Sequence record: PZ386971.1
Source of the DNA: a phage
Strand: one strand, 5' to 3'
Length of the DNA: 64,000 nt
Part shown: one piece after another, positions 1-64,000 of the stretch
Numbering within the stretch: the stretch's first letter is position 1
Layout: each line of letters begins with the position of its first letter
Made by a program: the position numbers and the translations under genes
Notes under the pieces: generated by a model
What the model saw: only the letters and a program-made list of their open reading frames with translations
What the model was told of the DNA's origin: nothing
Databases searched by the model: none

Positions 1-175
1 CATCACCGAAGTCCGTGCCCTGAACAAGACACTGTCTAAAGTGGTGTATGGTATCGTTGCTGGCCACGGCTGGTTCACCGACCTCGACCTGGAAGAGTCC
101 ACCATGGAAGTTGAAGTGGATGGCGTGAAGTACAAGGTCACTGCCGAACTGACAGAGAAAGAAATCAAAATCTAA
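1..175 (+). CDS. 3' end of an upstream gene (partial, product unknown)
   Basis: Open frame from window edge to TAA at 173-175; strong codon bias; followed by hairpin terminator. Confidence 0.5.
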   Translation, partial: ITEVRALNKTLSKVVYGIVAGHGWFTDLDLEESTMEVEVDGVKYKVTAELTEKEIKI

Positions 176-182
176 TCCAACG

Positions 183-205
183 GGCGGGGCAACCCGCCTT
201 TCTTT
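183..205 (+). terminator. rho-independent terminator (GGCGGG-gcaa-CCCGCC + T tract)
   Basis: GC stem-loop followed by TTTCTTT directly after stop codon. Confidence 0.6.
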
Positions 206-217
206 GGGAGAAGTAGC

Positions 218-541
218 ATGAGCAGTAAACCAACATATGTTGAAGTCATGCGTCATCTGGCTCAGTACGCCACTGACAATCTGAACTTGGATCTGTGGCG
301 TGACGATGACAAGCGCAAATTGCTGGACGACGTGGCATCTCAGAACGAGGACGCCCTAGACAAGCTGGCTGGCCTCCGCACCAAGAAAGACCTCGGCGGT
401 GATGAACTGGACGCTATCGAAATTGTAATGGACCTCGAAGAAGAGTTTCAGGTCGAAATCGACGATGGTTGGCTGGGCAGTAAAGGTGATGACCCGACCA
501 TGGGTGAACTCGCTGAACTCGTGGTTGCCCTGCGCAAATAA
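218..541 (+). CDS. acyl carrier protein-like protein with attachment Ser replaced by Glu (LGGDELDAIEIVMDLEEEF)
   Basis: Helix II region matches ACP signature [19 protein letters not shown] except S to E; ATG with GGGAGAAG RBS. Confidence 0.6.
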   Translation: MSSKPTYVEVMRHLAQYATDNLNLDLWRDDDKRKLLDDVASQNEDALDKLAGLRTKKDLGGDELDAIEIVMDLEEEFQVEIDDGWLGSKGDDPTMGELAELVVALRK

Positions 542-548
542 CAGAAGT

Positions 549-572
549 CCCCAACAAACGTTGGGGATTTTT
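549..572 (+). terminator. hairpin terminator (CCCCAAC-aaacg-TTGGGG + TTTTT), copy 1 of a duplicated cassette
   Basis: Perfect stem followed by T run; near-identical copy at 904-927. Confidence 0.6.
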
Positions 573-583
573 ACTTTTAGGGG

Positions 584-612
584 TTTACTTCTATAATGTA
601 AATGCGTATTAT
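584..612 (+). promoter_or_regulatory. early sigma70-type promoter TTTACT-N17-TATTAT
   Basis: Member of a 7-copy family with identical -35 TTTACT and 17-nt spacing. Confidence 0.5.
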
Positions 613-661
613 TGAATTCATAGAGCGGGGCGTTCCTGTTCATTGAAAGAAGGTATACATT

Positions 662-886
662 ATGTCTGCTATATCATGTGTTGTTGATCTCACCCCATTT
701 TGCCTGAACAATATTGCTAACCCTAAATTGGTCTTGTTTAAGGATCCCTCTAATTTCTGCTGGCTGGCAAGTTGTGATACCAACAACGGGCGTCGTGCTG
801 TTTGGGAGTTTCCCGCAACTGATGAAGGCAGAATTTCTGCTATAAGAAAATTAGAACTAGAAAATTCAAGCCGAGAAATTAAATAG
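662..886 (+). CDS. hypothetical early protein (74 aa)
   Basis: ATG ORF downstream of early promoter. Confidence 0.4.
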   Translation: MSAISCVVDLTPFCLNNIANPKLVLFKDPSNFCWLASCDTNNGRRAVWEFPATDEGRISAIRKLELENSSREIK

Positions 887-903
887 GCATAACTTTTATT
901 AAA

Positions 904-927
904 TCCCCAACAAACGTTGGGGATTTT
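904..927 (+). terminator. hairpin terminator, copy 2 of duplicated cassette
   Basis: Same sequence as 549-572. Confidence 0.6.
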
Positions 928-940
928 TAACTTTTAGGGG

Positions 941-969
941 TTTACTTCCTTTAAGGAATGTCCTATTAT
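941..969 (+). promoter_or_regulatory. early promoter TTTACT-N17-TATTAT
   Basis: Same family as 584-612. Confidence 0.5.
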
Positions 970-1020
970 TCAATAACTGGCGAACGATGGGTTCACCGGG
1001 TTGAAAGGTAAGATTATATC

Positions 1021-1260
1021 ATGAAGAACAAAATGGTCGAAACTTCAGTAGAGATTGATCGCAATTGGGGATTGCTCCGCGCTAAAGGGTTCCGTCGTGT
1101 GTATGCGACCAAAGAAGTCTACGCACAGCGCCGTGACGTTATCATCAGCAAGAAAGGCAAAGAGTGGGTTGCTGAAGAAGTTGATGTCGAGACAGGCATC
1201 GTAGGAAAGGTAAAGGCCAAGGCCGTGATCCTCTTCGCTCTTCTGAAGCACATCAGTTAA
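1021..1260 (+). CDS. hypothetical early protein (79 aa)
   Basis: ATG ORF preceded by ATTATATCATG leader. Confidence 0.45.
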   Translation: MKNKMVETSVEIDRNWGLLRAKGFRRVYATKEVYAQRRDVIISKKGKEWVAEEVDVETGIVGKVKAKAVILFALLKHIS

Positions 1261-1319
1261 TTCTATAACTTTGGGCGGGGTATGATTACCCCGTCTATTT
1301 GAAATGCAGGAACTATACC

Positions 1320-1826
1320 ATGACCGATCAACAAATTCAAGATTTATTTTACCTCGTCCATGATAAGTCCCACATCATGCGCCCCGGTACTGTTTCCCCT
1401 GCCGTCCGTGATCTGGTGCAAGAATTGCGCGAACCACAGACGACCACACTTTATCGCGGGTTGCCTAAAGAGGACGTTGCGCGTTTAGAGATGATGTTTG
1501 AACGAGGCGACATGTTCCAGACATGGGATTCTTGCCTTAGCTTCAGTGAACTGAAGCATGTGGCCAAAAAATTTTCTAAATCGTACGGAACCCAAGCTGT
1601 TGCCCGCATTTGTTACAAACATCGAAACAGACTCCCGGAGGGGCTTAATGTCTATGGTTCTCTAGAAAAATTTGTGAACAAAGGCGATGAATCAGAAATG
1701 GATATGCTGGACTTGGCGTCCATGGAGAAAGAATGGATATTCTGCCAGCCTCGCGTCATACCAGTTTCAAGAAAAATGGCAACAGACGGCACGATGGTTT
1801 TTACCGTATCACTTGTTACCCTATAA
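1320..1826 (+). CDS. putative mono-ADP-ribosyltransferase-like early protein (R-S-ExE signature: LYRG ... SCLSFS ... MEKEW)
   Basis: Track ORF begins at TTG 1299; real ATG at 1320 after conserved leader AGGAACTATACCATG; motif order resembles ART toxins and T4 ModA/ModB. Confidence 0.35.
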   Translation: MTDQQIQDLFYLVHDKSHIMRPGTVSPAVRDLVQELREPQTTTLYRGLPKEDVARLEMMFERGDMFQTWDSCLSFSELKHVAKKFSKSYGTQAVARICYKHRNRLPEGLNVYGSLEKFVNKGDESEMDMLDLASMEKEWIFCQPRVIPVSRKMATDGTMVFTVSLVTL

Positions 1827-1878
1827 ACCCACGGCGGGGTATGATTACCCCGTCTATTTGAAACCAAGAGACTATATC

Positions 1879-2256
1879 ATGAAAAAGTTAATCCTCGCTG
1901 TTGCCCTGCTGGGCGCTTCCTTTGCTGCTGTTTCCGCCCCTCCTGTCATCACCGGAGTGTCTACCAACGGTGTTTATGCTTTCAAGGCGTATGGCCAAGA
2001 CCTCGTTCTGTATAAGAACGGGAAGATGATTGAGCGCTGCGTATCAGACGACGTGAATCGTGGGATCGACAATCAGGGTAGCCCATACGTCCTGGACATC
2101 TATTCCTGCTCCAACGGGACGAAGTCCTTTGGCGTCAAGACCTTTGGCAACGTCGCCGACGGTGGCTGGGGCTTCATGTTCGAAACCCGCAACCACCACC
2201 CGGTCAAGACCATGCAAGAAGAGTTCTTGATCTCTGTCGGGGGTGGAACATTATGA
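1879..2256 (+). CDS. secreted/periplasmic small protein with signal peptide (MKKLILAVALLGASFAAVSA)
   Basis: Internal ATG after conserved leader; classical n-h-c signal peptide. Confidence 0.55.
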   Translation: MKKLILAVALLGASFAAVSAPPVITGVSTNGVYAFKAYGQDLVLYKNGKMIERCVSDDVNRGIDNQGSPYVLDIYSCSNGTKSFGVKTFGNVADGGWGFMFETRNHHPVKTMQEEFLISVGGGTL

Positions 2257-2540
2257 CGCCTGAACAACGCCGTTCCGTGAAAGTCATGGTGAAAGGTAAG
2301 ACTCAGCTGAGTTATGTCCAGTCTGCCAATGTTGTCCGCCTGATGGAAGTCAAGAACGACATCGACAACTCCCGATTCCAATCGGCACTCTACGGGCTTC
2401 TCGAGTTCGTTCTTCGCCAGGCTGATCTTGGTCCTGTCTATACTCTTGATGATCTGACCAAGCTGTTGAACACGGGCGGGGAAGGTTTCGACACTGCTCG
2501 TATCCTGATTGACGGTGGACCTAAAGAAGACGAGGTATAA
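2253..2540 (+). CDS. hypothetical protein (95 aa)
   Basis: ATGA overlap with upstream stop (translational coupling). Confidence 0.45.
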   Translation: MTPEQRRSVKVMVKGKTQLSYVQSANVVRLMEVKNDIDNSRFQSALYGLLEFVLRQADLGPVYTLDDLTKLLNTGGEGFDTARILIDGGPKEDEV

Positions 2541-2541
2541 T

Positions 2542-2700
2542 TTGGATAAAGAATTGGTTTGGGAAATTGTGAAGGGTGTCCTAGTAATAATCGCGGTGGT
2601 TTTCATCTTGGGTGGAAACTTCTTCTATTGGTTATTCCGATCCGACCAGAAACGTCGCGAACGCAAGGAGAAAGAGAGAAAGGATCGATGGATGCGCTAA
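2542..2700 (+). CDS. small membrane protein, single TM helix and basic C-terminus (TTG start?)
   Basis: TTG with GAGG 6 nt upstream; hydrophobic core VLVIIAVVFILGG; start uncertain. Confidence 0.3.
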   Translation: MDKELVWEIVKGVLVIIAVVFILGGNFFYWLFRSDQKRRERKEKERKDRWMR

Positions 2701-2732
2701 CTAAGGGATAACCCTATATCCCGAGGTGTGTC

Positions 2733-3182
2733 ATGTTCCTTACATCCTTTATTGACTGGTTGAACATCATTAACGGCCTGAGGATCCCTGTTGGGAACCT
2801 CGGGCTTTCTCGTTCTTCTATGCCGCAAATCGATGCCGACAAACAAGAAGATTTTCACAAATATCTTGAAGACAACGGCGTGTCCATAGATGCTGTGCAA
2901 GTGCCCATCAAAATGCTTCGTCTCACCCAGAACGAAATCAACAAGATGAAGGTCTGGAAGATCATGAAGCAGATCAGAAATAAGAAACCTATGGGTCGAG
3001 TTTGGGTGTCTTCTGACAATTACGTTGTTGACGGTTCTCACCGATTTGTCGCTGCGTTGAACATGGACGGCAAACAGCGCATGAAGGTCTACAAAGTTGA
3101 TTTGCCAGCGATGGAATTTGTTAAACTCGCTAAACAGTTTCAGGGTGTGCGATACAGAACGGTCAGCGATACCCGTTTCTGA
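2733..3182 (+). CDS. ParB-like nuclease domain protein
   Basis: ParB N-terminal-domain motif VVDGSHRFVAA. Confidence 0.55.
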   Translation: MFLTSFIDWLNIINGLRIPVGNLGLSRSSMPQIDADKQEDFHKYLEDNGVSIDAVQVPIKMLRLTQNEINKMKVWKIMKQIRNKKPMGRVWVSSDNYVVDGSHRFVAALNMDGKQRMKVYKVDLPAMEFVKLAKQFQGVRYRTVSDTRF

Positions 3183-3261
3183 ATACGATAGTTTATTGAA
3201 ACCCTTTACTCATCATGGTGAGCCGCCTATCATTTCATCCAATGAAATAAGGAGAATCACC

Positions 3262-3948
3262 ATGAAACGTTTAATCCTCGGGGTCGTGCTGTCTGGTCTG
3301 GCATTACCCGCCGCTGCTAAGCTGAACTCCACAGGTGATAAACTGTGGTCCGACCTTTCCTATTGTGCTGGGTTCTCCCAGGCGGTTGCCATCGACAAGT
3401 CTGGTTCCATAGAGAACTTCGCTGAACTCTGGAACACAGGCAACGTCTCCACTGCTGTCGTCAATGCCGGAATTGAGTTCAACCGTTACAAACAGGGAGC
3501 CTATAACCTCAAGGGCTACCTCAATGACGACGAATTTAACCGTGGAGGCATGGAGGCTGGCGATTTGATCATGACTGGGCGTATGGGCACCCAAGGCCGA
3601 ATGACCGTAAGACAGTGCCGTTCGCTCCCTTCTCCGGCATTACAGAAGGGTGTGCAGGTTGGTCGCCGCCACCTGAACCTCATCAACGATGGCAACCAGT
3701 GCGTCAAAGTATTCGAATACAGCGCTACGCAGACCTCTGATCGCGTCCTGAAGAAGGAATGGCGCACCCGCGCTCTTGGTCTCAGAGCCTGGCTGGTTGA
3801 GAACGATTATTACTTTGAAGACAGGGTTCAGAACGGTCTGAAAGACCTGGCCACGAATCTGAGCGTGAACCTTGATGATCCTCGCATGTCGCGCGAACTC
3901 CAGCAGACTCGTGTTGACTGCGACAATATGATGAAGGAGAACGAGTGA
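3262..3948 (+). CDS. secreted protein with signal peptide (MKRLILGVVLSGLALPAAAK)
   Basis: Track ORF starts at TTG 3097; ATG 3262 has RBS AGGAGAA; signal peptide. Confidence 0.55.
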   Translation: MKRLILGVVLSGLALPAAAKLNSTGDKLWSDLSYCAGFSQAVAIDKSGSIENFAELWNTGNVSTAVVNAGIEFNRYKQGAYNLKGYLNDDEFNRGGMEAGDLIMTGRMGTQGRMTVRQCRSLPSPALQKGVQVGRRHLNLINDGNQCVKVFEYSATQTSDRVLKKEWRTRALGLRAWLVENDYYFEDRVQNGLKDLATNLSVNLDDPRMSRELQQTRVDCDNMMKENE

Positions 3949-4274
3949 TGAAATGTAAAATCTTGCTCTTGTTGGTACTGATAGCCGGATGTGTAAACGC
4001 CGCGCCACCGTCCAAACTGAACACATGTGTGGCATGGATGGAGACGTATCAGCAGTTCCACCCAGATGACAAAGACACATCTATCCTCCTGTCTGACTTT
4101 GAGGGAGAGCTGAAGCGCCTTGATCTGTTCAGTGTTGATCAGATAGAGAATGCGCTGGATCTTCCCATGATGCTGACTGCGGCTGATAACAGTCCACAAA
4201 CGAAAAAAGACCTGATGTATTGTCGGGGGATTGCCCAGGACTTTGTCGGATTTCAAAATAAAGTTTCGGGTTAA
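3948..4274 (+). CDS. lipoprotein (lipobox LIAGC), candidate superinfection-exclusion factor
   Basis: Signal peptide ending L-I-A-G-C; TGATG overlap with upstream gene. Confidence 0.5.
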   Translation: MKCKILLLLVLIAGCVNAAPPSKLNTCVAWMETYQQFHPDDKDTSILLSDFEGELKRLDLFSVDQIENALDLPMMLTAADNSPQTKKDLMYCRGIAQDFVGFQNKVSG

Positions 4275-4313
4275 AATTTAGCCCTACATTGTGAACTGAA
4301 GGAATACACTGTG

Positions 4314-5180
4314 ATGCTCCTGACCAAAACAATCGCTGCGGCGATTATCGAAAAGAATAAGGCTTTTGCCCCCAACGCAGCCAAAGTTATGTTGGTACAC
4401 GAAGACGCTCGCGTGATCTTCGCCGAGAAGTTCGAGATGGGCGCGAAGTTCTGGTATGCCGACAACTTACGTGAGAGCAAACTTCAGGGTATCATCCACA
4501 AACTGACTCTGGTCGCCAAGCGTAATGACCAGGGTGACTGGGTCGGCGTTTCTGACTTCAGTACGAAGATCACCCCAAAGGCTCCGCTTTCTCGTCAAGA
4601 GCGCATTCTGGAAGCCCAGGAAAAGCTGCGTGCGGCTCGGAGTACCACAAAGGCGAAGCCAGATGCAAGCCCTGTCATCAAGCCAGCGGTTGTTCCTAAG
4701 TCCAAATACCTCCCGCCCGTGAGTCAAAAGTCTGTGGAGCAATTGGTTGAGAAGCGCAAGGGTGACGTTGTGATGAAGTCTGACTCTTCAGTGGAGTCGT
4801 TCAAGCCGGATCCAGCAGAAGTACAGGCGCTGGCAGAAAAGGTAAAGAATTCACAATTCATTTCCCTGCGCGAACTTGAACCGCCTACTCGCCGTCGTAT
4901 CGCCAACGAGCTGTTTGTGTCGTTCAGGTCGGATGGCAAGATCGTCCTGTGCAAAGCCCTGCGCGATGCAATCCCTTGGACAACTCTGAACATGATGGTC
5001 ACTCGCGACTTCAAGCGTTTTGGTATCATGCAAGGCAAGGACTACAACGTCAACCAGAGCGGGACTTATGTTAATCGCGCCATGTGTGACAAACTGACCT
5101 TCCCAGAAGACACCGGAACGATCCGTGTCGTTCTGAATTGGGATGACAAGCTGAACATGTATGTTGGCGATTTCCAATAA
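4314..5180 (+). CDS. hypothetical protein, two domains joined by Lys/Pro-rich linker
   Basis: ATG with GAAGGAA RBS; long ORF. Confidence 0.5.
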   Translation: MLLTKTIAAAIIEKNKAFAPNAAKVMLVHEDARVIFAEKFEMGAKFWYADNLRESKLQGIIHKLTLVAKRNDQGDWVGVSDFSTKITPKAPLSRQERILEAQEKLRAARSTTKAKPDASPVIKPAVVPKSKYLPPVSQKSVEQLVEKRKGDVVMKSDSSVESFKPDPAEVQALAEKVKNSQFISLRELEPPTRRRIANELFVSFRSDGKIVLCKALRDAIPWTTLNMMVTRDFKRFGIMQGKDYNVNQSGTYVNRAMCDKLTFPEDTGTIRVVLNWDDKLNMYVGDFQ

Positions 5181-5236
5181 TCAATAACCTCGGGCGGCTT
5201 ATCATAAAGCTGCCCTTTCATTTGAGAGACTATATC

Positions 5237-5899
5237 ATGGAAAAACTTTATTCTATTATCGTCGGTCCTGATCCTGACGGATTATTCTTCGCCTCGTTGT
5301 CTTATATTGCCCACGCCCGTATCGGTAGCTATTACGCATATTGCACACGTGGCCACGACGGTTCCAATATCCTCCATTATAGCCGCCTGAACGATTTCCT
5401 GGCACTTCAACCAGAAGATGTTGTGCTGGCGCGTCGCGTGTTCATCGACTTCAACGCGATGCACAACAACGAAATCGACGCTCGCTACCATGCCATGCGT
5501 TCTATGGACGGGGGAGATTGCATTTATCGTATCGACCATTTTAGTGAGTTTACCGAATGTATTGATTGGTTTATCTCTGATAAAGTGATGGGTGAAAGAA
5601 TCGTCACAACTCCGTGGGCACATGCGGAACAACTTCGTGTGTCTACCGATGCGTACAAAGAAGTCGACAATCTGTGCAACAAGTTCCGCATCTCGGTGAC
5701 CTGTAATCAAGACCTGGGCGAAGAGATACAATGGACAGCTGAGTCTCCTCATTTCAGTGGCCTGGTGATGACGGCCGAAACCCGTTCCCGTGCTGTTGTC
5801 CAGTTAGTACTCTGGGCGTTCTACCAGCGCACCCCGTTCTCGTACATGGGGCAGAAAGAGATTGATGAACTCCTGAAGTCTCACGCGGTGGAGGTGTAA
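5237..5899 (+). CDS. hypothetical protein (220 aa)
   Basis: ATG after conserved leader GAGACTATATCATG. Confidence 0.5.
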   Translation: MEKLYSIIVGPDPDGLFFASLSYIAHARIGSYYAYCTRGHDGSNILHYSRLNDFLALQPEDVVLARRVFIDFNAMHNNEIDARYHAMRSMDGGDCIYRIDHFSEFTECIDWFISDKVMGERIVTTPWAHAEQLRVSTDAYKEVDNLCNKFRISVTCNQDLGEEIQWTAESPHFSGLVMTAETRSRAVVQLVLWAFYQRTPFSYMGQKEIDELLKSHAVEV

Positions 5900-5900
5900 T

Positions 5901-6179
5901 ATGGCTGGCGTATGGTGTGATGTCTTGCTGGTTCGTTACAGCGTAAATGGGTGTGTCCAAGTGCGTTCCGCCTTCTATCCAGTACCGTTCTCTTCCGGTG
6001 GCCTGACGGTTCAGCGAGTTCTCGATATTGAGGCAGAACTGAACAAAAAGTCTTTTGGTGTACAAGTCCTGGGGTACGATCTTCTGAATGAAATGATGGT
6101 TGAAGAAGACAAAGTTGAGACTGTCATTGGTCGTCAGGAGATGGAATCGTTAATCTCCAAATCGGAGGTCAAATCATGA
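5901..6179 (+). CDS. hypothetical protein (92 aa)
   Basis: ATG with GGAGG RBS. Confidence 0.45.
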   Translation: MAGVWCDVLLVRYSVNGCVQVRSAFYPVPFSSGGLTVQRVLDIEAELNKKSFGVQVLGYDLLNEMMVEEDKVETVIGRQEMESLISKSEVKS

Positions 6180-6427
6180 GTCCCAACATGGCAATAATCT
6201 GGGTTGGTGAATCGTCAATGCGTTGTCCTCACAAGACGATCACCTTCTTGGACGATGAGCGCCTGGCCGAACAACGGGTTGAAGTCCGCGAAATGCAGGT
6301 TTCTTCAAAGGTGGTGAACGTTCCTGTGACTAATATTCAGACTTTTAAGCCTTGCGTCAGAGTGATTTGTGAACGCTGTGGATGTTATGGCACGATGACG
6401 ACTGAAGACGTGGCGAAAGGCTATTAA
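6176..6427 (+). CDS. hypothetical Cys-containing small protein (83 aa)
   Basis: ATGA coupling to upstream gene. Confidence 0.4.
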   Translation: MSPNMAIIWVGESSMRCPHKTITFLDDERLAEQRVEVREMQVSSKVVNVPVTNIQTFKPCVRVICERCGCYGTMTTEDVAKGY

Positions 6428-6517
6428 TTCCGCTTTATTCAATAAAATTTGTTAGTTAAACTGTAGTCCTCTTGTAGTGAACATGAAAGTAAACATTAAC
6501 CCAACGGAGAAATCCAG

Positions 6518-6796
6518 ATGAATCGTACTGAATTTGTTGCCCACATTGCTTCGACCCAGAACATCACCAAAGGCGAAGCGGAGAAAGTAGTGGCATCCTT
6601 TATCAACGGTGTTAAGACTGCAGTTGCTGCAGGCGCATCTGTACAGCTGGTCGGCTTCGGTGCGTTCGAAGTGAAACACCAAGAAGCGCGTGAAGGCCGC
6701 AACCCTCTGGACGGCCAGACCATTCAGATCGCGGCGAAAAACGTTGTGAAATTCAAAGTGGGCGAAGGTCTGAAGAACGCTGCCAACGGCAAGTAA
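6518..6796 (+). CDS. HU/IHF-family DNA-binding protein
   Basis: Strong match to HU signature VQLVGFGAFEV ... GRNP ... IQIAAKNVVKF. Confidence 0.85.
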   Translation: MNRTEFVAHIASTQNITKGEAEKVVASFINGVKTAVAAGASVQLVGFGAFEVKHQEAREGRNPLDGQTIQIAAKNVVKFKVGEGLKNAANGK

Positions 6797-6847
6797 TTCT
6801 ATCTGACGCGCGGCCAGGCTCTGCAATACAGGGCATGGCAAAGAGAA

Positions 6848-6876
6848 AGCCGGAGCATTGTACTCCGGCTTTTTCG
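6848..6876 (+). terminator. rho-independent terminator (GCCGGAG ... CTCCGGC TTTTT)
   Basis: Perfect stem plus T run after HU gene. Confidence 0.7.
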
Positions 6877-6924
6877 TTCTTGGGGATCGGGTAAACTATA
6901 GGCGAATCCCATAGGAGGAAGAAA

Positions 6925-8643
6925 GTGACAGCATTCAACCAATATACCAAGGCGCTTGACGGCGTCGGACCAGTCAGCATAGACCGCATCAAGTCTCTTG
7001 CCACTGAGTTCTTCCCGTATGACACCGCCAACCCCGGCCAGATGGAATGCATCGTTGAAGCCATTGATGCCCTTGTGAATAAGAAATTCAAACACGTGAT
7101 CATCGAGGCTCCGACTGGTGTAGGTAAATCCCTCATCGGCACTACCATCCATAATGTGCTTCGCCATTTGGTTCTTGAGCACAACCCGTATGGTCAGTTC
7201 CGCACGTCTATCACGACGCCGACCAAAGGTTTACAGGATCAGTATGCAGCAGAGAAAGCCGTGGCGATAGACATCCTGAAGGGCAAGAAGAACTACCGTT
7301 GCCACATCAGTCCCGACCTATACTACAACGCCATTCAGTGCCGTATGGCATGCCGTGATGGCCACTGTAGTAAGAATCGTTGCCCATATGTTCAGGCGCG
7401 TCGACAGTGGACCGACGTCTCCTCCCTGCGCTGCACCAACGCCGCCATGATGGTGGAGATGTGTACGACGATTTGTATGAAGCCGGAAAACCGTGCCGAT
7501 ATGCTGATCCTTGACGAGTGTCATAAGATGCCCTCTACGCTCCTAGAGCATACTATCATGGAATACAACATAAAGGCTGTGGAAGGGTTGCTTACGATCC
7601 CCGAGGGAGTGCCTATCGTGGAGACCATCAAGGATATCATCATCCGCACAGAGAACTATGAATTGGGCAAGCTGTATTCCCTGTCTGGTGAGATGCATGC
7701 GATATTTGATGAACTACACGGCAAGGTTGAAGCCCTGTTGGAAACTCTTGAAGAACTGGTAGAGGATGAGCGCCTGACTGAAGCCCAGGTGATGAAGCTG
7801 TCTGATATTATTGATAATCTTCACAACCTCAGTGACTACTGCGGTATCATGGGGCAGACCAACGCCAGCACTTTCATCGTACAGGAGAAGGACAAGGGTA
7901 TGATTCAGTTCAAGCCTGTCATCGCCTCTGATGTATCCCAGTTCGGTCTGTTCCGCAAGGGTGACTACCACGTTCACATGTCGGCGACCATCTGCGGGAT
8001 TGACTCGTACGCCCGGTCACTGGGTATCCGCGAGGGTGAGTACCACAAGATACAGATCGGCAACCCTATCCCGATTGAGAACCGGAAAGTCAACTACATG
8101 CCCATCATGAAGATGACAGCGAACATGGGTGACTACGAGATGAAGAAGCTGGCTGAATACGTGGATGAAATTATCGCGTTCCACCCTGGGCAGTCTGGCA
8201 TCATTCACACAGTCAGTTATGACCGCGCCCTGGCTCTACAAAAGTTCAGTAAGTACCGGAATATGATTCACGTTCCTCGTACTCGTAAGGCTCTGATGGA
8301 CATCATGGAAAACGCGTTCAGGACGAAGACGCCTTGTGTCATCGCCAGTCCGGCCATGGAAGAGGGGTATGACTTCAAAGGCGATTATAGTCGATTTCAG
8401 ATCTTGATCAAAGTGCCATACGATTACCTTGGTGATCCTCTGGTGGCCCACGTCAACAGTGTGGACCCATCGGCGTACTTCAGGATGGCGGTACTGCGTA
8501 TCGTTCAGATGTGTGGGCGTTCGGTCAGGGGCGTGAATGACTGGGCTGCGACGTACATCCTTGATTCTTCTTTTGAATCACTGATGATGCGCAACCCAGA
8601 GTTCTTCCCCGCTTGGTTCACTGATGCCGTGTTTGAGGTTTAG
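6925..8643 (+). CDS. SF2 DNA helicase, Rad3/XPD/DinG-like with Cys cluster (GTG start)
   Basis: Walker A APTGVGKS, DECH box, Cys-rich insert CRMACRDGHC; AGGAGG RBS before GTG. Confidence 0.7.
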   Translation: MTAFNQYTKALDGVGPVSIDRIKSLATEFFPYDTANPGQMECIVEAIDALVNKKFKHVIIEAPTGVGKSLIGTTIHNVLRHLVLEHNPYGQFRTSITTPTKGLQDQYAAEKAVAIDILKGKKNYRCHISPDLYYNAIQCRMACRDGHCSKNRCPYVQARRQWTDVSSLRCTNAAMMVEMCTTICMKPENRADMLILDECHKMPSTLLEHTIMEYNIKAVEGLLTIPEGVPIVETIKDIIIRTENYELGKLYSLSGEMHAIFDELHGKVEALLETLEELVEDERLTEAQVMKLSDIIDNLHNLSDYCGIMGQTNASTFIVQEKDKGMIQFKPVIASDVSQFGLFRKGDYHVHMSATICGIDSYARSLGIREGEYHKIQIGNPIPIENRKVNYMPIMKMTANMGDYEMKKLAEYVDEIIAFHPGQSGIIHTVSYDRALALQKFSKYRNMIHVPRTRKALMDIMENAFRTKTPCVIASPAMEEGYDFKGDYSRFQILIKVPYDYLGDPLVAHVNSVDPSAYFRMAVLRIVQMCGRSVRGVNDWAATYILDSSFESLMMRNPEFFPAWFTDAVFEV

Positions 8644-9407
8644 TAACCCGCAACGAAGGACAGATGGCACTTGACATTCGGTTCCAACGACGTCACAGAA
8701 ACCGTCATATTGTCCGTATCTTGGCTGAAGTCAATGGTGGCGAGAGGTTTGGTCTGAATATGGTTGTAAACACTGTAGATCAGATCCTCGCCACGATACC
8801 CTACCTTCCCGTCGGTGTCTTGCCAATGACCCAGTGTTTCATCGTAGACATGCACTCTGAACTCGATCATATGGAAGAGTGCCTTGGGGATGTCCTTGAG
8901 TACGCTGGTGCCAACCACGGGAATCTCTATGCTGGAATCATTGGAGTTCCCTTCATAGACCGAAGCCCATGCAAAGGTAGGATCACCCCCAGCAACAGGG
9001 GTTCGCTTCCAGTATTGGAATTCTGGGTTGCCTGAAGCGTTCTTCTGAAGTAGAATGACCTCACCACCTTTGAAGTTCGAGGTATCGATGTCGCCTCGCT
9101 GAAGTTCATCTGCTGGAGATCCAATAAATTTCCAACCTTCGCGATCCAGTAAAGACTTATAATAGTCGGTGAACACGTTGCTGTCTTCTGCATCGTTGAT
9201 GGCATCTTTGAGACCTTGGCCTGTCACCATCTCGTTGAGCTTCAACCACATGTTCTTGACAGCAGACGCTGCTGCGACTTGTCCAGCAGTCCCACCTGCA
9301 GCATAATCATAGATGATATCTTCTGACTTGATAGCATCATAGATAGAGAGGAGCAATTGCTCAATCTGCGGGGCGGTGAGACTGAAACGATATGCGCGGG
9401 GTGCCAT
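8640..9407 (-). CDS. hypothetical late protein (255 aa)
   Basis: Internal ATG with GAGGAATGA RBS; TATAAATA late-promoter motif about 35 nt upstream. Confidence 0.5.
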   Translation of the reverse strand: MAPRAYRFSLTAPQIEQLLLSIYDAIKSEDIIYDYAAGGTAGQVAAASAVKNMWLKLNEMVTGQGLKDAINDAEDSNVFTDYYKSLLDREGWKFIGSPADELQRGDIDTSNFKGGEVILLQKNASGNPEFQYWKRTPVAGGDPTFAWASVYEGNSNDSSIEIPVVGTSVLKDIPKALFHMIEFRVHVYDETLGHWQDTDGKVGYRGEDLIYSVYNHIQTKPLATIDFSQDTDNMTVSVTSLEPNVKCHLSFVAGY

Positions 9408-9439
9408 AGTTTCATTCCTCTTTCTATAAAACCAGTTTG

Positions 9440-9452
9440 GGATATTTATATC
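9440..9452 (-). promoter_or_regulatory. T4-type late promoter (GATATAAATATCC on minus strand)
   Basis: TATAAATA core upstream of 9407 start. Confidence 0.5.
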
Positions 9453-9980
9453 ATGATAGAAATTTATTCTGACGGGGGTTCTAACCCGAAGACCAACCAG
9501 GCCGCAGGCTGGGCATTTGTCATCAGGCCAATAACGGGTATGCAATGGAAGGTGTTCTTCGGTCATCTACCTCCCCCGTCCACTAACAATATCGCCGAGT
9601 TGTTGGGTGTGACCAACGCATTGAAGCTACTGTGGGCATTCTCAGGAAAGGGTGAGCGCAGAATACCAAAGGCAACAATTTGGTCTGACAGCCAATATGC
9701 CATCAAGAGTGTCACCGAATGGCGAGCGAAGTGGGAGTATCAGGGTTTCCCAGAAAAGAACGTTGAACTCATCAAAGATCTGTTCAGAATCTATGATCTC
9801 GTTTGTTCAATTTGTGATGTTGAACTAAAATGGGTTAAGGGTCATGCGGGGCACGAAGGCAACGAACTTGCCGATGACTGGGCCACAGCAGCCAAAAACG
9901 ACAGCAACTTCCTGATTGAGAATGACAAGATCTCAGTGAAGAAGGTTGTTGGATCTTTTGATGAATTTATCGGTATCTGA
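9453..9980 (+). CDS. rnh: ribonuclease H (RNase HI-like)
   Basis: Motifs IEIYSDGG and HAGHEGNELADDWA; internal ATG. Confidence 0.8.
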   Translation: MIEIYSDGGSNPKTNQAAGWAFVIRPITGMQWKVFFGHLPPPSTNNIAELLGVTNALKLLWAFSGKGERRIPKATIWSDSQYAIKSVTEWRAKWEYQGFPEKNVELIKDLFRIYDLVCSICDVELKWVKGHAGHEGNELADDWATAAKNDSNFLIENDKISVKKVVGSFDEFIGI

Positions 9981-9991
9981 GGGCTTTCATA

Positions 9992-10783
9992 ATGGGAATG
10001 AACTTCGTGGACAGAGGGGAGAATGTCGTCAAATATTTCACGGACGAAGACAACGAGCGTGTCATTAGTATCCTTCGTGATTGGATCCCCGCCCGCAAGA
10101 AAGCACTTGCTGAGGGCACCAGGCTTCCAAAGATCCCCAACTATGTTGCTCTGCAGGTCCAGCGCATCATCACCAAGATGAGTACCCGCTACAACTATCG
10201 CGACTATCCCTTCCGTGAAGACATGGTCTCTGAAGCAATAGTCAACATCCTGCGCTACCTCCACACCTTTGACGTCGAACACATTGGAAAGAAAGGGAAG
10301 ATCAACTTCTTCTCTTGGGTGACCATGTGCGCTGATCGATCATTCGCTCGTAAACTGAATATCGAAGAAGAACACACGTACATCAAATTGCGCTCATTTG
10401 AAGAGGCGGGTGGGTTCGCAGGCCTGGCAGACGATCCCGACTTCCAACAAGAGATCTTTGTTGACGCGACAGGGATTGGTATGGACTTCCGTGAGCGTAT
10501 CGGTAACTTTGAGAACAAAAAGGACGCTCAAAGGCAGAAGGAGCGAGAGAAGGTGGAGGCGGCTCGTCTCGCAGAATCGAATAAAAAGATTGCGAAAGGC
10601 ATACTTCAATACATGGCGCAGGCTAAGAATACGGTAACAGCGCAGGCCGAAGACAATTCAGATCAGGACTTTGGCAAAACCCAATTCAATCTGGAAGATG
10701 ATATCTGTGCGATGGAACCAGATTGGGAAGCCCTCAAACAAAGATTAGAAGAACGGGAGAAAAAGAATAATGGCGATTGCTAA
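9992..10783 (+). CDS. late-transcription sigma factor, T4 gp55-like, with C-terminal charged extension
   Basis: Block-wise similarity to recalled T4 gp55 (ILRDW, RYLHTFD, NFFSWVTMCADRSF). Confidence 0.6.
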   Translation: MGMNFVDRGENVVKYFTDEDNERVISILRDWIPARKKALAEGTRLPKIPNYVALQVQRIITKMSTRYNYRDYPFREDMVSEAIVNILRYLHTFDVEHIGKKGKINFFSWVTMCADRSFARKLNIEEEHTYIKLRSFEEAGGFAGLADDPDFQQEIFVDATGIGMDFRERIGNFENKKDAQRQKEREKVEAARLAESNKKIAKGILQYMAQAKNTVTAQAEDNSDQDFGKTQFNLEDDICAMEPDWEALKQRLEEREKKNNGDC

Positions 10784-11885
10784 AATCGGCGATCTGCATA
10801 TCGGGAGCCGTAATGGTTCCCGATACGTTCGCGACTTCATCAAGAACTACCTCATCAATTATTTCATCCCTGAACTTGTCGCCTCCGACATCCATGAGGT
10901 CTGGCAGTTTGGTGACACATTTGACGTCCGCAAATTCATGTACGGGCGTGACAAGGACTGGTTGAAAGATGAGCTGACTCCGGCGCTGAAAGCTGCTGGG
11001 ATCAAGTGGAATGGTATTGTTGGCAACCACGACATCACCCTGGAAGAGTCTAACCGCATCAACTGGCCATCCTACCTGAACGAACTCGACCCAGATGTAT
11101 ACTGCTATTATAGCGAACCGACCGAAGTGATGATCGAGGGTGTCAAGACTCTGCTCCTACCGTGGATCAACAAGGAGAACTATGATGCGTCTATTAAGGC
11201 GTTACAAGATACAGACGCCGAGTACTGTTTTGCGCATCTGGAGTTGGCAGGGTTCAAAATGTACCAGTCCTCTACTTGTGATCACGGTCAGATCGACGTT
11301 GCGTTGCTTTCCAAGTTTACCAGGGTCGACACGGGGCATTTCCATACCCGTTCGATGGAAGGTAACATTCAGTATCTTGGGACTCCGTATCACCTGAACT
11401 GGGAAGACTACAAAGATGGCACCAACCGTGGCTTCTATGTGGACGACATGCGCGGCGGTGAGGTATTCATTCCCAACAGCGAGCACCAGACGTTGTTCCG
11501 CTATGTGGAATATGATTACACCAAGTTGTCCTCAGACGATGAGGGTAACTGGATCGACCCGGAATGGTTGAACACAGGCTTGGGTATTGAAGGGCAAATC
11601 GTTAAGGTTATTGTACAGAATCGCGACAATGCTAAGCATTATGAAAAGTTCTGTGATGCAATGAAGCGATGCAAGTGTATTGACTACAACTTCATCGACC
11701 GGACTATTACCGTAGCGGCTGAGAAGGTTGAGGTCACCGAAGAGATGGTGGCAACCGACGCAGTGGAAGTCCTAAAGAAGGATATCCGCGCCGGGAACAA
11801 CATCCAGCGCCCTGAAAACGTCTGCAAGCTAGCAGAGCACTTCTACAACGCTGCCCAACAACGCCTGAATACACTGGATGCATAA
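10770..11885 (+). CDS. recombination nuclease subunit gp47 (Mre11/SbcD-like phosphoesterase)
   Basis: Metallophosphoesterase motifs GDLHIG, GNHD, GHFH. Confidence 0.85.
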   Translation: MAIAKIGDLHIGSRNGSRYVRDFIKNYLINYFIPELVASDIHEVWQFGDTFDVRKFMYGRDKDWLKDELTPALKAAGIKWNGIVGNHDITLEESNRINWPSYLNELDPDVYCYYSEPTEVMIEGVKTLLLPWINKENYDASIKALQDTDAEYCFAHLELAGFKMYQSSTCDHGQIDVALLSKFTRVDTGHFHTRSMEGNIQYLGTPYHLNWEDYKDGTNRGFYVDDMRGGEVFIPNSEHQTLFRYVEYDYTKLSSDDEGNWIDPEWLNTGLGIEGQIVKVIVQNRDNAKHYEKFCDAMKRCKCIDYNFIDRTITVAAEKVEVTEEMVATDAVEVLKKDIRAGNNIQRPENVCKLAEHFYNAAQQRLNTLDA

Positions 11886-11886
11886 C

Positions 11887-14223
11887 ATGACTCAAAGTAC
11901 AGATATCCTGGCCAAATTTGGCAATCTTTTGAAGGAAGCTGACACCCCGGTAGAGGTGGAAGTCCCATTTGAAGTGCGTGATAACGTTACGCACAAACTG
12001 ACTTTCCGCAAAGGTCGCGCCAAGAACTTCCGCTCCATCGGCAATCAGTTCATGGAGATTGATTATCAGCGCAACCCAGCCACCCTTGTCACGTCTGATG
12101 ACAACGGCGCGGGTAAATCCACGATGTTGGTATGGCTGCTGTTCTTCGTACTGTACAACACCACGTACAGTAAGAAGGAGAAGAAGGCAGGCCTGGTTAA
12201 CTCACAAAGCCGCAAGGAATGTGTGGGTGAGGTAGAGTTTGCCTGTCGTGGTAGTGAATGGAAAGTTCGCCGGGGTATCAAGCCCGACTTTGTTGAAGTC
12301 TACCAGATGGTGGACGGTAAGTGGTTGCAGATCGATAACGAAGCAGCCAAGGCCGACATGAACAAGTACATCGTGAACCTCATCGGTGTAGACCAGAAGA
12401 TGTTTGAGAACTCTCTGGTGCTGGGTAAAGAGAAGTTCATTCCGTTTACGGAGATGTACACTGCCGACCGTCGCGCCATGGTGGAGACAATTTGGGACTT
12501 GGGCTTCTTCAGCCTGATGAACGAAGATGTCAAGGCCGCCATCAAAAAGGCAAATACAACTCTGGACTCCATATCTAACGAATGCGCACTGAAGGTTATT
12601 GACCACACCAACAAGAAGACGCAGCTTCAGCAGATCGAGCAATCCAACGCCCTGATCCAACAGCAGTCGGCCGATATCCTTGTACAGCAACAGGAAGCCC
12701 TGAATTCCCTGGATGCTGACATCGCTTCCCAGAACGAAGAGCGCAGCCGCCTCACTGCGGTTGAGTTCGAAGCCACCCAGGAAATGAAGACGGTAGAAAA
12801 CCGCCTGAATGATGAATCCATGGTGGAGATCGAGGCTATCAAGAAAGACTTTGATGCCAAGATCCAGGCGGTGAAGGATGCCGCTCAGGAAAAGGCCGAT
12901 GATTATGAGCGCATCGAAGTGTCTACTGCGGAGCATGAACTTCAGGTCTTGCGTGACCGTGCCTTTACAGTGGCCGAAAGCAAGAACACCCTGCTCACCG
13001 AGCGCAACACAAACCTGGACGCCCTGAACGCTGCTATTCAGCGCCGCCAGCAGGGTGAGAACTTCCGCATCAAGTTCCAGACCGAAATGGACGGACATCA
13101 GTCGGCCATCAAGCGCTTCCACGACATGGGGACTTGCCCTACCTGTACCCAACTGGTGTCTGATGACACCAAGGCGCGGATTGAGAGTGAGTACAATCCT
13201 CAGATCCAGGAACTGCAGTCGAAGTTAGATCAACTAGACAAAGTTACCGCCGATATCAATGTCCTGATCGATGATCACAAGGCTCAGGACGATAAGTTGG
13301 TTGCTGACATTGCTGTGTTGGACACTGAACTGGATGCAATGCGCAAGCAGGCTGACGAAATCGTTGACAACATCAAGCAGCTGCGCCGTGATATTCAAGG
13401 TTTTCATGATGCTGCCACGATTGAGTGTAATTCACTGAACCGTGAATGTCAACAGAAGATCCTTGACATCCGTAAGGCACTGAACGTTCGTTTTGAAGAC
13501 ATCACTGCGTCACTACAACAAACTCGAGAGAATGCCGTCAGCGGGATTAAAGCCGTCGATGATAAGATCGCCGAGCTGAAAGCCCGTCGTGCTCCTCTCG
13601 TGGCGTCTATTGCCGATCTGGAGCGTAAACTGGCTGTACAACCAACGCCTACCGCCGAACTAGAGAACTCTATCGCTGTGTTGGAAGGTGAACTGGAGGA
13701 TCTATACCAGCGCCGCGAGGATGCCGATCAGGAACTCCAGGACTTACAGCACCTCCTGTTCTTCCTGAAGGATGACCAGACCAAGGCGCGTATCATCGCC
13801 CTGTATCTGCCATTCCTCAATAGCAAGATCAACGAGTATCTTGAAGCCCTCAACATGTTCTTGGACATCGTTGTTGACGATACCTTTGAGATCACCATGA
13901 GTGCAGCAGGCCGCAAGGGGCAGAGTATCTTCTCCCTGTCTACTGGCCAGCGGAGCCGCCTGAACCTGGCGGTGACATTAGCTCTGCGTGACGTGGCTAA
14001 CCTCAAGGCATCAGTGCAATGTAACCTGTTTGTCCTGGATGAAATCCTTGAGAACATGAGCGAGCGCGGGGTGCAGGAATCGGTTGAGATGCTGAAGCAT
14101 AAGTTCGGCGGGAACAACCTGTTTGTCATCAGCCAGCGTGAGCAGGAGTTCCAGGAATACTTCCAACACAACATTCGCTACGGCCTACGAAACGGCCTGA
14201 CCGAAGTTATCAAGAAGGATTGA
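11887..14223 (+). CDS. recombination ATPase gp46 (Rad50/SbcC-like)
   Basis: Walker A DDNGAGKST, long coiled coil, CPTC zinc hook, Walker B LFVLDEI; alternative ATG at 11878. Confidence 0.85.
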   Translation: MTQSTDILAKFGNLLKEADTPVEVEVPFEVRDNVTHKLTFRKGRAKNFRSIGNQFMEIDYQRNPATLVTSDDNGAGKSTMLVWLLFFVLYNTTYSKKEKKAGLVNSQSRKECVGEVEFACRGSEWKVRRGIKPDFVEVYQMVDGKWLQIDNEAAKADMNKYIVNLIGVDQKMFENSLVLGKEKFIPFTEMYTADRRAMVETIWDLGFFSLMNEDVKAAIKKANTTLDSISNECALKVIDHTNKKTQLQQIEQSNALIQQQSADILVQQQEALNSLDADIASQNEERSRLTAVEFEATQEMKTVENRLNDESMVEIEAIKKDFDAKIQAVKDAAQEKADDYERIEVSTAEHELQVLRDRAFTVAESKNTLLTERNTNLDALNAAIQRRQQGENFRIKFQTEMDGHQSAIKRFHDMGTCPTCTQLVSDDTKARIESEYNPQIQELQSKLDQLDKVTADINVLIDDHKAQDDKLVADIAVLDTELDAMRKQADEIVDNIKQLRRDIQGFHDAATIECNSLNRECQQKILDIRKALNVRFEDITASLQQTRENAVSGIKAVDDKIAELKARRAPLVASIADLERKLAVQPTPTAELENSIAVLEGELEDLYQRREDADQELQDLQHLLFFLKDDQTKARIIALYLPFLNSKINEYLEALNMFLDIVVDDTFEITMSAAGRKGQSIFSLSTGQRSRLNLAVTLALRDVANLKASVQCNLFVLDEILENMSERGVQESVEMLKHKFGGNNLFVISQREQEFQEYFQHNIRYGLRNGLTEVIKKD

Positions 14224-14225
14224 TC

Positions 14226-14390
14226 ATGAACTACGAACAAATTAAACTCGCAATCCTGGTCTTTGCATGCATCATTGATATCGTTGCGTTTTCTCGTGAA
14301 GTCGAAAGGAAAAACTACCTGAAAGCACTGGGGTATCTCGGGTTCTCTGTCTGGTTCTGTTATCTACTTGCAGGTCAAATCCTGAAATGA
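14226..14390 (+). CDS. small membrane protein (54 aa, not in ORF track)
   Basis: ATG overlapping gp46 stop; hydrophobic helices; stop overlaps next start. Confidence 0.4.
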   Translation: MNYEQIKLAILVFACIIDIVAFSREVERKNYLKALGYLGFSVWFCYLLAGQILK

Positions 14391-14716
14391 AAGTCGTCCA
14401 CTTCAAGAAGGAGCCATATGATGTCTACATTGGTCGGCCTGGTAAATGGGGGAACCCGTTTGAGGTCAAAGACCATGGACGAGGCGTCTGTATCGAACTG
14501 TTTGAGGACGACCTGTATGTGCGCCTGATTGAAGGGGATATCACTGAGGATGAACTCCTTGATCTTGACGGGAAGGTATTGGGGTGCTGGTGTAAGCCGC
14601 GCCCCTGCCACGGAGATGTTTACGTCAAAGTCGTCGGGCGTATTAAACTATTCCGCAAGCTGGGCAAATCCTTTACTGAACATCTGAGACAAACGTATGT
14701 CAGAAAACAAAGATGA
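14387..14716 (+). CDS. DUF4326-like protein (GRPGKWGNPF ... CWCKPRPCHGD)
   Basis: Recalled DUF4326 signature motifs. Confidence 0.55.
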   Translation: MKVVHFKKEPYDVYIGRPGKWGNPFEVKDHGRGVCIELFEDDLYVRLIEGDITEDELLDLDGKVLGCWCKPRPCHGDVYVKVVGRIKLFRKLGKSFTEHLRQTYVRKQR

Positions 14717-14981
14717 AATTCAGGAATCCTGTGACATTGCTGTGGAGATATGGAATCGCAGGAATCCTCATTACCAAGTGACCGTCACTCCGAATCGTTA
14801 TCTTGAGCAGGGCGGCCTGATTGTGGTTGATGCTGTACTCGCTTTCAACAAGTACCAAGATATGCAGATCCTGGACGGCAACTTTACCGTCGCGACCAAT
14901 ACGGCATGGGATGACCCTCTACAGTTCGTCTATGGCTGGCTGGAGTGTATCGAGGAATCCTACCACCTCATCTACGAATGA
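14697..14981 (+). CDS. hypothetical protein (94 aa)
   Basis: ATG ORF overlapping upstream gene by 20 nt. Confidence 0.4.
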   Translation: MSENKDEIQESCDIAVEIWNRRNPHYQVTVTPNRYLEQGGLIVVDAVLAFNKYQDMQILDGNFTVATNTAWDDPLQFVYGWLECIEESYHLIYE

Positions 14982-14989
14982 GGCTGAAG

Positions 14990-15021
14990 GGCACTAAATA
15001 CCACGTGCCCTTTATCTTTTA
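14990..15021 (+). terminator. hairpin terminator with TAAATACC in loop
   Basis: GGCAC ... GTGCC stem then CTTTATCTTTT; loop matches late-promoter core. Confidence 0.5.
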
Positions 15022-15080
15022 ACCCCTGTCAGGAGGCTCAAGCGAGCTGCAAGTCGACAAACCACATAAGGAACGCCATC

Positions 15081-15695
15081 ATGACGATGACAACGTTGAA
15101 GGCCATGGCCTTGTCCGTGACCTTTACCATTGCCAGCGGGAATGTGCACGCTTCCCAAAATACAAGTCAATGTGTTTATGATTTCTCTGAGCAACAACTT
15201 AATACGATGGCAACCGCCTATCACGTAGGCAAGACACAAGATCTTGGCTACACTCTGGCCGCCATATCTTGGCGAGAGAGCCGCGCTGGTGAAGATGTAG
15301 TGTCAATGCGATACGGCCTCAAGGCGGCCAACATGGGAGCCTTCCAGAACAAGGTGAAGACAGTTGGTGATCGCGAAGGTTGTAAGAATCGCAAGTGCTA
15401 TGCCAATGTCGCCATAAAGTTGCTGACCGACCAAGAATATGCCGCGCAAGCCGCCCTCGATGAGATACAGTTCTGGCTGACCTATCACAATCAGAATATC
15501 CGCAAATCCCTCTCCTCTTACAATGCTGGCTTCGCCCGTAATCCCGCATCGAACGCTTATGCTGCTGACGTCGTGAAGAAAGCTAAATATCTTCAGAAAT
15601 GTGTGTCTTTCGAAGGCCGGACCATCTCCGAGGTAGATCCTCAGGTGATCGCCATGAACAAGCACACAATAGAGAAACTGAAGAGGACAAGATAA
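15081..15695 (+). CDS. periplasmic lytic transglycosylase (SLT domain) with signal peptide
   Basis: Signal peptide; SLT motifs SWRESRAG, GAFQ, YNAGFAR. Confidence 0.6.
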   Translation: MTMTTLKAMALSVTFTIASGNVHASQNTSQCVYDFSEQQLNTMATAYHVGKTQDLGYTLAAISWRESRAGEDVVSMRYGLKAANMGAFQNKVKTVGDREGCKNRKCYANVAIKLLTDQEYAAQAALDEIQFWLTYHNQNIRKSLSSYNAGFARNPASNAYAADVVKKAKYLQKCVSFEGRTISEVDPQVIAMNKHTIEKLKRTR

Positions 15696-16333
15696 TGAAC
15701 ATCACTCCATCTCAGGCCGGATATGAACATATCTTGGTCTTCATTGCTCTACAGGGTGCGAAGGAAGGCATCATCGTATCCGAGTACTCAGGCACGGTTC
15801 GCCTTGCCGATTATGTCGCACCAGAGGCATTTATCAAGAAGTGTATTGACGCATGGTGCCTCTATGCCCTCGGCACGTATCCTGCTCCTCCTGATGGCGA
15901 GCTGTTGTTTACTGTGCCGACTCCGGCTGCTGGCGATACGGACGCGATCTTTGCCGATATGCTGGCCAAGGGGTATCTGGTGTATGACATCACCCACGAT
16001 GTCTACTCCTTTACTTCGCTGAACACCGTGTTTGGATTCACCATCACATCTGAAGCCAACATCCCTGACTGGGGTATCTTGGCATGGGGTGTTGACGGCC
16101 TGGGTGCAACCTACGCATCGTCTGACGTCGGTGCAGTTCTGATTGATGAGGGTGTCACCATGGAGCAGTACCTTGCCCAGTTCCCTCAGCACAATATCAC
16201 AGGCAGCGACATCATTTTGGTCCAGCCTGGCGCTATCGCTCTCCCCCGTTTGGTGGATGGATGGAATCCTCGGCTGAAGGACATCATCGCAGGTATTCGA
16301 TCCCACATTCCGATTGTGAATCCGACGCCGTAA
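15695..16333 (+). CDS. hypothetical protein translationally coupled to the SLT gene
   Basis: TAATG overlap; internal ATG of track ORF. Confidence 0.45.
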   Translation: MNITPSQAGYEHILVFIALQGAKEGIIVSEYSGTVRLADYVAPEAFIKKCIDAWCLYALGTYPAPPDGELLFTVPTPAAGDTDAIFADMLAKGYLVYDITHDVYSFTSLNTVFGFTITSEANIPDWGILAWGVDGLGATYASSDVGAVLIDEGVTMEQYLAQFPQHNITGSDIILVQPGAIALPRLVDGWNPRLKDIIAGIRSHIPIVNPTP

Positions 16334-16362
16334 AATAATTCAATAAAAGGGGCTTTTGCCCC

Positions 16363-16391
16363 TTTACTTCTTCAATATCCTTCCCTATACT
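16363..16391 (+). promoter_or_regulatory. early promoter TTTACT-N17-TATACT
   Basis: Promoter family member after hairpin AAAGGGGC ... GCCCCTTT. Confidence 0.5.
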
Positions 16392-16439
16392 TCATTCCAT
16401 AAGCAACACAACACCAACTTGAAAAGCAGGAACTACACC

Positions 16440-16715
16440 ATGAAAATTATCCTCGACGCATATATCCGCCACGGTCAGAAATACCTGATGGCCAAGGTTT
16501 ACGACGGCGAAGAATTGATCCACGCCCAGACCGCCCCAGCTGCCCAGCTGCGAGAAATCATGTCACGCGACTTCCCTGGTGTTGAAATGGTAGAGCCTAC
16601 CAACCAGGCCGAAGTAGACAAAGAGTGGGAGCGCGAATGGAGTCCAGCGGCTATCGCTCGGGCTGAAAAGAATTGGTCTAACCGCGAAAACGCAAACCGC
16701 CCTTTCCGCCGTTAA
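16440..16715 (+). CDS. hypothetical early protein (91 aa)
   Basis: ATG after conserved leader AGGAACTACACCATG. Confidence 0.45.
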   Translation: MKIILDAYIRHGQKYLMAKVYDGEELIHAQTAPAAQLREIMSRDFPGVEMVEPTNQAEVDKEWEREWSPAAIARAEKNWSNRENANRPFRR

Positions 16716-16737
16716 TTTGAACCGAAGGAACTATATC

Positions 16738-17073
16738 ATGACACAACTCAAGAACTTCACCGCCGATGACATGTTTGCCTTCCAGGGTGCTGAGCACTTT
16801 GCTGACGGCTCCGTACCTCGCATCTACTACTTCTCCGACGAAGAAATGGAAGATTTCTTCGCCCTGATGGAAAAGGACTACGAACCAGACGACTTCGTTT
16901 ATATCATCCATCACGCCGAAGGACTGACATTGGGCTGGACGGCCAACAATGAACCAGAAGAAGTAAACTTCCCTGAAGGTATCATGTCAGAGCGCGTCGA
17001 ATATCTACTGGAAGCCCTGGACCCCCACACCCTCCCGCTCTGGGCGATGTCTGTAGCCCAAGTTCAAAAATAA
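16738..17073 (+). CDS. acidic small protein (111 aa)
   Basis: ATG after conserved leader AGGAACTATATCATGAC. Confidence 0.45.
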   Translation: MTQLKNFTADDMFAFQGAEHFADGSVPRIYYFSDEEMEDFFALMEKDYEPDDFVYIIHHAEGLTLGWTANNEPEEVNFPEGIMSERVEYLLEALDPHTLPLWAMSVAQVQK

Positions 17074-17148
17074 GATAAGGGGGCTGACGCTCCCTTTTGG
17101 TTTCGCTAATTAGAAGAAACCGCCGTTAATTCAATCAGGAGATATAAA

Positions 17149-20133
17149 ATGTCAAAGCCAAGTTTCCTCCAGTTCATGCAGGAAAGAGATCAGTTGGACG
17201 AAGCGTTCAACTCCGCTCCGTATGAGCTGACCATGGGTAAGAAGAACGCAGGCGATGTGTTCTTCACCTTCGTCGACGAAGATGATAAGGAATACCGCAT
17301 TCAGTTCTATACTCCTCAGGGACTGGGCAAGAGCGTTCGTCAGGTTTTCATCGGCCAGAAGCGCGGCTCCGTCTATCCTGACGCCATCGCTCGCTTCAAG
17401 AACCCAATGCGCGTTATTGCTTCCATGATCGAAGCGACCAAACAATTCATGGCGACTCCTCTGGGCAAAACTATCGATGGCTATGCTGTCAACTTCTCGA
17501 AGAAAGCGCTGGATCGCGGTATGACCCTGATTCCTAAGATCATCCGCCAGTCCGGTCTGAAGCAGAAACTGAATGTCATGGACCTGACCTACGCGCCTGT
17601 CCCTGACCGTGGTTATGTGTGGCTAGTTCGTAAGGGCAAAGATCCGGCTCAGGTATTCGACGGTCCGAAGATGCAGGGTATCACCTGGGATGATCCAGAC
17701 AAGGTCGGTGACGTTCCGGTTCAGAACAATACTCCGGATGTGGGTGTGTCATCTTCTGTTGATAATTCCAACGGATGGAAATTAACTTCAAACGGGGATC
17801 AGCCCATGTTGATATGGGCTGGTAAGGAGAGAGGCCGCACGAATACGGCAAATATCGCTCCCCACTACAATGAGCCGGGCGTGTATGTTGGCGCATACAT
17901 GAATGAGAAACCTGTGCGTGGGCAAAGTGCTGATTTCATTGCTCGTCAGTTGAAATTACCACAAGTCCCTATCAGTATCCTGAATGATTTCACCACGGCG
18001 TCCACAAAATTTTGGAAAGGTTCTCAACAGAAATCTGCGCCTGTTGTGCCGGCAGGTTCGGACAGAAATAACCCAGCCAACATTATCGGTTCTGGAACTG
18101 CTGTTATTGATGCCAAACGGCTTGGTGCTCAGGAAGTAAACGTGGAACGATTCAAAAACGGCGTTCGCATGCGTTCTCGAAACGGTGACGTCGACATCAG
18201 TATTTCTGACCCAGACTTTTCAAATGCAGCAAGTGCGGCTGATGCTGCCACAGCCTCTGTTGTGGTCAAGAACGGGCGTTACGAAGGTGCCATCAATTCA
18301 AAGCGCAAGATTGCCCGCACCTCGAACGAGCAGGGTACTGAATGGGATATTATCGGCGTCAACGGGGAAATCCTTGTCTCTATCAAGTTGAACAAAGTGT
18401 CTAAATCCACATCAGATTCGACCGAGGGTGCAACCAGTGTTGATCAATTACGTGACAGCGGTTTCATCGCTCGTGTTCTGGGTATCATTGATACCAACGT
18501 TGGGCTGGACACTTCTATTCTTCCTGGTGAAAACATCCGTCGCGTGGGCGCTGGTCGTTACACGACGACAGGCGGGTTGGTTATCGTTGTCAACTTCACA
18601 AACGTCCTCGCTGGTTTCGTTCAATACTCAGTTTTCAGCGAAATTGCTGAAGAGGAGAACGTGGCCAAAGGTAGCGCCCGTGACGTCGCCAAGGCGGTAA
18701 TTGCGTCCATCTTTGAGGTTGCTAAGACCCAGTACACTGGCAAATGGGAAATTAGCGCAGTGCCAACAAGCGCTCCATATCCTATCAAAGCCATTCGCCG
18801 TTCTCGGGGCTGGGGTTATGTGGAAACCGCAAACTGGACTCTGACAGTGTCCGACGCTGTCCTGAATCGTGTGAAGCCAGGGAACACTGCTCTGCTGGAA
18901 CTCATCAAAGAGCCTCCGCGTGGCAAGCACCTGCTGGAAATCATCCCAGAGAAGGGCGACAAGACCCTGATGCTGAAAGATCGTATTACCGGGGCCATCT
19001 ATGGTTCTATCGACCTGAATGCCCAAGGCGCTGATCTGGTCAACTCTGGAACCCTGAAGATACCAAGCAACGCCATGGTGTTTGGTGAGACTGTCAACGG
19101 TATGTCCATTCGGTGGGATGTCAATTTCCCCGAAACGGGAAAATACGCCGGTACTTCTATGATAACCAACGTGACCTATTACTACGACAAAGGTAAAGTT
19201 GCATTCACCCCAATTGTCTCTCAGAAAGGGCGTACCCTGAACAATCCGAAGACATATGAACTTCCTTTAAACAAAGATATGGTCCAGAGTGTGATTGATG
19301 AGATTTCATCAAAAATGGTATATCTTTCCAGAAACCTCCAACAGTTGAAAAGTCAGTCATACAACCCAAACCAGGTGTTCTTGAACGATATAACCATCAC
19401 GGATAAAGGTGAAGTGATTTGGAATGATTACAACTTGTCTGACGGCAAAGTTACACAAATTATGCTGTCCATGATAAGCGCAGAAAATAAACGCCTGGAG
19501 AAAGTAGCAAACACGCCGGATATCAATATCACATTGCCCAAGAAACAAGCTGAAGTGGTAGAATTTATAAACCGGATGATCGACATCGATCTCACCCCTT
19601 ATGTGAGAACCCCCAAAAAACGTGATGTGGTATTATTTGACTCTTCTGAATTGTCGATAAACCAACTCAACAACATAGAACGCCTGGGAAGAGAAACAGG
19701 AAAATGGTCTCTTCAGCCAAACGGTGGTATGGGTCATGCACTACTTCTGAAAAGCACGTCGCACAATCCGAAGGACGACCTTGCGGCATACGCCGACTCC
19801 ATTCGCGACAACGCACCAAAAGGTCGCGACCTGGATTGGCAGATCTATGCAAGCCGTGATGGTCAGACTCTGAACGTGGACTGGGATATCACCTTCCGCC
19901 GCAACACAACTGAAGGGGCATATCGCGAGTTCAAAGCTCAGATTGACCGCGCCAACCAGTACCTGCAGACACTGTACCGGGATGCGAAGTCCAAGGGTTA
20001 CAACCCGACTGAACCAAACCTGATGACTCTGGCTCGCGCCCAGCAGTCTGACCAGTGGTCACAAGACAACGGGGAAAGCGCATACAGCGAGTACGAGCAG
20101 TCCCTGGGTGGCAACATGCAGATTAAGATCTGA
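17149..20133 (+). CDS. large hypothetical protein (994 aa)
   Basis: Long uninterrupted ORF; no recognisable catalytic motifs. Confidence 0.6.
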   Translation: MSKPSFLQFMQERDQLDEAFNSAPYELTMGKKNAGDVFFTFVDEDDKEYRIQFYTPQGLGKSVRQVFIGQKRGSVYPDAIARFKNPMRVIASMIEATKQFMATPLGKTIDGYAVNFSKKALDRGMTLIPKIIRQSGLKQKLNVMDLTYAPVPDRGYVWLVRKGKDPAQVFDGPKMQGITWDDPDKVGDVPVQNNTPDVGVSSSVDNSNGWKLTSNGDQPMLIWAGKERGRTNTANIAPHYNEPGVYVGAYMNEKPVRGQSADFIARQLKLPQVPISILNDFTTASTKFWKGSQQKSAPVVPAGSDRNNPANIIGSGTAVIDAKRLGAQEVNVERFKNGVRMRSRNGDVDISISDPDFSNAASAADAATASVVVKNGRYEGAINSKRKIARTSNEQGTEWDIIGVNGEILVSIKLNKVSKSTSDSTEGATSVDQLRDSGFIARVLGIIDTNVGLDTSILPGENIRRVGAGRYTTTGGLVIVVNFTNVLAGFVQYSVFSEIAEEENVAKGSARDVAKAVIASIFEVAKTQYTGKWEISAVPTSAPYPIKAIRRSRGWGYVETANWTLTVSDAVLNRVKPGNTALLELIKEPPRGKHLLEIIPEKGDKTLMLKDRITGAIYGSIDLNAQGADLVNSGTLKIPSNAMVFGETVNGMSIRWDVNFPETGKYAGTSMITNVTYYYDKGKVAFTPIVSQKGRTLNNPKTYELPLNKDMVQSVIDEISSKMVYLSRNLQQLKSQSYNPNQVFLNDITITDKGEVIWNDYNLSDGKVTQIMLSMISAENKRLEKVANTPDINITLPKKQAEVVEFINRMIDIDLTPYVRTPKKRDVVLFDSSELSINQLNNIERLGRETGKWSLQPNGGMGHALLLKSTSHNPKDDLAAYADSIRDNAPKGRDLDWQIYASRDGQTLNVDWDITFRRNTTEGAYREFKAQIDRANQYLQTLYRDAKSKGYNPTEPNLMTLARAQQSDQWSQDNGESAYSEYEQSLGGNMQIKI

Positions 20134-20157
20134 TCATTGAAAGCCCCTTCGGGGGCT

Positions 20158-20165
20158 TATAAATA
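20158..20165 (+). promoter_or_regulatory. T4-type late promoter TATAAATA
   Basis: Exact TATAAATA 25 nt upstream of ATG 20190, after hairpin AGCCCC ... GGGGCT. Confidence 0.55.
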
Positions 20166-20189
20166 ACTGAAATCCCCGAGGAGATTAAG

Positions 20190-20759
20190 ATGAAACCGTT
20201 TATCGAATATTTTAAAGAACAAGCCGCTAAACCTCAGACCCATGCTGGTGTCCAGGGTAAGACCGTATCCATCACCAAGCAAGCTGACGGCACCCAGTGG
20301 TGTTCCGGCGCTACCGTGACCCAGATCACCCCTGACAATCAGGCGGATGTCTACAACCTGGAGTTAACCAACGGCAACACTATCAAGGTGAAGCTGACTC
20401 CGGATCAGACCCATGGCATTACCCAAGGCCAGGAAGTTGTTGCTGTCCATGACGGTTTCGAATTCTTCTTTGGCAAGTCTGCCGACAAAGGCCAGGTGAC
20501 CGAATCCTATGCTCAGGAACTGGCGAACATGGACAAGATGATCGGTAAAGCACTGGGTGCTGGCAAGTCTCGCAAGAGTGGTCGTACTGAGTTTGAATAC
20601 TCTGGCATCCCTGGCATCGGCAAGGCGATCACCGTGAACTTCGGTGGTGAAGATGACCCGTATGTGATCGTCACCTGCAACGGCAAGGAGCATGATATCA
20701 GCAAGGGTAAAAACCTGGCTGCTGACATTGCCAAGTTCCTCGGTGTTAAGCCTGTCTAG
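20190..20759 (+). CDS. hypothetical late protein (189 aa)
   Basis: ATG with GAGGAG RBS; late promoter upstream. Confidence 0.55.
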   Translation: MKPFIEYFKEQAAKPQTHAGVQGKTVSITKQADGTQWCSGATVTQITPDNQADVYNLELTNGNTIKVKLTPDQTHGITQGQEVVAVHDGFEFFFGKSADKGQVTESYAQELANMDKMIGKALGAGKSRKSGRTEFEYSGIPGIGKAITVNFGGEDDPYVIVTCNGKEHDISKGKNLAADIAKFLGVKPV

Positions 20760-20808
20760 AAGGTTGCACTAGACGACGCCACGGCGAAAGAACTTGGTCT
20801 GTAACTGG

Positions 20809-20840
20809 ATCCCCCTAAATACAGGGGGATTTCTTTTTCT
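20809..20840 (+). terminator. rho-independent terminator (ATCCCCCT ... AGGGGGAT + T tract)
   Basis: Perfect stem plus TTTCTTTTTCT. Confidence 0.7.
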
Positions 20841-20852
20841 GAGGACAACATC

Positions 20853-21206
20853 ATGGTCAACGCTAGTATTTTCATCAACCGTGGATTGCTTGCTATAGCC
20901 CACTCTCATGCCTTACACTTCGTTACAACGTCCTATGCCAAGCACAAGGCACTCGGGGAGTTCTACGGGGAACTGGAGGACTTACTAGACACGTTTACCG
21001 AAGCATACATCGGCGCGGGTGGTCAGTATGTTCCATCATTCGAGAATATCAAATTGTACAATCCTGATCCGATATCGTATATCAACAGCGTAATCATCGA
21101 CGTCAATGGGATCTACAATCAATGTGACAGCCATTTACAAAACACGCTTGACGAAATCAAAACTCTGTGCTATCAAACGATTTACAAACTGAAGCAACTG
21201 GCGTAG
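20853..21206 (+). CDS. hypothetical protein (117 aa)
   Basis: ATG ORF with GAGGA RBS. Confidence 0.45.
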   Translation: MVNASIFINRGLLAIAHSHALHFVTTSYAKHKALGEFYGELEDLLDTFTEAYIGAGGQYVPSFENIKLYNPDPISYINSVIIDVNGIYNQCDSHLQNTLDEIKTLCYQTIYKLKQLA

Positions 21207-21267
21207 TCTATAGATCTATCTGATAATATAATTGCCCATTATTTGTCAATCATAGATAAGGATAAAG

Positions 21268-21876
21268 ATGGGCAAGATCTTCGTTCCAACACATTTAGAA
21301 GGCTGTCAAATTGCAGCCAAATATCTTCACAAGCAGATGAATTGCGGTGCCGTATTTATCGAACCGAATCCTCACACCAATTCTGAATCCCCTGATGCAA
21401 TCGGGTTTCGCCCCGATGGGTGCAGTATTTTGATCGAGGTCAAAATCAGCCGGGATGATTTCCGAGCAGATGCTAAGAAACCTCATCGCATCAATCCTGA
21501 GCAGGGGATGGGCAGCTATCGTTTTTATGCATGTCCTGAGGGAGTCATCCGCATTGAAGATCTACCACCAAAGTGGGGGTTGTTCTACTTCACGCCTCGA
21601 AAATCATTGAAGGCGATCCATGTCCCCGACATGAAGATATCTTCCCTGTATTCCCCTCAGCACTATCTGAATATGATAGCCTGCCGAGGCCAGAATGGCA
21701 AGATGCCTCCTTATCTCCTCCATTACCAAAAGATGGTGGAAGACTTCGGCCATGTCGTAAAGAACACCGTCGCTGAACACAATGTCCTCTATGGGGCTTG
21801 GCGTCAGCTCTGTATTGCTCAAACCCGTGGTGTGGCATATACTGTCAATGAGGTATTCCAGAGGCCCGCGATTTAA
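21268..21876 (+). CDS. PD-(D/E)xK nuclease-fold protein
   Basis: Motif SPDAIGF ... ILIEVK. Confidence 0.4.
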   Translation: MGKIFVPTHLEGCQIAAKYLHKQMNCGAVFIEPNPHTNSESPDAIGFRPDGCSILIEVKISRDDFRADAKKPHRINPEQGMGSYRFYACPEGVIRIEDLPPKWGLFYFTPRKSLKAIHVPDMKISSLYSPQHYLNMIACRGQNGKMPPYLLHYQKMVEDFGHVVKNTVAEHNVLYGAWRQLCIAQTRGVAYTVNEVFQRPAI

Positions 21877-21886
21877 GAGGTGTACT

Positions 21887-22171
21887 ATGTCATTAGCAGC
21901 ATACAACAAAGAATTTTCAGAAATAAATTATGACTTCTTGTTTGCGAGTGAGCGCCGATTTGTACAGGCGAATGAATATTTGGAAAACCACGGTATGGAA
22001 TCCAGATATGAAAATATATTGAACATGCAAGCGGCCATGGCGACGACTGAACTTGGGGCTGACAGTTATGAAGCCAAAGCATATTCTCGTCTTACCCATT
22101 ATGATCAGACCATGGTAGAAAAATATAAATCTATCCTTTCTCAGAACGGGTGGGTAAATGAAATTTCTTGA
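21887..22171 (+). CDS. hypothetical protein (94 aa)
   Basis: ATG with AAGAGG RBS; track ORF started upstream at an alternative codon. Confidence 0.4.
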   Translation: MSLAAYNKEFSEINYDFLFASERRFVQANEYLENHGMESRYENILNMQAAMATTELGADSYEAKAYSRLTHYDQTMVEKYKSILSQNGWVNEIS

Positions 22172-23219
22172 CGAACAATTCATAAATTACGTTGCTCCCA
22201 GACTCGATAAATTCAAGTGGGAACGTGTTGGGTCTGTCGCAAATTTTAGATGCCCACTTTGTGGAGATTCTCTCAAAAGTGCTAACAAGCGACGCGGTTA
22301 TTTTTTCTTCGATCGAGATAATGATTGCTTTCGGTTTAAATGTCATAATTGCCATAACATGAGTGGCTGGGCGTTTGAGTTCTGGTTGAAGAAGTTTGAT
22401 GAACGCTTGTCCACCGAGTACAACATGGAGAAGTTCCGTCTGCTGGGTGATTCATCTTCCAAGCCGCTCCCGGCGCTGAAGCCTTTGCCAAAGCTGACAC
22501 AGTCAGCCCGTATCGGTTCAATGGAGGCTAAACGCGACGAGAGCCTCCTCGGCAATATGCTCCGACTTGATCTGCTACCGCCCAACCATAAGGCTCGGCA
22601 GTACGTACAGGGCAGGGGAATGCCGGAGAGCACGTTGCCCCTCCTGTATTACACCCAACACTTCCGCCAGGATCTACTCCAGTTCGAAACGAACCCCGAG
22701 AAGCAGCTGAAAATCCCCGATGACGAACGGCTGGTGATTCCATTCTGGACGCAAGACGGGCGTATGAAGATCGTCCAGGGGCGTGCATTTGAAGTGCGTG
22801 ATGGGATACTGCGGTACTCTACTGTCAAGCCGCGCGATGAAGACACTAAGGTCTATGGTGAAGACCGGGTGAACATTCACAAGACCAAGCTGGTTGTGGA
22901 AGGTCCGATTGACAGCCTATTCCTACCCAACTGTCTTGCATCGGCCGACGCTGATCTACTGAGTGTGAAGGGCGACATCTATATCCCCGACAACCAGTAC
23001 CGGAACCCGCAGGTGTGTGACGGTATCCAGAAGATGATAGATAAAGGTGTCAAGGTTGTACTGTTCCCACCAGACGTTCCTTGGAAGGATATCAACGACA
23101 TGGTCATGCCATCAAAGGGCAACATGTCCATACAAGACCTCCTGAAGCTGATCGCCAAGAACGTTTACCAGGGTATGGCCGCATCATTACAATTCGCAGA
23201 ACTGAGGAAAGTACGATGA
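22158..23219 (+). CDS. DNA primase, T4 gp61-like
   Basis: Zinc ribbon CPLCGD ... CHNCHN and TOPRIM motif VVEGPIDSLF; colinear with recalled T4 gp61. Confidence 0.85.
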   Translation: MKFLDEQFINYVAPRLDKFKWERVGSVANFRCPLCGDSLKSANKRRGYFFFDRDNDCFRFKCHNCHNMSGWAFEFWLKKFDERLSTEYNMEKFRLLGDSSSKPLPALKPLPKLTQSARIGSMEAKRDESLLGNMLRLDLLPPNHKARQYVQGRGMPESTLPLLYYTQHFRQDLLQFETNPEKQLKIPDDERLVIPFWTQDGRMKIVQGRAFEVRDGILRYSTVKPRDEDTKVYGEDRVNIHKTKLVVEGPIDSLFLPNCLASADADLLSVKGDIYIPDNQYRNPQVCDGIQKMIDKGVKVVLFPPDVPWKDINDMVMPSKGNMSIQDLLKLIAKNVYQGMAASLQFAELRKVR

Positions 23220-23422
23220 CGTTAGAAGAACTGAACAAACTGGACGACGGAGAGATCTTGCGGGGGTACTTGAAATCTCGTGAGGGATATGTCCTATCTG
23301 GGGAAGAGTCTCCGAGTTTCATCCACGGCTGGAAGAATGGTCAGGCGGACTTCCATGGGGTTCCCATCAGTGATGAGCAGGCCGAATTGGCTCGCGAGTT
23401 TGTAAGATTTCGCCCGAACTAA
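23216..23422 (+). CDS. hypothetical small protein (68 aa)
   Basis: ATGA coupling to primase stop. Confidence 0.4.
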   Translation: MTLEELNKLDDGEILRGYLKSREGYVLSGEESPSFIHGWKNGQADFHGVPISDEQAELAREFVRFRPN

Positions 23423-23450
23423 AACTTTTTAATTCACATTACTTCCCTCC

Positions 23451-23476
23451 AGGCCTCATTCGACGAGGCCTTTTAA
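23451..23476 (+). terminator. hairpin terminator (AGGCCTC ... GAGGCCT TTTAAAA)
   Basis: Stem-loop directly after small ORF. Confidence 0.55.
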
Positions 23477-23516
23477 AATACTTCAAAAATAATTTTAAAA
23501 AATTATTGAAAAAGAC

Positions 23517-23545
23517 TTTACTCTTCAATAATAGCGCACTATTAT
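23517..23545 (+). promoter_or_regulatory. strong early promoter TTTACT-N17-TATTAT with AT-rich UP-like region
   Basis: Promoter family member preceded by 40 nt of A/T. Confidence 0.55.
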
Positions 23546-23617
23546 AATCACATAGGGCGGCAACACACCGCCGAATGAAAAGTGAAACGAACCAACTACA
23601 TTATGAGGAATTACATC

Positions 23618-24106
23618 ATGGCTACTACCAAAACTCTGATCACCAACGGCACCATCTCTTTCGAACTGAACACCGAAGTTGCTAAAGTTGAAATGTTCCG
23701 CATCGCTCAAGCAGCTGGCTTCACTGGTGGCAAAACTTCCTTCATGAACCTGCTGAACGGTAAAGTGAAAGCGACTAACGGCTTCACCCTGGTAGAGCAG
23801 GTTGTGGTTGATAAAGCTGTGGTTGCTAAGACTGCCGACAAAGTTGGTATGCTGAAAAACCTGGGCCACGACATTCACATTGTCGAAGCGAAGACCGAAA
23901 CTTACGGCACCATCGTAGTCGGTAAAGGTCGCATCCAGCTGAACCCACTGAACAACGGTTCCTTCTCTGTGATGGTCTTCCCTAAGAAGGGATACGACAA
24001 CACCGACATCGTGAAAGCTGCTGGCGGCGAAGCAAAAGCTCAGTACGTCAAAATGGGTAAACTGAGCGCCGACGCAGTTGAAGATCTGGTGAGCAAACTG
24101 GCCTAA
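23618..24106 (+). CDS. abundant hypothetical protein (162 aa), highly codon-optimised
   Basis: ATG with GAGGAA RBS; strong promoter; optimal codons. Confidence 0.6.
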   Translation: MATTKTLITNGTISFELNTEVAKVEMFRIAQAAGFTGGKTSFMNLLNGKVKATNGFTLVEQVVVDKAVVAKTADKVGMLKNLGHDIHIVEAKTETYGTIVVGKGRIQLNPLNNGSFSVMVFPKKGYDNTDIVKAAGGEAKAQYVKMGKLSADAVEDLVSKLA

Positions 24107-24251
24107 TCCAGACGTGTAACATAGGGGAGGCAACTCCCCCTATCAGGTCTTGGGAGGAGATCACAGTCATTCAATCCTCTTTGGTGCTCTCTGGGTTGCT
24201 GACACATCCAGAACAAAGTCTCCCCCAGCTCCTCGAGTAGTTCACTTTCAC

Positions 24252-24261
24252 TTTAAATACC
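24252..24261 (+). promoter_or_regulatory. late promoter-like element TTTAAATACC
   Basis: Shares TAAATACC core with gp5 promoter; about 28 nt upstream of endolysin ATG. Confidence 0.45.
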
Positions 24262-24288
24262 TCTGCATTCATTGTGGAGGTATTTCTT

Positions 24289-25083
24289 ATGGCCATTCTA
24301 AAACTTGGCAACCGTGGCACTGAAGTGAAGGCACTTCAGGATAGCCTCAACAAAATCGGCTTCACCCTCGTCGCTGATGGTATCTTTGGCAAGGCAACAG
24401 AGAACGCCGTCAAGACTGTTCAGGCGGGTGCGGGGCTTGTCATCGATGGTATCGTGGGTCCAAAGACCTCCTATGCTATTCGCAACGCCGGAGACGCCCA
24501 TCAGGATCATCTAACTGAGTCAGACCTGATTGATGCTGCTAACGATCTGGGTGTTGACCTCGCCTCTGTCAAGGCGGTGAATCAGGTTGAGTCGCGCGGC
24601 ACGGGCTTCACCAAGTCAGGTAAGATCAAGACATTATTTGAGCGCCACATCATGTATAAGAAGCTGATGGCGAAGTTCGGACAGGCTCGGGCGAATGCCA
24701 TGGGACATATGTACCCGACGTTGGTCAGTCCTTCCGCAGGCGGGTACACGGGAGGCGACGCGGAGTTGGATCGACTTCATGCGGCCATCAACATCGATGA
24801 GGATTGTGCGTACGAGAGCGCCTCTTACGGTCTCTTCCAGATCATGGGATTCAACTGCCAGGTCTGTGGATACGCCAACGCCAAGGAGATGTTCAACGAC
24901 TTCCTGACAGGAGAACGTGCTCATTTGATGGCATTCGTGAAGTTCATCAAGGCTGACGCCAAGCTCTGGCAGGCTCTGAAGGACAAGAACTGGTCTGAAT
25001 TTGCACGGCGCTATAATGGTCCGGCGTATGCCAAGAACCAGTACGACAAGAAGCTCGCAGCAGCATACAAGAGTTTCAGTTAA
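24289..25083 (+). CDS. endolysin: N-terminal peptidoglycan-binding domain + C-terminal N-acetylmuramidase (DUF3380-like)
   Basis: PG_binding_1-like N-terminus (LKLGNRGTEVKALQ ... DGIFG); C-terminal motifs typical of DUF3380 muramidases. Confidence 0.7.
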   Translation: MAILKLGNRGTEVKALQDSLNKIGFTLVADGIFGKATENAVKTVQAGAGLVIDGIVGPKTSYAIRNAGDAHQDHLTESDLIDAANDLGVDLASVKAVNQVESRGTGFTKSGKIKTLFERHIMYKKLMAKFGQARANAMGHMYPTLVSPSAGGYTGGDAELDRLHAAINIDEDCAYESASYGLFQIMGFNCQVCGYANAKEMFNDFLTGERAHLMAFVKFIKADAKLWQALKDKNWSEFARRYNGPAYAKNQYDKKLAAAYKSFS

Positions 25084-25088
25084 CTCAA

Positions 25089-25111
25089 AGGCCGGAAACG
25101 GCCTTTTCTTT
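25089..25111 (+). terminator. rho-independent terminator (AGGCCG-gaaa-CGGCCT TTTCTTT)
   Basis: Perfect stem plus T tract. Confidence 0.7.
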
Positions 25112-25185
25112 ATCCAATCCTCAGGTATGCTGGGGTTGTCACCTTAATTAGAGGTGATGACACCCTGAGATATAGGAAGGTTCCC

Positions 25186-26028
25186 ATGCAATCTGCCACC
25201 AAAGTTGTAAGTAAGAAGCCAGCGGGTAAGACCAAGTCAGCACGTAAGAAAGAGACAATTCAGAAAGAAGATGACTGGATGAAGTTCTCTAAAGGTGACT
25301 TCAGAATCGCTCCATTCAATGGCCTCTCAGAAAATCAGAACCTCGCGTATCAATCTGCTCTTGAAGAAAACCTCACCATCGCAATCGGTCCGGCAGGCAC
25401 AGGTAAATCGTATTGTGGTGCCTCAGCCGCCGCCAAGCTCCTGATCGATAAAGTGGTCAGCAAGATCGTCATCACGCGCTCTCCGCTGCCAACAGGCCAG
25501 ACTGCAGGCTTCCGCCCTGGCGACACATACGAAAAACTGATGCCATATCTGATGCCCCTGATTCAGACGCTGAAGAAGGTGCTGAAGACTGACACAGGTA
25601 GCGACGGTTTCTTCAACTATCTGTGGGAGAAGCGGATCATTGAGATCCAGGATCTGGAGACCATCAAGGGGATGACCTTCGACGACACCTTCCTGATCAT
25701 TGAAGAAGCGCAGGAATGTGATATGGAGCAGCTGAAGAACCTACTGACCCGCGCATCCGACTCGACTTATATCTTTGTCAACGGTGACATCAAACAGTCC
25801 AACAAGCGCCTGCGCGACAGCGCCCTTGAAAAGTACGTCAGTTCCTTCCGCGACTTCAACGCCAAGCTGGAGGCCGGAACCCTGAAGATCGATGGTATTG
25901 ACGTCGGTGATGAGTACCCTGAATGGGTTCAGCCGTTCAGTATCATCGAGTTCGACAAGTCTGACCGCAACGGGCGCGGCGACTTCACCCGCCTGATGCT
26001 GGAAGTCAACGATCTGTACGACATTTAA
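25186..26028 (+). CDS. phoH: PhoH-like ATPase
   Basis: Walker A GPAGTGKS and PhoH family layout. Confidence 0.8.
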   Translation: MQSATKVVSKKPAGKTKSARKKETIQKEDDWMKFSKGDFRIAPFNGLSENQNLAYQSALEENLTIAIGPAGTGKSYCGASAAAKLLIDKVVSKIVITRSPLPTGQTAGFRPGDTYEKLMPYLMPLIQTLKKVLKTDTGSDGFFNYLWEKRIIEIQDLETIKGMTFDDTFLIIEEAQECDMEQLKNLLTRASDSTYIFVNGDIKQSNKRLRDSALEKYVSSFRDFNAKLEAGTLKIDGIDVGDEYPEWVQPFSIIEFDKSDRNGRGDFTRLMLEVNDLYDI

Positions 26029-26111
26029 GTAACTCGCCAACCCTCCCCGCCGCCTTCAATCTACGAGGGCGGCGTATAATAAAACCTGCGTAAACAAACC
26101 CGAGGAACACC

Positions 26112-28394
26112 ATGATTAACGTTATAAAACGTGACGGATCTTCTGTCCCATTTGATATTGAGAAACTACACGCAGTCGTAGACCGCGCATGTGATGGCCT
26201 GTCTGGTGTGTCAATGTCAGAGGTGATCGCTGCATCGAAGATTCAGTTCACCGACAACATGAGAACAGATCGCATTCAGGATATCCTCATCCAGGCTGCG
26301 GCTTCACTGATCTCTGTAGAGAAACCCAACTACCAGTATGTGGCCGCTCGCCTGAAGTCATATGATCTGCGCAAGGCTGTCTATGGCCAGTACAAGCCGC
26401 CTCACCTGCTGGACATCTTCGTCAAGAACATCAAACAGCGCGTGTATGATCGTGAGTTCCTTGATCTCTACACGACCGAAGAGTTCAACGAGCTGAACGA
26501 TGTTATTAACCACAAACGTGACAAGAACTTCACGTGGGCGGCCATGGGCCAGCTGACAGAGAAGTATCTGCTGCGCGACCGTTCCAAGAAAGACAGCAAG
26601 ATCTTCTATGAAACTCCACAGGTCATGTACATGGGCATCGCCATGGCGTTGTTCTCCAACTGGGACAAAGCCAGCCGCCTGGAGATGGTGAAAAAGTTCT
26701 ATGAATATGCCAGCACAGGCAAGTTCAGTCTTCCCACCCCGATTATGGCAGGTGTTCGTACTCCTACCCGTCAGTTCAGTTCCTGTGTGTTAATCAAGAC
26801 GGATGACACCCTGAACTCTATCAACGCAACAGCCAAGACCATCGTTGACTATGTGTCCAAACGTGCGGGTATCGGCTTCGATGTCGGGGCAATCCGTGGG
26901 ATTGGTAGTCCTATTCGCGGCGGAGAGATGGTTCACACAGGCCTGATCCCGTTCATCAAGTATCTCACTGGGGCACTCAAATCGTGCTCTCAGGGCGGCA
27001 TTCGTGGTGGTGCAGCAACAGCGTACATCCCTCTGTGGCATTACCAGTTCGATGACGTCGTTGTTCTGAAGAACAACCGTGGTACTGAAGAAAACCGCGA
27101 ACGCCGTATCGACTATGGCATTCAGATCAACCGCGTGATGTTTGAGCGCCTGGTTGCCAAGCAGCCTCTGTATCTGTTCGACCCGAAAGACAACCGCGAA
27201 ATGTATGAAGCATACTTCGCTGACGTTGACAAGTTCCGTACTCTGTATGAGAACATGATCAAGGCCGCTGATGCTGGTTTGGTTCGTGCTAAAAAGTTGC
27301 AGGCAGAAGAGGTGTTCCAGATGCTGTTAGACCAGCGTTCAGACACAGGCCGCATCTACATCGCATTTGTCGATCACATGAATGAATACAGTCCATTCAA
27401 CCTAGACACGATTTATTCTTCAAATCTTTGTTTAGAAATCGCCCTGCCGACCCGTGAGTTTGAGCAGTACAACGATGAAAACGGGCGCGTGGCTCTGTGC
27501 ACCCTGGCTTCCTTCAACCTGACAGCGTTCGAAGATCCTACGGAAATGGAAGACGTGGCGTTCGTGTTGGTGTCTGCGCTGGACATGCTGTTGGAATATC
27601 AGGACTATCCAGCGATTCAGGCTCGCAAGGCTGTTGAAGACTATCGTCCTCTGGGTGTTGGTATCGTGAACGTGGCTCACTTCCTGGCCAAGAACTTCAC
27701 GGGCTATGGCTCACCAGCTGGTCTTGAAATGCTGGATGCGTGGATGGCACACCTGCACTTCTATCTGGTCAAGGCGTCCAACCGTCTGGCCATGAAGTTC
27801 GGGGCGTGTAAACGCAGAACCATCCACAATAATGGGCAGGTCACCGCCGACCTTCAGCCGCTTCCACTTGATATCCTACCAAATGGCAAGAAGCCAGAAG
27901 GGATGGCATACGGGCTGGATTGGGATGAGTTGAAGGATAATCTGAAGACCTATGGTATCCGCAACGCCACTCTGCTGGCAGTAGCCCCTACCGAAAGCTC
28001 CTCACAGGTCCTCAACGCAACGAACGGCATTGAGCCACCGAAGGGCTTGGTGAGCATCAAGGGTAGCAAGGACGGCACTTATAAGCAGGTCGTCCCGGAC
28101 GTTGAGACCCTTGGACCGATGTATGACCTCAAGTGGGACCTGGACTGTATTGAGTACCTGAAGACCGCTGCTGTCATCCAGCGCTGGGTTGACCAGTCCA
28201 TCAGTACCAACACGTGGTATGACCCAGAGAAGTACCCTGACAGCAAGATCCCTCGCGCCAAGATGATGCAGGATATCCTGTCGTTCTATATGTGGGGTGG
28301 CAAGACTCTGTATTACAACACAAACAAGGACGCCAAGGAAGACGAAGAGCTGAAGCAGGCTGAGGAAACTCAGTGCGATAGCTGTGTTGTATAA
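26112..28394 (+). CDS. nrdA: ribonucleoside-diphosphate reductase large subunit (class Ia NrdA)
   Basis: 760 aa; ATP-cone N-terminus, active-site NLCLEI, C-terminal Cys pair. Confidence 0.9.
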   Translation: MINVIKRDGSSVPFDIEKLHAVVDRACDGLSGVSMSEVIAASKIQFTDNMRTDRIQDILIQAAASLISVEKPNYQYVAARLKSYDLRKAVYGQYKPPHLLDIFVKNIKQRVYDREFLDLYTTEEFNELNDVINHKRDKNFTWAAMGQLTEKYLLRDRSKKDSKIFYETPQVMYMGIAMALFSNWDKASRLEMVKKFYEYASTGKFSLPTPIMAGVRTPTRQFSSCVLIKTDDTLNSINATAKTIVDYVSKRAGIGFDVGAIRGIGSPIRGGEMVHTGLIPFIKYLTGALKSCSQGGIRGGAATAYIPLWHYQFDDVVVLKNNRGTEENRERRIDYGIQINRVMFERLVAKQPLYLFDPKDNREMYEAYFADVDKFRTLYENMIKAADAGLVRAKKLQAEEVFQMLLDQRSDTGRIYIAFVDHMNEYSPFNLDTIYSSNLCLEIALPTREFEQYNDENGRVALCTLASFNLTAFEDPTEMEDVAFVLVSALDMLLEYQDYPAIQARKAVEDYRPLGVGIVNVAHFLAKNFTGYGSPAGLEMLDAWMAHLHFYLVKASNRLAMKFGACKRRTIHNNGQVTADLQPLPLDILPNGKKPEGMAYGLDWDELKDNLKTYGIRNATLLAVAPTESSSQVLNATNGIEPPKGLVSIKGSKDGTYKQVVPDVETLGPMYDLKWDLDCIEYLKTAAVIQRWVDQSISTNTWYDPEKYPDSKIPRAKMMQDILSFYMWGGKTLYYNTNKDAKEDEELKQAEETQCDSCVV

Positions 28395-28463
28395 ATTGGT
28401 CTAAACCTACTACCGTTATATCATCAGGGGTGAGAGATCACCCCTATTCATCAGGAGTTCTAT

Positions 28464-28757
28464 ATGTTCCAAACGTTATTGTTAGTCCCTGGCCAACCAG
28501 GTATCTTGCTCGAACACAACAGCAAAATGGAAGCGGAGAATGTTCTGCGCAACGTGAAGGTGGCCACTGCTTGGCACAACGGCGGCGAAGTCACGGCTAT
28601 CCCGTTGAACTACACGGATCCAATGGATACTGTGAACCGTACTCACATCCTTCTAGACCTCAGCAAATTACCTGCAGACAAACGCCGGGATTTTGTTGTT
28701 AACATCAAGAATTACATTACCACCGAACAGATCAAACTCCACGAAGGCAAGGCATAA
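28464..28757 (+). CDS. hypothetical protein between nrdA and nrdB (97 aa)
   Basis: ATG after hairpin GGGGTGA ... TCACCCC; stop 1 nt before nrdB start. Confidence 0.45.
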   Translation: MFQTLLLVPGQPGILLEHNSKMEAENVLRNVKVATAWHNGGEVTAIPLNYTDPMDTVNRTHILLDLSKLPADKRRDFVVNIKNYITTEQIKLHEGKA

Positions 28758-28758
28758 C

Positions 28759-29862
28759 ATGAGCGAACAGAAACAATTCTCCGTATTCGACCCAAGCTCC
28801 GATAACACTGGTCTGCCGTTCTTCGGTGACCCAGTGAGCATTCAGCGTTACGATGTCGTGGCCTGGCCATTCGTACAGAAGTGGTATGAGAAAGGTCTCA
28901 GTCAATTCTGGCGTCCTGAAGAGGTGGACATCACCAAGGACAAGGCAGACTTCGCTACTCTGAACGAAGCAGAGAAACATGTCTACTTCAGCAACCTGAA
29001 GCGCCAGACCATGCTGGACTCTATCCAGGGTGCGGCTCCGTTCGAGGCGTTTGGTCCATGGGCGTCTACCCCTGAAATGCAGTTTGCTGTCCTTGAATGG
29101 ACGCGCCAGGAAGCCATTCACTCTTTATCTTACACCCACATTTTGCGCAATACTGTGAACGATCCAGGTATTGTGTTTGACCACGTACTGGATGTTGTGG
29201 AGATCGTGGACTGTGCTCACCAGATCAGTGTGTACTACGATGACATGGTACAGTACAGTGGCATGCGTATGGCCGGACGCATCTTCACCCGAGAAGATCT
29301 GATGAATGCCAAACGCGCATTCTGGCGTGCTCTGTTTGCTGCCAACACACTGGAAGGCATCCGCTTCTACGTGTCCTTTGCATGCTCTTGGGCATTCACA
29401 CAGTTCCAGAAGAAGATGGAAGGCAATGCCAAAATCATTCGACAGATCGCCCGTGATGAGCAGGATCACCTGATCCTGACCCAGACGCTGCTAAACCGCC
29501 TGCCTGGTATGGACCCTGACTTTGCAATCATCCGTGAGGAACTGCGTGGTGAGATGACCCAGATGTTCCTGGACGTGGTTCATCAAGAGAAGGAGTGGGC
29601 GAACTACCTATTCAAAGACGGTTCCATCCTGGGGCTGAACGCCAAGATCCTTCATCAGATGGTAGACTGGCTGGCAACCCACCGAATGGGCGCTATCGGG
29701 CATCCATATCCCGGTGAACCTCGCAAGGAGAACCCAGTCCCATGGATTAATGACTGGCTAGATAATAAGGCAATGCAGTACGCGTTGCAGGAAGCGGAAG
29801 CTCCTGATTATCTGATGGGTGTACTGACTGGTTCGGTATCCGATGGCCTCAAATTCGCTTAA
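28759..29862 (+). CDS. nrdB: ribonucleoside-diphosphate reductase small subunit (NrdB)
   Basis: Ferritin-like di-iron protein next to nrdA; internal ATG. Confidence 0.85.
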   Translation: MSEQKQFSVFDPSSDNTGLPFFGDPVSIQRYDVVAWPFVQKWYEKGLSQFWRPEEVDITKDKADFATLNEAEKHVYFSNLKRQTMLDSIQGAAPFEAFGPWASTPEMQFAVLEWTRQEAIHSLSYTHILRNTVNDPGIVFDHVLDVVEIVDCAHQISVYYDDMVQYSGMRMAGRIFTREDLMNAKRAFWRALFAANTLEGIRFYVSFACSWAFTQFQKKMEGNAKIIRQIARDEQDHLILTQTLLNRLPGMDPDFAIIREELRGEMTQMFLDVVHQEKEWANYLFKDGSILGLNAKILHQMVDWLATHRMGAIGHPYPGEPRKENPVPWINDWLDNKAMQYALQEAEAPDYLMGVLTGSVSDGLKFA

Positions 29863-29871
29863 AGGTGAGAA

Positions 29872-30096
29872 ATGATTACTATCTATTCCAAACAAGGTTG
29901 CGCTCAGTGTGTAACAGCCGAAAATCTGTGCAAAATGAAAGGGCTGGAACACAAGATCCTCAAGCTGGACAAAGATTACCGGCTGGAAGAACTTCAGCAG
30001 TTGACGGGTAAGCCGCGCGTGTCGATGCCTGTAATCGTCCTCGCTGACCAGACCGTGACCGACGTTAATGGACTCGCCGCCAGCCTTAAACGCTGA
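29872..30096 (+). CDS. glutaredoxin-like protein (CxxC: GCAQC)
   Basis: 74 aa thioredoxin-fold with CAQC immediately after nrdB. Confidence 0.7.
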   Translation: MITIYSKQGCAQCVTAENLCKMKGLEHKILKLDKDYRLEELQQLTGKPRVSMPVIVLADQTVTDVNGLAASLKR

Positions 30097-30102
30097 CAAG
30101 CC

Positions 30103-30151
30103 AAAGCCCCTCATTGAGGGGCTTTACTTCTATAATCCCTGCGCTTATACT
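30103..30151 (+). promoter_or_regulatory. terminator hairpin (AGCCCCTC ... GAGGGGCT) fused to early promoter TTTACT-N17-TATACT
   Basis: Same cassette architecture as at 549-612. Confidence 0.55.
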
Positions 30152-30202
30152 TCCCAGTAATTCATTGGCATTCGCCACAAATTGAACAGCAGGAACTATA
30201 TC

Positions 30203-30442
30203 ATGACCGACTCTGAAGTCTACGACACCTCAATGAAATACCACGCCATGACAGCCAAACGCGGCTGTGCTGCTAACAAGGCATATTGGATAGGTGAACT
30301 CAGAACCCTCCGCGCCGTGGTCAACCACGAAATCATTATGAATCACGACAACAACGGTCAAGGTAAAGACCGAGAAGAATTGAAGGTTGCTCGTGAACGT
30401 CTTCGCTTTGGTCTGACCAAAGCCCTTGAATATGTGAAATAA
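30203..30442 (+). CDS. hypothetical early protein (80 aa)
   Basis: ATG after conserved leader AGGAACTATATCATGAC. Confidence 0.45.
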   Translation: MTDSEVYDTSMKYHAMTAKRGCAANKAYWIGELRTLRAVVNHEIIMNHDNNGQGKDREELKVARERLRFGLTKALEYVK

Positions 30443-30453
30443 GGAACTATATC

Positions 30454-30915
30454 ATGACAAACAAAGTACTCACCAACCCACTGCACAACTTCGGTTACAT
30501 TCAACTCCCTCTGGTGATCGACACCCTGTACGCCGACGACAAAGAAGAGATCTGCTGGTCACCCACCGCACTGATTGAACGCGAAATCTTCAAGTCTGTT
30601 GTTGATGTCATGTTCCGTATCGGTCGCAATGGACCTCTGGTCTACCTCGGCAAGGTGACTGAGTTGAAGACAAGCCACAACGAACGCTTCCTTCGTATCG
30701 ATACAACGGGGTGCTCTCATCAGGACTTCAACACATTGCGCAATTATGTTCTGGTCAACCGCCCGGTCAGTCAACACCGCCCGTATCTGACGTCAATGCA
30801 CATCGACAATTTCATCACCGACGTACACCTCCGCGCCGAAACCCTCCATGAAGAGGAAACAGGCCGAGCTATCGACACAGTCTTAAATATGGTTGTGATC
30901 ACCCTGGCGGAGTAG
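30454..30915 (+). CDS. hypothetical early protein (153 aa)
   Basis: ATG after conserved leader. Confidence 0.5.
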   Translation: MTNKVLTNPLHNFGYIQLPLVIDTLYADDKEEICWSPTALIEREIFKSVVDVMFRIGRNGPLVYLGKVTELKTSHNERFLRIDTTGCSHQDFNTLRNYVLVNRPVSQHRPYLTSMHIDNFITDVHLRAETLHEEETGRAIDTVLNMVVITLAE

Positions 30916-30920
30916 TCCTC

Positions 30921-31271
30921 ATGCAAGATTACAAAGAGTTGAGAATGCAGCTGGCAGTCCCCATACCAGACAAAGGTTTATACCAGAACCTGCATCATCT
31001 GATGTCTGAAGGGCATATGCTGCCCTTGCGGTCTGAGGATGGATCTCAGATCGGTTATGCCACCAGTTGCGTGGTCTACGACAAACCAGGAGACGAAGAG
31101 CGCGGAAAGGTCAGTGTGGGTTCCAGATTTGTGTTGAACAAGAAGCTGGAGGGATCAGTGGTTGACGTCAGGCCGATGATTATCCTCTACCAATTCAACG
31201 GCAAAGAAATGTTCAGGTTATTGAGCCACTTCATGTTAGTCGTGGCTCCGGCATTCAGGACGAAATTCTAA
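30921..31271 (+). CDS. hypothetical protein (116 aa)
   Basis: ATG with GGAG RBS. Confidence 0.4.
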   Translation: MQDYKELRMQLAVPIPDKGLYQNLHHLMSEGHMLPLRSEDGSQIGYATSCVVYDKPGDEERGKVSVGSRFVLNKKLEGSVVDVRPMIILYQFNGKEMFRLLSHFMLVVAPAFRTKF

Positions 31272-31648
31272 TTCGTCCTTTTCAACCACACGGTGTCTGT
31301 TATTGGATCTGGATTGTTGACCACATAGAATGTGATGGTCACGCCCAGAGAGTGGTAATCCTCTGACAGACTCACCGTGACTTCTTCTACCTCTGCTCTG
31401 GGTTCATACAGGGCGATGGCGTCCTCTACTTTGTTCTTCACATCTACCTGGATAGTCGGTGTCGTGTTTTCACCCAGCAGCCCATAAAGTCCCGCGCCGA
31501 TCCCAGGATAAGTGGGCCAGTCCCCGACTGAAGACATGACGATATTCCGCACGGATTGTAAGACAGCATACACACCTGATTTCATGGTGACATCTTTGGT
31601 CACCGGATGCATGCCGAACTTCAGATCGACATCTTTATACTCTTTCAT
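31268..31648 (-). CDS. baseplate wedge protein, gp25/GPW-like
   Basis: About 126 aa with gp25-family layout, immediately downstream of gp5-like gene. Confidence 0.6.
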   Translation of the reverse strand: MKEYKDVDLKFGMHPVTKDVTMKSGVYAVLQSVRNIVMSSVGDWPTYPGIGAGLYGLLGENTTPTIQVDVKNKVEDAIALYEPRAEVEEVTVSLSEDYHSLGVTITFYVVNNPDPITDTVWLKRTN

Positions 31649-31721
31649 TTCGCGATCCTCTCAGGATGCCTATAAGGAGCAGAGAGACGTGCTGTCCCTC
31701 TGCCACTAAACTTATACCAAC

Positions 31722-33332
31722 TTACTCTTTGGTGCCGAAATTACCACCATTGTCTTTTAATTCTGCCTTGATGTCAATCTCACCCGGACCCGTAGGGGAT
31801 GCAGGGGTTGCACCTGACAGAGAAGAAGCGCGACCAGCACCTTCGGCATATATGATGTTACCATTGATCGTCTGAGCGACAGTCAGTTTGTCAGCGATTA
31901 TCTCAGTCGTTAGAATCTTAGGAACCTTCAATGTCCCACCGACCTCCAGAGTCTCGCAGATAATGCGCAGAATATTCTGCGCTTGCATTTCCGCTAGGTC
32001 ACTGAATTTCATCAGCGCTGTGCCCGCAACCACGTTGGAGTAATTGTTGGAATGCAAATGATAGACCTCACCTGTCTTGCGCTGAACTTCAGTTCCTTTG
32101 ACCGTCAGGTTGTGGTCCCCGCCGACATAATAACGCTTGTTGAACATCGTCAGGTCATAGTGGTCTTTGACGGACTTGTTGACCACATCACCATCCGGCA
32201 ACATTTGCTTGTAAGACCCAGACTTATGCATCCAGTGAAGACGTTCACCACCAGGGGTGTCGTCCACTTCCATAATATGCCCAGCTCGGGACACCATGAC
32301 GTTATTGTACGGGTATTTAGATCCACCCGCAGCCGGAACCATGGTTTCTCCAGTGTTGTCAATATCCTGTACTCGCCCAGTAGGAGCCGGAGTCGGTTGT
32401 TCCTTTGGGGTACGATCTGGGATAGGTTCTGACCATTTACCATTCTGCTGCGCAGGCGCGGCTGTGGCTGTGTTAGCAGGACCAGGCCAACGATATCCCA
32501 AGACCGAAGAACGTCTGAAACGACTGACCTTCACTGAATCGGATTGGTTGCCACCAATACACCAGACATAGTTTGCATCGAACTTCTGCACAAACGCTAC
32601 GTGTCCAAATGTGGGGTTGTTACCACGCCGGAAGACTACGATAGCGCCATATTGTGGTGCTGACAGTGCAGTACCCCATGTAAGGTAAGATCGGGCAAGA
32701 GCGGAGCGTGTAGACGTGTATCCAGCCTGTATCATAACCCAACCCACGAACGCCGCACACCACGACACTTCATCTTCAGAAGCACCAAGGGAGGTTGTCT
32801 TGTGATATTCTATAATGCGCGGGTTGTTGTTGAACTTTCCGGCATACTCCTTGATACCTAATTCGCCACGAGCGATTGTCATCCACTTCTCTGGATCATA
32901 CCCACCAACAGGTGGTTGTGGATCTGGTTGTGGTTCGTCTTCTTGTTTCACAGGAACGTCAGTGACAGCGTTGTACGCCTGACGTTCTACAGATTGAACG
33001 ACCTGCCCGAGAGCCAGTGGGTTTGTGTCGGCGCCATCAGTAGGACTTGAACCAGTCCAAGTCCAGGTGATGCGTAAATTCTGGTATGCTTCGTCAAGGG
33101 CGAACCCCATAACCTCAGTACCAGGAATGATACCCGTTGGAGACCAACCTAAACCAGCAGAGGAGGCGTTAGAAGCAGGCATCAGTACCTTCGCCCACGG
33201 GAGTTTGTCTGTAGGCAGGAGGACGGGATCGTCGGTGTGTACGCCATAGATGCGGACGGCGACGCGCCCGTTTTGGTCTGGATCGTTGACATCTTCAACG
33301 GTGCCGTAAAACCATCTCATATTGTCTAACAT
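31722..33332 (-). CDS. baseplate central spike, gp5-like, with embedded cell-wall hydrolase domain (TIGR02594/CHAP-like)
   Basis: N-terminus RWFYGTVEDVNDPDQNGRVAVRIYGVHTDD matches gp5 OB domain; hydrolase segment; C-terminal beta-helix-like repeats. Confidence 0.7.
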   Translation of the reverse strand: MLDNMRWFYGTVEDVNDPDQNGRVAVRIYGVHTDDPVLLPTDKLPWAKVLMPASNASSAGLGWSPTGIIPGTEVMGFALDEAYQNLRITWTWTGSSPTDGADTNPLALGQVVQSVERQAYNAVTDVPVKQEDEPQPDPQPPVGGYDPEKWMTIARGELGIKEYAGKFNNNPRIIEYHKTTSLGASEDEVSWCAAFVGWVMIQAGYTSTRSALARSYLTWGTALSAPQYGAIVVFRRGNNPTFGHVAFVQKFDANYVWCIGGNQSDSVKVSRFRRSSVLGYRWPGPANTATAAPAQQNGKWSEPIPDRTPKEQPTPAPTGRVQDIDNTGETMVPAAGGSKYPYNNVMVSRAGHIMEVDDTPGGERLHWMHKSGSYKQMLPDGDVVNKSVKDHYDLTMFNKRYYVGGDHNLTVKGTEVQRKTGEVYHLHSNNYSNVVAGTALMKFSDLAEMQAQNILRIICETLEVGGTLKVPKILTTEIIADKLTVAQTINGNIIYAEGAGRASSLSGATPASPTGPGEIDIKAELKDNGGNFGTKE

Positions 33333-33364
33333 ATTGAGTTCCGGTTGTCAAACAAGGATTTGAA

Positions 33365-33377
33365 GGTATTTATGCGC
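33365..33377 (-). promoter_or_regulatory. late promoter (GCGCATAAATACC on minus strand)
   Basis: TAAATACC core about 35-45 nt upstream of gp5-like start. Confidence 0.5.
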
Positions 33378-33672
33378 AGCTGATTTTGCCTTATATACTA
33401 TAGGAAGCTCTGCTTCCGTTCATTTTATTTGTTTTATTCGATCCTATTCGCTTCGCTCATCAAACCGCCCTATGCGGGCAGCACCATTCCAATGCCATGG
33501 AGGCATAAGGGCGAGGCAATAACTGTACACCCCAGAACACTCCTTGAAAAATGGTATTTTACTGACAATCTGATTCAAAACAGACAAACACCAACAAATG
33601 ACTCGGGAACAAGCCCATTATAGCAATTTCAGGTAAAAAGAGCGCGTGTTAACCGATTTTACAGTTAAGCCA

Positions 33673-33695
33673 ATAAAAATCCCGCCGAAGCGGGA
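33673..33695 (-). terminator. rho-independent terminator on minus strand (AATCCCGC-ttcg-GCGGGATT TTTATT)
   Basis: Perfect stem plus T run after small ORF stop. Confidence 0.65.
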
Positions 33696-33845
33696 TTACT
33701 GTTTCTTAGACAACCTGACCTTGAGGGCTTCGGTTAACAAGTCAAGATGCCATGGCATCGACTCGTTGATTTCAAATATGCTATAGCCGTGTAACTTCAA
33801 TTCATCACACATCACGAAGTAGGATAATAAATCAGTTTCAAACAT
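33696..33845 (-). CDS. small protein (49 aa, not in ORF track)
   Basis: ATG overlapping upstream stop (TAATG); terminator follows. Confidence 0.4.
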   Translation of the reverse strand: MFETDLLSYFVMCDELKLHGYSIFEINESMPWHLDLLTEALKVRLSKKQ

Positions 33846-34651
33846 TAAATGAAAATTTCATTAATACTATTGAATTCGATTTTGTGCTCCTTACCACATT
33901 TCGGACACTTGATCGAACTCTTGTAGTGGATGCGCGGTATTTTATGGAAGAAGTTCTTCGTAATGCTGTCAATAACATCTGATTCGATGTTATCCTTCAC
34001 CCACTCAACAAACGCTTCTTTCACACGGCGGCGCTCAGTAGCCTCTTCCGGAGTGATTCCGATTTCTTCAGGATTCTCAACCTTCCACACCTGACCGTCA
34101 TCATCGTACAGACAGTCGATAAAGGTGGCCAGCATCATCTCAACGCTTGCAGCATCAGACAGTGCCGTAGCGTCCGAGAAGGAAGGTTGGCGCATCTTGA
34201 GGTGATATCCACCTGGCAGGTCAAACGTCTCCCGGAAGCCGTCCTGAGCAATGCATTTGACGTTGTTCAACGGGATAGGTAGAGTCAGTTCCTGCTCACA
34301 GGGAACCATCTGGTGCTTTTCTTGACCATCTCCCAGATCGATCGTTTCTTCAATCTGATTATTGCACTTATAACGAATCTTCATCAATTCACCGATGGAG
34401 ATCATGCGCATGCGGATGAACACTTCCTCAACAACGCCGATTGGCAGTTTACTGAAAGGTGCGCCTGCATTTACACACTCGCTAAAGAGACTCTCCATCA
34501 TGGCCGCGCGTTCTTCAATCGGCGTTTGCGGATCTGACACCTGAAGTAATAAAGTTTGTTGCCCCGCAGTAAAGGCGCGATATTTGATCACAGTAGGCCA
34601 AAAGTCGCTTTTATATGTCTTTTCTGTTCTGGGCAATGATGGTAAATTCAT
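33845..34651 (-). CDS. putative baseplate-associated protein with C-terminal CxxC (268 aa)
   Basis: ATG 34651 with GGAG RBS (track ORF starts at GTG 34765); located upstream of gp5/gp25. Confidence 0.4.
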   Translation of the reverse strand: MNLPSLPRTEKTYKSDFWPTVIKYRAFTAGQQTLLLQVSDPQTPIEERAAMMESLFSECVNAGAPFSKLPIGVVEEVFIRMRMISIGELMKIRYKCNNQIEETIDLGDGQEKHQMVPCEQELTLPIPLNNVKCIAQDGFRETFDLPGGYHLKMRQPSFSDATALSDAASVEMMLATFIDCLYDDDGQVWKVENPEEIGITPEEATERRRVKEAFVEWVKDNIESDVIDSITKNFFHKIPRIHYKSSIKCPKCGKEHKIEFNSINEIFI

Positions 34652-34694
34652 AATGTATCTCCACGGTATATTGTAAGAGTAATTATAACGAGGA

Positions 34695-35225
34695 ATGAAA
34701 ATGCGCGGATTTTGTTTTAGTGAAATAGGCAAAGAACTGTCTATACAATATCCCGATCCCAACACAGACTTCTTTATCTTCCTGACTGATTATGCCAAGA
34801 AAGAGAATATCCTCCATGTGGCAATGAAACACGAAGATTATAAGTTCTGTCGGCTGGGTGTCAAAGACCTGCTGCGTTATGGTCTACAAGTGGTCATTGT
34901 AGACCCATACTACAGCCCTATCGACGATGAAGAAGTTCTACCCGTATATGTTCACCGCAACATCAATACATTGGAAAAGCATTATCCAGATTGTATTGTC
35001 ATCGGCGAACTCATCTCGTATTATCATCGTGTGCGAAAGCTGGAACAGATTAAAAGTTATTTTCAAGAGGGTGTTGGTCAATATAAGATGAATGCCCTTA
35101 GTAGTGGATGGATGGTGCTGTCTTCAGCAGGCAGTGCTGACTATATTAAGATGCGTGTCTACCAATACGTTGTGGAGCGCGATTATGAACTGGAGAAAAG
35201 TAATGCAAAACGAAAAACCCGTTGA
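34695..35225 (+). CDS. hypothetical protein (176 aa)
   Basis: ATG with GAGGA RBS. Confidence 0.45.
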   Translation: MKMRGFCFSEIGKELSIQYPDPNTDFFIFLTDYAKKENILHVAMKHEDYKFCRLGVKDLLRYGLQVVIVDPYYSPIDDEEVLPVYVHRNINTLEKHYPDCIVIGELISYYHRVRKLEQIKSYFQEGVGQYKMNALSSGWMVLSSAGSADYIKMRVYQYVVERDYELEKSNAKRKTR

Positions 35226-35694
35226 ACGTGCTCCGATTGAGGAAGTACAACAACACGTCCTGGACCTTATGAAACACACAGTTTCTGATGCCGAAGGTAA
35301 AGTGCCGGATGAGTTCATCGGTGCGTTCGATCAGGTGGCTTTCGATACAGAGGGAGTTCCTTTGATCCAGACGATCGCTGGTATGGTTTTGTTTGAACCA
35401 AAAGCAGTAGAAAATGGCGTAATCGTCTACTCAGCCAACATCGGTGTGGACGGTGAGTCCCTGTCTCTCGAAGTTAGCAACATTGCTAAGTACCTGATCA
35501 AGTGTGGTTATGATCTGCAGGTTGTGACAGCCCACTACATCGATCCTCAGGGACAGATCTCCTACGGTGATGAAGCGCGCAAAGTGAAACGCCACATCGA
35601 CACTACCGTGATCCTGCAGAGTATCCAACAGATGCAGAAGAACCTGGACCACCCTGGTCTGATCCTACCTGATAGCAAAATCATCACCCGTTAA
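35203..35694 (+). CDS. hypothetical protein (163 aa)
   Basis: ATG 35203 with GGAG RBS; 23-nt overlap with upstream gene. Confidence 0.45.
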   Translation: MQNEKPVERAPIEEVQQHVLDLMKHTVSDAEGKVPDEFIGAFDQVAFDTEGVPLIQTIAGMVLFEPKAVENGVIVYSANIGVDGESLSLEVSNIAKYLIKCGYDLQVVTAHYIDPQGQISYGDEARKVKRHIDTTVILQSIQQMQKNLDHPGLILPDSKIITR

Positions 35695-35700
35695 CCCGGC

Positions 35701-35745
35701 GTAAATAGCCCATACACCAATGAAACTTCGTTATGGGCTATTTAC
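35701..35745. promoter_or_regulatory. perfect 13-bp inverted repeat GTAAATAGCCCAT ... ATGGGCTATTTAC containing late-promoter-like TAAATAGCC on both strands
   Basis: Exact palindrome arms with 19-nt spacer, abutting ATG 35746. Confidence 0.5.
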
Positions 35746-44687: not shown

Positions 44688-45241
44688 TCACAGCAGGACA
44701 TATCAAAAGCCTGCTCGAACTCCAAAAGGCCACCAACGTGGCCTATTTTGGGGAAGAGTGGAAGAATGTATGGAGTCAGAACGCAGTCATCAACTCTATC
44801 TATCGTGAGTGGGCAGAGTTCCTTGATGAAACCACCCGTGACTGGAAGGTCTATGGCAACGACATCAGGTTTGACCATACGAACGCAGTTTATGAACTGG
44901 TGGACGTGGTACACTTCATGTTGTGCTTCATCCTTGTGGACCGCACCAAAGGTGAGATCGAAGAAGAAGAATTTGAAGTCCTTAGCAATCGCGAATTCAC
45001 CCCATCTGCTTTGGGTGTTGTAGGGCATCGCAATGTTACGTACCGCCTTGGGCAATTCATGAACGATCCTTGCGTTGAGACTCTCATGTTCTTCCTGTCG
45101 TCTGCGTGTTCTTATATGGAGATCGACATTGAGACTTACATGCTGGCACACAAACGCAAGAACGATCGCAATCGTCTGCGTGCTTCTGGTGGTGTGGATT
45201 ACGACAAGTCCGCAGAAACCCCTCTGACCCTGGAGTTCTAA
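44684..45241 (+). CDS. dNTP pyrophosphatase, T4 gp56 (dCTPase)/MazG-like; candidate dUTP/dTTPase
   Basis: ELVDVVHFMLCF matches gp56 ELVDIFHFVLNMF block. Confidence 0.6.
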   Translation: MITAGHIKSLLELQKATNVAYFGEEWKNVWSQNAVINSIYREWAEFLDETTRDWKVYGNDIRFDHTNAVYELVDVVHFMLCFILVDRTKGEIEEEEFEVLSNREFTPSALGVVGHRNVTYRLGQFMNDPCVETLMFFLSSACSYMEIDIETYMLAHKRKNDRNRLRASGGVDYDKSAETPLTLEF

Positions 45242-45783
45242 TGTTTACAGTCGTCGTTTCATACCATGCGGAGAACGCTGCTCAGGCATCCTCCAAATTC
45301 GCCGAGCACATCATCGGCGGCGGCCATAATGTATTCCTTACCGAATACAACAGGCCTGTTAAACCGGGCGACGGTCTTTCGGCGACTGTTACGCATAAGA
45401 TCGCCAGCGAGCAACCAGAGTCTCTGTTCAGAATGATCGAAGAGTATGCCAGTGGTGGCATCAAGATACCAGATGAACTGGTAGACGTCTATTTCGAAGG
45501 CTCGATCTATTACATCCACGCTATGCCAAAGGATATAACCATTGAACAGATGATGTATATCCTGAATATAGCACTGAACACTGCGTGCATCAACCGCACG
45601 AACTACAACAATCTGCGCAATATGTACCTAACCGACCGGCATAATGACGCATCGTCACTTGTTGAGACAATGTCCCTGAAGAGCATCCAAGAGGCGGTTA
45701 ACATTTTGTCCCAGAAGGTTATGGGTGTAGACTTACTAACGACGATTAACAACAAAGAGGAAGTGAAATGGCCAGTTCATTAA
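45241..45783 (+). CDS. hypothetical protein (180 aa)
   Basis: ATG coupled to upstream stop (TAATG). Confidence 0.5.
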   Translation: MFTVVVSYHAENAAQASSKFAEHIIGGGHNVFLTEYNRPVKPGDGLSATVTHKIASEQPESLFRMIEEYASGGIKIPDELVDVYFEGSIYYIHAMPKDITIEQMMYILNIALNTACINRTNYNNLRNMYLTDRHNDASSLVETMSLKSIQEAVNILSQKVMGVDLLTTINNKEEVKWPVH

Positions 45784-46853
45784 TGGACCGCATGCTGAAG
45801 GTTGCTAAGAAACACGATGACCAGGCTTCAGTGCTGTCCCAATCAGACGCTCTGGAACCGTCTATCATCTGTTCTACTGGTATTCCCCTGATCGACATCG
45901 CATGGTCTGGGCGTATTGACGGCGGTCTGATCTCCGGTATCAAGATGATGGTGGGTGATTCCCGTACCTTCAAAACGATGTTCGGCCTGGTCGATGTCAA
46001 GGCGTACATGGACAAGTTCCCTGATGCTATCTGCGTCTTTGCGGACTCAGAAAAGGGTGCCAACGCAGATTACTGGACCTCTATGGATATTGACATGGAC
46101 CGCGTCCTGTACGTACCGATCGACAACGTTGAACAGACCAAGATCCGCTTGCTACAGATCCTACAGGAAGTCAAGAAAGGCGACCATGTTATTGTCTTCA
46201 TCGACTCTATCAGCCAACTTCCCTCCACCAAGGAAGTTGAAGATGCGATCAAAGGGAACGACACTCAAGACATGACCCGCGCCCGTGCCCTCAACAGCTT
46301 CTGGCGTGTCATGACTCCTGAAATCAACAGCAAAAATCTCGTGTGTGTTTGGATCAACTCCTATTACGATGAGATCGGCAACCAGTATGCCGAGCCCAAC
46401 ATCAAAGGCGGCAAGCAGGGCTTCTTATCCTCCAACTTGATCTGGTTTATCACCCGTTCTCAGGTGAAGGAAGACAAAGATCTGCTGGGCTGGAACTTCA
46501 ACATAAGCATCATGAAAGGTCGCCATGTCAAAGAGAAAGCCAAGCTCCCTGTGACGGTACTGTACAACGGTGGTATTGATCGCTGGAGCGGCCTGCTTGA
46601 GATCGCTCGTGCTCTGGGTTATGTTGATATGCCGTCTTCCGGCTGGTATGTGCGTACAGCCAAGGGTGGTTTCGATCCTGAGAAGGAAAAGAAATATCAG
46701 AAGCGCCAGATGGGTGATGATTTCTGGTATCCGCTGCTGGAGAATGTCAACTTCGCCGATGACGTGAAGAAAATGTTCGGTGTTTCTAACGGTACTGTTA
46801 TGCCTGCTAACATGCTGGAGCAAATGGACCATGTTATTAACACAAGCGAATAA
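45768..46853 (+). CDS. uvsX: recombinase UvsX (RecA-like)
   Basis: Colinear with recalled T4 UvsX (GIPLIDIAWSG, DMTRARALNSFWRVMTP, GGIDRWSGLLEIA). Confidence 0.9.
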   Translation: MASSLMDRMLKVAKKHDDQASVLSQSDALEPSIICSTGIPLIDIAWSGRIDGGLISGIKMMVGDSRTFKTMFGLVDVKAYMDKFPDAICVFADSEKGANADYWTSMDIDMDRVLYVPIDNVEQTKIRLLQILQEVKKGDHVIVFIDSISQLPSTKEVEDAIKGNDTQDMTRARALNSFWRVMTPEINSKNLVCVWINSYYDEIGNQYAEPNIKGGKQGFLSSNLIWFITRSQVKEDKDLLGWNFNISIMKGRHVKEKAKLPVTVLYNGGIDRWSGLLEIARALGYVDMPSSGWYVRTAKGGFDPEKEKKYQKRQMGDDFWYPLLENVNFADDVKKMFGVSNGTVMPANMLEQMDHVINTSE

Positions 46854-47160
46854 TAGTGGAGGGGGAGGAGACTCCCCCAATAACTACACAATCATCGACC
46901 CTGGTGCTGATCAGCTGGCGATCATCAAGATCACTTCTGGCAAATTCCGTGGTGTTCAATTCCGGTTCGGCAAGGTGGCTATTAACGAAGTGGACGGCGA
47001 ACCCCGCCTGTCTTTCGTGACTGATATATTGAAGAAACCATTGCGTCTGATGTTTGTGAATTTGAAAGAAAATGACTTGTTCACTGAGGTATCAGGGGAT
47101 ATCCTTGTAGACCTCATGCAGCGTAATGCTCAGGAATATAATAAATTTTTGGTGGGGTAG
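46831..47160 (+). CDS. hypothetical small protein (start uncertain)
   Basis: Frame open through UvsX 3' end; first in-frame ATG 46831; track ORF starts at GTG 46780. Confidence 0.3.
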   Translation: MLLTQANNSGGGGDSPNNYTIIDPGADQLAIIKITSGKFRGVQFRFGKVAINEVDGEPRLSFVTDILKKPLRLMFVNLKENDLFTEVSGDILVDLMQRNAQEYNKFLVG

Positions 47161-47166
47161 TGGCCA

Positions 47167-48591
47167 ATGTTACTCGAATCTGTCGTGCTTTCACAGTTGA
47201 TTTACAATGAAGATTACCAAAGAAAGATCCTGCCGTACCTGAAAGCCGATTATTTTGACAACGAAGGCGAAAAGGTCATCTTTGGCCTGATTGACAGTTA
47301 TACCTCAGAGTACAATGCCCGCCCGTCTGTCGAAGCACTATCTATCATTCTTGAACGGACAAAGTTGAACGAATATGTGTTTGACCAGGCAGTGACTGCC
47401 CTGGAGAACATCAACGACAACACCTTCAATGAAGAGTGGCTGGCGAAGGAAACCGAGGCTTGGGCGCGGCAAAAAGCCGTACACAACGCAATCAAGACCG
47501 CCGTCAACATCTACGGTGACGAGAAGCGCAAGGACGAGATGAACAACATCCCGACCATGTTGCAGGAAGCCCTGGCTATCCGGTTTGATTCATACCTCGG
47601 TCACATCTATTGGGAGATGGCGGCAGAGCAGTATGACCACATGAACTCCAACGAGGCCAAGATCCCGTTCGCAGTTGAGATCTTCAATAAGGCGACACGT
47701 GGTGGCGTTGGTAAGAAGACACTGAACATCGTAACAGGTGCGATCAACGCAGGTAAGACCACAACGCTGATTGACCTGACCGCAGGGTACTCGGAGCAGG
47801 GGCTGAACGTCTTTGTCTTCACCCTTGAAGTGGCCGAGAACGTCTGGCGACACCGTCTTGATGCCCGTATCATGCGTCGCGACTTTGAGTCTTTAGAGAA
47901 ACTCACAAGGCACGAGTATATTGCAACGATAGAGAAGCTCCGCAGTCGCCAAGATGGTGCGCCCAAGGGTGATATCGTCATCAAGGAATATCCTTCTGGT
48001 ACTGGACACACGGGTTTATTCCGCCGCGATATCCTTGAGTACATCCAGGCAACAGGTCGTGCTCCTGATGTTATCGTTATTGACTATCTTGGCGAAGCTG
48101 CTTCCTCGCGCCTGCCTTCCCACCTGATGCAGAACACGAACGTCTATTACACGTCTGTGGCTCGTGAGTTTCGTGCGCTGGGATTTGAGTTTGATGTCCC
48201 TGTATGGACTGGTATGCAGTTCAATCGTGAGAATCAGAATAGCACTGATGGTGGAATCAGTGATCTGGCAGATGCTATCGGTATTCCGAAGGTGGCCGAC
48301 TTCATCATGGCATTCTATGCTCCTGACGAACTGGCGGCGGTCAAGAAAGCCCGAGCCTCAATACTCAAGAACCGTTATGCCAACAAGCAGAAGCTGAAGT
48401 CATTCCTGTTTGGTATGGACCAAGACAAACAGATCCTGTTTGACCTGGACTGGAACGAAGTTAAGAAGGATCTGACTGAGGCTGAGGCCAAATATGTCGA
48501 AAACGTACACATCAAACATGACCTCAACAAGTCCGGGGCTGCTGCCAGCGATGAGCAGAAAGCCCAAACAGTCAATAATTGGAAATTCTAG
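47167..48591 (+). CDS. replicative DNA helicase, T4 gp41/DnaB-like
   Basis: Walker A GAINAGKTT and DnaB-family architecture. Confidence 0.85.
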   Translation: MLLESVVLSQLIYNEDYQRKILPYLKADYFDNEGEKVIFGLIDSYTSEYNARPSVEALSIILERTKLNEYVFDQAVTALENINDNTFNEEWLAKETEAWARQKAVHNAIKTAVNIYGDEKRKDEMNNIPTMLQEALAIRFDSYLGHIYWEMAAEQYDHMNSNEAKIPFAVEIFNKATRGGVGKKTLNIVTGAINAGKTTTLIDLTAGYSEQGLNVFVFTLEVAENVWRHRLDARIMRRDFESLEKLTRHEYIATIEKLRSRQDGAPKGDIVIKEYPSGTGHTGLFRRDILEYIQATGRAPDVIVIDYLGEAASSRLPSHLMQNTNVYYTSVAREFRALGFEFDVPVWTGMQFNRENQNSTDGGISDLADAIGIPKVADFIMAFYAPDELAAVKKARASILKNRYANKQKLKSFLFGMDQDKQILFDLDWNEVKKDLTEAEAKYVENVHIKHDLNKSGAAASDEQKAQTVNNWKF

Positions 48592-48603
48592 GCAATTCAA
48601 TAA

Positions 48604-48632
48604 AGCGGGTCATAGGGTATAATTCTATGATC
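48604..48632 (+). promoter_or_regulatory. sigma70-like promoter TTCAAT-N16-TATAAT
   Basis: Hexamers with 16-nt spacing upstream of 48656. Confidence 0.4.
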
Positions 48633-48655
48633 TGAATGTAAACCAGGAGCACATC

Positions 48656-48991
48656 ATGTCACACAATGATTTTATGGCTGGCCTGGTGCAGGCCGCCAAA
48701 CAGGTGTGCCACACCAAACAAGCGATTGAGCTGAGTCCGGAGCAGACTCTGGAGTTCTTCAACAATCGTAAAATCTGGGAGGAATATGGAATTGGTATGA
48801 TATGCCAAGAGGGTGAACTCGTACAGCTGGATCTGCCGTCATTCCCCCTTCCAGTGCGCACTAACACAGTGGAATGGTATACGACGGAAGATGGTGTAGA
48901 GATCATCCCGAAGTTCCAGTATCACTCCATCGTAAACTTCTTTTTACGCCGTTGCGGGACTAATCTGATCCCACAAGGTATGAGATCCTAA
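48656..48991 (+). CDS. hypothetical protein (111 aa)
   Basis: ATG with AGGAG RBS. Confidence 0.45.
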   Translation: MSHNDFMAGLVQAAKQVCHTKQAIELSPEQTLEFFNNRKIWEEYGIGMICQEGELVQLDLPSFPLPVRTNTVEWYTTEDGVEIIPKFQYHSIVNFFLRRCGTNLIPQGMRS

Positions 48992-49006
48992 CAAGAGGAA
49001 CACCAA

Positions 49007-49321
49007 ATGTCTGTAGAACAAATCGGTTTTTATGTACTACCTTCTGATCCTGAATCCCGTCGCAAGCTGATAGGTGCGATTGAAAACTGTCGTGCCGCCC
49101 AGGTCCGCATCAAGTCGGAACAGACTTTCATTACTGAGACTCTGGCCGAGCTGGCGAAAGAGACGGGCATCAAGGCCAGCGACCTGCGCAAGGTTGTATC
49201 CGACCGCGCCAATGGAACTTACCATAAGACGATCGAAACGAGCGAGAAATATCAAGACTTGTACGAGTCTCTATTCCCGAACGCCAAGCCCGATCGAGAT
49301 CCGAATGCCAGTGGCGAATAA
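49007..49321 (+). CDS. hypothetical protein (104 aa)
   Basis: ATG with AAGAGGAA RBS. Confidence 0.45.
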   Translation: MSVEQIGFYVLPSDPESRRKLIGAIENCRAAQVRIKSEQTFITETLAELAKETGIKASDLRKVVSDRANGTYHKTIETSEKYQDLYESLFPNAKPDRDPNASGE

Positions 49322-49329
49322 GTCAATAG

Positions 49330-49360
49330 AACACCAAGAAGCCCAGTCAAGTACTGGGCT
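49330..49360 (+). terminator. rho-independent terminator (AGCCCAGT ... ACTGGGCT TTTT)
   Basis: Perfect stem plus T run. Confidence 0.7.
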
Positions 49361-49376
49361 TTTTAACTTCAATAAC

Positions 49377-49405
49377 TTTACTTTCAAGAAATAATCGCCT
49401 AATAT
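49377..49405 (+). promoter_or_regulatory. early promoter TTTACT-N17-TAATAT
   Basis: Promoter family member. Confidence 0.5.
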
Positions 49406-49436
49406 TTAATCTGTATTGAAGAGTTACAACTACATC

Positions 49437-50642
49437 ATGAGGCTGGAAATGAACGTCAAAACATTCAATATTCCGATCGACAATGAAGGGTTGGTAGTTG
49501 AGCGACTGAAGAAGCTCGAGCGCACTGCCGAAAGGTTGGGTGTTCCGTTTCCGACTGTGACTTATGGTGAACCCTTCAAAACCCACACCCGCGACTTCAC
49601 TGGTGAGATCCTTACTCACTGGTGGAAACCTGTTACTCTCGAAGGCGAAGGCATTGACCGCCCCGTCTCTTATGGTGGCTGGAAGATCATCGGTCAGTTC
49701 AATCACGAATATCCAAAGGTTATTCTTAACCGCCTGTCCGACAACATCAATCCTGACTTCATCCGTCACTTCGAGACAGAGAACGTCTCTTGGTGTCAGC
49801 ATTGCAATCTAGTCATCCGTCGCAAGAACACGTATGTGATTGAAAATGAGGAAACGCATACCCAGATGCTGATTGGTAGCACCTGTATGCATCATTATGT
49901 GCCTCATCAGAAGTCCCTTGACGCGATTATGTCTTACTATCTGGAAATCCAAGAGTTCTTCATGCCAGACGAGGACGACCCAGAGGGTATATATCGCGTC
50001 CAAAATGAGCGCTTCGTCGACACCCACAGTTTCCTGCGCGCATGCTTCCAGGTGATGCTAGCAGGCGTGGATATCAAGTCTGAACTGTTTGACAAAGTAC
50101 TGGGCTATGTCCGGTCTCATCAGAAACCAAAAGCAGGTTCCGATGAAGAGTATTTCGTAAACAAGGCACACGAATACCGTGAAGATGCCGAGTCGGAAAT
50201 GTACCATATGAAGCTTTTCATCAGTGCGCTGTCCGAATCTAATGAGTTCAATGTTCGCCTGAAACGCATGTGTGAACCCGGCTATCACCTCATCAAGGAT
50301 AACAACACAGTCCGCTGGGGTGCCAAGAAGTATTACGATTACATCCATCGTCCTCGTACTGACCGCAAGGCGGAGAACAAATGGGTGGGTGAAGTCGGTG
50401 AAATGCTGGAAGTGCAAGTCAGGTTCGACAAGCGCACCTTCCTCTTCTCCAATGAATATGGTGATAGCTACCTGTTTACTTTCAAAACAGCAGAAGGCAA
50501 TACAATTACCTGGAAGACCTCTTATATGGATACAGAGTTCTTGCAGGGTGATATGATCATCCGTGGTCGTGTTAAAGAACTGACTGAGTACAACGGCGTT
50601 AAACAAACTCAGGTCACCAGAGCTAAATTGAGGAAGTTATGA
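49437..50642 (+). CDS. hypothetical protein (401 aa) with Cys/His cluster
   Basis: ATG after conserved leader ACTACATCATG; CQHC ... CMHH. Confidence 0.5.
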   Translation: MRLEMNVKTFNIPIDNEGLVVERLKKLERTAERLGVPFPTVTYGEPFKTHTRDFTGEILTHWWKPVTLEGEGIDRPVSYGGWKIIGQFNHEYPKVILNRLSDNINPDFIRHFETENVSWCQHCNLVIRRKNTYVIENEETHTQMLIGSTCMHHYVPHQKSLDAIMSYYLEIQEFFMPDEDDPEGIYRVQNERFVDTHSFLRACFQVMLAGVDIKSELFDKVLGYVRSHQKPKAGSDEEYFVNKAHEYREDAESEMYHMKLFISALSESNEFNVRLKRMCEPGYHLIKDNNTVRWGAKKYYDYIHRPRTDRKAENKWVGEVGEMLEVQVRFDKRTFLFSNEYGDSYLFTFKTAEGNTITWKTSYMDTEFLQGDMIIRGRVKELTEYNGVKQTQVTRAKLRKL

Positions 50643-50755
50643 ATTTGATTGAGTTTGTTCTGAAGTCGTTCGCCTTCGGTCTGATAGCATGTGGGATGAT
50701 TACAGCTATGCTTCTCATCATAGCCCTGGTCATCCCCTTTAAGAGGAAACGTTGA
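50639..50755 (+). CDS. small membrane peptide (38 aa, not in ORF track)
   Basis: ATGA coupling, GAGGAAG RBS, hydrophobic core. Confidence 0.35.
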   Translation: MNLIEFVLKSFAFGLIACGMITAMLLIIALVIPFKRKR

Positions 50756-50967
50756 TGGAATGTTCATGCGGAGGGCAGGGCACAAGTGCTTACCTGCCAT
50801 TCACCACTGTGAAGGAAGCCGAAGCCGCTGGATTTGCCGTGGACAAGGCTCCCTGTGTAATCGCCACGAAGGATTGCCCGTGCTGTAAGAGGCACTCTCA
50901 GGACGTCTTCTACGCTCCTGATGCGCGTCCGGCTACGGTCAACCTACTCTCATTGATGAGGAAGTGA
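50755..50967 (+). CDS. Cys-rich small protein (70 aa)
   Basis: CSCGG ... CVIATKDCPCC; ATG overlapping upstream stop. Confidence 0.4.
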   Translation: MECSCGGQGTSAYLPFTTVKEAEAAGFAVDKAPCVIATKDCPCCKRHSQDVFYAPDARPATVNLLSLMRK

Positions 50968-51197
50968 CATGCGCAAGTATTTCAACTGGCTGTTGGCAAG
51001 CCCCTGAGCACCGAAATCCGTTGTCTGATAGATGCGATCGATGTTGAAATGGAATGGCGAGCGCCGGATTAATCGCACAAAGGCTCAGGCCGAAATTAAA
51101 ATCGTGAAGAAGTCCACAAGGCTCTGGGTTTCATAACAAATAATTCAATAAACTATTCACCCATATAATACATGGGAACTTACAGAAGGAACAGACC

Positions 51198-51539
51198 ATG
51201 ACTACACTCGTAGAAACATTATTCCCAGGCTGCGTGCTTGGGCGCGGTGGATCCGAAGCCAACGGGCTACCGATTGACGTCGAACCTCAGAACTGTGTTA
51301 TTGTTGACAAGTTTCACGACAACCACTATGCCCTGAACAATCGTCGTGACCACTATCTTGTTTCCGTAGGAGATTCTTTGGTCAGTCTGCGCATCTGCAA
51401 GGCTATGCCAGGATCCGGCTATGGAGCATTCGCCTATATTCACAGCGTGTCAAATGACAAGCTGGGTAAAGAAGCCCTGGTTGAAAAATTCAAGAGTTGG
51501 AAGGATTCTTTCACCTCAATTGAACCCCCGAAGAAATAA
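51198..51539 (+). CDS. hypothetical protein (113 aa)
   Basis: ATG with AGAAGGAA RBS. Confidence 0.45.
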   Translation: MTTLVETLFPGCVLGRGGSEANGLPIDVEPQNCVIVDKFHDNHYALNNRRDHYLVSVGDSLVSLRICKAMPGSGYGAFAYIHSVSNDKLGKEALVEKFKSWKDSFTSIEPPKK

Positions 51540-51556
51540 CTGAGGACTACACACTG

Positions 51557-52165
51557 ATGTCACTGAAAAACTTACTGAAACGCATCTTCACCACTGTTGA
51601 AGCTAACGTCACCGCAGGTCTGGATAAACTGACCGACACCGAAAAGCGCCTGAACCTGGCTGCTCGCAAGCTGTCTGACGAAATCCGTCGCCTGGAGGAA
51701 GCCCGTGTCACCAACGTCCGCAACGGCGTCAAGCTGAAGAAGACCGCAGAACAGAACCTAAGTGAAGCCGCCAAGCGCGAAGAAGTTCTGAAGGACGCCA
51801 TCGCTCGTGGTGTCACACCAACCCGCGCCGACGCCCTGATTATTCTGCATCGCCGCCGTATCGGTGAAGCCCTGTTGGCTCAGGTGAAGGACATCGAAGC
51901 AAGCAGCGACAAACTGAACGGTGCGATCATCCAGCTGGGTGACAAACTGGACGAAGTCAAGTCCAATCTCGAGCTGGTTCGTGTTCAGAAAGAGACGAAC
52001 GACCTGGGTCTGGTGCTCCCTGAAGATATCGATTATGCCGCTGGTATGACCACCATCGATATCGATGCCATCCTGCGCGAAACCGAAATCGCTGATTCGA
52101 GCTACTCCGCCAACAGCCCGTCGTCTATCGAAGCCGACAACTACCTCGCCAGCCTGAGCAAATAA
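51557..52165 (+). CDS. PspA/IM30 (phage shock protein A)-like coiled-coil protein
   Basis: N-terminus LKRIFTTVEANVTAGLDKLTD parallels PspA [21 protein letters not shown]; coiled-coil composition. Confidence 0.45.
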   Translation: MSLKNLLKRIFTTVEANVTAGLDKLTDTEKRLNLAARKLSDEIRRLEEARVTNVRNGVKLKKTAEQNLSEAAKREEVLKDAIARGVTPTRADALIILHRRRIGEALLAQVKDIEASSDKLNGAIIQLGDKLDEVKSNLELVRVQKETNDLGLVLPEDIDYAAGMTTIDIDAILRETEIADSSYSANSPSSIEADNYLASLSK

Positions 52166-52167
52166 CA

Positions 52168-52195
52168 TCAGAGGGGCTTATGCCCCTCTATCACT
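52168..52195 (+). terminator. hairpin terminator (AGAGGGGC-ttat-GCCCCTCT)
   Basis: Perfect 8-bp stem after stop. Confidence 0.55.
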
Positions 52196-52206
52196 TCGGG
52201 GATCTT

Positions 52207-52740
52207 ATGAACATTATTGATTCTTTCAACATACTCACTGGTGCTACTGCTTTCGTTCTTTTGTGTATTGGCAGTGCCTGGCTGAGAGGTCGACTGAAGA
52301 AACGGGAAGTCTTGAAGCGAGACCGTATTGACATCCACAAAATAATGCTGGATAGAACTTGCAAACATGGCCCCAGCGGTGACTTCCGTTTGTATTATTT
52401 GTCGGATGAAGTCACCCCTTCGGAATTCTTCAATTATGCGATGGCTGGGTTGCGATGGCCGGAGATAAACGGCGTTGTTCAGAAAACTGATTACGTGTAC
52501 GTGAATATGGCTTCCCTGAACAAGCACGGGGAACGCGACGATCTGCGGATGTGGTTCTTTGGAGGAGAGGAACAAGAAGAGTTTGTAAAAGAACTTGCTC
52601 TCTTGCTTAACACGTACGAAAAGGCTGGTTGCCCACCACTCGAGGTGGAAGAATCAGTAGAATCTATCGTGGCTCGCGCTCGTGGTGAAACCGTGGATCT
52701 ACTGAACAAATACGGCTTTGTCTGGGCGGAGGGTTCATGA
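52207..52740 (+). CDS. membrane-anchored protein (N-terminal TM helix, 177 aa)
   Basis: ATG 52207 preferred over 52180, which lies inside the terminator hairpin. Confidence 0.45.
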   Translation: MNIIDSFNILTGATAFVLLCIGSAWLRGRLKKREVLKRDRIDIHKIMLDRTCKHGPSGDFRLYYLSDEVTPSEFFNYAMAGLRWPEINGVVQKTDYVYVNMASLNKHGERDDLRMWFFGGEEQEEFVKELALLLNTYEKAGCPPLEVEESVESIVARARGETVDLLNKYGFVWAEGS

Positions 52741-52845
52741 TGGATACAGAAGTCATTATCAGCCAAGCAAGATCCCACACCCGCCAATAATCTATTGAAG
52801 TCCCCAGGGTTATAATAGCAGCACATATAACCCTGGAGACACCGC

Positions 52846-54276
52846 ATGATCCCTATCCTTGAAACAGTCCGCCGACTTCGCGAAACCAAAGGCAGCAATG
52901 CGAAGAAAGCCGTGCTGACCGAAGCATTCAAGAACAACCCAGACTTGGCAGACTTCCTGCAGTATGTCTATGACCCAATGACGTCGTTCTATCGGACTGA
53001 GTTGAAGCTCAGCGCGTACCCTCGCATGCTCGTCCGTGAGAAGACTGATGACATTAGCGAAGTCTATGGCGTCCTCGACCAGATGGCGCAGCGCCTTGTC
53101 GGTGGCCAAAAGGCTGATGCCCTGTTGGCCTCTGTCGCCCTGAAGATGGATCCCCAATACCACGAACTCATTCAGATGATCCTAGACCGTGATATCAAGG
53201 CGGGTATCGCTGAGAAGGGCATCAATGCAGCGTTCAAAGCAGCGGGTGGCACAGGCCGACTGATCAACATCCTTCCGTATCATCGTTATGACAACATGAC
53301 GATTGACCTGCTGAAGAAGATGGACTTCAAGCGTGGTGTCTACAGCCAGCTGAAGTCAGACGGTATGTTCGCCAACATCATATGTCGGTACAATAAAGAG
53401 CCTGAGATTCGCTCTCGATCCGGTTCCCTTATCGCAGGCGGTTCGGTTGACAACCTGTCACTGGTGTTCAAGGACATCATCTACGATGCGGGGATTGGTG
53501 AGAGTGTGTTCCATGGTGAACTTCTCGTTGTTGACCTCAAGTCGAATACCATCCTGCCTCGTGCTGTCGGTAACGGTAAACTCAACAGCGTGATTCAGAC
53601 AGGAGAACCCCTAGAAGATCGTTATCGGGTGATCTACCGGGTGTGGGATGTTATCCCGTACGACAACTGGTTCAACGCCCAGCGCGTGGACACCCCGTAT
53701 GAAACCCGCTTCGACATGATCATGCAAATGTTTTGTGAAGACGACGGTCTGGTTCAGGTTCAAGAAACCCGTGTTGTTCACTCATTTGCCGAAGCCGTCG
53801 ACCACTTCAAAGACGCGCTGGCTCGCAAAGAAGAAGGCACGATATGTAAGGCCGCAGACATGCCGTGGGAAGATGGTACTTCTTCTGAAGGTCTGAAGCT
53901 GAAGATGGAGGTTGAGTGTGACCTTGAAATCGTGGGCTTCAACGAGGCTGACAAGAAGGGTAAACACGCCAAGACTTTTGGCTCACTGATTTGTAAAACT
54001 TCCGATGGCCTGCTTGTTGTTGGCGTATCAGGGATCTCAGATGAGCTGAGACGCCATATGTGGGAGAACCAGGGCGATTACATTGGCAAGATCGCCGCAG
54101 TGCTCTCCAATGGCGTACAGGACAAGACAGACGATGCGATGAAGTCTTTGTTCCTACCTCGCCTTGTAGAAGTCCGCATTGACAAGAAAGTGGCCAACAC
54201 ACTGGATGAAGTCTATGCGATACAGAAAGCGTACATCGAAAACATCGCATTCCTGTTGGAGAAGGGTAATGGGTGA
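52846..54276 (+). CDS. ATP-dependent DNA ligase, T4 gp30-like
   Basis: N-terminus and KxDG adenylation motif (QLKSDG) colinear with recalled T4 ligase. Confidence 0.85.
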   Translation: MIPILETVRRLRETKGSNAKKAVLTEAFKNNPDLADFLQYVYDPMTSFYRTELKLSAYPRMLVREKTDDISEVYGVLDQMAQRLVGGQKADALLASVALKMDPQYHELIQMILDRDIKAGIAEKGINAAFKAAGGTGRLINILPYHRYDNMTIDLLKKMDFKRGVYSQLKSDGMFANIICRYNKEPEIRSRSGSLIAGGSVDNLSLVFKDIIYDAGIGESVFHGELLVVDLKSNTILPRAVGNGKLNSVIQTGEPLEDRYRVIYRVWDVIPYDNWFNAQRVDTPYETRFDMIMQMFCEDDGLVQVQETRVVHSFAEAVDHFKDALARKEEGTICKAADMPWEDGTSSEGLKLKMEVECDLEIVGFNEADKKGKHAKTFGSLICKTSDGLLVVGVSGISDELRRHMWENQGDYIGKIAAVLSNGVQDKTDDAMKSLFLPRLVEVRIDKKVANTLDEVYAIQKAYIENIAFLLEKGNG

Positions 54277-54502
54277 GTATATGAGTTTCTGGTGGGCGAA
54301 GTTCTTGGTTGAACTTCAGATATCCGGCATCGTCTTCTTGATCGCCTTGATCCCAGTTGCCCGTTCGGCGTTCAAGCAATGGCGCTGCAAACACAGCACC
54401 TATCGTGAGAACCATGCTTGCCATGCTATCTGCACCCATTGTGGGAAGGATCTTGGGTTTGTGGGCACTGTCCGCAAGATGAAGAATCACAAAGAGGTGT
54501 GA
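54269..54502 (+). CDS. small membrane protein with C-terminal zinc ribbon (77 aa)
   Basis: ATG overlapping ligase stop; TM helix; CKHS ... CHAICTHCG. Confidence 0.4.
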   Translation: MGEYMSFWWAKFLVELQISGIVFLIALIPVARSAFKQWRCKHSTYRENHACHAICTHCGKDLGFVGTVRKMKNHKEV

Positions 54503-54506
54503 TCTG

Positions 54507-54764
54507 ATGGACGAGCTATTCGCATTGGTGATTGCATTAACGTTCTTACTGTCCTTGATTATCAGCTCGCTTGTGTTGTTGCTGGTGTGGATAGCTATTC
54601 CCGAGATCAATAACCACAAGGCGCTCGTTGTCGTGATTATCCTAGGTCTGAGTGCTTCCCTTACTCTTCACTATTCCAAACAGGAGTATAATCCTAACAA
54701 ATATTACAAGACATTAGCGGACAAGTATCATGAGTTTAAGAATGAAAGAGCTTCCGGTAAATGA
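54507..54764 (+). CDS. small two-TM membrane protein (holin-like topology)
   Basis: Two hydrophobic helices, charged C-terminus. Confidence 0.4.
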   Translation: MDELFALVIALTFLLSLIISSLVLLLVWIAIPEINNHKALVVVIILGLSASLTLHYSKQEYNPNKYYKTLADKYHEFKNERASGK

Positions 54765-54984
54765 CAAGAAGTACATGTACAAGGTTCTGCTGAGCCTCGG
54801 GGTGTCACAATCTGGGCTGGCTCGTTTATTGGATTGTTCTAATGTTGTGAACTACTGGGCGAAGGGATATCGTGTTGTCCCCCGCTCCTTCCGTCGCTTC
54901 ATCCTGGTGTTACAGTTCATCAAGAAGAAAGGGCTGATGGAAGAGTTATTGCAATTTATTAAAGAAGAGGAACGCAAATGCTAA
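54730..54984 (+). CDS. helix-turn-helix DNA-binding protein
   Basis: HTH-like LSLGVSQSGLARLLDCSNVVNYW. Confidence 0.45.
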   Translation: MSLRMKELPVNDKKYMYKVLLSLGVSQSGLARLLDCSNVVNYWAKGYRVVPRSFRRFILVLQFIKKKGLMEELLQFIKEEERKC

Positions 54985-55637
54985 CAGAGTGGCAGAAGAT
55001 GGAGTTCGAGCGGGCGTTCAACGTTTACTGTGTCTTCATGGCGATCAAGCTGCACTTCACCACTAAGGACTTCGATTACAGCTTGTATGGGCCGATGAAT
55101 TACAAGTTCGAGACGTTCTTGGCGAAGGAGGCCGTGTGCAAACAGTTTGCTCGCCTTGCCCGTCGGTTCGAGTCATCACAGGGTGAAGTGGTAGAGAACT
55201 ACATCATCGCCAACTTCATCAAATCACCCAAAACCTGGGTGACGACATTGCTTACACGCCAGGCTCAGGCCAATTATGATGAATACCGTAAGCTGTACGA
55301 GAACTTCACATATAACTTCCTTGAGGAGTTCGAGCGGGAGATGATCCCTGCCATAAGGGAACGCAACTGCACCTTCATTGAGTACATCAAGGGGACGGGT
55401 ACAGGACATCCACCGTTGCTGACAGACATCATCATCAAGAAGTTCCCGATTTGGTTCCTTGTCGGTCTGAACAAGATCGTTGGTTTCATTCATCTATACG
55501 ATACGATTCTGCGTGATGACATCTATTGGAACTCGGAGGCGTTCTTGCTCAGGAAGACGAATGCTGTGGTTCCGGATGAGGATACCACATATTCAAAACA
55601 GAGACTCCGTGAGCTAATACAAGCCCACGGAATTTGA
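54978..55637 (+). CDS. helicase loader, T4 gp59-like
   Basis: Block-wise similarity to recalled gp59 (VYCVFMAIKLH, NYIIANFIKS, FPIWFLVGLNKIVGF). Confidence 0.5.
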   Translation: MLTEWQKMEFERAFNVYCVFMAIKLHFTTKDFDYSLYGPMNYKFETFLAKEAVCKQFARLARRFESSQGEVVENYIIANFIKSPKTWVTTLLTRQAQANYDEYRKLYENFTYNFLEEFEREMIPAIRERNCTFIEYIKGTGTGHPPLLTDIIIKKFPIWFLVGLNKIVGFIHLYDTILRDDIYWNSEAFLLRKTNAVVPDEDTTYSKQRLRELIQAHGI

Positions 55638-57584
55638 TTACCATTCCCACAGGATGCGGGAATTATCTGTTTTGTTCTCAGGCTCAAGATATGAGCTGTT
55701 GAAGTTATTGGTCGTGTTGATCCTCTTAGAAGCATCCACATTCTGCTGTACTGGCATCACGACGCTGGCTGGAGGCGGTGAATAGCCGCCTTGTACTTGC
55801 TCAATATTAGACAGCGCCCTCCCTTGTGTTGGCATGGCCCCGCCCAGAGTACCACCCCCGATAGAACCATACGCAGCTTTCAGCTGAGAGGTGCGGTCAT
55901 TAGTCATATTCTTGTCATCCGAAGACGCACCAGAAGGTATTGGAGTCAGCGTTTGTGGATCGATGTTCGGTTGTGCTGGCTTCTGTGGCTGCTGGGTCTC
56001 TGTCACATTAGGAGACGGATTCTCATCAGTGTCAATCAGCATAGACTGGCGAGCCTCATCCATCTTCTGCTTCGCAGCCTGTCCACCCAGAGCGTCAGGG
56101 ATGATGCTGACGAACTTGTCAACGATATCGAACATCGCATTGGTGATTGTGTTCAGCATGTTGAAGAAAGGTTTCTTCACATTTTCGGCAAATCCCTTCT
56201 TGATATCGTCAATGACCTTGTTGGCCACACCCATGCCCTCGTCGATCACACTACTGATACCCCCTGTGATCCAGTCTACCAGCTTTATCAACTCGGACTG
56301 TAGGTTGTCTGCTAACTTGCCAGGGATATCCGTAAGAGACGTGTCTCTCCCGATCCCTGCAAACAAGTCGTTGCTAATCCAGTCGATAATACCATTCAGC
56401 CAACGAGCGGGAGCCTCAGTGATCATGAGGGTGTATTTGCGCAGGGTTTCACCCGCCTCGGTATCAAAGCCAAAGATCTTGGACACCCAGTCAAATAGAT
56501 CACCAAATCCACCAACCAGTTCTGATATCCCCGCCCGTACTCGGTCAACTATCGTGACAGCACCTTTACCCAGGATCTCCTTCGCATCAATGAAGCCTTT
56601 ACCGAAGTCCCAGATCATAGACAGGAGAGCCAGTGGGCCGACTTTCAGGAACTTAAACACCTTCCCAAATGGACCCAGAAGTTTGGTGATACCTTCTCCC
56701 AGCTTGGAGAACATGCCGAGGAAAGTCCCGACAACACCACCGATGATCTTGAACGGCTTGAGCAAGAAGCCCTTCAGTGCATTCAGGCCAAGCATGGCCG
56801 CCACCGCCGCCCCGATACCGGAGGAATCGTCTTTCTGGTCATCGTCTTTGGGTATAACAGAACCCGCCTGAGGATGACCACCCGTTTCTTTGTCGGTTTC
56901 CCCACGGCGCATCTCGTCCTTCTCACGCCACTTCTGGTCTTCATCAAAGATGCGTGTCAACACTCCAACGATATGACCACCCGTGCGCCCAATCTTGTTT
57001 TCAATGCTAGACAAGCGAGTAAGGGTGTCATCGGAGTTCTTTTTCAGTTCAGCAACATCGTCACGAACCTCGATCATCACTCCGTCGATCATGTTCAAGA
57101 ATGATCCCACGCGGACCAGAGACACACTCTGCTCGTCCATGCGCTTGAGGGTGTCATCATTGGCAGACTTCAGCTGGTCTGAGATCAGGTTAAGATACTC
57201 CAGGGACGTGTCATCTGTTGGCATGCGGGTGATCTCACCGAGGCGGTCAATCTTGCCTGCGATATTCTCCAGTTCCCGATTGCCTTCGTTACCCACATCG
57301 ACAGTATCCTTCATCCATACGCTGAAGTCGCGGGTGAAGATCGGAGACATGCGAGCGAATCCCATGACGATCTCATTGACTGTCGGGATACGGATTTCAA
57401 ATGGCTTGGACTCGGCCTTGGTGCCCTGTTTAGTGGCAGATTCCAGCTTGGCCAGATTCTTGTTCATCCGGTCAAGCTGTCTGTTGGTTTCATTCTGAGC
57501 GCGGAGTTGTTTGCGCTGCATCATCTCCGCCTTGATCTTGTCTAGAACTTTGACAACATCATTGTTCGTTGCTTCCTGTGCCAT
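55638..57584 (-). CDS. tail tape-measure/baseplate hub-like protein (648 aa) with Gly-rich hydrophobic core
   Basis: Coiled-coil N-terminus, Gly/hydrophobic central region typical of tape-measure proteins; last gene of late baseplate operon. Confidence 0.45.
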   Translation of the reverse strand: MAQEATNNDVVKVLDKIKAEMMQRKQLRAQNETNRQLDRMNKNLAKLESATKQGTKAESKPFEIRIPTVNEIVMGFARMSPIFTRDFSVWMKDTVDVGNEGNRELENIAGKIDRLGEITRMPTDDTSLEYLNLISDQLKSANDDTLKRMDEQSVSLVRVGSFLNMIDGVMIEVRDDVAELKKNSDDTLTRLSSIENKIGRTGGHIVGVLTRIFDEDQKWREKDEMRRGETDKETGGHPQAGSVIPKDDDQKDDSSGIGAAVAAMLGLNALKGFLLKPFKIIGGVVGTFLGMFSKLGEGITKLLGPFGKVFKFLKVGPLALLSMIWDFGKGFIDAKEILGKGAVTIVDRVRAGISELVGGFGDLFDWVSKIFGFDTEAGETLRKYTLMITEAPARWLNGIIDWISNDLFAGIGRDTSLTDIPGKLADNLQSELIKLVDWITGGISSVIDEGMGVANKVIDDIKKGFAENVKKPFFNMLNTITNAMFDIVDKFVSIIPDALGGQAAKQKMDEARQSMLIDTDENPSPNVTETQQPQKPAQPNIDPQTLTPIPSGASSDDKNMTNDRTSQLKAAYGSIGGGTLGGAMPTQGRALSNIEQVQGGYSPPPASVVMPVQQNVDASKRINTTNNFNSSYLEPENKTDNSRILWEW

Positions 57585-57595
57585 GGGTCACCTCG

Positions 57596-58984
57596 TTAAA
57601 CCTTCTGTGCTTGGCCTTTCTCAATCGCCTGAGGAGTAGTGGTGGAAGCAGTTGTCTGATTGGTCTGAGGTGGAAGCACCTGCTCCAGCAAACTGTCCTT
57701 GGCAATCTCAGCGATGCACTGATAATCTTTGGTCAGGCGGGAAATTTTGTGACGCACTTTGGTCACGATATAGTGGCCTGTCGATAGCTTACTTAACTCT
57801 GCCAGGTTTTCGTTCTTCTTAGGACGGTTGGACTGGTCTTCGACGTAGAACACCTGACCGACGTTCAGGCGGTTATCACCAACGAGCAACACGCGCATCA
57901 CAGTGCTGGCAAGACTGAAGTTGATAACACGACGAGCATAATCAATCTGCTCCGCTCCATCCGGCTGGGCTTCAATGTAACGGACGTTCTGACGATTGAA
58001 TTCATCTGAGAACATCGGGAACGGATCAAGGTGAGCCGTCTCTGCAAACCACTCAGTATAGATGCGCTGTGTTGGGGTGACTGTCTTGGTCTCAAAGTCG
58101 TAGACGCGCTCGTTCACCGCCAGGACATCGCGGTAGTTTGCCATAAATTGGTCACGCGTCAGCTTCTTCTCTGCCTTGATGATCGTGCGCATAAAGCGCT
58201 CAGAGTTGAAGTTGTTATCCTGCATGAGCGGTGCGTCCTGAGGATCACGGAATAACTTGTTCTGCTGAGCCAGTTCCTGCTTCTCTTCTGCCGTCAATGA
58301 CTGGCTGCCCTGGTTGAACAACGTCGTCAGGCTCTTGAAGTGATAGCCATTGAAGTCTTCATAGAAAACGAATGGCATGAACAATTCGTCATAAGAACGG
58401 CTCGCCATATAATCAATAGATCGCAGCACAGGCCAGAGCGGGGTGGCGAACCGCTCTTGAATTCCATACGACGGGTCGATGTCTTCGAACTTGGTGCGCG
58501 ACTCCAACTGATTGAAGATTGCCTTCGCCATGTCAGAATACGAACCGTCGAGACCGAGGGAGCATCGGATCATGCTGTCCTTATAGGCATCGGTGGTCAC
58601 CATGTGCAACCAGAATGCTTTCTTGGACGAGCTGTTGGACTCATCAGCTACGCGCCCAACACGCGCTACGCGCAGGGAGAGAGTGGTGTATTCCGAGGCC
58701 GCCGGACTCTTGAATGACACCACAACTTCTTCACCACCCAAGATAGGCATTGTGTCAAGAATGTCCCACCCTTCTTTTATCAAGACATTGGCTGTAAGTG
58801 ATGGAGATGACTTCCCTTCAAGACCCAGATCCTGGAAGACGTTGAACTCCTCAAACAACGCCGTCAGGTCATATGGCGTTGGTGATCCGCCCTGGGGTGT
58901 ATGAGGGAGTATCGCCATATACTTCAGGTCAAATGTTGTTGACGGTGTTACAATACCGTCTTGGGTCTCTCTGTTTTCGATCAT
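57596..58984 (-). CDS. putative baseplate hub/wedge protein (462 aa)
   Basis: Operon position between gp53-like and tape-measure-like genes. Confidence 0.4.
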   Translation of the reverse strand: MIENRETQDGIVTPSTTFDLKYMAILPHTPQGGSPTPYDLTALFEEFNVFQDLGLEGKSSPSLTANVLIKEGWDILDTMPILGGEEVVVSFKSPAASEYTTLSLRVARVGRVADESNSSSKKAFWLHMVTTDAYKDSMIRCSLGLDGSYSDMAKAIFNQLESRTKFEDIDPSYGIQERFATPLWPVLRSIDYMASRSYDELFMPFVFYEDFNGYHFKSLTTLFNQGSQSLTAEEKQELAQQNKLFRDPQDAPLMQDNNFNSERFMRTIIKAEKKLTRDQFMANYRDVLAVNERVYDFETKTVTPTQRIYTEWFAETAHLDPFPMFSDEFNRQNVRYIEAQPDGAEQIDYARRVINFSLASTVMRVLLVGDNRLNVGQVFYVEDQSNRPKKNENLAELSKLSTGHYIVTKVRHKISRLTKDYQCIAEIAKDSLLEQVLPPQTNQTTASTTTPQAIEKGQAQKV

Positions 58985-59535
58985 TTCGCCAACTCCTGCT
59001 CCAGCTGATTGACAAACGAAGACACATAATCTGGGTCGAGTACTTGGATGTTCCGTTTGGCTTCATTCTTACTGATTGCATCATCATGGTATGAAACTGC
59101 CGTCAGACCATAGTTAGCAATTATGGACGGCTCATCTAGGTCTAGGTTATATGCAAATTTGATAGCACGGGCGTCGGTCACATTGTTGAACTGGTCGACA
59201 TAATAGGCTGTATCCCACATACCATCGATGCCGTAATCTGCAGTCAGTTCTTCAACAATACGGCGTTCCGGTTTCGGCCAGTCCTTATTGATGTCCATGA
59301 TGCCGTTTATCAGACAAGGTATCCAAAACAACTCGAAGGATCCGTAAACGCGTTCTGCGAAAGACCTTGGGGTTTCCCCATCTTGGATCGTATACGGCAG
59401 GAGAAGTCCTTCGATGTCCTTAATTTTCTGTAAGATCATCACCCGGCGCGTTAAGTTCTGTAACAGCACCTGATCATTCTCTTGGACATCTTGCAATTGA
59501 TGCCAAACAAGTGGAAACTTCTCAAAATATTTCAT
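58981..59535 (-). CDS. baseplate wedge protein, T4 gp53-like
   Basis: YTIQDGETPRSFAERVYGSFELFWIPCLINGIMD parallels gp53 YYIKGSPRPEELANAIYGNPQLYWVLLMCNDNYD. Confidence 0.6.
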   Translation of the reverse strand: MKYFEKFPLVWHQLQDVQENDQVLLQNLTRRVMILQKIKDIEGLLLPYTIQDGETPRSFAERVYGSFELFWIPCLINGIMDINKDWPKPERRIVEELTADYGIDGMWDTAYYVDQFNNVTDARAIKFAYNLDLDEPSIIANYGLTAVSYHDDAISKNEAKRNIQVLDPDYVSSFVNQLEQELAK

Positions 59536-59546
59536 GGCATCCTCTC

Positions 59547-60515
59547 TTAGAAGCTATCGCCTTCGGTTTCAAAGCGCCCTTTGTGTAGAGGCTCCAGTTC
59601 GATGAAGGTCATGTCAACCTGCGTGGACACGATACCATCATCTTTGTGAACCGCGTATGAACTGTCCGGCGTCTCGTTGACGAACATGTTGGAAAGTACA
59701 CAAGTGGAGATGCGGTGCAGCCACTGGTTACGCTCCCCATTGACCATGAACGTAATGTCGAATGTTGAAGGATGCAAGTAAAACGCGCTGGAATTCTTGT
59801 TGTACTTGTACTCTGGGTACATATGCATCTTGAACATGCGGATGATCTCACGGACCATCTTGGCTTCCTTCTGAGATCGCGGCGTGAATTTGAATGTAAA
59901 TGGAATCTCACGGTTGCGAACACCCTGGAAGATCATCTCCACATATGGGTTGGTCATGGTGCCTGTGAACAACTCAAGGGTGTCATGAGCGTTAATGCTC
60001 GGCAGGAATGGAATAGCCTCCGACGCAGATTGGATAGCCTTGGTGGCAGCGAATCGCCCCATCTCCTTCCCGACGTTGAGCGCATCACCCAGTTTAAACT
60101 GAGTCATGTCTTGGGCGGCGCGGGAAAGGAACTGTGCCCCCATACCAGCCAGCCCCAGCTCGCTACCGTTCCAGCCAACACCATAGTTGGTTGTAATGTA
60201 CTCCGGCATACACAGAACAATAGATTCGTTCGAACGAACGTGACGCGCCCATGCATATTTGGTGATGGAACCAGACTTGGACCCATAGACCACAGGAGTA
60301 TTCCCCAGAGGGTTCTGTATTGGGTTCTCGATAGTCTGAGTAGCCGTGTTGCCATAAGATGAACCGGAGATGCGGTTGATGTTGAATAGGACATAGTGTC
60401 CCAAGGTCTTACCCCCAGTAACGTCTAGGGGATAAGACAATTGCTTCTGAGCCTGGGACAATCCCTTCGTGTTCAGAACCTTGATCTTATCGATTGTCTT
60501 CTTGAAGTCGGCCAT
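59547..60515 (-). CDS. tail tube-family baseplate protein (gp48/gp54-like), first gene of late operon
   Basis: Tube-family layout; late-promoter-like CTAAATAGCC upstream. Confidence 0.45.
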   Translation of the reverse strand: MADFKKTIDKIKVLNTKGLSQAQKQLSYPLDVTGGKTLGHYVLFNINRISGSSYGNTATQTIENPIQNPLGNTPVVYGSKSGSITKYAWARHVRSNESIVLCMPEYITTNYGVGWNGSELGLAGMGAQFLSRAAQDMTQFKLGDALNVGKEMGRFAATKAIQSASEAIPFLPSINAHDTLELFTGTMTNPYVEMIFQGVRNREIPFTFKFTPRSQKEAKMVREIIRMFKMHMYPEYKYNKNSSAFYLHPSTFDITFMVNGERNQWLHRISTCVLSNMFVNETPDSSYAVHKDDGIVSTQVDMTFIELEPLHKGRFETEGDSF

Positions 60516-60526
60516 GGTCTCAGCCC

Positions 60527-60557
60527 TTAAATAGATAGAGTGTTATGGCTATTTAGG
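60527..60557. promoter_or_regulatory. divergent late promoter pair (TTAAATAGAT plus strand; CCTAAATAGCC minus strand)
   Basis: TAAATAG cores 30-40 nt upstream of divergent ATGs at 60566 and 60515. Confidence 0.45.
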
Positions 60558-60565
60558 ACTAGATT

Positions 60566-61180
60566 ATGAGCAACTATCTTCAGGGGAAGTACACCCCGGT
60601 TAATCCCAAGAAGTATCAGGGGAATGTGAATAACATCATCTTCCGCTCTTCGCTGGAGTTGGTGGCTTTCAAGTTCTGTGATATGAACTCCGCGATAGTG
60701 AAGTGGTCTAGTGAGGAGACCGTAATCCCTTACATTTCCCCAGTCGACGGGCGCACCCATCGTTACTTCATGGACCTCAAGGTCTGGACGCGCCGTGAAG
60801 GGCAAGAGGAACTACAGGTCACCCTCATTGAGATCAAGCCCAAAGACCAGATCAAGCAGCCGAAGAAGACTCCGAACATGAAGGAGTCGACATTCAACAA
60901 TGCGATGCGAACCTGGTTGGTCAATTCTGCCAAGTGGGAGGCCACCCGCGAACTGTGTGCCAAGAAGAACTGGAAGTTCATTATCTGGACCGAAGAGCAT
61001 CTTGTTCCAGGTGAAGATCCGGATGTTCGTAAACAGTTTGAGCTGAAGTCGAAAAAGAAACGGGATATGGAGATGCAAGATCGCCGACATGCCGAACGTG
61101 TCAGGGTGCTGAAGGAACAGATGCGGAAGGAGATTAAACCCGCCCCAACGGAGCGGGATGATGGACTTCTATTACCTTAA
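60566..61180 (+). CDS. late protein with PD-(D/E)xK-like motif; possible head-completion nuclease (gp4-like)
   Basis: Motif DLKVW ... LIEIKPKD; late promoter; divergent from baseplate operon. Confidence 0.3.
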   Translation: MSNYLQGKYTPVNPKKYQGNVNNIIFRSSLELVAFKFCDMNSAIVKWSSEETVIPYISPVDGRTHRYFMDLKVWTRREGQEELQVTLIEIKPKDQIKQPKKTPNMKESTFNNAMRTWLVNSAKWEATRELCAKKNWKFIIWTEEHLVPGEDPDVRKQFELKSKKKRDMEMQDRRHAERVRVLKEQMRKEIKPAPTERDDGLLLP

Positions 61181-61185
61181 CTACC

Positions 61186-61398
61186 TTAACTTCTTTTGTG
61201 GCCAGGGGCGTAGCAGGTATGCCTGTCGCGCCCGATTTGCCAGCCGTCTGCTCGCGCCTGTTTGACACAATCACCCCAAGTCTCACCAGTGTATTGTTTG
61301 AACCCGCACTTGGGGTGATGCTCTTCCCAAGCCCAACTGCATGCCTTGCAATCTGAGCATTCACAATAAAGATCGATGGTGTAACCTGAAATGATCAT
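61186..61398 (-). CDS. Cys-rich zinc-binding small protein (70 aa)
   Basis: CECSDCKAC ... HHPKCG ... HTCYAPGH. Confidence 0.4.
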   Translation of the reverse strand: MIISGYTIDLYCECSDCKACSWAWEEHHPKCGFKQYTGETWGDCVKQARADGWQIGRDRHTCYAPGHKRS

Positions 61399-61400
61399 AA

Positions 61401-61808
61401 TCAGTCTTCTAGGTGATCGTAGATCTTCTGACGGAACGCATTACCACCAGCACAACCCTTGGCCAGCAGGTGGGTGCCGCCCGTACCGATCACGCTGATT
61501 GTTGAGAAGCCCAAGATACGGCCTGTGATGGACTGATCAACCTTCACTGTCTCCACCTTACCGATGCGCAACTCATCAGCATCACGACGGATGAAACCAC
61601 GTTTGACGATGACACGCTTATTAGTCACAGCGAATTCAGTTGTCAATACATTTAAAATTGTTGGTATCAGAAATAACAAGCTGAATCCAAATGTTGGGAT
61701 AAACGTTAAAATAACCAGAACGTAAATCCAAAAACCGCTCCACCAGGTCGGGCGGGTGAAGGCAATAACGTGCTCGTCTTTGCCGAGCATACGATCTACA
61801 TAACGCAT
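61401..61808 (-). CDS. membrane protein with bacterial PH domain (bPH_2/YdbS-like)
   Basis: Two TM helices then bPH_2-like segment FAVTNKRVIVKRGF. Confidence 0.5.
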   Translation of the reverse strand: MRYVDRMLGKDEHVIAFTRPTWWSGFWIYVLVILTFIPTFGFSLLFLIPTILNVLTTEFAVTNKRVIVKRGFIRRDADELRIGKVETVKVDQSITGRILGFSTISVIGTGGTHLLAKGCAGGNAFRQKIYDHLED

Positions 61809-61818
61809 GATAAATTCC

Positions 61819-62325
61819 TTATTTGTCAGGGTTCACTAAAACAGGGGTGGATACCAGTTCGCCGTTCTTCACAGAATGCTGGACTACAACAAACTGATCG
61901 ACCATGCGATATACTTCAATTCCAGCAGCCAGCATGTCAATAATGCCGTCTATGATACGATATGGTCGGTCATAGAACACTTTAGCGATCTTGCCACTGT
62001 CGATAATACGACGGGTGCACTCTGGGCATGGACTATGAGTGACAAACATCACTAGGCCACAACAGTCTTCAGTGTGCTGGGGGAGTTTGCTCAGAGCATT
62101 CTCCTCGGCGTGGATAACACCCACCGATACCAGTTGACCGTCTACTTCCTTCTCACAGACATTAGGAGCGCCAGGAGCAGTCCCGTTCCAACCGATAGAC
62201 AGGGGCTGGTCAACACGCGGGTCAACGATAACACAGCCGACCTTCAGGCGCTGGGCATAGCTGGACAGGGCGTATGCATGAGCCGAGCGCATATGCGCAA
62301 ATAACATACGGGGTTTGATAGCCAT
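61819..62325 (-). CDS. cd: dCMP deaminase
   Basis: Zinc-binding motifs HAEENAL and SPCPEC; ATG 62325 (track ORF starts at GTG 62328). Confidence 0.85.
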   Translation of the reverse strand: MAIKPRMLFAHMRSAHAYALSSYAQRLKVGCVIVDPRVDQPLSIGWNGTAPGAPNVCEKEVDGQLVSVGVIHAEENALSKLPQHTEDCCGLVMFVTHSPCPECTRRIIDSGKIAKVFYDRPYRIIDGIIDMLAAGIEVYRMVDQFVVVQHSVKNGELVSTPVLVNPDK

Positions 62326-62639
62326 CACATCACCAGTTTCTTTTCAAGGAGGAAGATCATGTCGTCTTGGTCTGCACGACCAAAGATCTGACCCATGGCG
62401 ACCATCTGGTGGACTTCCCTGACAATGATTTCTTTACCAGGAGTAACTTCATCCAGGTCCATGATAGTGCTGACGCGGTCTACCATGCGCGGCGGGTGAT
62501 TAATGTAGCGCTGCAGGTACTTCTCGCGAGTGGCAATCAGGTTGTTCAGCTCGGAGATTTCAGACTCTTCTTCTGAGAAGCGCTTTTCCTTCGCCTGCAG
62601 TTCAGCCAGGCGCTCATACATTTCTTTTAATGGGGTCAT
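62325..62639 (-). CDS. hypothetical protein (104 aa)
   Basis: ATG with GAGGAACCGGAA RBS region; stop overlaps next start. Confidence 0.45.
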   Translation of the reverse strand: MTPLKEMYERLAELQAKEKRFSEEESEISELNNLIATREKYLQRYINHPPRMVDRVSTIMDLDEVTPGKEIIVREVHQMVAMGQIFGRADQDDMIFLLEKKLVM

Positions 62640-62708
62640 TTCCGGTTCCTCTTAATAAACGAAGGGAAGTATATACTCCCCCTTCTTCAATAACCGCTGA
62701 ATCTTTAT

Positions 62709-63038
62709 TCAGAGATAAGATTTACCGAGTTCGGTCAGGCGATAGAACGTCACCTCAGTGTTCGGCCAGTTCACGTAAGAACCGTCATGAACCATTGAGC
62801 CAGCTGGTTCGATCAACCCCTTGGCGAGCAGGGAAGCCCCAGTGCGGGGGTTGCCTTTGACGGAGGTGAAACCACCAGCGTTCGGGCATACCTGGAACGT
62901 CCAGACGGTGTTGCCCTTGTCATTGGTCCAGGATTTGGGATGAAAGTACCATTCACCATAACGGTAATGACCTTTCTCAAAGTTCAACATTCCTAAAAGG
63001 ACGCAGAGTTGATGTCCTGTGATGCGCGGCTTTTTCAT
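62709..63038 (-). CDS. hypothetical protein (109 aa)
   Basis: Internal ATG 63038 overlapping upstream stop (ATGA). Confidence 0.4.
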   Translation of the reverse strand: MKKPRITGHQLCVLLGMLNFEKGHYRYGEWYFHPKSWTNDKGNTVWTFQVCPNAGGFTSVKGNPRTGASLLAKGLIEPAGSMVHDGSYVNWPNTEVTFYRLTELGKSYL

Positions 63039-63352
63039 GACAATACTCCTTTCAGAGCTAAAACGGAAAGCACACCAATAATCAACCATGTCGGGATAAT
63101 TGGCTTGCAGTTCATGTGGGTTTCTCCACCTTCGATGTTCGGGCTTCCTTGTATAAGAACGTGTTCACAGGAAGCTCTGAACGTCATTACACAGCCCATC
63201 AACACAATTGGCCTGATATAATAACCCGTTTTAGTTTGCTTCACGATACATGGAGAGGAGAAGCGCAGATATGGATCCCCTTTCCGGTAGCCTGTGATTG
63301 TGACCTTCTGCACTTCAGAAGGCACTTTTTGGCCAGGAAAATAAATTTTCAT
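63035..63352 (-). CDS. hypothetical protein with C-terminal TM helix (105 aa)
   Basis: ATGA coupling to metallophosphoesterase gene. Confidence 0.4.
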
Positions 63353-63909
63353 ATTTCAATCCCCAGATTGGTGTATAACAACTCAGACAGGGTTACAGGA
63401 CGCTTGAATTGTTCCCAGCTGCAGTTCAGGTATTCGCGCTCTTCACGCATTTCACCGTGAAGATGGCCATGGATATTATACGCCCAGCGGTCTAATTGAT
63501 AAGGAACGTGAGTGGTCAGCACACGACCAACCGGAGTATCACGCTCATACATCGCACCAAAGGAGCTAATCCATCCCTCTTGATACAGCTGCATCAACAT
63601 CTTGAATTTGTCATGGTTGCCTTGCGCCACCCTGATGATAAAGTTCGGTCGCCAGTCATCAGGGACGGGGCGGCGCTTGAACTCATCAATATTCCGCTTG
63701 GCAACCTCGCGCATCAGGCGAATGAACCCCTCAGCCCCGATGAAGCAGATGTCCCCAGCCAGTTCAAGGACGTCTCGGGACTTCAGCCCCTGAAAGATAC
63801 TGTCGATAACTGCAGCATCATGTGCCTCTTGGGTATCGAACCCACGGGGCTTGAAGATCTTCTTGTGTCCGAGGTGAGTGTCGCCCAGATACTTTACAAT
63901 TCCTGCCAT
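63349..63909 (-). CDS. calcineurin-like metallophosphoesterase (Ser/Thr phosphatase-like)
   Basis: Motifs GDTHLG, GNHD, GHLHG; internal ATG 63909 with GAGGAG RBS. Confidence 0.75.
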
Positions 63910-64000
63910 TATGGTCTCCTCAACCATTCTAAAATCGGTACGTTCACAAACCCTTTATGCCAGCGATGGGGTTTATGGCCTCTGTTGTGTTCGAGCAAAC

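Follow-up and report, generated by a model that had tools for sequence, protein, structure and literature searches.

An exchangeable slot for membrane mini-proteins ahead of a DUF4326 gene in an Agtrevirus-like phage

Immediately downstream of gp46, in a 64-kb stretch of phage DNA (hereafter the window), two short genes are packed so closely that a first-pass annotation suggested that they are functionally tied to the recombination genes. What do these two genes encode, and does their packing reflect a shared function? The source phage is a member of the Ackermannviridae and is Agtrevirus-like, and positions 14226–14716 form part of a dense co-directional block of DNA-metabolism genes (gp55-like, gp47, gp46 onward). 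The reading that we favor, with a probability of roughly 0.55, is that the second gene encodes an accessory DUF4326 Cys-enzyme, that it is coupled by reinitiation to the gene ahead of it, and that the latter encodes an independent, swappable membrane mini-protein. The features of the locus are as follows.

11878–14223, + strand: gp46, an SbcC/Rad50-like recombination nuclease subunit, the upstream neighbor (phrog_77, E 6e-163; Pfam SMC_N, E 1e-10)
14226–14390, + strand: 54-aa two-helix (hairpin) membrane mini-protein, slot allele "A" (phrog_34593 over its full length, E 2.5e-40)
14387–14390, + strand: ATGA stop/start overlap of the slot gene and the DUF4326 gene (read directly from the sequence)
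14387–14716, + strand: 109-aa single-domain DUF4326/NrdA.1-family protein (Pfam PF14216, E 3.1e-23; phrog_464, E 7e-46)
14432–14461, + strand: N-terminal motif GRPGKWGNPF, residues 16–25 (alignments A1 and A3)
14585–14617, + strand: putative active-site strand-loop-helix CWCKPRPCHGD, residues 67–77 (alignments A1 and A3; AlphaFold2 model)
14697–14981, + strand: 94-aa ORF of the same gene block, the downstream neighbor, overlapping the 3' end of the DUF4326 gene by 20 nt (phrog_4165, E 6e-50)

Identity and coupling of the two genes

The 109-aa protein had been placed in DUF4326 on the strength of two motifs, and a profile search confirms the assignment: PF14216 is matched at 82.6 bits (cut-off 25), over profile positions 3–80 of 82, and both motifs are present in the ORF. 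In the 322-position phrog_464 profile the protein aligns to positions 193–311 only. Residues D12, R17, G22, N23, C67, C69, P71, C74, H75 and G76 are invariant in alignment A1 (57 sequences), and C67, C69, C74, H75 and G76 are invariant also in the more diverse alignment A3 (60 sequences); every family-invariant residue is present in the window protein. With a dN/dS of 0.04–0.12, the gene is under strong purifying selection. Over 2,100 phage records contain DUF4326/NrdA.1, those of T4-like phages among them, and the window protein is 100% identical to the "NrdA.1 protein" of Escherichia phage LHE287. Two antisense ORFs, 14375–14611 (78 aa) and 14272–14406 (44 aa), were dismissed since the strong purifying selection sits in the plus-strand frames.

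The small membrane protein proposed ahead of DUF4326 is real as well. It possesses two hydrophobic segments, at approximately residues 6–22 (nt 14241–14291) and 34–53 (nt 14325–14384), with a maximum Kyte-Doolittle value of 2.62 in a 17-residue window, and AlphaFold2 predicts a hairpin of helix (3–27), turn and helix (31–53) at a pLDDT of 88. Its ATG at 14226 is preceded at 6 nt by an AAGGA Shine-Dalgarno sequence (14215–14219) contained in the final codons of gp46, and the same start is found in relatives. The description of this gene as unannotated is true of the window's ORF list, which has a default minimum of 60 aa, but LHE287, Ag3, A221, AV101 and other phages have it annotated. Both genes are already known: public relatives with 96–100% identity label them "NrdA.1" and "putative membrane protein", and dozens of deposited, near-identical phage genomes have both annotated. 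To this extent the finding is an ordinary one.

A 54-aa ORF is short enough to arise by chance in an intergenic spacer and never be expressed as protein, and this one has only five close cluster matches in the protein database and no Pfam match; in PADLOC and NCBIfam, both proteins and their neighbors returned only noise. Its evolution, however, is that of a coding gene: dN/dS is 0.2–0.35 among close alleles and 0.23 at a dS of ~1 between the diverged Dickeya and heyday alleles, and the hydrophobic two-helix pattern is retained at 43–50% identity. Moreover, the start codon is an ATG with a good Shine-Dalgarno sequence, the PHROG match is full length, and the ORF fits precisely into the space from gp46 to DUF4326, its start/stop coupling being conserved. 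We therefore regard a chance origin as exceedingly improbable.

At the 3' junction the DUF4326 start overlaps the mini-protein stop as originally described, the ATG at 14387–14389 and the TGA at 14388–14390 being read as ATGA. The corresponding claim for the 5' junction does not hold, since the gp46 stop (TGA 14221–14223) and the ATG at 14226 are 2 nt apart. An overlap there would need an alternative TTG start at 14220. No Shine-Dalgarno-like sequence is found within 15 nt upstream of the DUF4326 ATG, and because it has none of its own, DUF4326 probably relies for its translation on termination-reinitiation from the slot gene. The coupling would then concern expression and not shared function.

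An exchangeable slot between gp46 and DUF4326

The interval from the stop of gp46 to the start of DUF4326 is a recombinationally exchangeable slot. Its occupants in relatives fall into at least five allele classes of 53–57 aa, all with two hydrophobic segments and with little or no detectable similarity; the slot can also hold an optional 102-aa soluble (basic) ORF or be empty, as it is in Klebsiella-type loci. Allele B has a borderline match to the window allele (E ~0.004–0.016 in a 13-sequence database). Every occupant keeps the 4-nt ATGA/GTGA overlap with the DUF4326 start. Allele type is independent of phage genus, allele C for example occurring both in Agtrevirus MK-13 and in loci with a gp46 of 71% identity to that of the window. 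The contrast between slot and flank is clearest against Dickeya phage Ds25CZ, for which dN is 0.03 in DUF4326 and 0.51 in the adjacent mini-protein.

The first-pass annotation made its reading depend on whether related phages keep the two genes together; only a minority do, a homologous 54-aa protein being present in 38 phage records as against ~271 Ackermannviridae records with the DUF4326 gene. Outside the Ackermannviridae, a small transmembrane ORF was found upstream of DUF4326 in 2 of 47 loci, both times on the opposite strand (background 22 of 673), and the pairing of mini-protein and DUF4326 is thus not general.

Allele C occupies the same position as the window gene and is annotated as a holin in Maynard, EP75 and MK-13, which raises the possibility that the 54-aa protein is itself a holin or lysis-timing protein. 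To our knowledge, the "holin" labels on slot alleles are predictions from transmembrane content only. The small size and two transmembrane helices of the 54-aa protein would suit a holin, allele C matches the "holin" family phrog_35473, and an SLT-like secreted protein is encoded ~700 nt downstream. The window allele, on the other hand, belongs to phrog_34593, where function is given as unknown, and bears no similarity to allele C; searches of Pfam and NCBIfam likewise gave no homology to a characterized holin family. The gene belongs to the gp46 early/middle block, and no late-promoter motif lies within ~5 kb, the TATAAATA motifs closest to the locus being at 9443 and 20158, and promoter/terminator sites are not in excess across 9500–17500. 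Its absence from most relatives, including the Klebsiella-type loci that have no slot gene, cannot be reconciled with the role of an essential lysis gene, and the family's recognized endolysin has its annotation in another part of the genome ("peptidoglycan binding protein" in the phiSH19 table). For these reasons we rejected the holin assignment as very unlikely.

Most likely the mini-protein is a factor of its own, swapped rapidly, that would interact with the host or with competitors, for example of the superinfection-exclusion type. This proposed role is based on how small the protein is, on its topology, on its place in the early operon and on the turnover of alleles. A more elaborate proposal is that the slot may be a dedicated diversity cassette, refilled by horizontal exchange across Ackermannviridae genera; if the constant 4-nt junction is more than packing, the mini-proteins could be fast-evolving superinfection-exclusion or anti-defence specificity modules whose dosage would be tied to the DUF4326 enzyme beside the SbcCD-like nuclease. 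We consider this proposal doubtful; were it true, the cassette and a DUF4326 enzyme acting on phosphorylated nucleotide, ADPr or DNA-end substrates would together form a small module for counter-defence or DNA ends that has so far gone unrecognized. In its own right, the swappable slot illustrates cleanly how cassettes are exchanged at a fixed junction, and it could serve for questions of superinfection exclusion and host range.

Gene order and the recombination genes

Might DUF4326, with or without the membrane protein, work with gp46 and gp47 (SbcCD/Mre11-Rad50-like), for instance as a phosphatase cleaning up DNA ends ahead of recombination-dependent replication? The order gp47-gp46-slot-DUF4326 is kept in all 22 of the Ackermannviridae loci examined, and the genes are co-directional and translationally chained. 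DNA-metabolism genes are also neighbors of DUF4326 elsewhere, N6_N4 methylase (6), AAA_25 (4), Metallophos (3), RecA (2) and Toprim (2) being found among 150 neighboring proteins. In addition, Burroughs and Aravind are said to have predicted DNA-end processing in 2023 for some members of the DUF4326 clade, which would be in keeping with such a partnership.

Beyond the Ackermannviridae this arrangement disappears. No credible gp46/47 neighbor was found in any of 60 more distant viral DUF4326 loci, 58 of which have no adjacency at all and two of which have only weak 26% matches, and in T4-like phages (RB14) nrdA.1 sits in the td-nrdA cluster. Within the family, DUF4326 has been independently deleted or truncated in loci L017, L021 (Klebsiella phage May) and L023–L025, in all of which gp46 and gp47 are full length, and the intervening slot is freely exchanged or empty. 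Tight packing is moreover common in the window genome: the gap is 5 nt or less at ~29 of 75 co-directional junctions, nine of them of the ATGA type, as delimited by a rough ORF caller. On the other side of DUF4326, the 94-aa ORF is syntenic across the Ackermannviridae, and in some members it is replaced or has diverged to 39–46% identity.

The proposed functional link to the recombination genes is accordingly not supported; DUF4326 follows gp47-gp46 only within the Ackermannviridae and has been lost in several isolates with intact gp46/47, so that what remains is a gene order conserved in one phage family. A working partnership with gp46/gp47 we judge to be distinctly improbable. The natural deletion alleles show that the phage survives loss of the DUF4326 gene, and the role of this gene would be that of a dispensable host-interaction or counter-defence factor, not of a core recombination component.

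Predicted chemistry of DUF4326 and comparison with known systems

The AlphaFold2 model of the 109-aa protein (pLDDT 95.6) is mostly helical, with three short strands only. Around the Cys motif it comprises a strand (64–67), a loop (68–75, WCKPRPCH) and a helix (76–91). A Foldseek search of BFVD returned 30 matches at E ≤1e-3, essentially all of them DUF4326 (best TM 0.92/0.96, rmsd 0.7), and the predicted fold is that of other viral DUF4326 members; one match is labelled DUF2493, and another is described as "NADAR domain with protein tyrosine phosphatase". Against the PDB, the best Foldseek match had an E of 4.3 and a TM of no more than 0.26, with no rhodanese, PTP or RapZ structure, a search that may overlook strongly reduced versions of the rhodanese-phosphatase fold. 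Sequence searches of the PDB with the protein, and profile searches with A1, gave only noise (E ≥0.5).

DUF4326 has been assigned to the rhodanese-phosphatase superfamily by Iyer, Burroughs and Aravind, phosphate-processing chemistry has been predicted computationally for the family in print, and the partners in published fusions are ADPr- and nucleotide-processing enzymes. The literature searched yielded no biochemical or genetic data for any member. In our own comparisons, all of them below the level of significance, 14 of 60 DUF4326 members share the same sub-threshold Pfam match, in the same register, to PF22751 DUF488-N3a (best E 0.0018), as against 4 of 60 for the next most frequent family. 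The window protein itself has no PF22751 match, and hhalign of A1 against one E. coli YeaO (DUF488) sequence gave no signal, a comparison of low power (A1 Neff 2.2).

The genomic context of DUF4326 elsewhere is mixed. Ten long DUF4326 ORFs, some of them possibly over-extended, contained DUF4326 alone when scanned for fusion partners, with no Pfam-recognised Macro, SLOG or NADAR partner in the long ORFs sampled. A census of 47 distant viral and ~28 cellular/MAG loci showed no Macro/NADAR/SLOG enrichment and no dominant family; the neighbors are heterogeneous DNA-metabolism genes.

Four invariant potential metal ligands, three Cys and one His (C67/C69/C74/H75), lie within 9 residues, and DUF4326 could on this account be a non-enzymatic zinc-binding module that binds nucleic acid or protein and regulates or targets in early infection. 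The small, mostly helical protein of the model would fit such a module, as would the failure of Foldseek and PDB searches to match known enzyme folds and the frequent occurrence of DUF4326 as a C-terminal add-on domain, the part of phrog_464 to which the window protein aligns. D12, R17 and N23, however, are polar, invariant and distant from the Cys cluster, suggesting a composite active site; the recurrent remote similarity is to a clade that Pfam labels "Active DUF488-N3 subclade", and the published fusions are to enzymes that process ADPr and nucleotides. A purely zinc-binding role seems to us unlikely.

DUF4326 is most likely a small Cys-dependent enzyme that would process phosphate or ribosyl-phosphate groups, within a RapZ-C/DUF488/DUF4326 branch of the rhodanese-phosphatase superfamily. 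The predicted active site would combine D12, R17 and N23 with the loop of the strand-CWCxPxxCHGD-helix unit. Its candidate substrates are molecules derived from nucleotides or ADP-ribose, or the ends of nucleic acids. A phage with easy genetics would suit a test of either predicted role, phosphate processing or counter-defence.

Compared with known systems, the modelled DUF4326 protein resembles DUF488 (PF22751, "active DUF488-N3 subclade")/RapZ-C in its strand, Cys-containing loop and helix, and in the C...CH signature. DUF4326 departs from the rhodanese-phosphatase superfamily in that its sequence matches remain below significance, no solved structure is matched, and the CWCKPRPCHGD loop is without the canonical CX5R arginine of Cys-phosphatases. 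To the T4-type NrdA.1 (RB14/T4-like nrdA.1) the window protein is 42% identical over residues 2–86. T4-like phages place nrdA.1 between nrdA.2 and nrdA, whereas the window phage places DUF4326 after gp46, and relative to Pfam DUF4326 and T4-type NrdA.1 the Ackermannviridae protein has ~25 additional C-terminal amino acids, residues 80–109 lying beyond the Pfam match and the model showing a helix at 96–108.

For the mini-protein, the closest counterparts are Shigella phage Ag3 orf00117 and the LHE287 "putative membrane protein" (phrog_34593), 54-aa proteins 92–100% identical to it, with the same position and overlaps; there is no material difference, and the window copy is another allele of a deposited gene. 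The Salmonella phage Maynard/MK-13 "holin" and alleles B, D and E share with it the slot, the length of 53–57 aa, the two-helix layout and the ATGA coupling, but the window allele has no detectable sequence similarity to the Maynard/MK-13 allele or to D and E. The T4 Imm-type superinfection-exclusion proteins are small, early, non-essential proteins of the inner membrane with two transmembrane helices. Their resemblance to the 54-aa protein would be a functional analogy only, with no homology detected by PHROG or Pfam.

Annotation and layout of the gene block

The genes between 10770 and 16333 are all encoded on the plus strand and are closely packed. The first-pass annotation described a 54-aa membrane protein (the mini-protein) followed by a 109-aa DUF4326 protein, and the sequence bears out the coordinates and lengths that it gave, the two motifs and the ATGA overlap. 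The further overlap that it reported between the mini-protein ORF and the gp46 stop is wrong, as this would require an alternative TTG start at 14220.

Genes and terminator-like elements of the block (window positions)
10770-11885, plus strand: gp47/SbcD-like (phrog_100, E 3e-106)
11878-14223, plus strand: gp46/SbcC-like (phrog_77, E 6e-163); stop TGA 14221-14223
14226-14390, plus strand: 54-aa ORF; ATG at 14226, 6 nt past AAGGA; TGA 14388-14390
14387-14716, plus strand: 109-aa ORF; ATG 14387-14389, overlapped by the TGA of the 54-aa ORF
14697-14981, plus strand: 94-aa ORF (p94)
15081-15695, plus strand: SLT-like 204-aa ORF
15692-16333, plus strand: DUF7270 protein (full-length match, E 1.4e-111)
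16342-16368: terminator-like G+C-rich hairpin, then a T-run
17077-17096: terminator-like G+C-rich hairpin, then a T-run

Roughly 39% of the co-directional junctions of the window overlap or are separated by no more than 5 nt. The two hairpins flank small ORFs (16440-16715 and 16738-17073) and are the first sites past the gp47-to-DUF7270 block that could plausibly bound a transcript. T4-type late promoter motifs (TATAAATA) occur only three times in 64 kb, at 9443 (minus), 20158 (plus) and 39480 (minus), and neither tRNA genes nor Rfam families above the gathering score were found across the 64-kb window.

The interval 13800-15100 matches 272 phage records. Escherichia phage LHE287 shares 97.8% identity with it, and a set of phages of Escherichia, Enterobacter, Yersinia and Shigella shares 93-97%; within this set, the taxonomy lines of EspM4VN and MK-13 read Agtrevirus (Ackermannviridae). 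Public records already contain and name both genes, as 'putative membrane protein' and 'NrdA.1 protein' in LHE287 and as 'hypothetical membrane protein' (orf00117) and 'NrdA.1' (orf00116) in Ag3, and NrdA.1 was listed beside a recombination endonuclease subunit in the 2011 phiSH19 paper (PMC3220722). The claim that the mini-protein is unannotated thus holds only against an ORF list that applies a length threshold, and the description of the pair, though accurate, is ordinary.

Several labels in related records merit comment. In LHE287, the closest public genome, the gp47/SbcD-like gene (L001:2971-4086) is called 'cell division trigger factor', likely a mis-annotation given its phrog_100 match. 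OR844944.1, 'Enterococcus phage Efm 3-10' (38.5 kb, without annotation; matches H20 and H46), shows 85% nucleotide identity over this stretch of enterobacterial Ackermannviridae DNA, its mini-protein being 96% identical to that of the window, and is probably mislabelled or contaminated. The N-terminus of the 204-aa protein (MTMTTLKAMALSVTFTIASGNVHA) resembles a signal peptide, and the protein's SLT lytic-transglycosylase match falls below threshold (E 6.6e-4, 19.7 bits against 21.3); its homologues are variously labelled 'RegB', which looks doubtful, 'membrane-bound lytic murein transglycosylase F' or hypothetical. The record of phage heyday calls the DUF7270 protein a 'putative structural protein', and a note there refers to an 'unknown structural protein' of Dickeya virus Limestone. 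Since the DUF7270 and SLT-like genes directly abut, their products may form a pair associated with the virion.

An exchangeable slot upstream of DUF4326

The mini-protein is matched end to end by phrog_34593, and its five cluster matches in a large protein database come only from close relatives (four full-length at ≥85% identity, one a 31-aa fragment). It occurs in 38 phage records, 26 at >90% identity and 12, from Dickeya Limestonevirus and some Kuttervirus, at 42-50%. AlphaFold2 models it as a helical hairpin. The ORF is under purifying selection, which speaks against its being spurious, a reading we regard as extremely improbable.

Related phages carry alternative proteins in the slot between the gp46 stop and the DUF4326 start, and allele type crosses genus lines.

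Occupants of the slot
Allele A: 54 aa, the mini-protein of the window
Allele B: 57 aa, 40 records
Allele C: 53 aa, 9 records
Allele D: 53 aa, Serratia
Allele E: 56 aa, Klebsiella, 4 records
102-aa ORF: very basic, soluble (phrog_4651), alone or beside a mini-protein, 137 phage records
Empty: Klebsiella-type loci L014-L016, gp46-DUF4326 gap of 14 nt

The 102-aa ORF is the commonest occupant (L002:3038-3346, L005:3526-3834, L007:3696-4004) and is absent from the window. Similarity to allele A is borderline for allele B and undetectable in the sequences of alleles C, D and E. That allele C occupies the same slot and bears the label 'holin' in the records of Maynard, EP75 and MK-13 favours a holin reading of the mini-protein, which we nevertheless consider very improbable; the mini-protein is more probably an independent membrane-targeted factor interacting with the host or a competitor.

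Divergence of the window from Dickeya phage Ds25CZ rises abruptly where the two genes meet, with dN of 0.03 in DUF4326 and 0.51 in the mini-protein. DUF4326 identity is 88-94% whichever allele, or none, precedes it, which speaks against physical partners that co-evolve. The end of each occupant overlaps the DUF4326 start as ATGA or GTGA, and DUF4326 lacks its own Shine-Dalgarno sequence; the coupling therefore appears to be a device for expression that was kept at a recombination junction, and is no evidence of a specific partnership. Some relatives (L010:4311-4679; also L011, L012, L015 and L016) have a further ORF inserted between DUF4326 and the 94-aa ORF, which encodes 122 aa with an HELSH (HExxH-like) motif and explains a ~350-bp insertion in two-piece BLAST matches.

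Recombination genes and natural loss of DUF4326

The order gp47-gp46-[slot]-DUF4326-p94-SLT-like-DUF7270 is constant in 22/22 Ackermannviridae loci, as expected if DUF4326 were a true DNA-end-processing partner of gp46/47, but DUF4326 has been lost through separate deletions in several isolates that keep full-length gp46/47, and we judge such a partnership quite unlikely.

DUF4326 loss alleles (three different ones, from sequenced Ackermannviridae genomes in IMG/VR records)
L017:3990-4270: deletion joining the 102-aa ORF start to DUF4326 near codon 30
L021:4001-4223 (Klebsiella phage May): internal frameshifting deletion
L023-L025:3993-4129: remnant of residues 67-109 only

DUF4326 is thus a dispensable, accessory gene. 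These alleles amount to natural knock-outs, a mildly interesting by-product of the analysis; the exchangeable mini-protein cassette is a second.

No credible gp46/47 homologue lies within 4 kb of DUF4326 in any of 60 more distant viral loci. The neighbours there are mixed DNA-metabolism genes (150 proteins from 47 loci, called with our own ORF caller: DNA methylase 6, AAA_25 4, Metallophos 3, RecA 2, Toprim 2), and among some 28 loci from cells or MAGs no neighbour family recurs. T4-like RB14 has the genes in the order td, nrdA.2, nrdA.1, nrdA, with junctions that also overlap, so that an argument from tight coupling would make ribonucleotide reductase the partner. The functional link to the recombination genes proposed from that coupling is, with the losses, not borne out, and it fails likewise on the first-pass annotation's own test, conservation of the gene pair, the slot being mosaic or empty in relatives.

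DUF4326 as a putative enzyme family

The 109-aa protein is a DUF4326 member, as first proposed from its motifs (PF14216, E 3.1e-23, 82.6 bits against a cut-off of 25; phrog_464, E 7e-46). The search of the large protein database gave 1,829 homologues, the best 120 of these all single-domain and mostly 83-130 aa, and by tblastn 2,161 phage records contain the domain, T4-like phages (nrdA.1) among them. Conservation is enzyme-like: V4, D12, R17, G22, N23, L60, L65, G66, C67, C69, P71, C74, H75 and G76 are invariant in a 57-sequence alignment, the Cys/His/Gly core remains so across a more diverse 60-sequence set, and dN/dS is 0.04-0.12.

The AlphaFold2 model is very confident (pLDDT 95.6, pTM 0.86). 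In it, residues 2-5, 13-14 and 64-67 form short strands and residues 27-30, 32-49, 54-58, 76-91 and 96-108 form helices; the CWCKPRPCH loop lies between strand 64-67 and helix 76-91. A non-catalytic zinc module seems unlikely. We favour a putative Cys-dependent phosphate- or ribosyl-phosphate-processing enzyme of a DUF488-related lineage, which might act on nucleotide or ADPr-derived molecules or nucleic-acid ends and have an accessory role in counter-defence or host takeover.

Foldseek against the PDB gave no match (best E 4.3), nor did PDB sequence and profile searches. Against predicted viral structures it returned DUF4326 proteins only, from phages, archaeal viruses and giant viruses; some of these are longer and bear the labels DUF2493 and 'NADAR domain with protein tyrosine phosphatase'. 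Sub-threshold Pfam matches to PF22751, 'Active DUF488-N3 subclade', recur in 14/60 DUF4326 sequences (best E 0.0018) and, where checked, align on the C-terminal strand-loop-helix; every other family appears in at most 4 of the 60. As an independent check, these matches support, without proving, assignment to a RapZ-C/DUF488/DUF4326 clade. Burroughs and Aravind reportedly defined this clade in 2023 and predicted sugar-phosphate and DNA-end processing activities for it. Our literature search found no experimental function for DUF4326 members, and a functional prediction for the family is already published. Iyer et al. (2021) describe DUF4326 as an enigmatic, probably enzymatic domain, and in amoeba viruses it occurs in fusions with homologues of ORF83, an anti-Avs protein predicted to be an AMP phosphoribohydrolase (2025 preprint).

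Follow-up and report, generated by a model that had tools for sequence, protein, structure and literature searches.

A Vs.1-type lytic-transglycosylase-like gene with a predicted Sec signal and its DUF7270 neighbor: a putative late operon of an Ackermannviridae phage

The two genes at 15081..16333 of the window, by which we mean the whole 64-kb stretch of DNA that was analyzed and whose source is an Ackermannviridae phage near Agtrevirus, are a self-contained two-gene unit with a hairpin terminator at each end. The first gene (15081..15695, plus strand) encodes a precursor of 204 aa, with a predicted mature part of about 180 aa, and is by sequence comparison the Ackermannviridae orthologue of T4 vs.1 (phrog_600); the second (15695..16333, plus strand) encodes a 212-aa DUF7270 protein. 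We favor, with moderate confidence, the reading that this is a late operon from which an exported Vs.1-type transglycosylase and a cytoplasmic, virion-bound DUF7270 protein are co-expressed without being partners. The first-pass annotation had considered a periplasm-targeted transglycosylase unusual and its neighbor unknown, and neither view can be kept: among 50,697 phage records, 2,132 have a Vs.1-type homologue, those of all T-even types and of Felix O1-like phages among them, and the neighbor belongs to a Pfam family, is a virion protein of LIMEstone1 and has the annotation "phage associated protein" in Vi01. As a pair, the two genes are widespread and have been catalogued before.

Results

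The family assignment is carried by the phrog_600 profile, which matched residues 7-179 of the 204-aa product with E=8.4e-59, and by a tblastn match of T2 Vs.1 to 15147..15596 of the window (E=4e-15). An SLT similarity of Vs.1 has been in print since 2006 (PMC1524935). Pfam SLT (PF01464) matched our product with 19.7 bits (E=6.6e-4), which lies under the gathering score of 21.3 bits, and it matched 28 of 33 homologues (E<=0.01, best 7e-5), while no other family was matched; NCBIfam and PADLOC gave no meaningful matches. The three family-1 motifs are present as Glu66-Ser67 (codons at 15276-15281), GAFQ at residues 86-89 and SYNAG at residues 146-150. G86, S146, Y147, N148 and G150 are invariant across the homologue alignments (20-33 sequences), E66, S67 and F88 are conserved to at least 90% in both alignments, and Q89 is conserved to at least 90% in the alignment of 33 sequences. 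The AlphaFold model (pLDDT 87) is confident except for residues 1-27, which are unstructured (pLDDT <50), and its top Foldseek matches in the PDB are all GH23 proteins, namely a Ralstonia GH23 chitinase, MltD, MltE, Slt, Slt70 and EtgA, with probabilities of 0.9-1.0 but weak E-values of 5e-3 to 1. A search of PDB chains with single sequences found no match for either product of the pair, whereas the best PDB sequence match of the family profile was EtgA of the EPEC type III system (PDB 8urn/4xp8), at a marginal E-value of 0.018 and with all three motifs aligned. The product would be a murein glycosidase of the GH23 type (SLT family 1), small and with a single domain, and would most likely act as a lytic transglycosylase with Glu66 as its sole catalytic acid. 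Our literature search found no experiment on the function of any Vs.1 family member, and the papers on PP35, EspM4VN and phiD3 contained nothing usable on the Vs.1-type protein or DUF7270.

The first-pass annotation had also postulated a cleavable signal peptide for the SLT-domain protein, and the N-terminus bears this out as probable. Codons 1-24 (MTMTTLKAMALSVTFTIASGNVHA, 15081..15152, plus strand) encode an n-region (MTMTTLK), an h-region (AMALSVTFTIA) and a c-region (SGNVHA) followed by SQ, and the rules for a Sec signal apply throughout: the n-region is charged, the h-region falls within 7-15 residues, the residues at -3 (Val) and -1 (Ala) are small, and position +1 is not a lipobox Cys. 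Signal peptidase I is predicted to cut after Ala24, so that the predicted mature protein begins at Ser25 (SQSTTQCDYEFSDQQL...). Signal-like N-termini with AXA sites are also found in the T2 and Felix O1-like homologues and in the Vibrio, Colwellia and Aeromonas ones. Because the hydrophobic core comprises only about 11 residues and is then followed by an AXA site, we expect a cleaved signal rather than a releasable membrane anchor. A SAR endolysin was considered and rejected on the same features, the short core and the canonical AXA site.

The product contains cysteines at positions 31, 101, 106 and 174. A cysteine near the mature N-terminus and another near the C-terminus, spaced by 140-145 residues, recur in four distant subfamilies, and the number of cysteines in the predicted mature part is even in every homologue examined. 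We infer from these features that the precursor would be exported by Sec, that signal peptidase I probably cuts after VHA24, and that the periplasmic form is probably stabilized by disulfides, with Cys31-Cys174 as one pair and perhaps Cys101-Cys106 as another.

Once in the periplasm, an enzyme of this kind would act on the host sacculus from the outer face of the inner membrane, cutting or remodeling it with no need for the holin. It would be an accessory murein enzyme and not the main endolysin, which is encoded separately at 24289..25083, as previously noted for this DNA, and has PG_binding_1 and N-acetylmuramidase domains; the gp5-like spike or hub protein (31722..33332, minus strand) indeed has a hydrolase of its own, a CHAP domain. 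An inactive protein that binds murein in the periplasm, for example a decoy that modulates superinfection or lysis from without by occupying the substrate or by blocking the hydrolase of another phage, as modeled on T4 Spackle, is in our view very improbable. Such a decoy would accord with the sub-threshold SLT match, with a predicted periplasmic protein that is made in an already infected cell equipped with its own endolysin and tail hydrolase, and with the lack of an evident lysis-gene neighborhood. However, even very distant homologues retain the catalytic Glu-Ser and the two substrate-binding motifs with little or no variation, as is expected for an active enzyme, and no similarity to any known inhibitor was seen.

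The second product matched Pfam DUF7270 (PF23934) over its full length (residues 1-212 of 212) with 371.6 bits against a cut-off of 27. This family is restricted to Ackermannviridae. A search for remote relatives in 1.84 billion proteins returned only eight cluster representatives, all of them DUF7270, and no viral fold relatives were found. The model has a winged-helix-like region in the N-terminal ~90 residues and a C-terminal domain without known relatives. There is neither a signal peptide nor a membrane segment, the N-terminus being a well-packed helix in the model, and therefore the two products are probably located in different compartments; DUF7270 would stay cytoplasmic and be built into virions.

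The two reading frames overlap as the first-pass annotation had described, in a TAATG (15693..15697, plus strand) in which the TAA (15693-15695) and the ATG (15695-15697) share one base, and the second gene has a Shine-Dalgarno-like AGAGGA of its own at 15682-15687. The overlap of 1 nt persists in the eight related genomes, representing five genera, that were examined, down to a DUF7270 identity of 38%, a conservation that would also fit a functional link. A functional partnership, to which the earlier reading of this overlap had pointed, would have DUF7270 activate, inhibit or localize the transglycosylase, as EscI activates EtgA, with the TAATG setting the stoichiometry. The adjacency conserved across five genera speaks for it, as does the fact that EtgA, the closest solved relative by profile, was crystallized as a fusion with its activator EscI. 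We nevertheless consider such a partnership quite unlikely. DUF7270 lacks both a signal peptide and a membrane segment, about 1,850 further phage records have a Vs.1 homologue but no DUF7270, and elsewhere vs.1 overlaps unrelated cytoplasmic genes, namely vs in T2 and polynucleotide kinase in a Felix O1-like phage. Stop/start overlaps are, moreover, common in this locus, where they occur at 6 of 17 gene junctions of the homologous LIMEstone1 region, and gene order is conserved family-wide regardless (PMC3296691). As judged from these sequence comparisons, the TAATG is ordinary operon packing; since DUF7270 is predicted to be cytoplasmic and virion-bound, the overlap would reflect co-expression in one late operon and no physical partnership.

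The presence of the two proteins in virions of related phages is reported differently for different phages. Mass spectrometry of LIMEstone1 virions detected DUF7270 but not the Vs.1-type protein (PMC3296691), and in the Vi01 record, DUF7270 is annotated as "phage associated protein", whereas the Vs.1-type product is not flagged. In CsCl-purified Sajous1 virions, by contrast, 31 spectra were assigned to the orthologue gp211, which is listed there as "RegB", more than the 20 spectra of the tail lysozyme, and no DUF7270 spectra were reported (PMC10892097). RIIB, glutaredoxin, a lipoprotein and a membrane protein were present in that sample too, and its authors warn of debris (PMC10892097). The gp211 spectra either conflict with a purely periplasmic fate or represent envelope contamination. 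Should the former apply, both products could be virion components, and the Vs.1-like enzyme would travel with the virion as a murein hydrolase, packaged or acquired after lysis, that aids wall penetration at the next infection, with a hydrophobic N-terminus that is not an export signal during assembly. The Sajous1 spectra are in line with this, as is the position of the gene, which heads a cluster that otherwise encodes virion proteins of LIMEstone1, Vi01 and Sajous1; in addition, an adjoining 994-aa protein has a segment resembling internal head proteins. What makes us regard a virion-borne hydrolase as improbable is that the enzyme was undetected or unflagged in the two phages in which its neighbor is present, that the Sajous1 sample included RIIB and the other proteins named above, with a warning of debris from its authors, and that the conserved architecture of a cleavable signal with paired cysteines fits the periplasm and not a cytoplasmic assembly. 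T4 Vs.1 is also not known to be a T4 virion protein.

The operon is bounded upstream by an intrinsic-terminator-type hairpin (14985..15020, plus strand) of the form GGGCAC-TAAATACCAC-GTGCCC, with the stem at 14989-14994 and 15005-15010, a loop of 10 nt and a T-run (TTTATCTTTT) at 15011-15020. RNA folding of the region gave a 10-bp hairpin stem as the dominant and sole strong element, Taipeivirus keeps the stem by way of an A-U to G.U change, and the record of Klebsiella phage Magnus annotates a terminator in the homologous DNA, although Miltonvirus has no hairpin at the equivalent site. From sequence and folding, this hairpin closes the transcription unit on the nrdA.1 side. Downstream, a GC-rich hairpin (AAAGGGGC-TTTT-GCCCCTTT, 16342..16368, no strand assigned) ends the two-gene unit, and the LIMEstone1 record has a factor-independent terminator annotated after its DUF7270 homologue.

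The loop of the upstream hairpin carries TAAATACC at 14995..15002 (plus strand), in agreement with the first-pass annotation, which had suggested that the pair may be late. The element resembles a T4-type late-promoter -10 motif: cacTAAATAcc agrees with the T4 late consensus TATAAATA at 6 of 8 positions. The window contains 19 copies of TAAATA, of which 12 lie in the 8.8% of non-coding DNA (an enrichment of about 7-fold), mostly 24-38 nt ahead of the start codons of virion or lysis genes; TAAATACC also precedes the endolysin and gp5-like genes, and the locus also codes for a gp55 late sigma factor. In front of the Vs.1-type gene, however, TAAATACC is 80 nt from the ATG, a distance atypical of the other candidate late promoters, and in Taipeivirus, the loop has TAATTATC, with TAATTA in place of TAAATA. 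Given this change and the missing hairpin of Miltonvirus, the arrangement of a late promoter within a terminator loop is therefore not universal. The authors of the LIMEstone1 genome annotated a putative late promoter in the same interval, with printed coordinates about 28 nt upstream of the TAAATA. The only candidate for a sigma-70 promoter within the leader was rejected, as its -10 hexamer overlaps the ATG, and no Ackermannviridae transcriptomes were found in the literature. Late expression of the pair is plausible because TAAATA is enriched in non-coding DNA and because DUF7270 is a virion protein. Transcription would then probably start at TAAATACC in the terminator loop: early and middle transcripts would end at the hairpin, whereas gp55-dependent late transcripts would begin inside it, at about 15006-15008, lack the 5' arm of the terminator and read through.

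The leader that such a transcript would have (15008..15080, plus strand) is about 73 nt long, roughly three times longer than the leaders of other candidate late genes, and contains a Shine-Dalgarno sequence (AAGGA) at 15068-15072. A five-genome alignment shows little or no nucleotide change across four genera in the leader and the 24 signal-peptide codons. Third-codon positions are 100% identical in the 24 signal codons as against 46%, and there are no synonymous changes among the 23 conserved signal codons as against 52% in the remaining gene (turnover range 43-53%); the leader is 94% identical to that of Vi01, compared with a window mean of 75%. An overlapping forward reading frame was rejected as the cause, as the alternative frame lacks a start codon and is disrupted by indels when genera are compared, and so was an antisense frame, which is interrupted in Kuttervirus and Taipeivirus. 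The leader and signal codons are no more structured than shuffled sequence (z=+0.75), a search of 14700-16600 against Rfam gave only chance-level matches, and the invariant island is not repeated elsewhere in the window. In T-even vs.1, a comparable 5' freeze of synonymous sites was seen as a weak trend only. We tentatively put forward, as a proposal that is unlikely but worth stating, that the ~145 nt at the 5' end of the presumed late mRNA form a nucleotide-level control element that doses or times a Sec-exported, holin-independent transglycosylase, so that the sacculus is pre-weakened or remodeled late without early lysis. Such an element might serve as a translational operator or as a signal for RNA stability or membrane targeting.

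Discussion

Our analysis places the Vs.1-type protein close to several known systems. With T4 and T2 Vs.1 (PHROG 600), it shares homology over about 165 residues (31% identity to T2), the size class, a signal-like N-terminus and the ES, G-x-F-Q and YN-x-G motifs, and these proteins are likewise uncharacterized. However, T-even Vs.1 has no cysteines, whereas the window gene has four conserved ones, and T-even vs.1 is found behind regB in a block of early genes and overlaps vs, whereas the window gene is preceded by its own terminator with a late-promoter-like element and by a long invariant leader, and is followed by DUF7270. With Slt70, MltD and MltE (SLT PF01464; GH23), the fold and the catalytic Glu-Ser are shared, but our protein is phage-encoded, lacks a lipobox, LysM and superhelical accessory domains, and scores below the Pfam gathering threshold. 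EtgA-type enzymes of secretion systems are likewise small single-domain proteins, about 150-200 aa long, and reach the periplasm by Sec export. EtgA has an extra acidic residue before the G-x-x-Q motif that aligns with Asn or Ala in the Vs.1 family, and in contrast to these enzymes, the window protein has no known trans-envelope machine as partner, the adjacent protein being predicted to be cytoplasmic. As in secreted and SAR endolysins, a muralytic domain is predicted to cross the inner membrane by host Sec and not through holin holes, but the gene is not part of a lysis cassette, and the endolysin of this phage is a different protein, an N-acetylmuramidase with a murein-binding domain.

Predicted secreted transglycosylases of the Vs.1 type are encoded by about 4% of sequenced phage genomes, T4 included. 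In the present phage, an endolysin and a tail-tip hydrolase are already available, and yet a third murein enzyme is retained that is predicted to be routed to the wall by Sec. Candidate roles are the priming of lysis, access for spanins, cell enlargement and effects on superinfection; identifying the role of Vs.1 would close a real gap in what is known of the T4-type life cycle. The invariant 5' segment is a concrete element, open to mutation, at which post-transcriptional control of a potentially self-toxic enzyme could be probed.

Another aspect is the naming of these genes. Orthologues are called "RegB", "endoribonuclease" or "site-specific RNA endonuclease" in many records, which would make the product a site-specific endoribonuclease of the RegB type. 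This is practically excluded, since T2 RegB has no similarity to the product (BLASTP E=0.37) or to the window (best tblastn E=1.3), and the identity is refuted at the sequence level; the widespread label is wrong and needs correcting. T-even vs.1 lies directly downstream of regB, and one Mosigvirus record carries a RegB note on its vs.1 CDS, which shows the route by which the label spread.

Identity of the gene 1 product

The pair consists of gene 1 (15081..15695, + strand, 204 aa) and gene 2 (15695..16333, + strand, 212 aa), both of which are open and overlap by the A common to TAA and ATG (TAATG). A separate endolysin with a murein-binding domain and an N-acetylmuramidase domain is encoded at 24289..25083, a gp5-like hub with its own hydrolase (OB and CHAP domains) at 31722..33332 (− strand), and the loop of the hairpin upstream of gene 1 carries TAAATACC, so the sequence-level statements of the first-pass annotation were correct throughout. 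This baseplate hub has a CHAP (amidase/peptidase) domain and not the lysozyme domain of T4 gp5; counting it, the phage is predicted to cut murein by three distinct chemistries (CHAP, N-acetylmuramidase and an SLT-like enzyme).

Gene 1 belongs to PHROG 600 (E=8e-59) and is homologous to T2/T4 Vs.1 (E=4e-15), which in T-even phages is encoded immediately 3' of regB. The periplasm-targeted SLT protein had been regarded as unusual, a view that does not hold for this catalogued family: of 50,697 phage records searched by tblastn, 2,132 contain a relative, spanning Tevenvirinae, Felix O1-like phages and phages of Vibrio, Aeromonas, Acinetobacter and Colwellia. A marginal SLT similarity of Vs.1 was already recorded in 2006, when "some role in cell lysis" was proposed (PMC1524935), and our literature search for functional work on Vs.1 found no such study. 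The Pfam SLT score of gene 1 is 19.7 bits, under the 21.3-bit cut-off, and SLT is the sole Pfam family matched, in 28 of 33 homologues. The family-1 motifs E66-S67, G86-x-F88-Q89 and S146-Y147-N148-x-G150 are invariant or nearly so among homologues, and the top structure matches of the AlphaFold model (pLDDT 87) are all GH23 proteins, namely a Ralstonia GH23 chitinase, MltD, MltE, Slt70 and EtgA. EtgA is also the best PDB match of the family profile (E=0.018, motifs aligned). Where EtgA has an additional acidic residue, the gene 1 family has Asn or Ala, so that the predicted activity is more probably that of a lytic transglycosylase with a single catalytic acid than that of a lysozyme.

A frequent database label, RegB or endoribonuclease, was ruled out, as gene 1 has no similarity to RegB; the label probably came from the adjoining regB gene. 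Such mis-annotation, which also takes the form "site-specific RNA endonuclease", is widespread (e.g., MW650886, MG266157 and MW021757; locus L017, 356-898), and the "RegB"-labelled gene has been treated under DNA/RNA processes in one paper and as a T4-shared gene in another. In Shigella phage Ag3 (FJ373894, locus L001, 7042-7690), the orthologue is annotated in two pieces, orf00114.1 and a truncated "Vs.1" orf00114; the DNA in fact encodes an intact 204-aa protein (ATG at 7076 of L001) that is 96% identical to the gene 1 product.

Predicted export of the gene 1 product

The signal peptide noted at first pass was found again. Its n-region is short and charged, its hydrophobic core spans 11 residues, and the predicted cleavage site SGNVHA|SQ places V at −3 and A at −1, without a lipobox. 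AlphaFold leaves residues 1-27 unpacked. Signal-like N-termini with AXA-type sites also occur in homologues from T2 (…MMAHS|SE), Felix O1-like (…LSYA|VD), Aeromonas (…SANA|V), Vibrio and Colwellia phages. Cysteines 31, 101, 106 and 174 are invariant in the Ackermannviridae members, an N-/C-terminal Cys pair spaced by 140-145 residues recurs in the Felix O1-like, Vibrio and Colwellia homologues, and the Cys count of the predicted mature part is even in all homologues examined, a paired pattern that would suit an oxidising compartment. An SAR-type anchor was rejected, the hydrophobic core being too short. Export with cleavage is thus a prediction well supported by the sequence and the model.

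Gene 2 and the meaning of the overlap

The partner had been called unknown, but gene 2 matches Pfam DUF7270 across its full length (372 bits), its LIMEstone1 orthologue ORF85 was detected in virions (4 peptides, 17% coverage; PMC3296691), and its Vi01 orthologue is annotated as "phage associated protein", the Vs.1-like neighbour merely as "conserved uncharacterised protein". The LIMEstone1 authors describe ORF78 to ORF85 as a cluster of structural proteins whose role is not known (PMC3296691). DUF7270 is limited to Ackermannviridae (283 phage records), and a set of 1.84 billion proteins contains only 8 of its cluster representatives; no signal peptide was found in the gene 2 product. The finding is real, but gene 1 is a member of a widespread, catalogued family, and the virion protein encoded next to it is catalogued as well.

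Agtrevirus, Limestonevirus, Kuttervirus, Taipeivirus and Miltonvirus all retain the 1-base overlap, which persists where DUF7270 identity drops to 38%, a persistence that might be read as a functional link between the two products. However, overlaps are common (6 of 17 gene junctions at the LIMEstone1 locus), vs.1 overlaps other genes elsewhere (vs in T2, a polynucleotide kinase gene in a Felix O1-like phage), the majority of Vs.1-bearing phages lack DUF7270, and the predicted compartments differ, so co-expression is the simpler reading of TAATG. Gene 2 has its own Shine-Dalgarno-like AGAGGA (15682-15687).

The virion proteomes conflict on the pair. In CsCl-purified Sajous1 virions, 31 spectra were assigned to gp211, the orthologue of Vs.1 (named RegB there), and DUF7270 (gp212) is not among the reported proteins; contaminating membrane and cytoplasmic proteins were present in the sample, and a warning about debris is given by the authors (PMC10892097). 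The Sajous1 gene numbers agree with GenBank, since the molybdate-binding assignment of gp215 corresponds to the weak TOBE match of the 189-aa neighbour in the window. Presence of the gene 1 orthologue in virions is thus supported by one of three datasets (Sajous1, among Sajous1, LIMEstone1 and Vi01). Taken together, the most likely reading, in which we have moderate confidence, is that gene 1 encodes a late-made, Sec-exported accessory lytic transglycosylase that is co-expressed with a virion protein of separate function.

The pair sits in a replication/recombination block with the order gp55 late sigma factor, gp47, gp46, nrdA.1, the pair, a virion-protein cluster and gp61 primase. The surrounding 3.2 kb are 94-98% identical to the Agtrevirus-type Ackermannviridae phages vB_CECAV_050, A221 and Ag3; against Limestonevirus and Kuttervirus, identity is 80-90%. 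Downstream, the product of the 994-aa ORF at 17149..20133 resembles an internal head protein over residues 796-851 (phrog_7673). Its counterparts in related phages are virion proteins, encoded by two ORFs in LIMEstone1 and detected with 196 spectra in Sajous1, and the cluster as a whole may comprise packaged or ejected proteins. Within 16720-20133, the stretch at about 16800-17190 is mostly unalignable to the Kuttervirus locus.

A putative late promoter inside a terminator loop

The suggestion that the pair may be late can be followed through TAAATA, present in 19 copies in the window, 12 of them in the non-coding 8.8%, a strong enrichment (binomial probability about 6e-9, a hand estimate). 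Most non-coding copies lie 24-38 nt ahead of the starts of virion or lysis genes, including those for the endolysin, the gp5-like protein, baseplate proteins and two virion proteins, one of 189 aa and one Dps-like (examples at 20160, 24254, 33367−, 35702, 39461, 39480−, 60528 and 60550−). The set fits T4-like late promoters with a 5' half looser than TATAAATA. The copy ahead of gene 1, 80 nt from the ATG, is located in the 10-nt loop of the terminator hairpin (14989-15010, GGGCAC/GTGCCC), which is followed by TTTATCTTTT; the Taipeivirus loop reads TAATTATC, and Miltonvirus has no hairpin ahead of its orthologue. A second terminator hairpin, within 20807-20981 (arms GGATCCCCC and GGGGGATT), has TAAATAC in its loop, with the TAAATA copy at 20816 ahead of the Dps-like virion protein gene, and the layout is therefore present at least twice. 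In LIMEstone1, these elements carry the authors' annotation as putative late promoters. By the geometry of T4 late promoters, transcription from the loop TAAATA would begin about 6 nt further on, and the resulting RNA would lack the 5' hairpin arm and therefore escape termination. Our literature search for transcript data found none.

Conservation of the gene 1 5' segment

The DNA from the 3' arm of the hairpin through codon 24 (14990-15159, including the 73-nt leader) is near-invariant across four genera. Identity to Vi01 is 96.7% at 15010-15159 vs a window mean of 75%, a value that ranks in the top five of the 150-nt segments over the 64 kb. At third-codon positions, identity is 100% for codons 2-25 and 46% over the remainder, the largest gap of 58 genes tested. 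None of 23 conserved codons has a synonymous change, vs 52% in the other part of the gene, and a comparison with Miltonvirus, which lacks the leader, shows this freeze too (0 of 13). Identity of 95% or more is reached by the 145-nt segment in 221 of 279 Ackermannviridae records and by the surrounding 3.2 kb in 10 of 278. T-even vs.1 genes show the freeze only in a weak version. Neither RNA stability nor an Rfam family accounts for the segment, and overlapping ORFs and repeats do not do so either. Because the second loop promoter also precedes a conserved segment (20832-20981, 94.7% identity to Vi01, which includes the beginning of the gene for the Dps/ferritin-like virion protein, 20853..21206), these late 5' regions may share a property under nucleotide-level selection, or may have been homogenised by recombination.

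Elsewhere in the window, the blocks 2733-3655 and 23416-24110, which cover genes without known function (phrog_2859, phrog_4260 and phrog_3764), are 90-98% identical to Vi01, far over the mean of 75%, and identity is high at their third-codon positions as well, a pattern that suggests either recent exchange or unusually strong constraint.

What the first reader, a model, noticed from the sequence alone, without database searches (positions are those of the whole stretch)
20158..20165. T4-type late promoters (TAAATA cores) scattered through the window, matching the gp55-like sigma factor
TATAAATA or TAAATA(C/G)C elements lie 25-45 nt upstream of 20190, endolysin (24252-24261), gp5-like (33365-33377, minus), 8640..9407 (9440-9452, minus), the tube-family gene (39477-39489, minus), the RuvC-like gene (35701-35710) and the divergent pair at 60527-60557. 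A gp55-like sigma is encoded at 9992..10783. This marks several uncharacterised genes (8640..9407, 20190..20759, 39499..40203, 60566..61180) as late and probably virion or morphogenesis proteins.
Basis: partly seen in the sequence, partly recalled or inferred. Interest (0 to 1): 0.5.

Follow-up and report, generated by a model that had tools for sequence, protein, structure and literature searches.

The report
Late promoters of a ViI-like phage
Short TAAATA boxes about 30 bases upstream of the virion, lysis and DNA-packaging genes of this ViI-like (Ackermannviridae) phage are very probably its T4-style late promoters, which were already predicted for close relatives, so the finding is real but ordinary.

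Summary
The window is an Agtrevirus (Ackermannviridae), about 97% identical to Salmonella phage vB_CECAV_050 and 93% to Shigella phage Ag3. TAAATA is not enriched window-wide (19 seen, 15.8 expected). Its placement is far from random: 13 of 19 copies are intergenic, and 11 of 19 end 20-40 nt upstream of a sense start codon (P about 1e-15). They sit before virion, lysis and packaging genes. The core T-A-A-(A>T>G)-T-A is invariant in 57 orthologous sites from five genera while flanks diverge. There is no -35 box, and a purine lies at the T4-predicted +1 in 12 of 13 sites. gp55 (9992..10783) and gp33 (36872..37117) homologues are encoded. Of the four "uncharacterised" genes, two are gp2 and gp4 homologues. 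Orthologues of the other two were found in LIMEstone1 virions by mass spectrometry. No transcript data exist. Late promoters were already predicted for Ag3 (two of these sites) and LIMEstone1, so novelty is low.

The parts
20158..20165 (+). TATAAATA box, the flagged site. It lies 24 nt upstream of ATG 20190 and directly 3' of hairpin 20142-20157 (AGCCCCTTCGGGGGCT). Predicted +1 is A20171.
   Evidence: TAAATA is conserved in Limestonevirus and Kuttervirus; Taipeivirus has TAATTA.
20190..20759 (+). 189-aa protein of unknown function (phrog_4048, weak TOBE-like hit); probable virion protein.
   Evidence: The XF4 orthologue is annotated 'unknown structural protein'; LIMEstone1 ORF80 (20.28 kDa) was seen by MS. 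It is probably the Sajous1 gp215 'molybdate-binding-like' protein with 32 spectra (orthology inferred, not checked by sequence).
9443..9450 (-). TATAAATA box 35 nt upstream of ATG 9407. Predicted +1 is A9437.
   Evidence: Conserved in five lineages; Kuttervirus has TATAAGTA.
8640..9407 (-). 255-aa virion structural protein (phrog_3833).
   Evidence: The LIMEstone1 orthologue (L034) has a computed mass of 28.32 kDa, equal to ORF93, which gave 8 peptides and 41% coverage.
39480..39487 (-). TATAAATA box 34 nt upstream of GTG 39445 (tail tube / tube-initiator gene 38501..39445).
   Evidence: It is identical to 'Porf072' in Table S2 of the Ag3 paper.
39459..39466 (+). CTTAAATA box 32 nt upstream of ATG 39499 (gp2 DNA end protector). 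It overlaps the tail-tube promoter face to face.
39499..40203 (+). gp2-like DNA end protector.
   Evidence: phrog_429, E = 2e-67. A DNA end protector gave 3 spectra in Sajous1 virions.
33367..33374 (-). CATAAATA box 34 nt upstream of ATG 33332 (gp5 hub/lysozyme; gp25 probably co-transcribed).
   Evidence: The core is conserved in five genera with fully diverged flanks. It equals 'Porf084' of Ag3.
24252..24259 (+). TTTAAATA box 29 nt upstream of ATG 24289 (endolysin). Predicted +1 is G24265.
24255..24285 (+). 13-bp leader hairpin (AAAUACCUCUGCA / UGUGGAGGUAUUU) that pairs the endolysin Shine-Dalgarno GGAGG (24276-24280). The late box lies in its 5' arm.
   Evidence: Fold of -16 kcal/mol, z = -3.1. 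RNA starting near the predicted +1 does not form the hairpin. 98.9% of cells paired in 7 sequences, with only wobble changes.
35700..35707 (+). CGTAAATA box 38 nt upstream of ATG 35746 (RuvC-like resolvase). Predicted +1 is about 35713.
35702..35744 (+). Leader hairpin ending 2 nt before the RuvC-like AUG. The late box forms its 5' arm.
   Evidence: Fold of -20.9 kcal/mol, z = -4.7; lost in RNA from the predicted +1. 100% paired in 6 sequences from 4 genera, with 2 compensatory pairs, plus a paired G:C insertion in the window lineage.
60526..60533 (+). CTTAAATA box 32 nt upstream of ATG 60566 (gp4 head completion).
   Evidence: Kuttervirus and Taipeivirus have TAATTA at the same place.
60566..61180 (+). 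gp4-like head completion / head closure protein.
   Evidence: phrog_218, E = 8e-58; Pfam TnsA-like N-terminal domain.
60550..60557 (-). CCTAAATA box 34 nt upstream of ATG 60515. It heads the gp48-gp53-tail protein-648 aa (tape-measure-like) operon 55638..60515.
20814..20821 (+). CCTAAATA box in the loop of terminator-like hairpin 20807-20832, 31 nt upstream of ATG 20853. The gene encodes a 117-aa DUF5856 / ferritin-like protein.
   Evidence: Conserved in four genera. The orthologue LIMEstone1 ORF78 (13.15 kDa) is in virions.
34680..34687 (-). TATAATTA variant box 28 nt upstream of ATG 34651 (gp26 baseplate hub).
   Evidence: The other four genera have TATAAATA at this position. The variant is shared with vB_CECAV_050.
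17105..17112 (+). GCTAATTA variant box in a hairpin loop (17099-17121), 36 nt upstream of ATG 17149 (994-aa protein). Candidate.
   Evidence: The C-terminal part of the XF4 orthologue is annotated 'unknown structural protein'.
25143..25150 (+). CTTAATTA variant box in a hairpin loop (25139-25157), 35 nt upstream of ATG 25186 (PhoH). Candidate.
   Evidence: PhoH was detected at low coverage in LIMEstone1 virions.
14993..15000 (+). ACTAAATA in the loop of hairpin 14987-15012, 80 nt upstream of ATG 15081. Weak candidate.
30882..30889 (+). CTTAAATA inside the coding sequence of 30454..30915, 31 nt upstream of ATG 30921. Weak candidate.
   Evidence: Its conservation in two genera could reflect the overlapping protein.
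9992..10783 (+). gp55-like late sigma factor.
   Evidence: phrog_234, E = 3.4e-52 over the whole profile, the same family as T4 gp55. A MAFFT alignment to T4 gp55 keeps the pocket residues: N13=N21, R57=R66, F86=F93, T99=T111, Y97>W109, H95>F107, L54>M63.
36872..37117 (+). gp33-like late-transcription co-activator.
   Evidence: Pfam PF16805 Trans_coact, 64 bits against a cut-off of 25; phrog_254.

Best explanation
The TAAATA-core boxes are most likely the -10-type late promoters of this Agtrevirus. By analogy with T4, host core RNA polymerase carrying the phage gp55 sigma-like subunit (9992..10783) would recognise the box at -11..-6. The co-activator gp33 (36872..37117) and the phage sliding clamp would assist. 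The clamp (gp45 homologue) is encoded outside the window in the near-identical genome. Transcription would start at a purine 6 nt downstream, giving 19-33 nt leaders in front of virion, lysis and packaging genes on either strand. Shown here: the sequence features, their placement and conservation, and the presence of the factors. Inferred: gp55 dependence, late timing and the start sites. The local consensus is Y-N-T-A-A-(A>T>G)-T-A, so T4's first two positions are free, as in Aeromonas phage Aeh1. TAATTA appears to be an accepted variant. At the endolysin and the RuvC-like resolvase the box lies in the 5' arm of a leader hairpin that masks the ribosome-binding region. Read-through transcripts would therefore be silent and late transcripts translatable, as at T4 genes e and 49. 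This step is inferred.
For: Identity of the window: an Agtrevirus whose relatives carry gp55, gp33 and gp45 homologues. Placement: 13 of 19 TAAATA are intergenic; 11 of 19 lie in the 20-40 nt upstream zone (P = 9e-16); it is the top hexamer there. TAATTA has 4 sites, all intergenic, 3 of them in the zone. Association: 11 of 13 late-expected genes against 2 of 31 others carry the box (Fisher P = 7e-7). A separate TATAAT class precedes DNA-metabolism genes. Conservation: 57 unique orthologous sites from 13 genes and five genera keep five core positions invariant. The fourth position is A45/T10/G2, -13 is a pyrimidine in 51 of 57, and the predicted +1 is a purine in 49 of 57, while flanks diverge. 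Within the window, 12 of 13 sites have a purine exactly at +1 (P = 0.0017) and there is no information at -35. The same box (cacTAAATAyc) precedes scaffold, sheath, gp14, tail-fibre, tail-spike and gp6 genes in the structural module of the 97%-identical genome. TAAGTA precedes the major head gene and TAATTA precedes portal and gp19. TAAATA, TAATTA and TAAGTA are depleted inside genes against synonymous-codon shuffles: 6 against 13.2, 0 against 4.5, 4 against 12.5. gp55 is in the same PHROG as T4 gp55, with its DNA-pocket residues kept or conservatively replaced. Hairpins. T4 precedents: PMC2988020 and PMC3014915.
Against: There are no transcript, start-site or timing data for any member of the family. 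Only 3 of 13 sites have the full T4 box. Positions -12 and -8, which T4 gp55 reads through base-flipping pockets, vary here. The -5..-1 segment is not AT-rich (0.51), unlike T4. The window gp55 shows no pairwise BLASTP similarity to T4 gp55 and no PDB sequence hit. TAAATA is not enriched window-wide. Two intergenic copies (35739 minus, 49403 minus) have no gene to serve. Several sites overlap conserved hairpins or short spacers between conserved genes, so part of the conservation could have other causes. The box is absent upstream of gp25 here and upstream of gp4 in XF4.
Confidence: 0.85

Rival explanations
1. The boxes are -10 elements used by host sigma-70 holoenzyme, or by a phage-modified form of it, as early or middle promoters rather than gp55-dependent late promoters.
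For: TATAAATA contains TATAAA, a 5-of-6 match to TATAAT. The variants TATAATTA before gp26 and SSB contain a perfect TATAAT. Timing has never been measured.
Against: Most sites (CTTAAATA, CCTAAATA, CGTAAATA) match TATAAT in only 3 of 6 positions and lack the final T. There is no -35 information. A separate TATAAT class, often with TTTACT / TTCAATAA upstream, sits before replication and nucleotide-metabolism genes, whereas TAAATA sits before virion, lysis and packaging genes. The generic sigma-70 scan is not enriched.
Confidence: 0.05
2. The conserved TAAATA/TAATTA words are parts of RNA- or DNA-level structures, or of protein-binding sites, rather than promoters. Examples would be terminator loops and stems, A/U tracts of bidirectional terminators, or processing signals.
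For: Seven candidate sites lie in hairpin loops or arms: 14995, 17107, 20816, 25145 and 37385 in loops, 24254 and 35702 in 5' arms. The RuvC-like and endolysin hairpins are followed by U-rich sequence and could act as terminators. TAATTA is a palindrome.
Against: The sites before gp5, gp26 and 8640..9407 lie in no hairpin, yet keep the same core, the same distance to the start codon and the same +1 purine. A structural role does not explain invariance of five specific bases in loops, the strand specificity, or the link to late-type genes. TATAAT boxes of the other promoter class are embedded in hairpin loops in the same way (42375-42391, 52804-52836). That argues the hairpins are a context for promoters, not an alternative to them.
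Confidence: 0.07
3. Chance occurrence of an AT-rich word in AT-rich intergenic DNA.
For: Intergenic DNA is more AT-rich (GC 0.43 against 0.50), and TAAATA is not enriched window-wide.
Against: 7 of 2000 dinucleotide shuffles of the intergenic DNA reach the observed count. The positional test gives P = 9e-16. The core is conserved across five genera.
Confidence: 0.01

Closest known systems
Bacteriophage T4 late promoters (TATAAATA at -13..-6) read by gp55, with gp33 and the gp45 sliding clamp
   Same: A single -10-type box with no -35 element, on either strand, in front of virion, lysis and packaging genes. gp55 and gp33 homologues are encoded, and gp45 is in the near-identical genome. A purine lies at the distance of the T4 start site. 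gp55 pocket residues are largely conserved.
   Different: Only the last six bases are fixed. Position -13 is any pyrimidine, -12 is free, and -8 tolerates T or G. The segment downstream of the box is not AT-rich. gp55 is 263 aa against 185 aa, has a long acidic C-terminal extension, and shows no pairwise BLAST similarity to T4 gp55.
Late-promoter consensus of Aeromonas phage Aeh1 ((A/G)C at -13/-12 in place of TA), as cited in PMC2988020
   Same: The first two positions of the T4 box are replaced. Many sites here and in the structural module read (a/c)CTAAATA.
   Different: Here -13/-12 are not fixed to (A/G)C; TA, CA, CT, CC, TT and CG all occur. I did not examine Aeh1 sequences myself.
Predicted late promoters of Shigella phage Ag3 (PMC3121705) and Dickeya phage LIMEstone1 (PMC3296691)
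   Same: Same family, and for Ag3 the same genus. The Ag3 Table S2 entries Porf072 and Porf084 are the orthologues of the window's tail-tube (39480-39487) and gp5 (33367-33374) boxes. LIMEstone1 was reported to have 33 late promoters.
   Different: Ag3 lists only three sequences, found by searching TATAAATA with one mismatch. Neither paper gives the NN-TAAATA consensus, the TAATTA variants or the hairpin context. The CBA120 paper states that the late recognition sequence of the family was not yet identified.
T4 genes e, 49, soc and I-TevI: a late promoter inside the 5' arm of a hairpin that masks the ribosome-binding site of read-through transcripts (PMC3014915)
   Same: The endolysin and RuvC-like leaders form stable hairpins that cover the Shine-Dalgarno or pre-AUG region. 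The predicted late start falls within or after the 5' arm, so late RNA cannot form them.
   Different: The regulated genes appear unrelated to T4 e and 49, judging from their annotations (a 264-aa endolysin; a RuvC-fold resolvase rather than endonuclease VII). I did not compare the sequences. Nothing is tested experimentally. The endolysin hairpin has no compensatory changes.

Membership tests
T4-type (gp55-dependent) late promoter | 8-bp TATA box TATAAATA at -13..-6 | tested here: inconclusive
   The core TAAATA (-11..-6) is present at 10 intergenic in-zone sites, with TAATTA at 3 more. The full 8-mer is present at only 3. Positions -13/-12 are variable. This is comparable to the variant consensus reported for Aeh1.
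T4-type (gp55-dependent) late promoter | No conserved -35 element | tested here: met
   Small-sample-corrected information content is about 0 from -51 to -14 across 13 non-orthologous sites.
T4-type (gp55-dependent) late promoter | AT-rich segment immediately downstream of the box | tested here: not met
   The AT fraction of -5..-1 is 0.51, equal to the window average. C is favoured at -5/-4. The feature is as described in PMC2988020.
T4-type (gp55-dependent) late promoter | Located before late genes (virion, lysis, packaging) on either strand | tested here: met
   11 of 13 late-expected genes against 2 of 31 others (Fisher P = 7e-7), on both strands. The same holds in the structural module of the near-identical genome.
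T4-type (gp55-dependent) late promoter | Cognate factors gp55, gp33 and sliding clamp gp45 encoded by the phage | tested here: met
   gp55 matches phrog_234 and gp33 matches PF16805, both in the window. gp45 ('DNA polymerase processivity factor') lies outside the window in 97%-identical PQ306799. The Ag3 paper reports all three.
T4-type (gp55-dependent) late promoter | Transcription starts about 6 nt downstream of the box, late in infection, dependent on gp55 and on DNA replication | not testable with these tools
   Only indirect support: a purine at the predicted +1 in 12 of 13 sites. No transcriptome of an Ackermannviridae phage was found.
gp55 late sigma family | Sigma region-2-like domain with the pocket residues that read the -10-like element (T4 N13, L54, R57, F86, H95, Y97, T99) | tested here: met
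   In a MAFFT pairwise alignment the residues align as N21, M63, R66, F93, F107, W109, T111. Four are identical and three conservative. The alignment is of distant proteins, and pairwise BLASTP finds nothing.
gp55 late sigma family | C-terminal hydrophobic sliding-clamp-binding motif (T4 ...SLDFLYEAND) | tested here: inconclusive
   The window protein has a roughly 70-aa acidic C-terminal extension. A weak 'DQDF...QFNL' aligns with SLDF, but no clear motif is visible.
T4 e/49-type promoter-in-hairpin translational control | A hairpin sequesters the Shine-Dalgarno sequence or AUG of read-through transcripts | tested here: met
   Endolysin: 13 bp, -16 kcal/mol, z = -3.1, pairs GGAGG. RuvC-like: -20.9 kcal/mol, z = -4.7, ends 2 nt before the AUG. 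RuvC-like has 2 compensatory pairs with 100% pairing. The endolysin has only wobble changes.
T4 e/49-type promoter-in-hairpin translational control | Late transcripts start inside or after the 5' arm and are translated, while early read-through transcripts are not | not testable with these tools
   The predicted +1 sites (24265 and about 35713) fall at the end of the 5' arms. RNAs truncated near those sites (24266 and 35713) do not form the hairpins. There are no expression data.

The most novel reading that the evidence does not exclude
In this phage family the -10 boxes of both promoter classes may be systematically built into hairpins. That applies to late TAA(A/T)TA boxes and to early/middle TATAAT boxes. 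The box sits in the loop of a terminator-like hairpin or in the 5' arm of a leader hairpin. This would form compact 'stop-and-restart' modules. The hairpin ends or silences transcripts coming from upstream, while transcripts that start at the embedded box lack the 5' arm and escape. For the endolysin and the RuvC-like resolvase this reproduces the T4 gene e / gene 49 logic on genes that appear unrelated to T4 e and 49. A bolder version is that extrusion of these inverted repeats in supercoiled DNA presents the box single-stranded and helps the weak, -35-less gp55 holoenzyme to open the promoter.
Probability: 0.3. Interest if true: 0.45.

Novelty: already known. Interest (0 to 1): 0.25.

Why it matters
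The motif gives a cheap and fairly reliable way to flag late genes, and therefore candidate virion, lysis or packaging genes, among the many hypothetical proteins of Ackermannviridae phages, which are widely used for biocontrol and therapy. It also refines the family's late consensus to NN-TAAATA with a TAATTA variant; the CBA120 paper described that consensus as unidentified. It does not change how late transcription is understood. The mechanism is borrowed from T4, and equivalent predictions were published for Ag3 and LIMEstone1 in 2011-2012.

Tried and rejected
- Window-wide enrichment of TAAATA: absent (19 against 15.8). Only placement is informative.
- Pairwise BLASTP of the window gp55 against T4 gp55: no similarity.
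- phmmer of gp55 and gp33 against PDB sequences: no hits. Homology rests on PHROG and Pfam profiles and a MAFFT alignment.
- Rfam scan of the whole window: nothing.
- Generic sigma-70 promoter and terminator scan of 8000-27000: not above shuffles overall, although the top terminator hits are the intergenic hairpins discussed.
- Literature searches for Ackermannviridae or Kuttervirus transcriptomes: nothing relevant. One query with loose term matching was wasted.
- Covariation in the endolysin leader hairpin: only one-sided wobble changes, so the structure is compatible but not proven.
- The minus-strand TAAATA at 35739-35744 as a promoter for antisense or gp26 transcription: rejected. It is not conserved outside Aglimvirinae and is simply the 3' arm of the RuvC-like hairpin.
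- TAAATA at 49403 minus: no downstream gene on that strand, so treated as incidental.
- Depletion of the boxes inside genes is only suggestive, because other words with two TA steps (TATAAT, AATATA) are also about 30% depleted.

Full report
What the window is. Megablast places the window in the genus Agtrevirus (Ackermannviridae, the ViI-like phages). It is about 97% identical to Salmonella phage vB_CECAV_050 and to E. coli phages ZQ1 and AV101, and 93% identical to the type phage, Shigella phage Ag3. I transferred the annotation of vB_CECAV_050 onto the window by tblastn and built a map of 95 genes. On that map 7.2% of the window is intergenic. A few small genes were left out, for example 28464..28757 and 30203..30442. 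Including them would only shrink the intergenic fraction and strengthen the statistics.

The observation. TATAAATA occurs three times, against 0.7 expected. All three copies are intergenic and 24-35 nt upstream of a sense start codon. The shorter core TAAATA precedes the endolysin, gp5, the RuvC-like gene and the divergent gp48/gp4 pair. TAAATA is not over-represented in the window as a whole (19 against 15.8). Its placement is what stands out. 13 of 19 copies are intergenic (binomial 2.6e-11), against 5.7 +/- 2.3 in dinucleotide-shuffled intergenic DNA. 11 of 19 end 20-40 nt upstream of a sense start codon, a zone holding 1.6% of strand-specific positions (P = 9e-16). TAAATA is the commonest hexamer in that zone, ahead of TATAAT.

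What the boxes are associated with. I took the 44 genes that have their own upstream spacer of at least 20 nt. I classed 13 of them as 'late-expected' independently of the motif. These are the T4 late-gene homologues gp2, gp4, gp5, gp25, gp26, gp48, the tail tube gene and the endolysin, plus orthologues of proteins found in LIMEstone1 virions. Eleven of these 13 carry TAA(A/T)TA in the zone, against 2 of 31 other genes (the RuvC-like gene and PhoH). Fisher's exact test gives P = 7e-7. A different motif class, TATAAT, often with TTTACT / TTCAATAA upstream, precedes replication and nucleotide-metabolism genes. The same late box, typically cacTAAATAyc, precedes the scaffold, sheath, gp14, tail-fibre, tail-spike and gp6 genes in the structural module of the near-identical genome, outside the window. 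TAAGTA precedes the major head gene, and TAATTA precedes the portal and gp19 genes.

Conservation. I compared orthologous upstream regions from Kuttervirus (Vi01), Taipeivirus (0507-KN2-1), Miltonvirus (3M), Limestonevirus (XF4, LIMEstone1) and IMG/VR contigs. This gave 57 unique sites at 13 genes. Five of the six core positions are invariant. The fourth position is A in 45 sites, T in 10 and G in 2. Position -13 is a pyrimidine in 51 of 57, and -12 is free. The base 6 nt downstream of the core is a purine in 49 of 57. The flanks often diverge completely, as upstream of gp5. TAAATA and TAATTA replace each other at orthologous positions. gp26 has TAATTA in the window and TAAATA in four other genera. 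gp4 has TAAATA in the window and in 3M, and TAATTA in Vi01 and KN2-1. SSB has TATAATTA in four genera and TATAAATA in 3M. This argues that TAATTA is a variant of the same element. In the window all four TAATTA palindromes are intergenic, and three lie in the zone, before gp26, PhoH and the 994-aa protein. Within the window alone, 12 of 13 non-orthologous sites have a purine exactly at the T4-predicted +1 (P = 0.0017, peaking at that position). No information is present between -51 and -14, and predicted leaders are 19-33 nt long. TAAATA, TAATTA and TAAGTA are also depleted inside genes relative to synonymous-codon shuffles. That result is only suggestive, because other words rich in TA steps are mildly depleted too.

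The factors. The protein from 9992..10783 matches phrog_234 'late sigma transcription factor' over the whole profile (E = 3.4e-52), and T4 gp55 matches the same profile (2.9e-69). Pairwise BLASTP finds nothing between the two proteins, and neither gp55 nor gp33 hits a PDB sequence. A MAFFT alignment nevertheless lines up the conserved blocks SKRFNFSGY/STRYNYRDY and LHNFD/LHTFD. The seven pocket residues that the cryo-EM study of T4 gp55 showed to read the -10-like element (PMC7892883) align as four identities and three conservative replacements. gp33 (36872..37117) passes the Pfam Trans_coact threshold. The clamp gene lies outside the window in the near-identical genome. The Ag3 and CBA120 papers report all three homologues in the family.

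The four 'uncharacterised' genes. 39499..40203 is a gp2 DNA-end-protector homologue, and 60566..61180 is a gp4 head-completion homologue. They are recognisable late and morphogenesis genes, not unknowns. 8640..9407 is annotated as a virion structural protein. Its LIMEstone1 orthologue has a computed mass of 28.32 kDa, identical to ORF93, which was detected in purified virions with 8 peptides. The XF4 orthologue of 20190..20759 is annotated 'unknown structural protein' and matches LIMEstone1 ORF80 (20.28 kDa, 2 peptides). The next gene, 20853..21206, matches ORF78 (13.15 kDa). In Kuttervirus phage Sajous1, a virion-associated operon gp214-217 includes a 'molybdate-binding-like' protein and a 'ferritin-like' protein. 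This fits the weak TOBE hit of 20190..20759 and the DUF5856 / Dps-like nature of 20853..21206. That orthology is inferred from domain calls and gene order, not checked by sequence.

Hairpin context. The endolysin box lies in the 5' arm of a 13-bp leader hairpin that pairs the Shine-Dalgarno GGAGG (-16 kcal/mol, z = -3.1). The RuvC-like box lies in the 5' arm of a hairpin ending 2 nt before the AUG (-20.9 kcal/mol, z = -4.7). RNAs that start near the predicted late +1 form neither hairpin. The RuvC-like hairpin is fully paired in six distinct sequences from four genera, with two compensatory pairs and a paired G:C insertion in the window lineage. The endolysin hairpin shows only wobble changes. 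This is the arrangement documented for T4 genes e, 49, soc and I-TevI (PMC3014915). Here it is applied to genes that, by their annotations, appear unrelated to T4 e and 49; I did not compare the sequences. Five further candidate boxes sit in the loops of intergenic hairpins (14995, 17107, 20816, 25145, 37385), out of 29 such hairpins in the window. TATAAT boxes of the other promoter class are embedded in hairpins the same way. I read these as compact terminator-plus-promoter modules, but that is inference.

Comparison with what is known. The T4 late promoter is an 8-bp TATA box at -13..-6, with no -35 element and an AT-rich downstream segment. Variants at -13/-12 are known, including (A/G)C in Aeh1 (PMC2988020). 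The window's elements share the box position, the lack of a -35 element, the gene classes and the factors. They differ in having free -13/-12 positions, a tolerant -8 position and no AT-rich downstream segment. For this family, the Ag3 paper searched TATAAATA with one mismatch. Its Table S2 lists three late promoters, two of which are the orthologues of the window's tail-tube and gp5 boxes. The LIMEstone1 paper reported 33 late promoters. A review notes that promoter sequences and positions are conserved across Aglimvirinae. [quoted passage not shown] I found no transcriptome for any member.

Verdict. The boxes are very probably gp55-dependent late promoters (confidence 0.85), and the genes they precede are late virion, lysis or packaging genes. 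This applies a known mechanism to a family where it was already predicted, so novelty is low ('already known') and interest is modest (0.25). The refinements found here are the NN-TAAATA consensus, the TAATTA variant, the +1 purine, and the boxes embedded in masking or terminator hairpins. They are useful annotations and are testable by start-site mapping.

Noticed in passing
window, e.g. 609-616, 969-976, 3193-3200, 6438-6445, 16339-16346, 23503-23531, 41390-41397, 48596-48603, 49368-49375, 51144-51151, 62686-62693: A second intergenic motif, TTCAATAA / TTATTGAA, has 14 copies against 2.3 expected, 12 of them intergenic. It often lies next to TTTACT and 13-17 nt upstream of TATAAT, before replication and nucleotide-metabolism genes or genes of unknown function. 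It is probably the early/middle promoter class, whose control in this family is described as unclear in the CBA120 paper.
   Followed up: partly
window 42375-42391, 52804-52836, 37378-37395, 1276-1293, 1835-1852: TATAAT or TATGAT boxes sit in the loops of GC-stemmed, terminator-like hairpins, for example gctgcTATAATagcagc followed by a T run. The hairpin cggggTATGATTaccccg plus TCTATTTGAAA is repeated almost identically in two neighbouring spacers. This is the same 'box in a hairpin loop' design seen for the late boxes.
   Followed up: partly
window 1309-1322, 1868-1881, 5226-5239, 16429-16442, 16727-16740, 30192-30205, 30443-30456: A near-identical translation-initiation region, (G/A)G(A/G)ACTATA(T/C)CATG, is reused seven times against 0.06 expected. 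The copy at 30192-30205 points to a small gene, 30203..30442, absent from my gene map (derived from the vB_CECAV_050 annotation).
   Followed up: partly
window 33333-33695: A 363-nt spacer between gp5 and the 49-aa gene has no convincing ORF and no Rfam hit. A gap of 360-507 nt lies at the same place in XF4, Vi01, KN2-1 and 3M. Its content is unexplained.
   Followed up: no
window 31649-31721 (minus strand): A hairpin between gp5 and gp25 (GCAGAGGGAC...GUCUCUCUGC) lies at the same position in other genera with different stem sequences, which suggests a conserved structure (attenuator or stabiliser). gp25 has no box of its own and is probably co-transcribed with gp5.
   Followed up: partly
window 10698-11885: The SbcD/gp47 reading frame, when started at the position annotated in vB_CECAV_050 (10698, overlapping the 3' end of gene 55), contains an in-frame stop in this window. 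The uninterrupted ORF starts at ATG 10770.
   Followed up: no
window 17149-20133: The 994-aa protein matches its vB_CECAV_050 counterpart (1024 aa) only over residues 307-900, at 89%, while neighbouring genes are 98-100% identical. It appears to be a variable large protein.
   Followed up: no
window 35731-35748: Vi01 annotates the RuvC-like gene from an ATG 12 nt upstream, inside the hairpin. In the window lineage the paired G:C insertion puts that ATG out of frame, so ATG 35746 is the conserved start.
   Followed up: yes
window 51557-52740, 662-886, 6176-6427; L002 16313-17008: Gene content differs from the 97%-identical vB_CECAV_050. Two extra ORFs (202 and 186 aa) lie upstream of the ligase gene, and there are two small extra ORFs elsewhere. 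The homing endonuclease next to the helicase-loader gene in vB_CECAV_050 is absent here.
   Followed up: no
window coding regions: TAAATA, TAATTA and TAAGTA are depleted within genes against synonymous-codon shuffles (6 against 13.2, 0 against 4.5, 4 against 12.5). This is more than the depletion of control words with two TA steps and may reflect avoidance of spurious late promoters.
   Followed up: partly

What the first reader, a model, noticed from the sequence alone, without database searches (positions are those of the whole stretch)
23517..24106. Very highly expressed 162-aa protein of unknown function
It has an A/T-rich UP-like region, an early promoter, a strong RBS inside the conserved leader, near-optimal codon usage and a following hairpin. 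These are hallmarks of one of the most abundant phage proteins, yet the sequence matches no family I recognise. A late-like TTTTAAAATAC element also lies upstream.
Basis: seen in the sequence. Interest (0 to 1): 0.45.

Follow-up and report, generated by a model that had tools for sequence, protein, structure and literature searches.

The report
Bulk-expressed orphan early phage protein
A 162-residue protein with no known function, conserved in all Vi1-like (Ackermannviridae) phages, has the strongest codon optimisation in the genome and its own conserved early expression cassette, so it is probably made in very large amounts; I tentatively propose a DNA/transcription-directed takeover role.

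Summary
Window 23618..24106 (+) encodes a real 162-aa, 17-kDa, basic protein of an Agtrevirus-like Ackermannviridae phage. Its codon adaptation is the highest of 81 window ORFs. In the closest complete genome it is the highest of 170 ORFs, above the major head protein.

The gene sits in a self-contained cassette conserved from Salmonella to Vibrio phages:
- upstream terminator
- 91% A+T UP-like tract
- T4-early-type promoter
- 5' hairpin
- GAGGA Shine-Dalgarno (ribosome-binding) site
- 3' tetraloop hairpin

The 'late-like' TTTTAAAATAC is only the tail of the upstream terminator.

Function is unproven. My best guess (about 0.3) is a stoichiometric DNA/transcription-directed takeover protein linked to an over-represented TTCAATAA box. 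That box brackets the -35 of its own promoter and sits at about -30 in a promoter class lacking a -35. MotA/AsiA-type regulators have been reported missing from these phages.

Interest is moderate: a solid unknown rather than a demonstrated new mechanism.

The parts
23451..23475 (+). Intrinsic-terminator-like hairpin GGCCTCattcgacGAGGCC plus TTTT, ending the upstream primase operon.
   Evidence: Fold -12.2 kcal/mol, z -4.07. Conserved in 4 genera. Annotated as a terminator in LIMEstone1.
23476..23516 (+). A/T-rich UP-element-like tract. TGAAAAAGA lies at about -46 to -38.
   Evidence: 92% A+T in the 25 nt before the -35, the highest of the promoter family. Read directly.
23502..23532 (+). Perfect 9-nt inverted repeat ATTATTGAA / TTCAATAAT bracketing the -35 hexamer. 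These are two TTCAATAA boxes, centres 21 bp apart.
   Evidence: (repeat I3). Kept in six genera, with the arms swapped in Erwinia phiEa2809.
23517..23548 (+). T4-early-type sigma-70 promoter TTTACT-17-TATTAT(AAT).
   Evidence: The promoter family gives 9 hits against 0.4 expected.
23551..23577 (+). 5'-proximal stem-loop of the leader (core GGCGG/CCGCC 23556-23572). Inferred to stabilise the mRNA.
   Evidence: -11.3 kcal/mol, z -3.62. Conserved in the alignment. I read analogous 5' hairpins by eye in the Vibrio and metagenomic relatives; they were not folded.
23605..23609 (+). Shine-Dalgarno GAGGA, 8 nt upstream of the ATG.
   Evidence: Sequence. Conserved ATGAGG in 5 of 6 genera.
23618..24106 (+). 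CDS of 162 aa, 17.2 kDa, pI 9.4. N-domain 1-64, low-confidence linker 65-71, C-domain 75-162.
24121..24143 (+). 3' G+C hairpin with a GCAA tetraloop and no U-run. Inferred to be a leaky terminator or 3' stabiliser.
   Evidence: A hairpin is present in 9 of 10 homologous loci with different stems and GNRA/UUCG loops.

Best explanation
SHOWN. Window 23451-24143 is a self-contained early transcription unit of an Agtrevirus-like Ackermannviridae phage. It consists of:
- an upstream terminator
- an A/T-rich UP-like tract
- a T4-early-type sigma-70 promoter
- a 5' stem-loop
- a Shine-Dalgarno site
- a 162-codon ORF with the strongest host-adapted codon usage in the genome
- a 3' tetraloop hairpin

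The product is a basic 17-kDa protein. It is a core gene of the family, is not found in virions, and is modelled as two domains joined by a flexible linker.

INFERRED. The protein is made early and in bulk, at a level typical of stoichiometric binders such as SSB or HU rather than of enzymes or ordinary regulators.

PROPOSED MECHANISM (least certain). It is a DNA/transcription-directed takeover protein. One domain contacts DNA. That is either the C-domain, an alpha/beta sheet with invariant T-E-T-Y, R, Q, K and Q-Y residues, or the N-domain, a helix-GGKTS-helix hairpin. The other domain contacts a partner such as RNA polymerase. It acts at the TTCAATAA boxes, which bracket the -35 of its own promoter (suggesting self-limitation or early shut-off) and occupy about -30 in a promoter class lacking a -35 (suggesting middle-type activation).

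In role this would resemble T4 MotA, or the abundant architectural regulators phi29 p6 and SPO1 TF1. It is not a member of any of those families.
For: Expression design
- CAI 0.674, z about +4, top of 81 window ORFs.
- The homologue is top of 170 ORFs in the closest genome. Ranking: target 0.70, major head 0.64, HU-like 0.585, sheath 0.51, SSB 0.48.
- ENC is the lowest in the window.
- The promoter family is non-random, 9 hits against 0.4 expected.
- Promoter, leader hairpin and 3' hairpin are conserved across genera and in Vibrio phages D506 and Kuja.

Core gene, not in virions
- 355 phage records carry it.
- The LIMEstone1 homologue is absent from the 39-protein virion mass-spectrometry list.

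Architecture
- AF2 model pLDDT 85, two domains, linker pLDDT below 50.
- Relatives have long Ala/Pro/Lys-rich linkers.
- Some relatives keep the N-domain but carry a DUF3489 winged-helix-like C-terminus (E 3e-5, below Pfam threshold).
- pI is 9.4. Conserved basic residues are K23, K/R39, K49, R105, K124, K140 and K148.

The TTCAATAA box
- 14 copies against 2.3 expected in the window, mostly intergenic.
- A box lies within or next to 7 of 8 early-type promoters.
- A perfect inverted pair brackets the target's -35, kept in six genera.
- It is the most frequent 8-mer 10-14 nt upstream of TATAAT in both the Agtrevirus genome and Vibrio phage D506. The same procedure on T4 returns the MotA box TGCTTCAA.
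- It is enriched about fivefold in both phages that carry the gene and not in the 34 kb of T4 examined (7 against 4.1 expected).

An open niche
- Kutter et al. 2011 report no MotA, AsiA or identifiable early/middle control in ViI-like phages (PMC3184105).
- tblastn with T4 AsiA finds no Ackermannviridae among the listed hits or in the organism and record-size profile of its 1169 records.

Distant homologues sit near topoisomerase II or rIIB genes, as motA does in T4. This is weak evidence.
Against: - No direct evidence of DNA binding exists. Nothing ties this particular protein to the box, and any other conserved phage or host factor could read it.
- hhalign against MotA finds nothing.
- In T4 the regulators are not codon-optimised (motA 0.34, alc 0.26, asiA 0.26), whereas bulk DNA binders are (gp32 0.45, dsbA 0.44). 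A plain MotA-like activator would therefore not need this expression level.
- The phage already encodes an HU-like protein with the second-highest CAI in the window.
- In Kuja the box is enriched only about threefold and is not associated with TATAAT.
- No expression data exist.
Confidence: 0.3

Rival explanations
1. Alc-like host-transcription inhibitor. The protein binds host RNA polymerase stoichiometrically and stops transcription on unmodified host DNA. It spares the phage genome, whose thymidines are hypermodified in ViI-like phages.
For: - Nearly the same length as T4 Alc (162 against 167 aa).
- hhalign aligns the last ~90 residues end to end with the Alc family, including matching ...NP... 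strands and the C-terminal LSxDDIVExI helix. P is 0.023 against the single sequence and 0.049 profile against profile.
- Only 4 of 150 column-shuffled controls reach that score.
- Foldseek on BFVD lists an 'ALC protein' model at probability 0.92, E 0.15.
- Ackermannviridae DNA carries hmdU-derived hypermodifications (PMC5889632 abstract).
- A need to titrate RNA polymerase would fit high expression.
Against: - The statistics are not significant once the several T4 candidates tried are taken into account.
- Pfam Alc (PF17527) does not hit.
- The N-terminal halves are unrelated.
- T4 alc itself is not codon-optimised (0.26).
- This reading does not explain the TTCAATAA pair at the target's own promoter.
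Confidence: 0.12
2. Abundant protein-binding decoy or inhibitor, either anti-defence or a host-factor blocker. The C-domain would be a chaperone, immunity or PsiB-like protein-binding module made in excess to titrate a host protein or an immune signal.
For: - Titrating inhibitors such as T7 Ocr are classically the earliest and most abundant phage products (established knowledge).
Against: - The protein is basic, so it is not a DNA mimic.
- No PADLOC, Pfam or NCBIfam link.
- It is a universally conserved single-copy core gene at a fixed locus next to the primase in the five genera examined. Anti-defence genes are usually variable accessory genes.
- Its conservation is ordinary for a core gene.
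Confidence: 0.2
3. Sequence-non-specific bulk nucleic-acid binder, such as a second SSB-like, RNA-chaperone or chromatin-like protein. It would act in replication, recombination or mRNA protection and would be unrelated to the TTCAATAA box.
For: - Codon adaptation exceeds that of the phage's own SSB and HU-like proteins.
- In T4 only bulk DNA binders show raised CAI among the early genes examined.
- The gene lies beside primase or topoisomerase genes in all lineages.
- Basic pI and conserved Lys, Arg and Tyr residues on predicted strands.
Against: - No OB, Whirly, Alba or HU fold match.
- The phage already has SSB, HU-like and 'histone family' proteins.
- The invariant polar cluster T-E-T-Y / R-x-Q / Q-Y looks more like specific recognition than coating.
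Confidence: 0.15
4. Structural or morphogenetic protein (internal head protein, decoration or scaffold) that happens to be transcribed early as well.
For: - A CAI above that of the major head protein is the level expected of a major virion component.
- Neighbouring genes upstream (LIMEstone1 ORF078-082) are virion proteins.
Against: - ORF073 is not among the 39 LIMEstone1 virion proteins, although trace non-structural proteins were detected.
- No TATAAATA late promoter is present.
- By my reading of the sequence there is no T4-type (L/I)xE prohead-protease site after a short targeting peptide.
- The N-terminus is a folded, conserved domain.
Confidence: 0.05
5. Ordinary, moderately expressed accessory protein. 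On this view the codon bias and hairpins are incidental, for example a result of amino-acid composition or recent transfer.
For: - No expression measurement exists.
- The CAI weights were recalled from memory.
- The ORF is short, so CAI and ENC are noisier.
Against: - Two independent measures agree (CAI and ENC).
- The rank holds genome-wide.
- Homologues occur only in phages, none in bacterial chromosomes except as phage contamination.
- The cassette is conserved across very divergent phages.
Confidence: 0.05

Closest known systems
T4 MotA (middle-transcription activator; Pfam MotA_activ + MotCF)
   Same: - Early-expressed two-domain protein of similar size with a flexible linker.
- The phage has a conserved 8-bp box centred at about -30 of promoters lacking a -35, the geometry of the MotA box.
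- Distant homologues lie near topoisomerase II or rIIB genes, as motA does.
   Different: - No sequence similarity (Pfam, hhalign).
- The N-domain is beta-beta-alpha-alpha-beta, whereas by my recollection the MotA N-terminal domain is helical.
- No AsiA partner is detectable.
- The box sequence is different (TTCAATAA against TGCTTtA).
- Codon optimisation is far higher than for T4 motA (0.67 against 0.34).
- Binding to the box is untested.
T4 Alc (PF17527), transcription terminator on unmodified DNA
   Same: - Same length.
- A full-length alignment of the C-terminal ~90 residues with matching predicted strand/helix order.
- A weak Foldseek hit to an Alc model.
- Both phages have modified DNA.
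   Different: - The similarity is statistically insignificant (P about 0.03-0.05).
- The N-terminal halves are unrelated.
- T4 alc is not codon-optimised.
phi29 p6 and SPO1 TF1 (very abundant early architectural DNA-binding regulators)
   Same: - Small, early, extremely abundant phage proteins.
- According to established knowledge they both organise phage DNA and switch early promoters off and later ones on.
- TF1 prefers hmU-DNA, and Ackermannviridae DNA is hmdU-derived.
   Different: - No sequence or fold relation.
- The true HU/TF1 homologue of this phage is a different gene (6518..6796).
- DNA binding by the target is unproven.
PHROG 3764 (phage orthologous group, unknown function)
   Same: Full-length match, E 1.4e-91. 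The target is a typical member.
   Different: The group carries no functional information.

Membership tests
PHROG 3764 (unknown function) | Full-length profile match | tested here: met
   E 1.4e-91, residues 1-162 on profile positions 1-162.
T4 MotA | Sequence match to MotA_activ/MotCF or to T4 MotA | tested here: not met
   Pfam gives 0 hits at E up to 1. hhalign of the family profile against T4 MotA aligns only 12 columns, probability 0.4%.
T4 MotA | C-terminal 'double-wing' DNA-binding fold | tested here: inconclusive
T4 MotA | Co-activator AsiA encoded by the same phage | tested here: not met
   tblastn with T4 AsiA hits 1169 records. No Ackermannviridae appear among the listed hits, and the organism and record-size profile points to T4-like phages. 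Kutter 2011 reports no MotA or AsiA.
T4 MotA | Cognate box centred near -30 of promoters lacking a -35, bound by the protein | tested here: inconclusive
   A box with this geometry exists: TTCAATAA sits 11-14 nt upstream of TATAAT. Binding by this protein cannot be tested with these tools.
T4 Alc (PF17527) | Profile match to the Alc family | tested here: inconclusive
   No Pfam hit. hhalign profile-profile P 0.049 over 89 columns. 4 of 150 shuffles reach that score. Foldseek E 0.15, probability 0.92 to an 'ALC protein' model.
T4 Alc (PF17527) | Binds RNA polymerase beta and terminates on unmodified DNA | not testable with these tools
   Needs biochemistry.
HU/IHF (Bac_DNA_binding) | Pfam PF00216 match | tested here: not met
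   No hit for the target. The phage's HU-like protein is the separate gene 6518..6796 (E 5.7e-29).
P-loop NTPase | Walker A [AG]x4GK[ST] with invariant Lys in a strand-loop-helix | tested here: not met
   A33-T40 (AGFTGGKT) fits the pattern. However, Lys39 is Arg in many homologues and Ser in one. The motif lies between two helices of a 65-residue domain.
E2/UEV/RWD fold | UBC-like alpha/beta sandwich, with a catalytic Cys for active E2s | tested here: inconclusive
T3SS-chaperone / YbjN / PsiB-like fold | alpha-beta-beta-beta-alpha-beta-beta-alpha chaperone fold | tested here: inconclusive
T4-type early (sigma-70) promoter | GTTTAC-like -35, 17-nt spacer, TATAAT-like -10, A/T-rich upstream region | tested here: met
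   TTTACT-17-TATTAT with 92% A+T upstream. The family gives 9 hits against 0.4 expected. The T4 early consensus itself is from my own knowledge.
T4-type late promoter | TATAAATA at -10 | tested here: not met
   TTTTAAAATAC lacks the core and abuts a terminator stem. The only TATAAATA in the window is at 20158.
Intrinsic terminator (3' hairpin 24121-24143) | G+C stem-loop followed by a U-run | tested here: not met
   The stem-loop is present but no U-run follows. The scan finds 0 terminators in 22900-24600. Vibrio homologues do have T-runs.

The most novel reading that the evidence does not exclude
The protein is the missing early-to-middle transcription switch of ViI-like phages. It would be a DNA-binding factor of a previously undescribed fold that reads TTCAATAA at about -30. 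It would redirect host RNA polymerase without an AsiA-type co-factor and limit its own early promoter through the box pair around the -35. That would be a second, independently evolved solution to what T4 does by sigma appropriation.
Probability: 0.15. Interest if true: 0.75.

Novelty: new variant of a known kind. Interest (0 to 1): 0.5.

Why it matters
Ackermannviridae phages (Kuttervirus, Agtrevirus, Limestonevirus, Taipeivirus) are widely isolated and used against Salmonella, E. coli O157, Klebsiella and Dickeya. The gene their codon usage marks as the most heavily expressed is annotated 'hypothetical' in all 355 records.

The 2011 CBA120 genome paper stated that no early promoters and no early/middle regulators could be identified in these phages. 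This analysis provides three things:
- a concrete early-promoter consensus
- a conserved TTCAATAA box with MotA-box-like placement
- a prime candidate protein

Together these turn that open question into a few bench experiments. If the protein instead proves to be a bulk decoy or chromatin-like protein, it would still be a dominant, unexplored part of the infected-cell proteome.

Tried and rejected
- **Conserved leader as a repeat inside the window.** blastn-short of the 198-nt upstream region against the window found only one weak 16-nt match, at 49427. The leader is conserved between genomes, not within the window.
- **Late promoter.** Rejected, as described in the observation check.
- **Rfam.** No family matches 23300-24400 at E up to 1.
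- **Pfam, NCBIfam, PADLOC, PDB sequence search.** Nothing meaningful.
- **AtlE autolysin hit.** A profile search of the PDB gave E 2e-5 to the S. epidermidis AtlE repeats (4epc). The 1.84-billion-protein search gave multi-stretch hits to giant proteins of 1,591-2,895 aa. Two of those giants (P0082, P0095) and the smaller multi-stretch hit P0100 (398 aa) hit many unrelated Pfam families with zero significant stretches, so I judged these matches compositional or beta-meander artefacts.
- **Walker-A / Era-like GTPase resemblance of GFTGGKTSFMNLLNGK.** Weak FeoB hits. Rejected because Lys39 is replaced by Arg in homologues and the motif sits in a helix-loop-helix context.
- **Paralogues in the same genome.** None found by HMM search of the six-frame translation.
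- **afdb50 fold library.** Unavailable.
- **Literature.** Searches for Ackermannviridae transcriptomics, infected-cell proteomics or the box motif found nothing relevant.
- **RNAalifold on the 3' hairpins.** The alignment was out of register, so covariation counts are not meaningful. I rely on the single-sequence folds.
- **Conservation level.** It is ordinary for a core gene: 93-95% identity to close genera and 47-54% to distant ones, similar to primase, endolysin and PhoH. There is no argument from exceptional constraint.
Full report
**What the window is.** The 1-kb region around the finding is 97.8% identical to Salmonella phage vB_CECAV_050 (Ackermannviridae, Aglimvirinae, Agtrevirus). It is 89-97% identical to many Kuttervirus, Agtrevirus and Limestonevirus genomes. 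The gene order is primase, a small ORF, the target, endolysin, PhoH, NrdA. This order is the same in the five genera examined.

**Checking the observation.**

The ORF runs from ATG 23618 to TAA 24106 and encodes 162 aa. Homologues begin at the same Met. The in-frame upstream ATG at 23603 lies inside the Shine-Dalgarno region and is not conserved.

Upstream there is a stable hairpin at 23451-23471 (-12.2 kcal/mol, z -4.1) followed by TTTT. LIMEstone1 annotators call the equivalent a factor-independent terminator. It lacks the T4-type late core TATAAATA, whose only exact copy in the window is at 20158, in front of a virion-protein gene.

After the terminator comes a 91% A+T tract. Next is TTTACT-17 nt-TATTAT(AAT) at 23517-23548. 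This is one of a family TTTACW-N15-17-TAWNMT with 9 hits against 0.4 expected. All hits are on the + strand and all lie in intergenic gaps. From my own knowledge, the GTTTAC-type -35 with an A-rich upstream region is the T4 early-promoter signature.

The transcript would begin with a stem-loop at 23551-23577 (-11.3 kcal/mol, z -3.6). GAGGA lies 8 nt before the ATG.

After the stop codon there is a G+C hairpin with a GCAA loop at 24121-24143. It has no U-run, and the scan reports no terminator.

The 'conserved leader' is not repeated within the window. It is conserved between genomes. Promoter, leader hairpin and SD align across Agtrevirus, Kuttervirus, Limestonevirus, Taipeivirus, Nezavisimistyvirus and Miltonvirus, while the flanking intergenic DNA diverges.

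Reading the upstream sequences of Vibrio phages D506 and Kuja and of two metagenomic relatives, I see the same design: a promoter with an A/T-rich upstream region and a 5' hairpin. Nine of the ten loci folded also have a G+C hairpin directly after the stop codon, with different stems and GNRA or UUCG loops.

**Codon usage.**

CAI is 0.674 against a window mean of 0.343 (sd 0.083), the highest of 81 ORFs. The E. coli weights are Sharp & Li values recalled from memory. ENC, which does not depend on a host reference set, is 32.9, the lowest in the window (mean 50.4).

| Gene in vB_CECAV_050 | CAI |
|---|---|
| Target homologue (rank 1 of 170 ORFs) | 0.70 |
| Major head protein | 0.64 |
| HU-like protein | 0.585 |
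| Scaffold | 0.575 |
| Tail sheath | 0.51 |
| SSB | 0.48 |

So the sequence-level claim of 'built for very high expression' is well supported. I found no transcriptomic or infected-cell proteomic data for this phage family, so it remains an inference.

The protein is not a virion component at the sensitivity of the LIMEstone1 study. ORF073 is missing from the 39 proteins detected, which included trace PhoH, ligase and the clamp-loader subunit gp44.

**What the protein is.**

- It is 17.2 kDa with pI 9.4 and contains no Cys or Trp.
- Pfam, NCBIfam, PADLOC and PDB sequence searches give nothing meaningful. PHROG 3764 ('unknown function') matches full-length.
- Homologues occur only in phage-sized contigs. 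There are 68-78 clusters at 90% identity and 355 phage records, every listed one annotated 'hypothetical'.
- An exhaustive profile search adds distant members. Some have long Ala/Pro/Lys-rich linkers between the two halves.
- Others keep only the N-terminal ~65 residues. In these the C-terminus is a sub-threshold DUF3489 winged-helix-like domain or other short helical C-termini.
- AlphaFold2 with a 30-sequence alignment gives pLDDT 85. The N-domain (1-64) is beta-beta-alpha-alpha-beta, the linker (65-71) has low confidence, and the C-domain (75-162) is alpha-beta4-alpha-beta-alpha.
- Invariant residues cluster in G-F-x-G-G-(K/R)-T-S-F-x-x-L between the two N-domain helices. In the C-domain they cluster in A-x-T-E-T-Y-G-T, G-R-x-Q-x-N-P, F-P-K-K-G and K-x-Q-Y on the predicted sheet.

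**Fold searches.**

- E2/UEV/RWD folds
- T3SS chaperones and YbjN-like proteins
- PsiB
- immunity proteins

I followed up the two T4 leads.
- hhalign of the family profile against MotA finds nothing.
- Against T4 Alc, and against a 17-sequence Alc alignment, it aligns the whole C-terminal ~90 residues end to end. P is only 0.023 and 0.049. 4 of 150 column-shuffled controls score as high.

This is a lead, not a demonstration. Membership in any known family is therefore not established.

**A regulatory motif tied to the locus.**

The -35 of the target's promoter is bracketed by a perfect 9-nt inverted repeat, ATTATTGAA-13 nt-TTCAATAAT. The core TTCAATAA occurs 14 times in the window against 2.3 expected, and 0 of 100 shuffles reach 14. 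Almost all copies are intergenic.

- A box lies within or next to 7 of the 8 distinct early-type promoters.
- Several others lie 11-14 nt upstream of a TATAAT with no -35 hexamer, for example 48596 and 51144, and likewise 6438 upstream of a TAAACT.
- The inverted pair at the target's promoter is kept in all six genera aligned. In Erwinia phiEa2809 the arms are swapped but still inverted.
- In the complete Agtrevirus genome there are 25 copies against about 5 expected. One other high-CAI gene (138590-139147) has the same bracketed -35.
- In 100 kb of Vibrio phage D506, whose homologue is about 45% identical, there are 26 copies against about 5 expected. They show a clear TTCAATAA-N11-13-TATAAT class.
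- Without presupposing the motif, TTCAATAA is the most frequent 8-mer 10-14 nt upstream of TATAAT in both phages. The same procedure on 34 kb of T4 returns TGCTTCAA, which is the MotA box. The box is not enriched in T4.

The placement, centred near -30 and replacing the -35, is that of a T4 middle promoter. Kutter et al. (2011) wrote that ViI-like phages have no MotA, AsiA or identifiable early promoters (PMC3184105). tblastn with T4 AsiA finds no Ackermannviridae among the listed hits or in the organism profile of its records.

**Most likely mechanism.**

The shown facts are the early-type promoter, the bulk-expression design, the non-virion status, the two domains on a flexible tether, the basic charge with conserved basic and aromatic residues, the relatives that swap the C-domain for a winged-helix-like module, and the conserved box pair on the gene's own promoter.

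Putting these together, I propose a stoichiometric DNA/transcription-directed takeover protein. It would act at TTCAATAA boxes, limiting its own and other early promoters and serving promoters that lack a -35. In role it would resemble MotA, or the very abundant architectural regulators phi29 p6 and SPO1 TF1.

I rate this at about 0.3, for these reasons:
- Nothing links this particular protein to the box.
- The fold evidence is marginal and fits protein-binding modules equally well.
- In T4 the true regulators are not codon-optimised (motA 0.34, alc 0.26, asiA 0.26), whereas bulk binders are (gp32 0.45, dsbA 0.44). The extreme bias argues for a stoichiometric role rather than a classical activator.
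- The phage also has its own HU-like protein with the second-highest CAI in the window.

The rivals, with my estimates, are:

| Rival | Confidence |
|---|---|
| Abundant decoy or inhibitor | 0.2 |
| Non-specific nucleic-acid binder | 0.15 |
| Alc-like inhibitor of host transcription | 0.12 |
| Structural protein | 0.05 |
| Ordinary, moderately expressed protein | 0.05 |

**Verdict.**

The late-promoter remark does not stand.

The protein belongs to a catalogued but uncharacterised phage family with no demonstrable relative in sequence or fold. The most useful new output is the link between this gene, a defined early-promoter consensus and a MotA-box-like TTCAATAA element in a phage family whose early/middle control was reported as unknown.

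Interest is moderate (0.5). It is a well-defined, probably very abundant unknown with a testable hypothesis, not yet a new mechanism.

Noticed in passing
window 570-612, 941-969, 3205-3233, 16363-16391, 23517-23545, 30123-30151, 41405-41433, 49377-49405: A family of T4-early-type promoters, [G/C]TTTACW-N15-17-TAWNMT. There are 9 hits against 0.4 expected, all on the + strand and all intergenic, often right after a terminator hairpin. The 2011 CBA120 paper said early promoters could not be identified in ViI-like phages.
   Followed up: partly
window 609, 969, 3193, 6438, 16339, 23503, 23524, 41390, 48596, 49368, 51144, 62686 (8-mers); also L013-L015 and L016-L017: The TTCAATAA box occurs 14 times against 2.3 expected in the window. 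It is enriched about fivefold in the Agtrevirus genome and in Vibrio phage D506, but not in T4. One class lies 11-14 nt upstream of a -10-like hexamer with no -35: 48596-48623 and 51144-51169 before TATAAT, and 6438 before TAAACT upstream of the HU-like gene. That placement mimics the T4 MotA box.
   Followed up: partly
window 24252-24291: Upstream of the endolysin gene (ATG 24289), the arms AAATACCTC (24255-24263) and GAGGTATTT (24277-24285) can pair and sequester the GGAGG ribosome-binding site. The 5' arm overlaps a late-promoter-like TTTAAATA (24252-24259). This looks like the T4 lysozyme (gene e) arrangement. Early read-through transcripts would be untranslatable, while late transcripts that start inside the hairpin would be translated. 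It implies read-through past the target's 3' hairpin.
   Followed up: no
window 37378-37395, 42372-42394, 52804-52835; L015 about 43160-43185: Several G+C hairpins carry a perfect TATAAT in or near their loop, for example cggggTATAATtaccccg upstream of the SSB gene and ggggctgcTATAATagcagctcc+TTTT. They may be combined terminator and promoter elements. This is unexplained.
   Followed up: no
window 6518-6796: A 92-aa HU-family protein (PF00216, E 5.7e-29) has the second-highest CAI in the window (0.59). It is preceded by a TTCAATAA box. It is the likely counterpart of SPO1 TF1 in a phage with hmdU-derived DNA.
   Followed up: partly
L015 38590-39240 (PQ306799.1 138590-139240, minus strand): A 185-aa hypothetical gene outside the window has CAI 0.54, sixth in the genome. 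Its promoter has the same TTATTGAA...GTTTACT...TTCAATAA architecture as the target's. It has no Pfam match.
   Followed up: partly
L008 6001-6816 (P0105); P0101, P0103, P0104: Distant relatives keep only the N-terminal ~65-residue domain. It is fused through Ala/Pro/Glu-rich linkers to a DUF3489-like winged helix or to other short helical C-termini. They sit in large phage contigs next to topoisomerase II genes. The N-domain is therefore an independent, mobile module.
   Followed up: partly
L006 2387-2938 (Vibrio phage D506, VPHD506_0173): The annotated start of the D506 homologue (183 aa) is probably about 66 nt too far upstream. The conserved N-terminus MTTITQLRN begins at an ATG preceded by AAGGA, and a promoter and leader lie inside the annotated 5' extension.
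   Followed up: no
L014 26672-27175 (PQ306799.1 76672-77175): The closest complete genome is annotated with an 'RNA polymerase ADP-ribosylase'. The 2011 CBA120 paper stated that ViI-like phages lack Alt and ModA homologues. This is worth re-examining in connection with the A/T-rich upstream regions of the early promoters.
   Followed up: no
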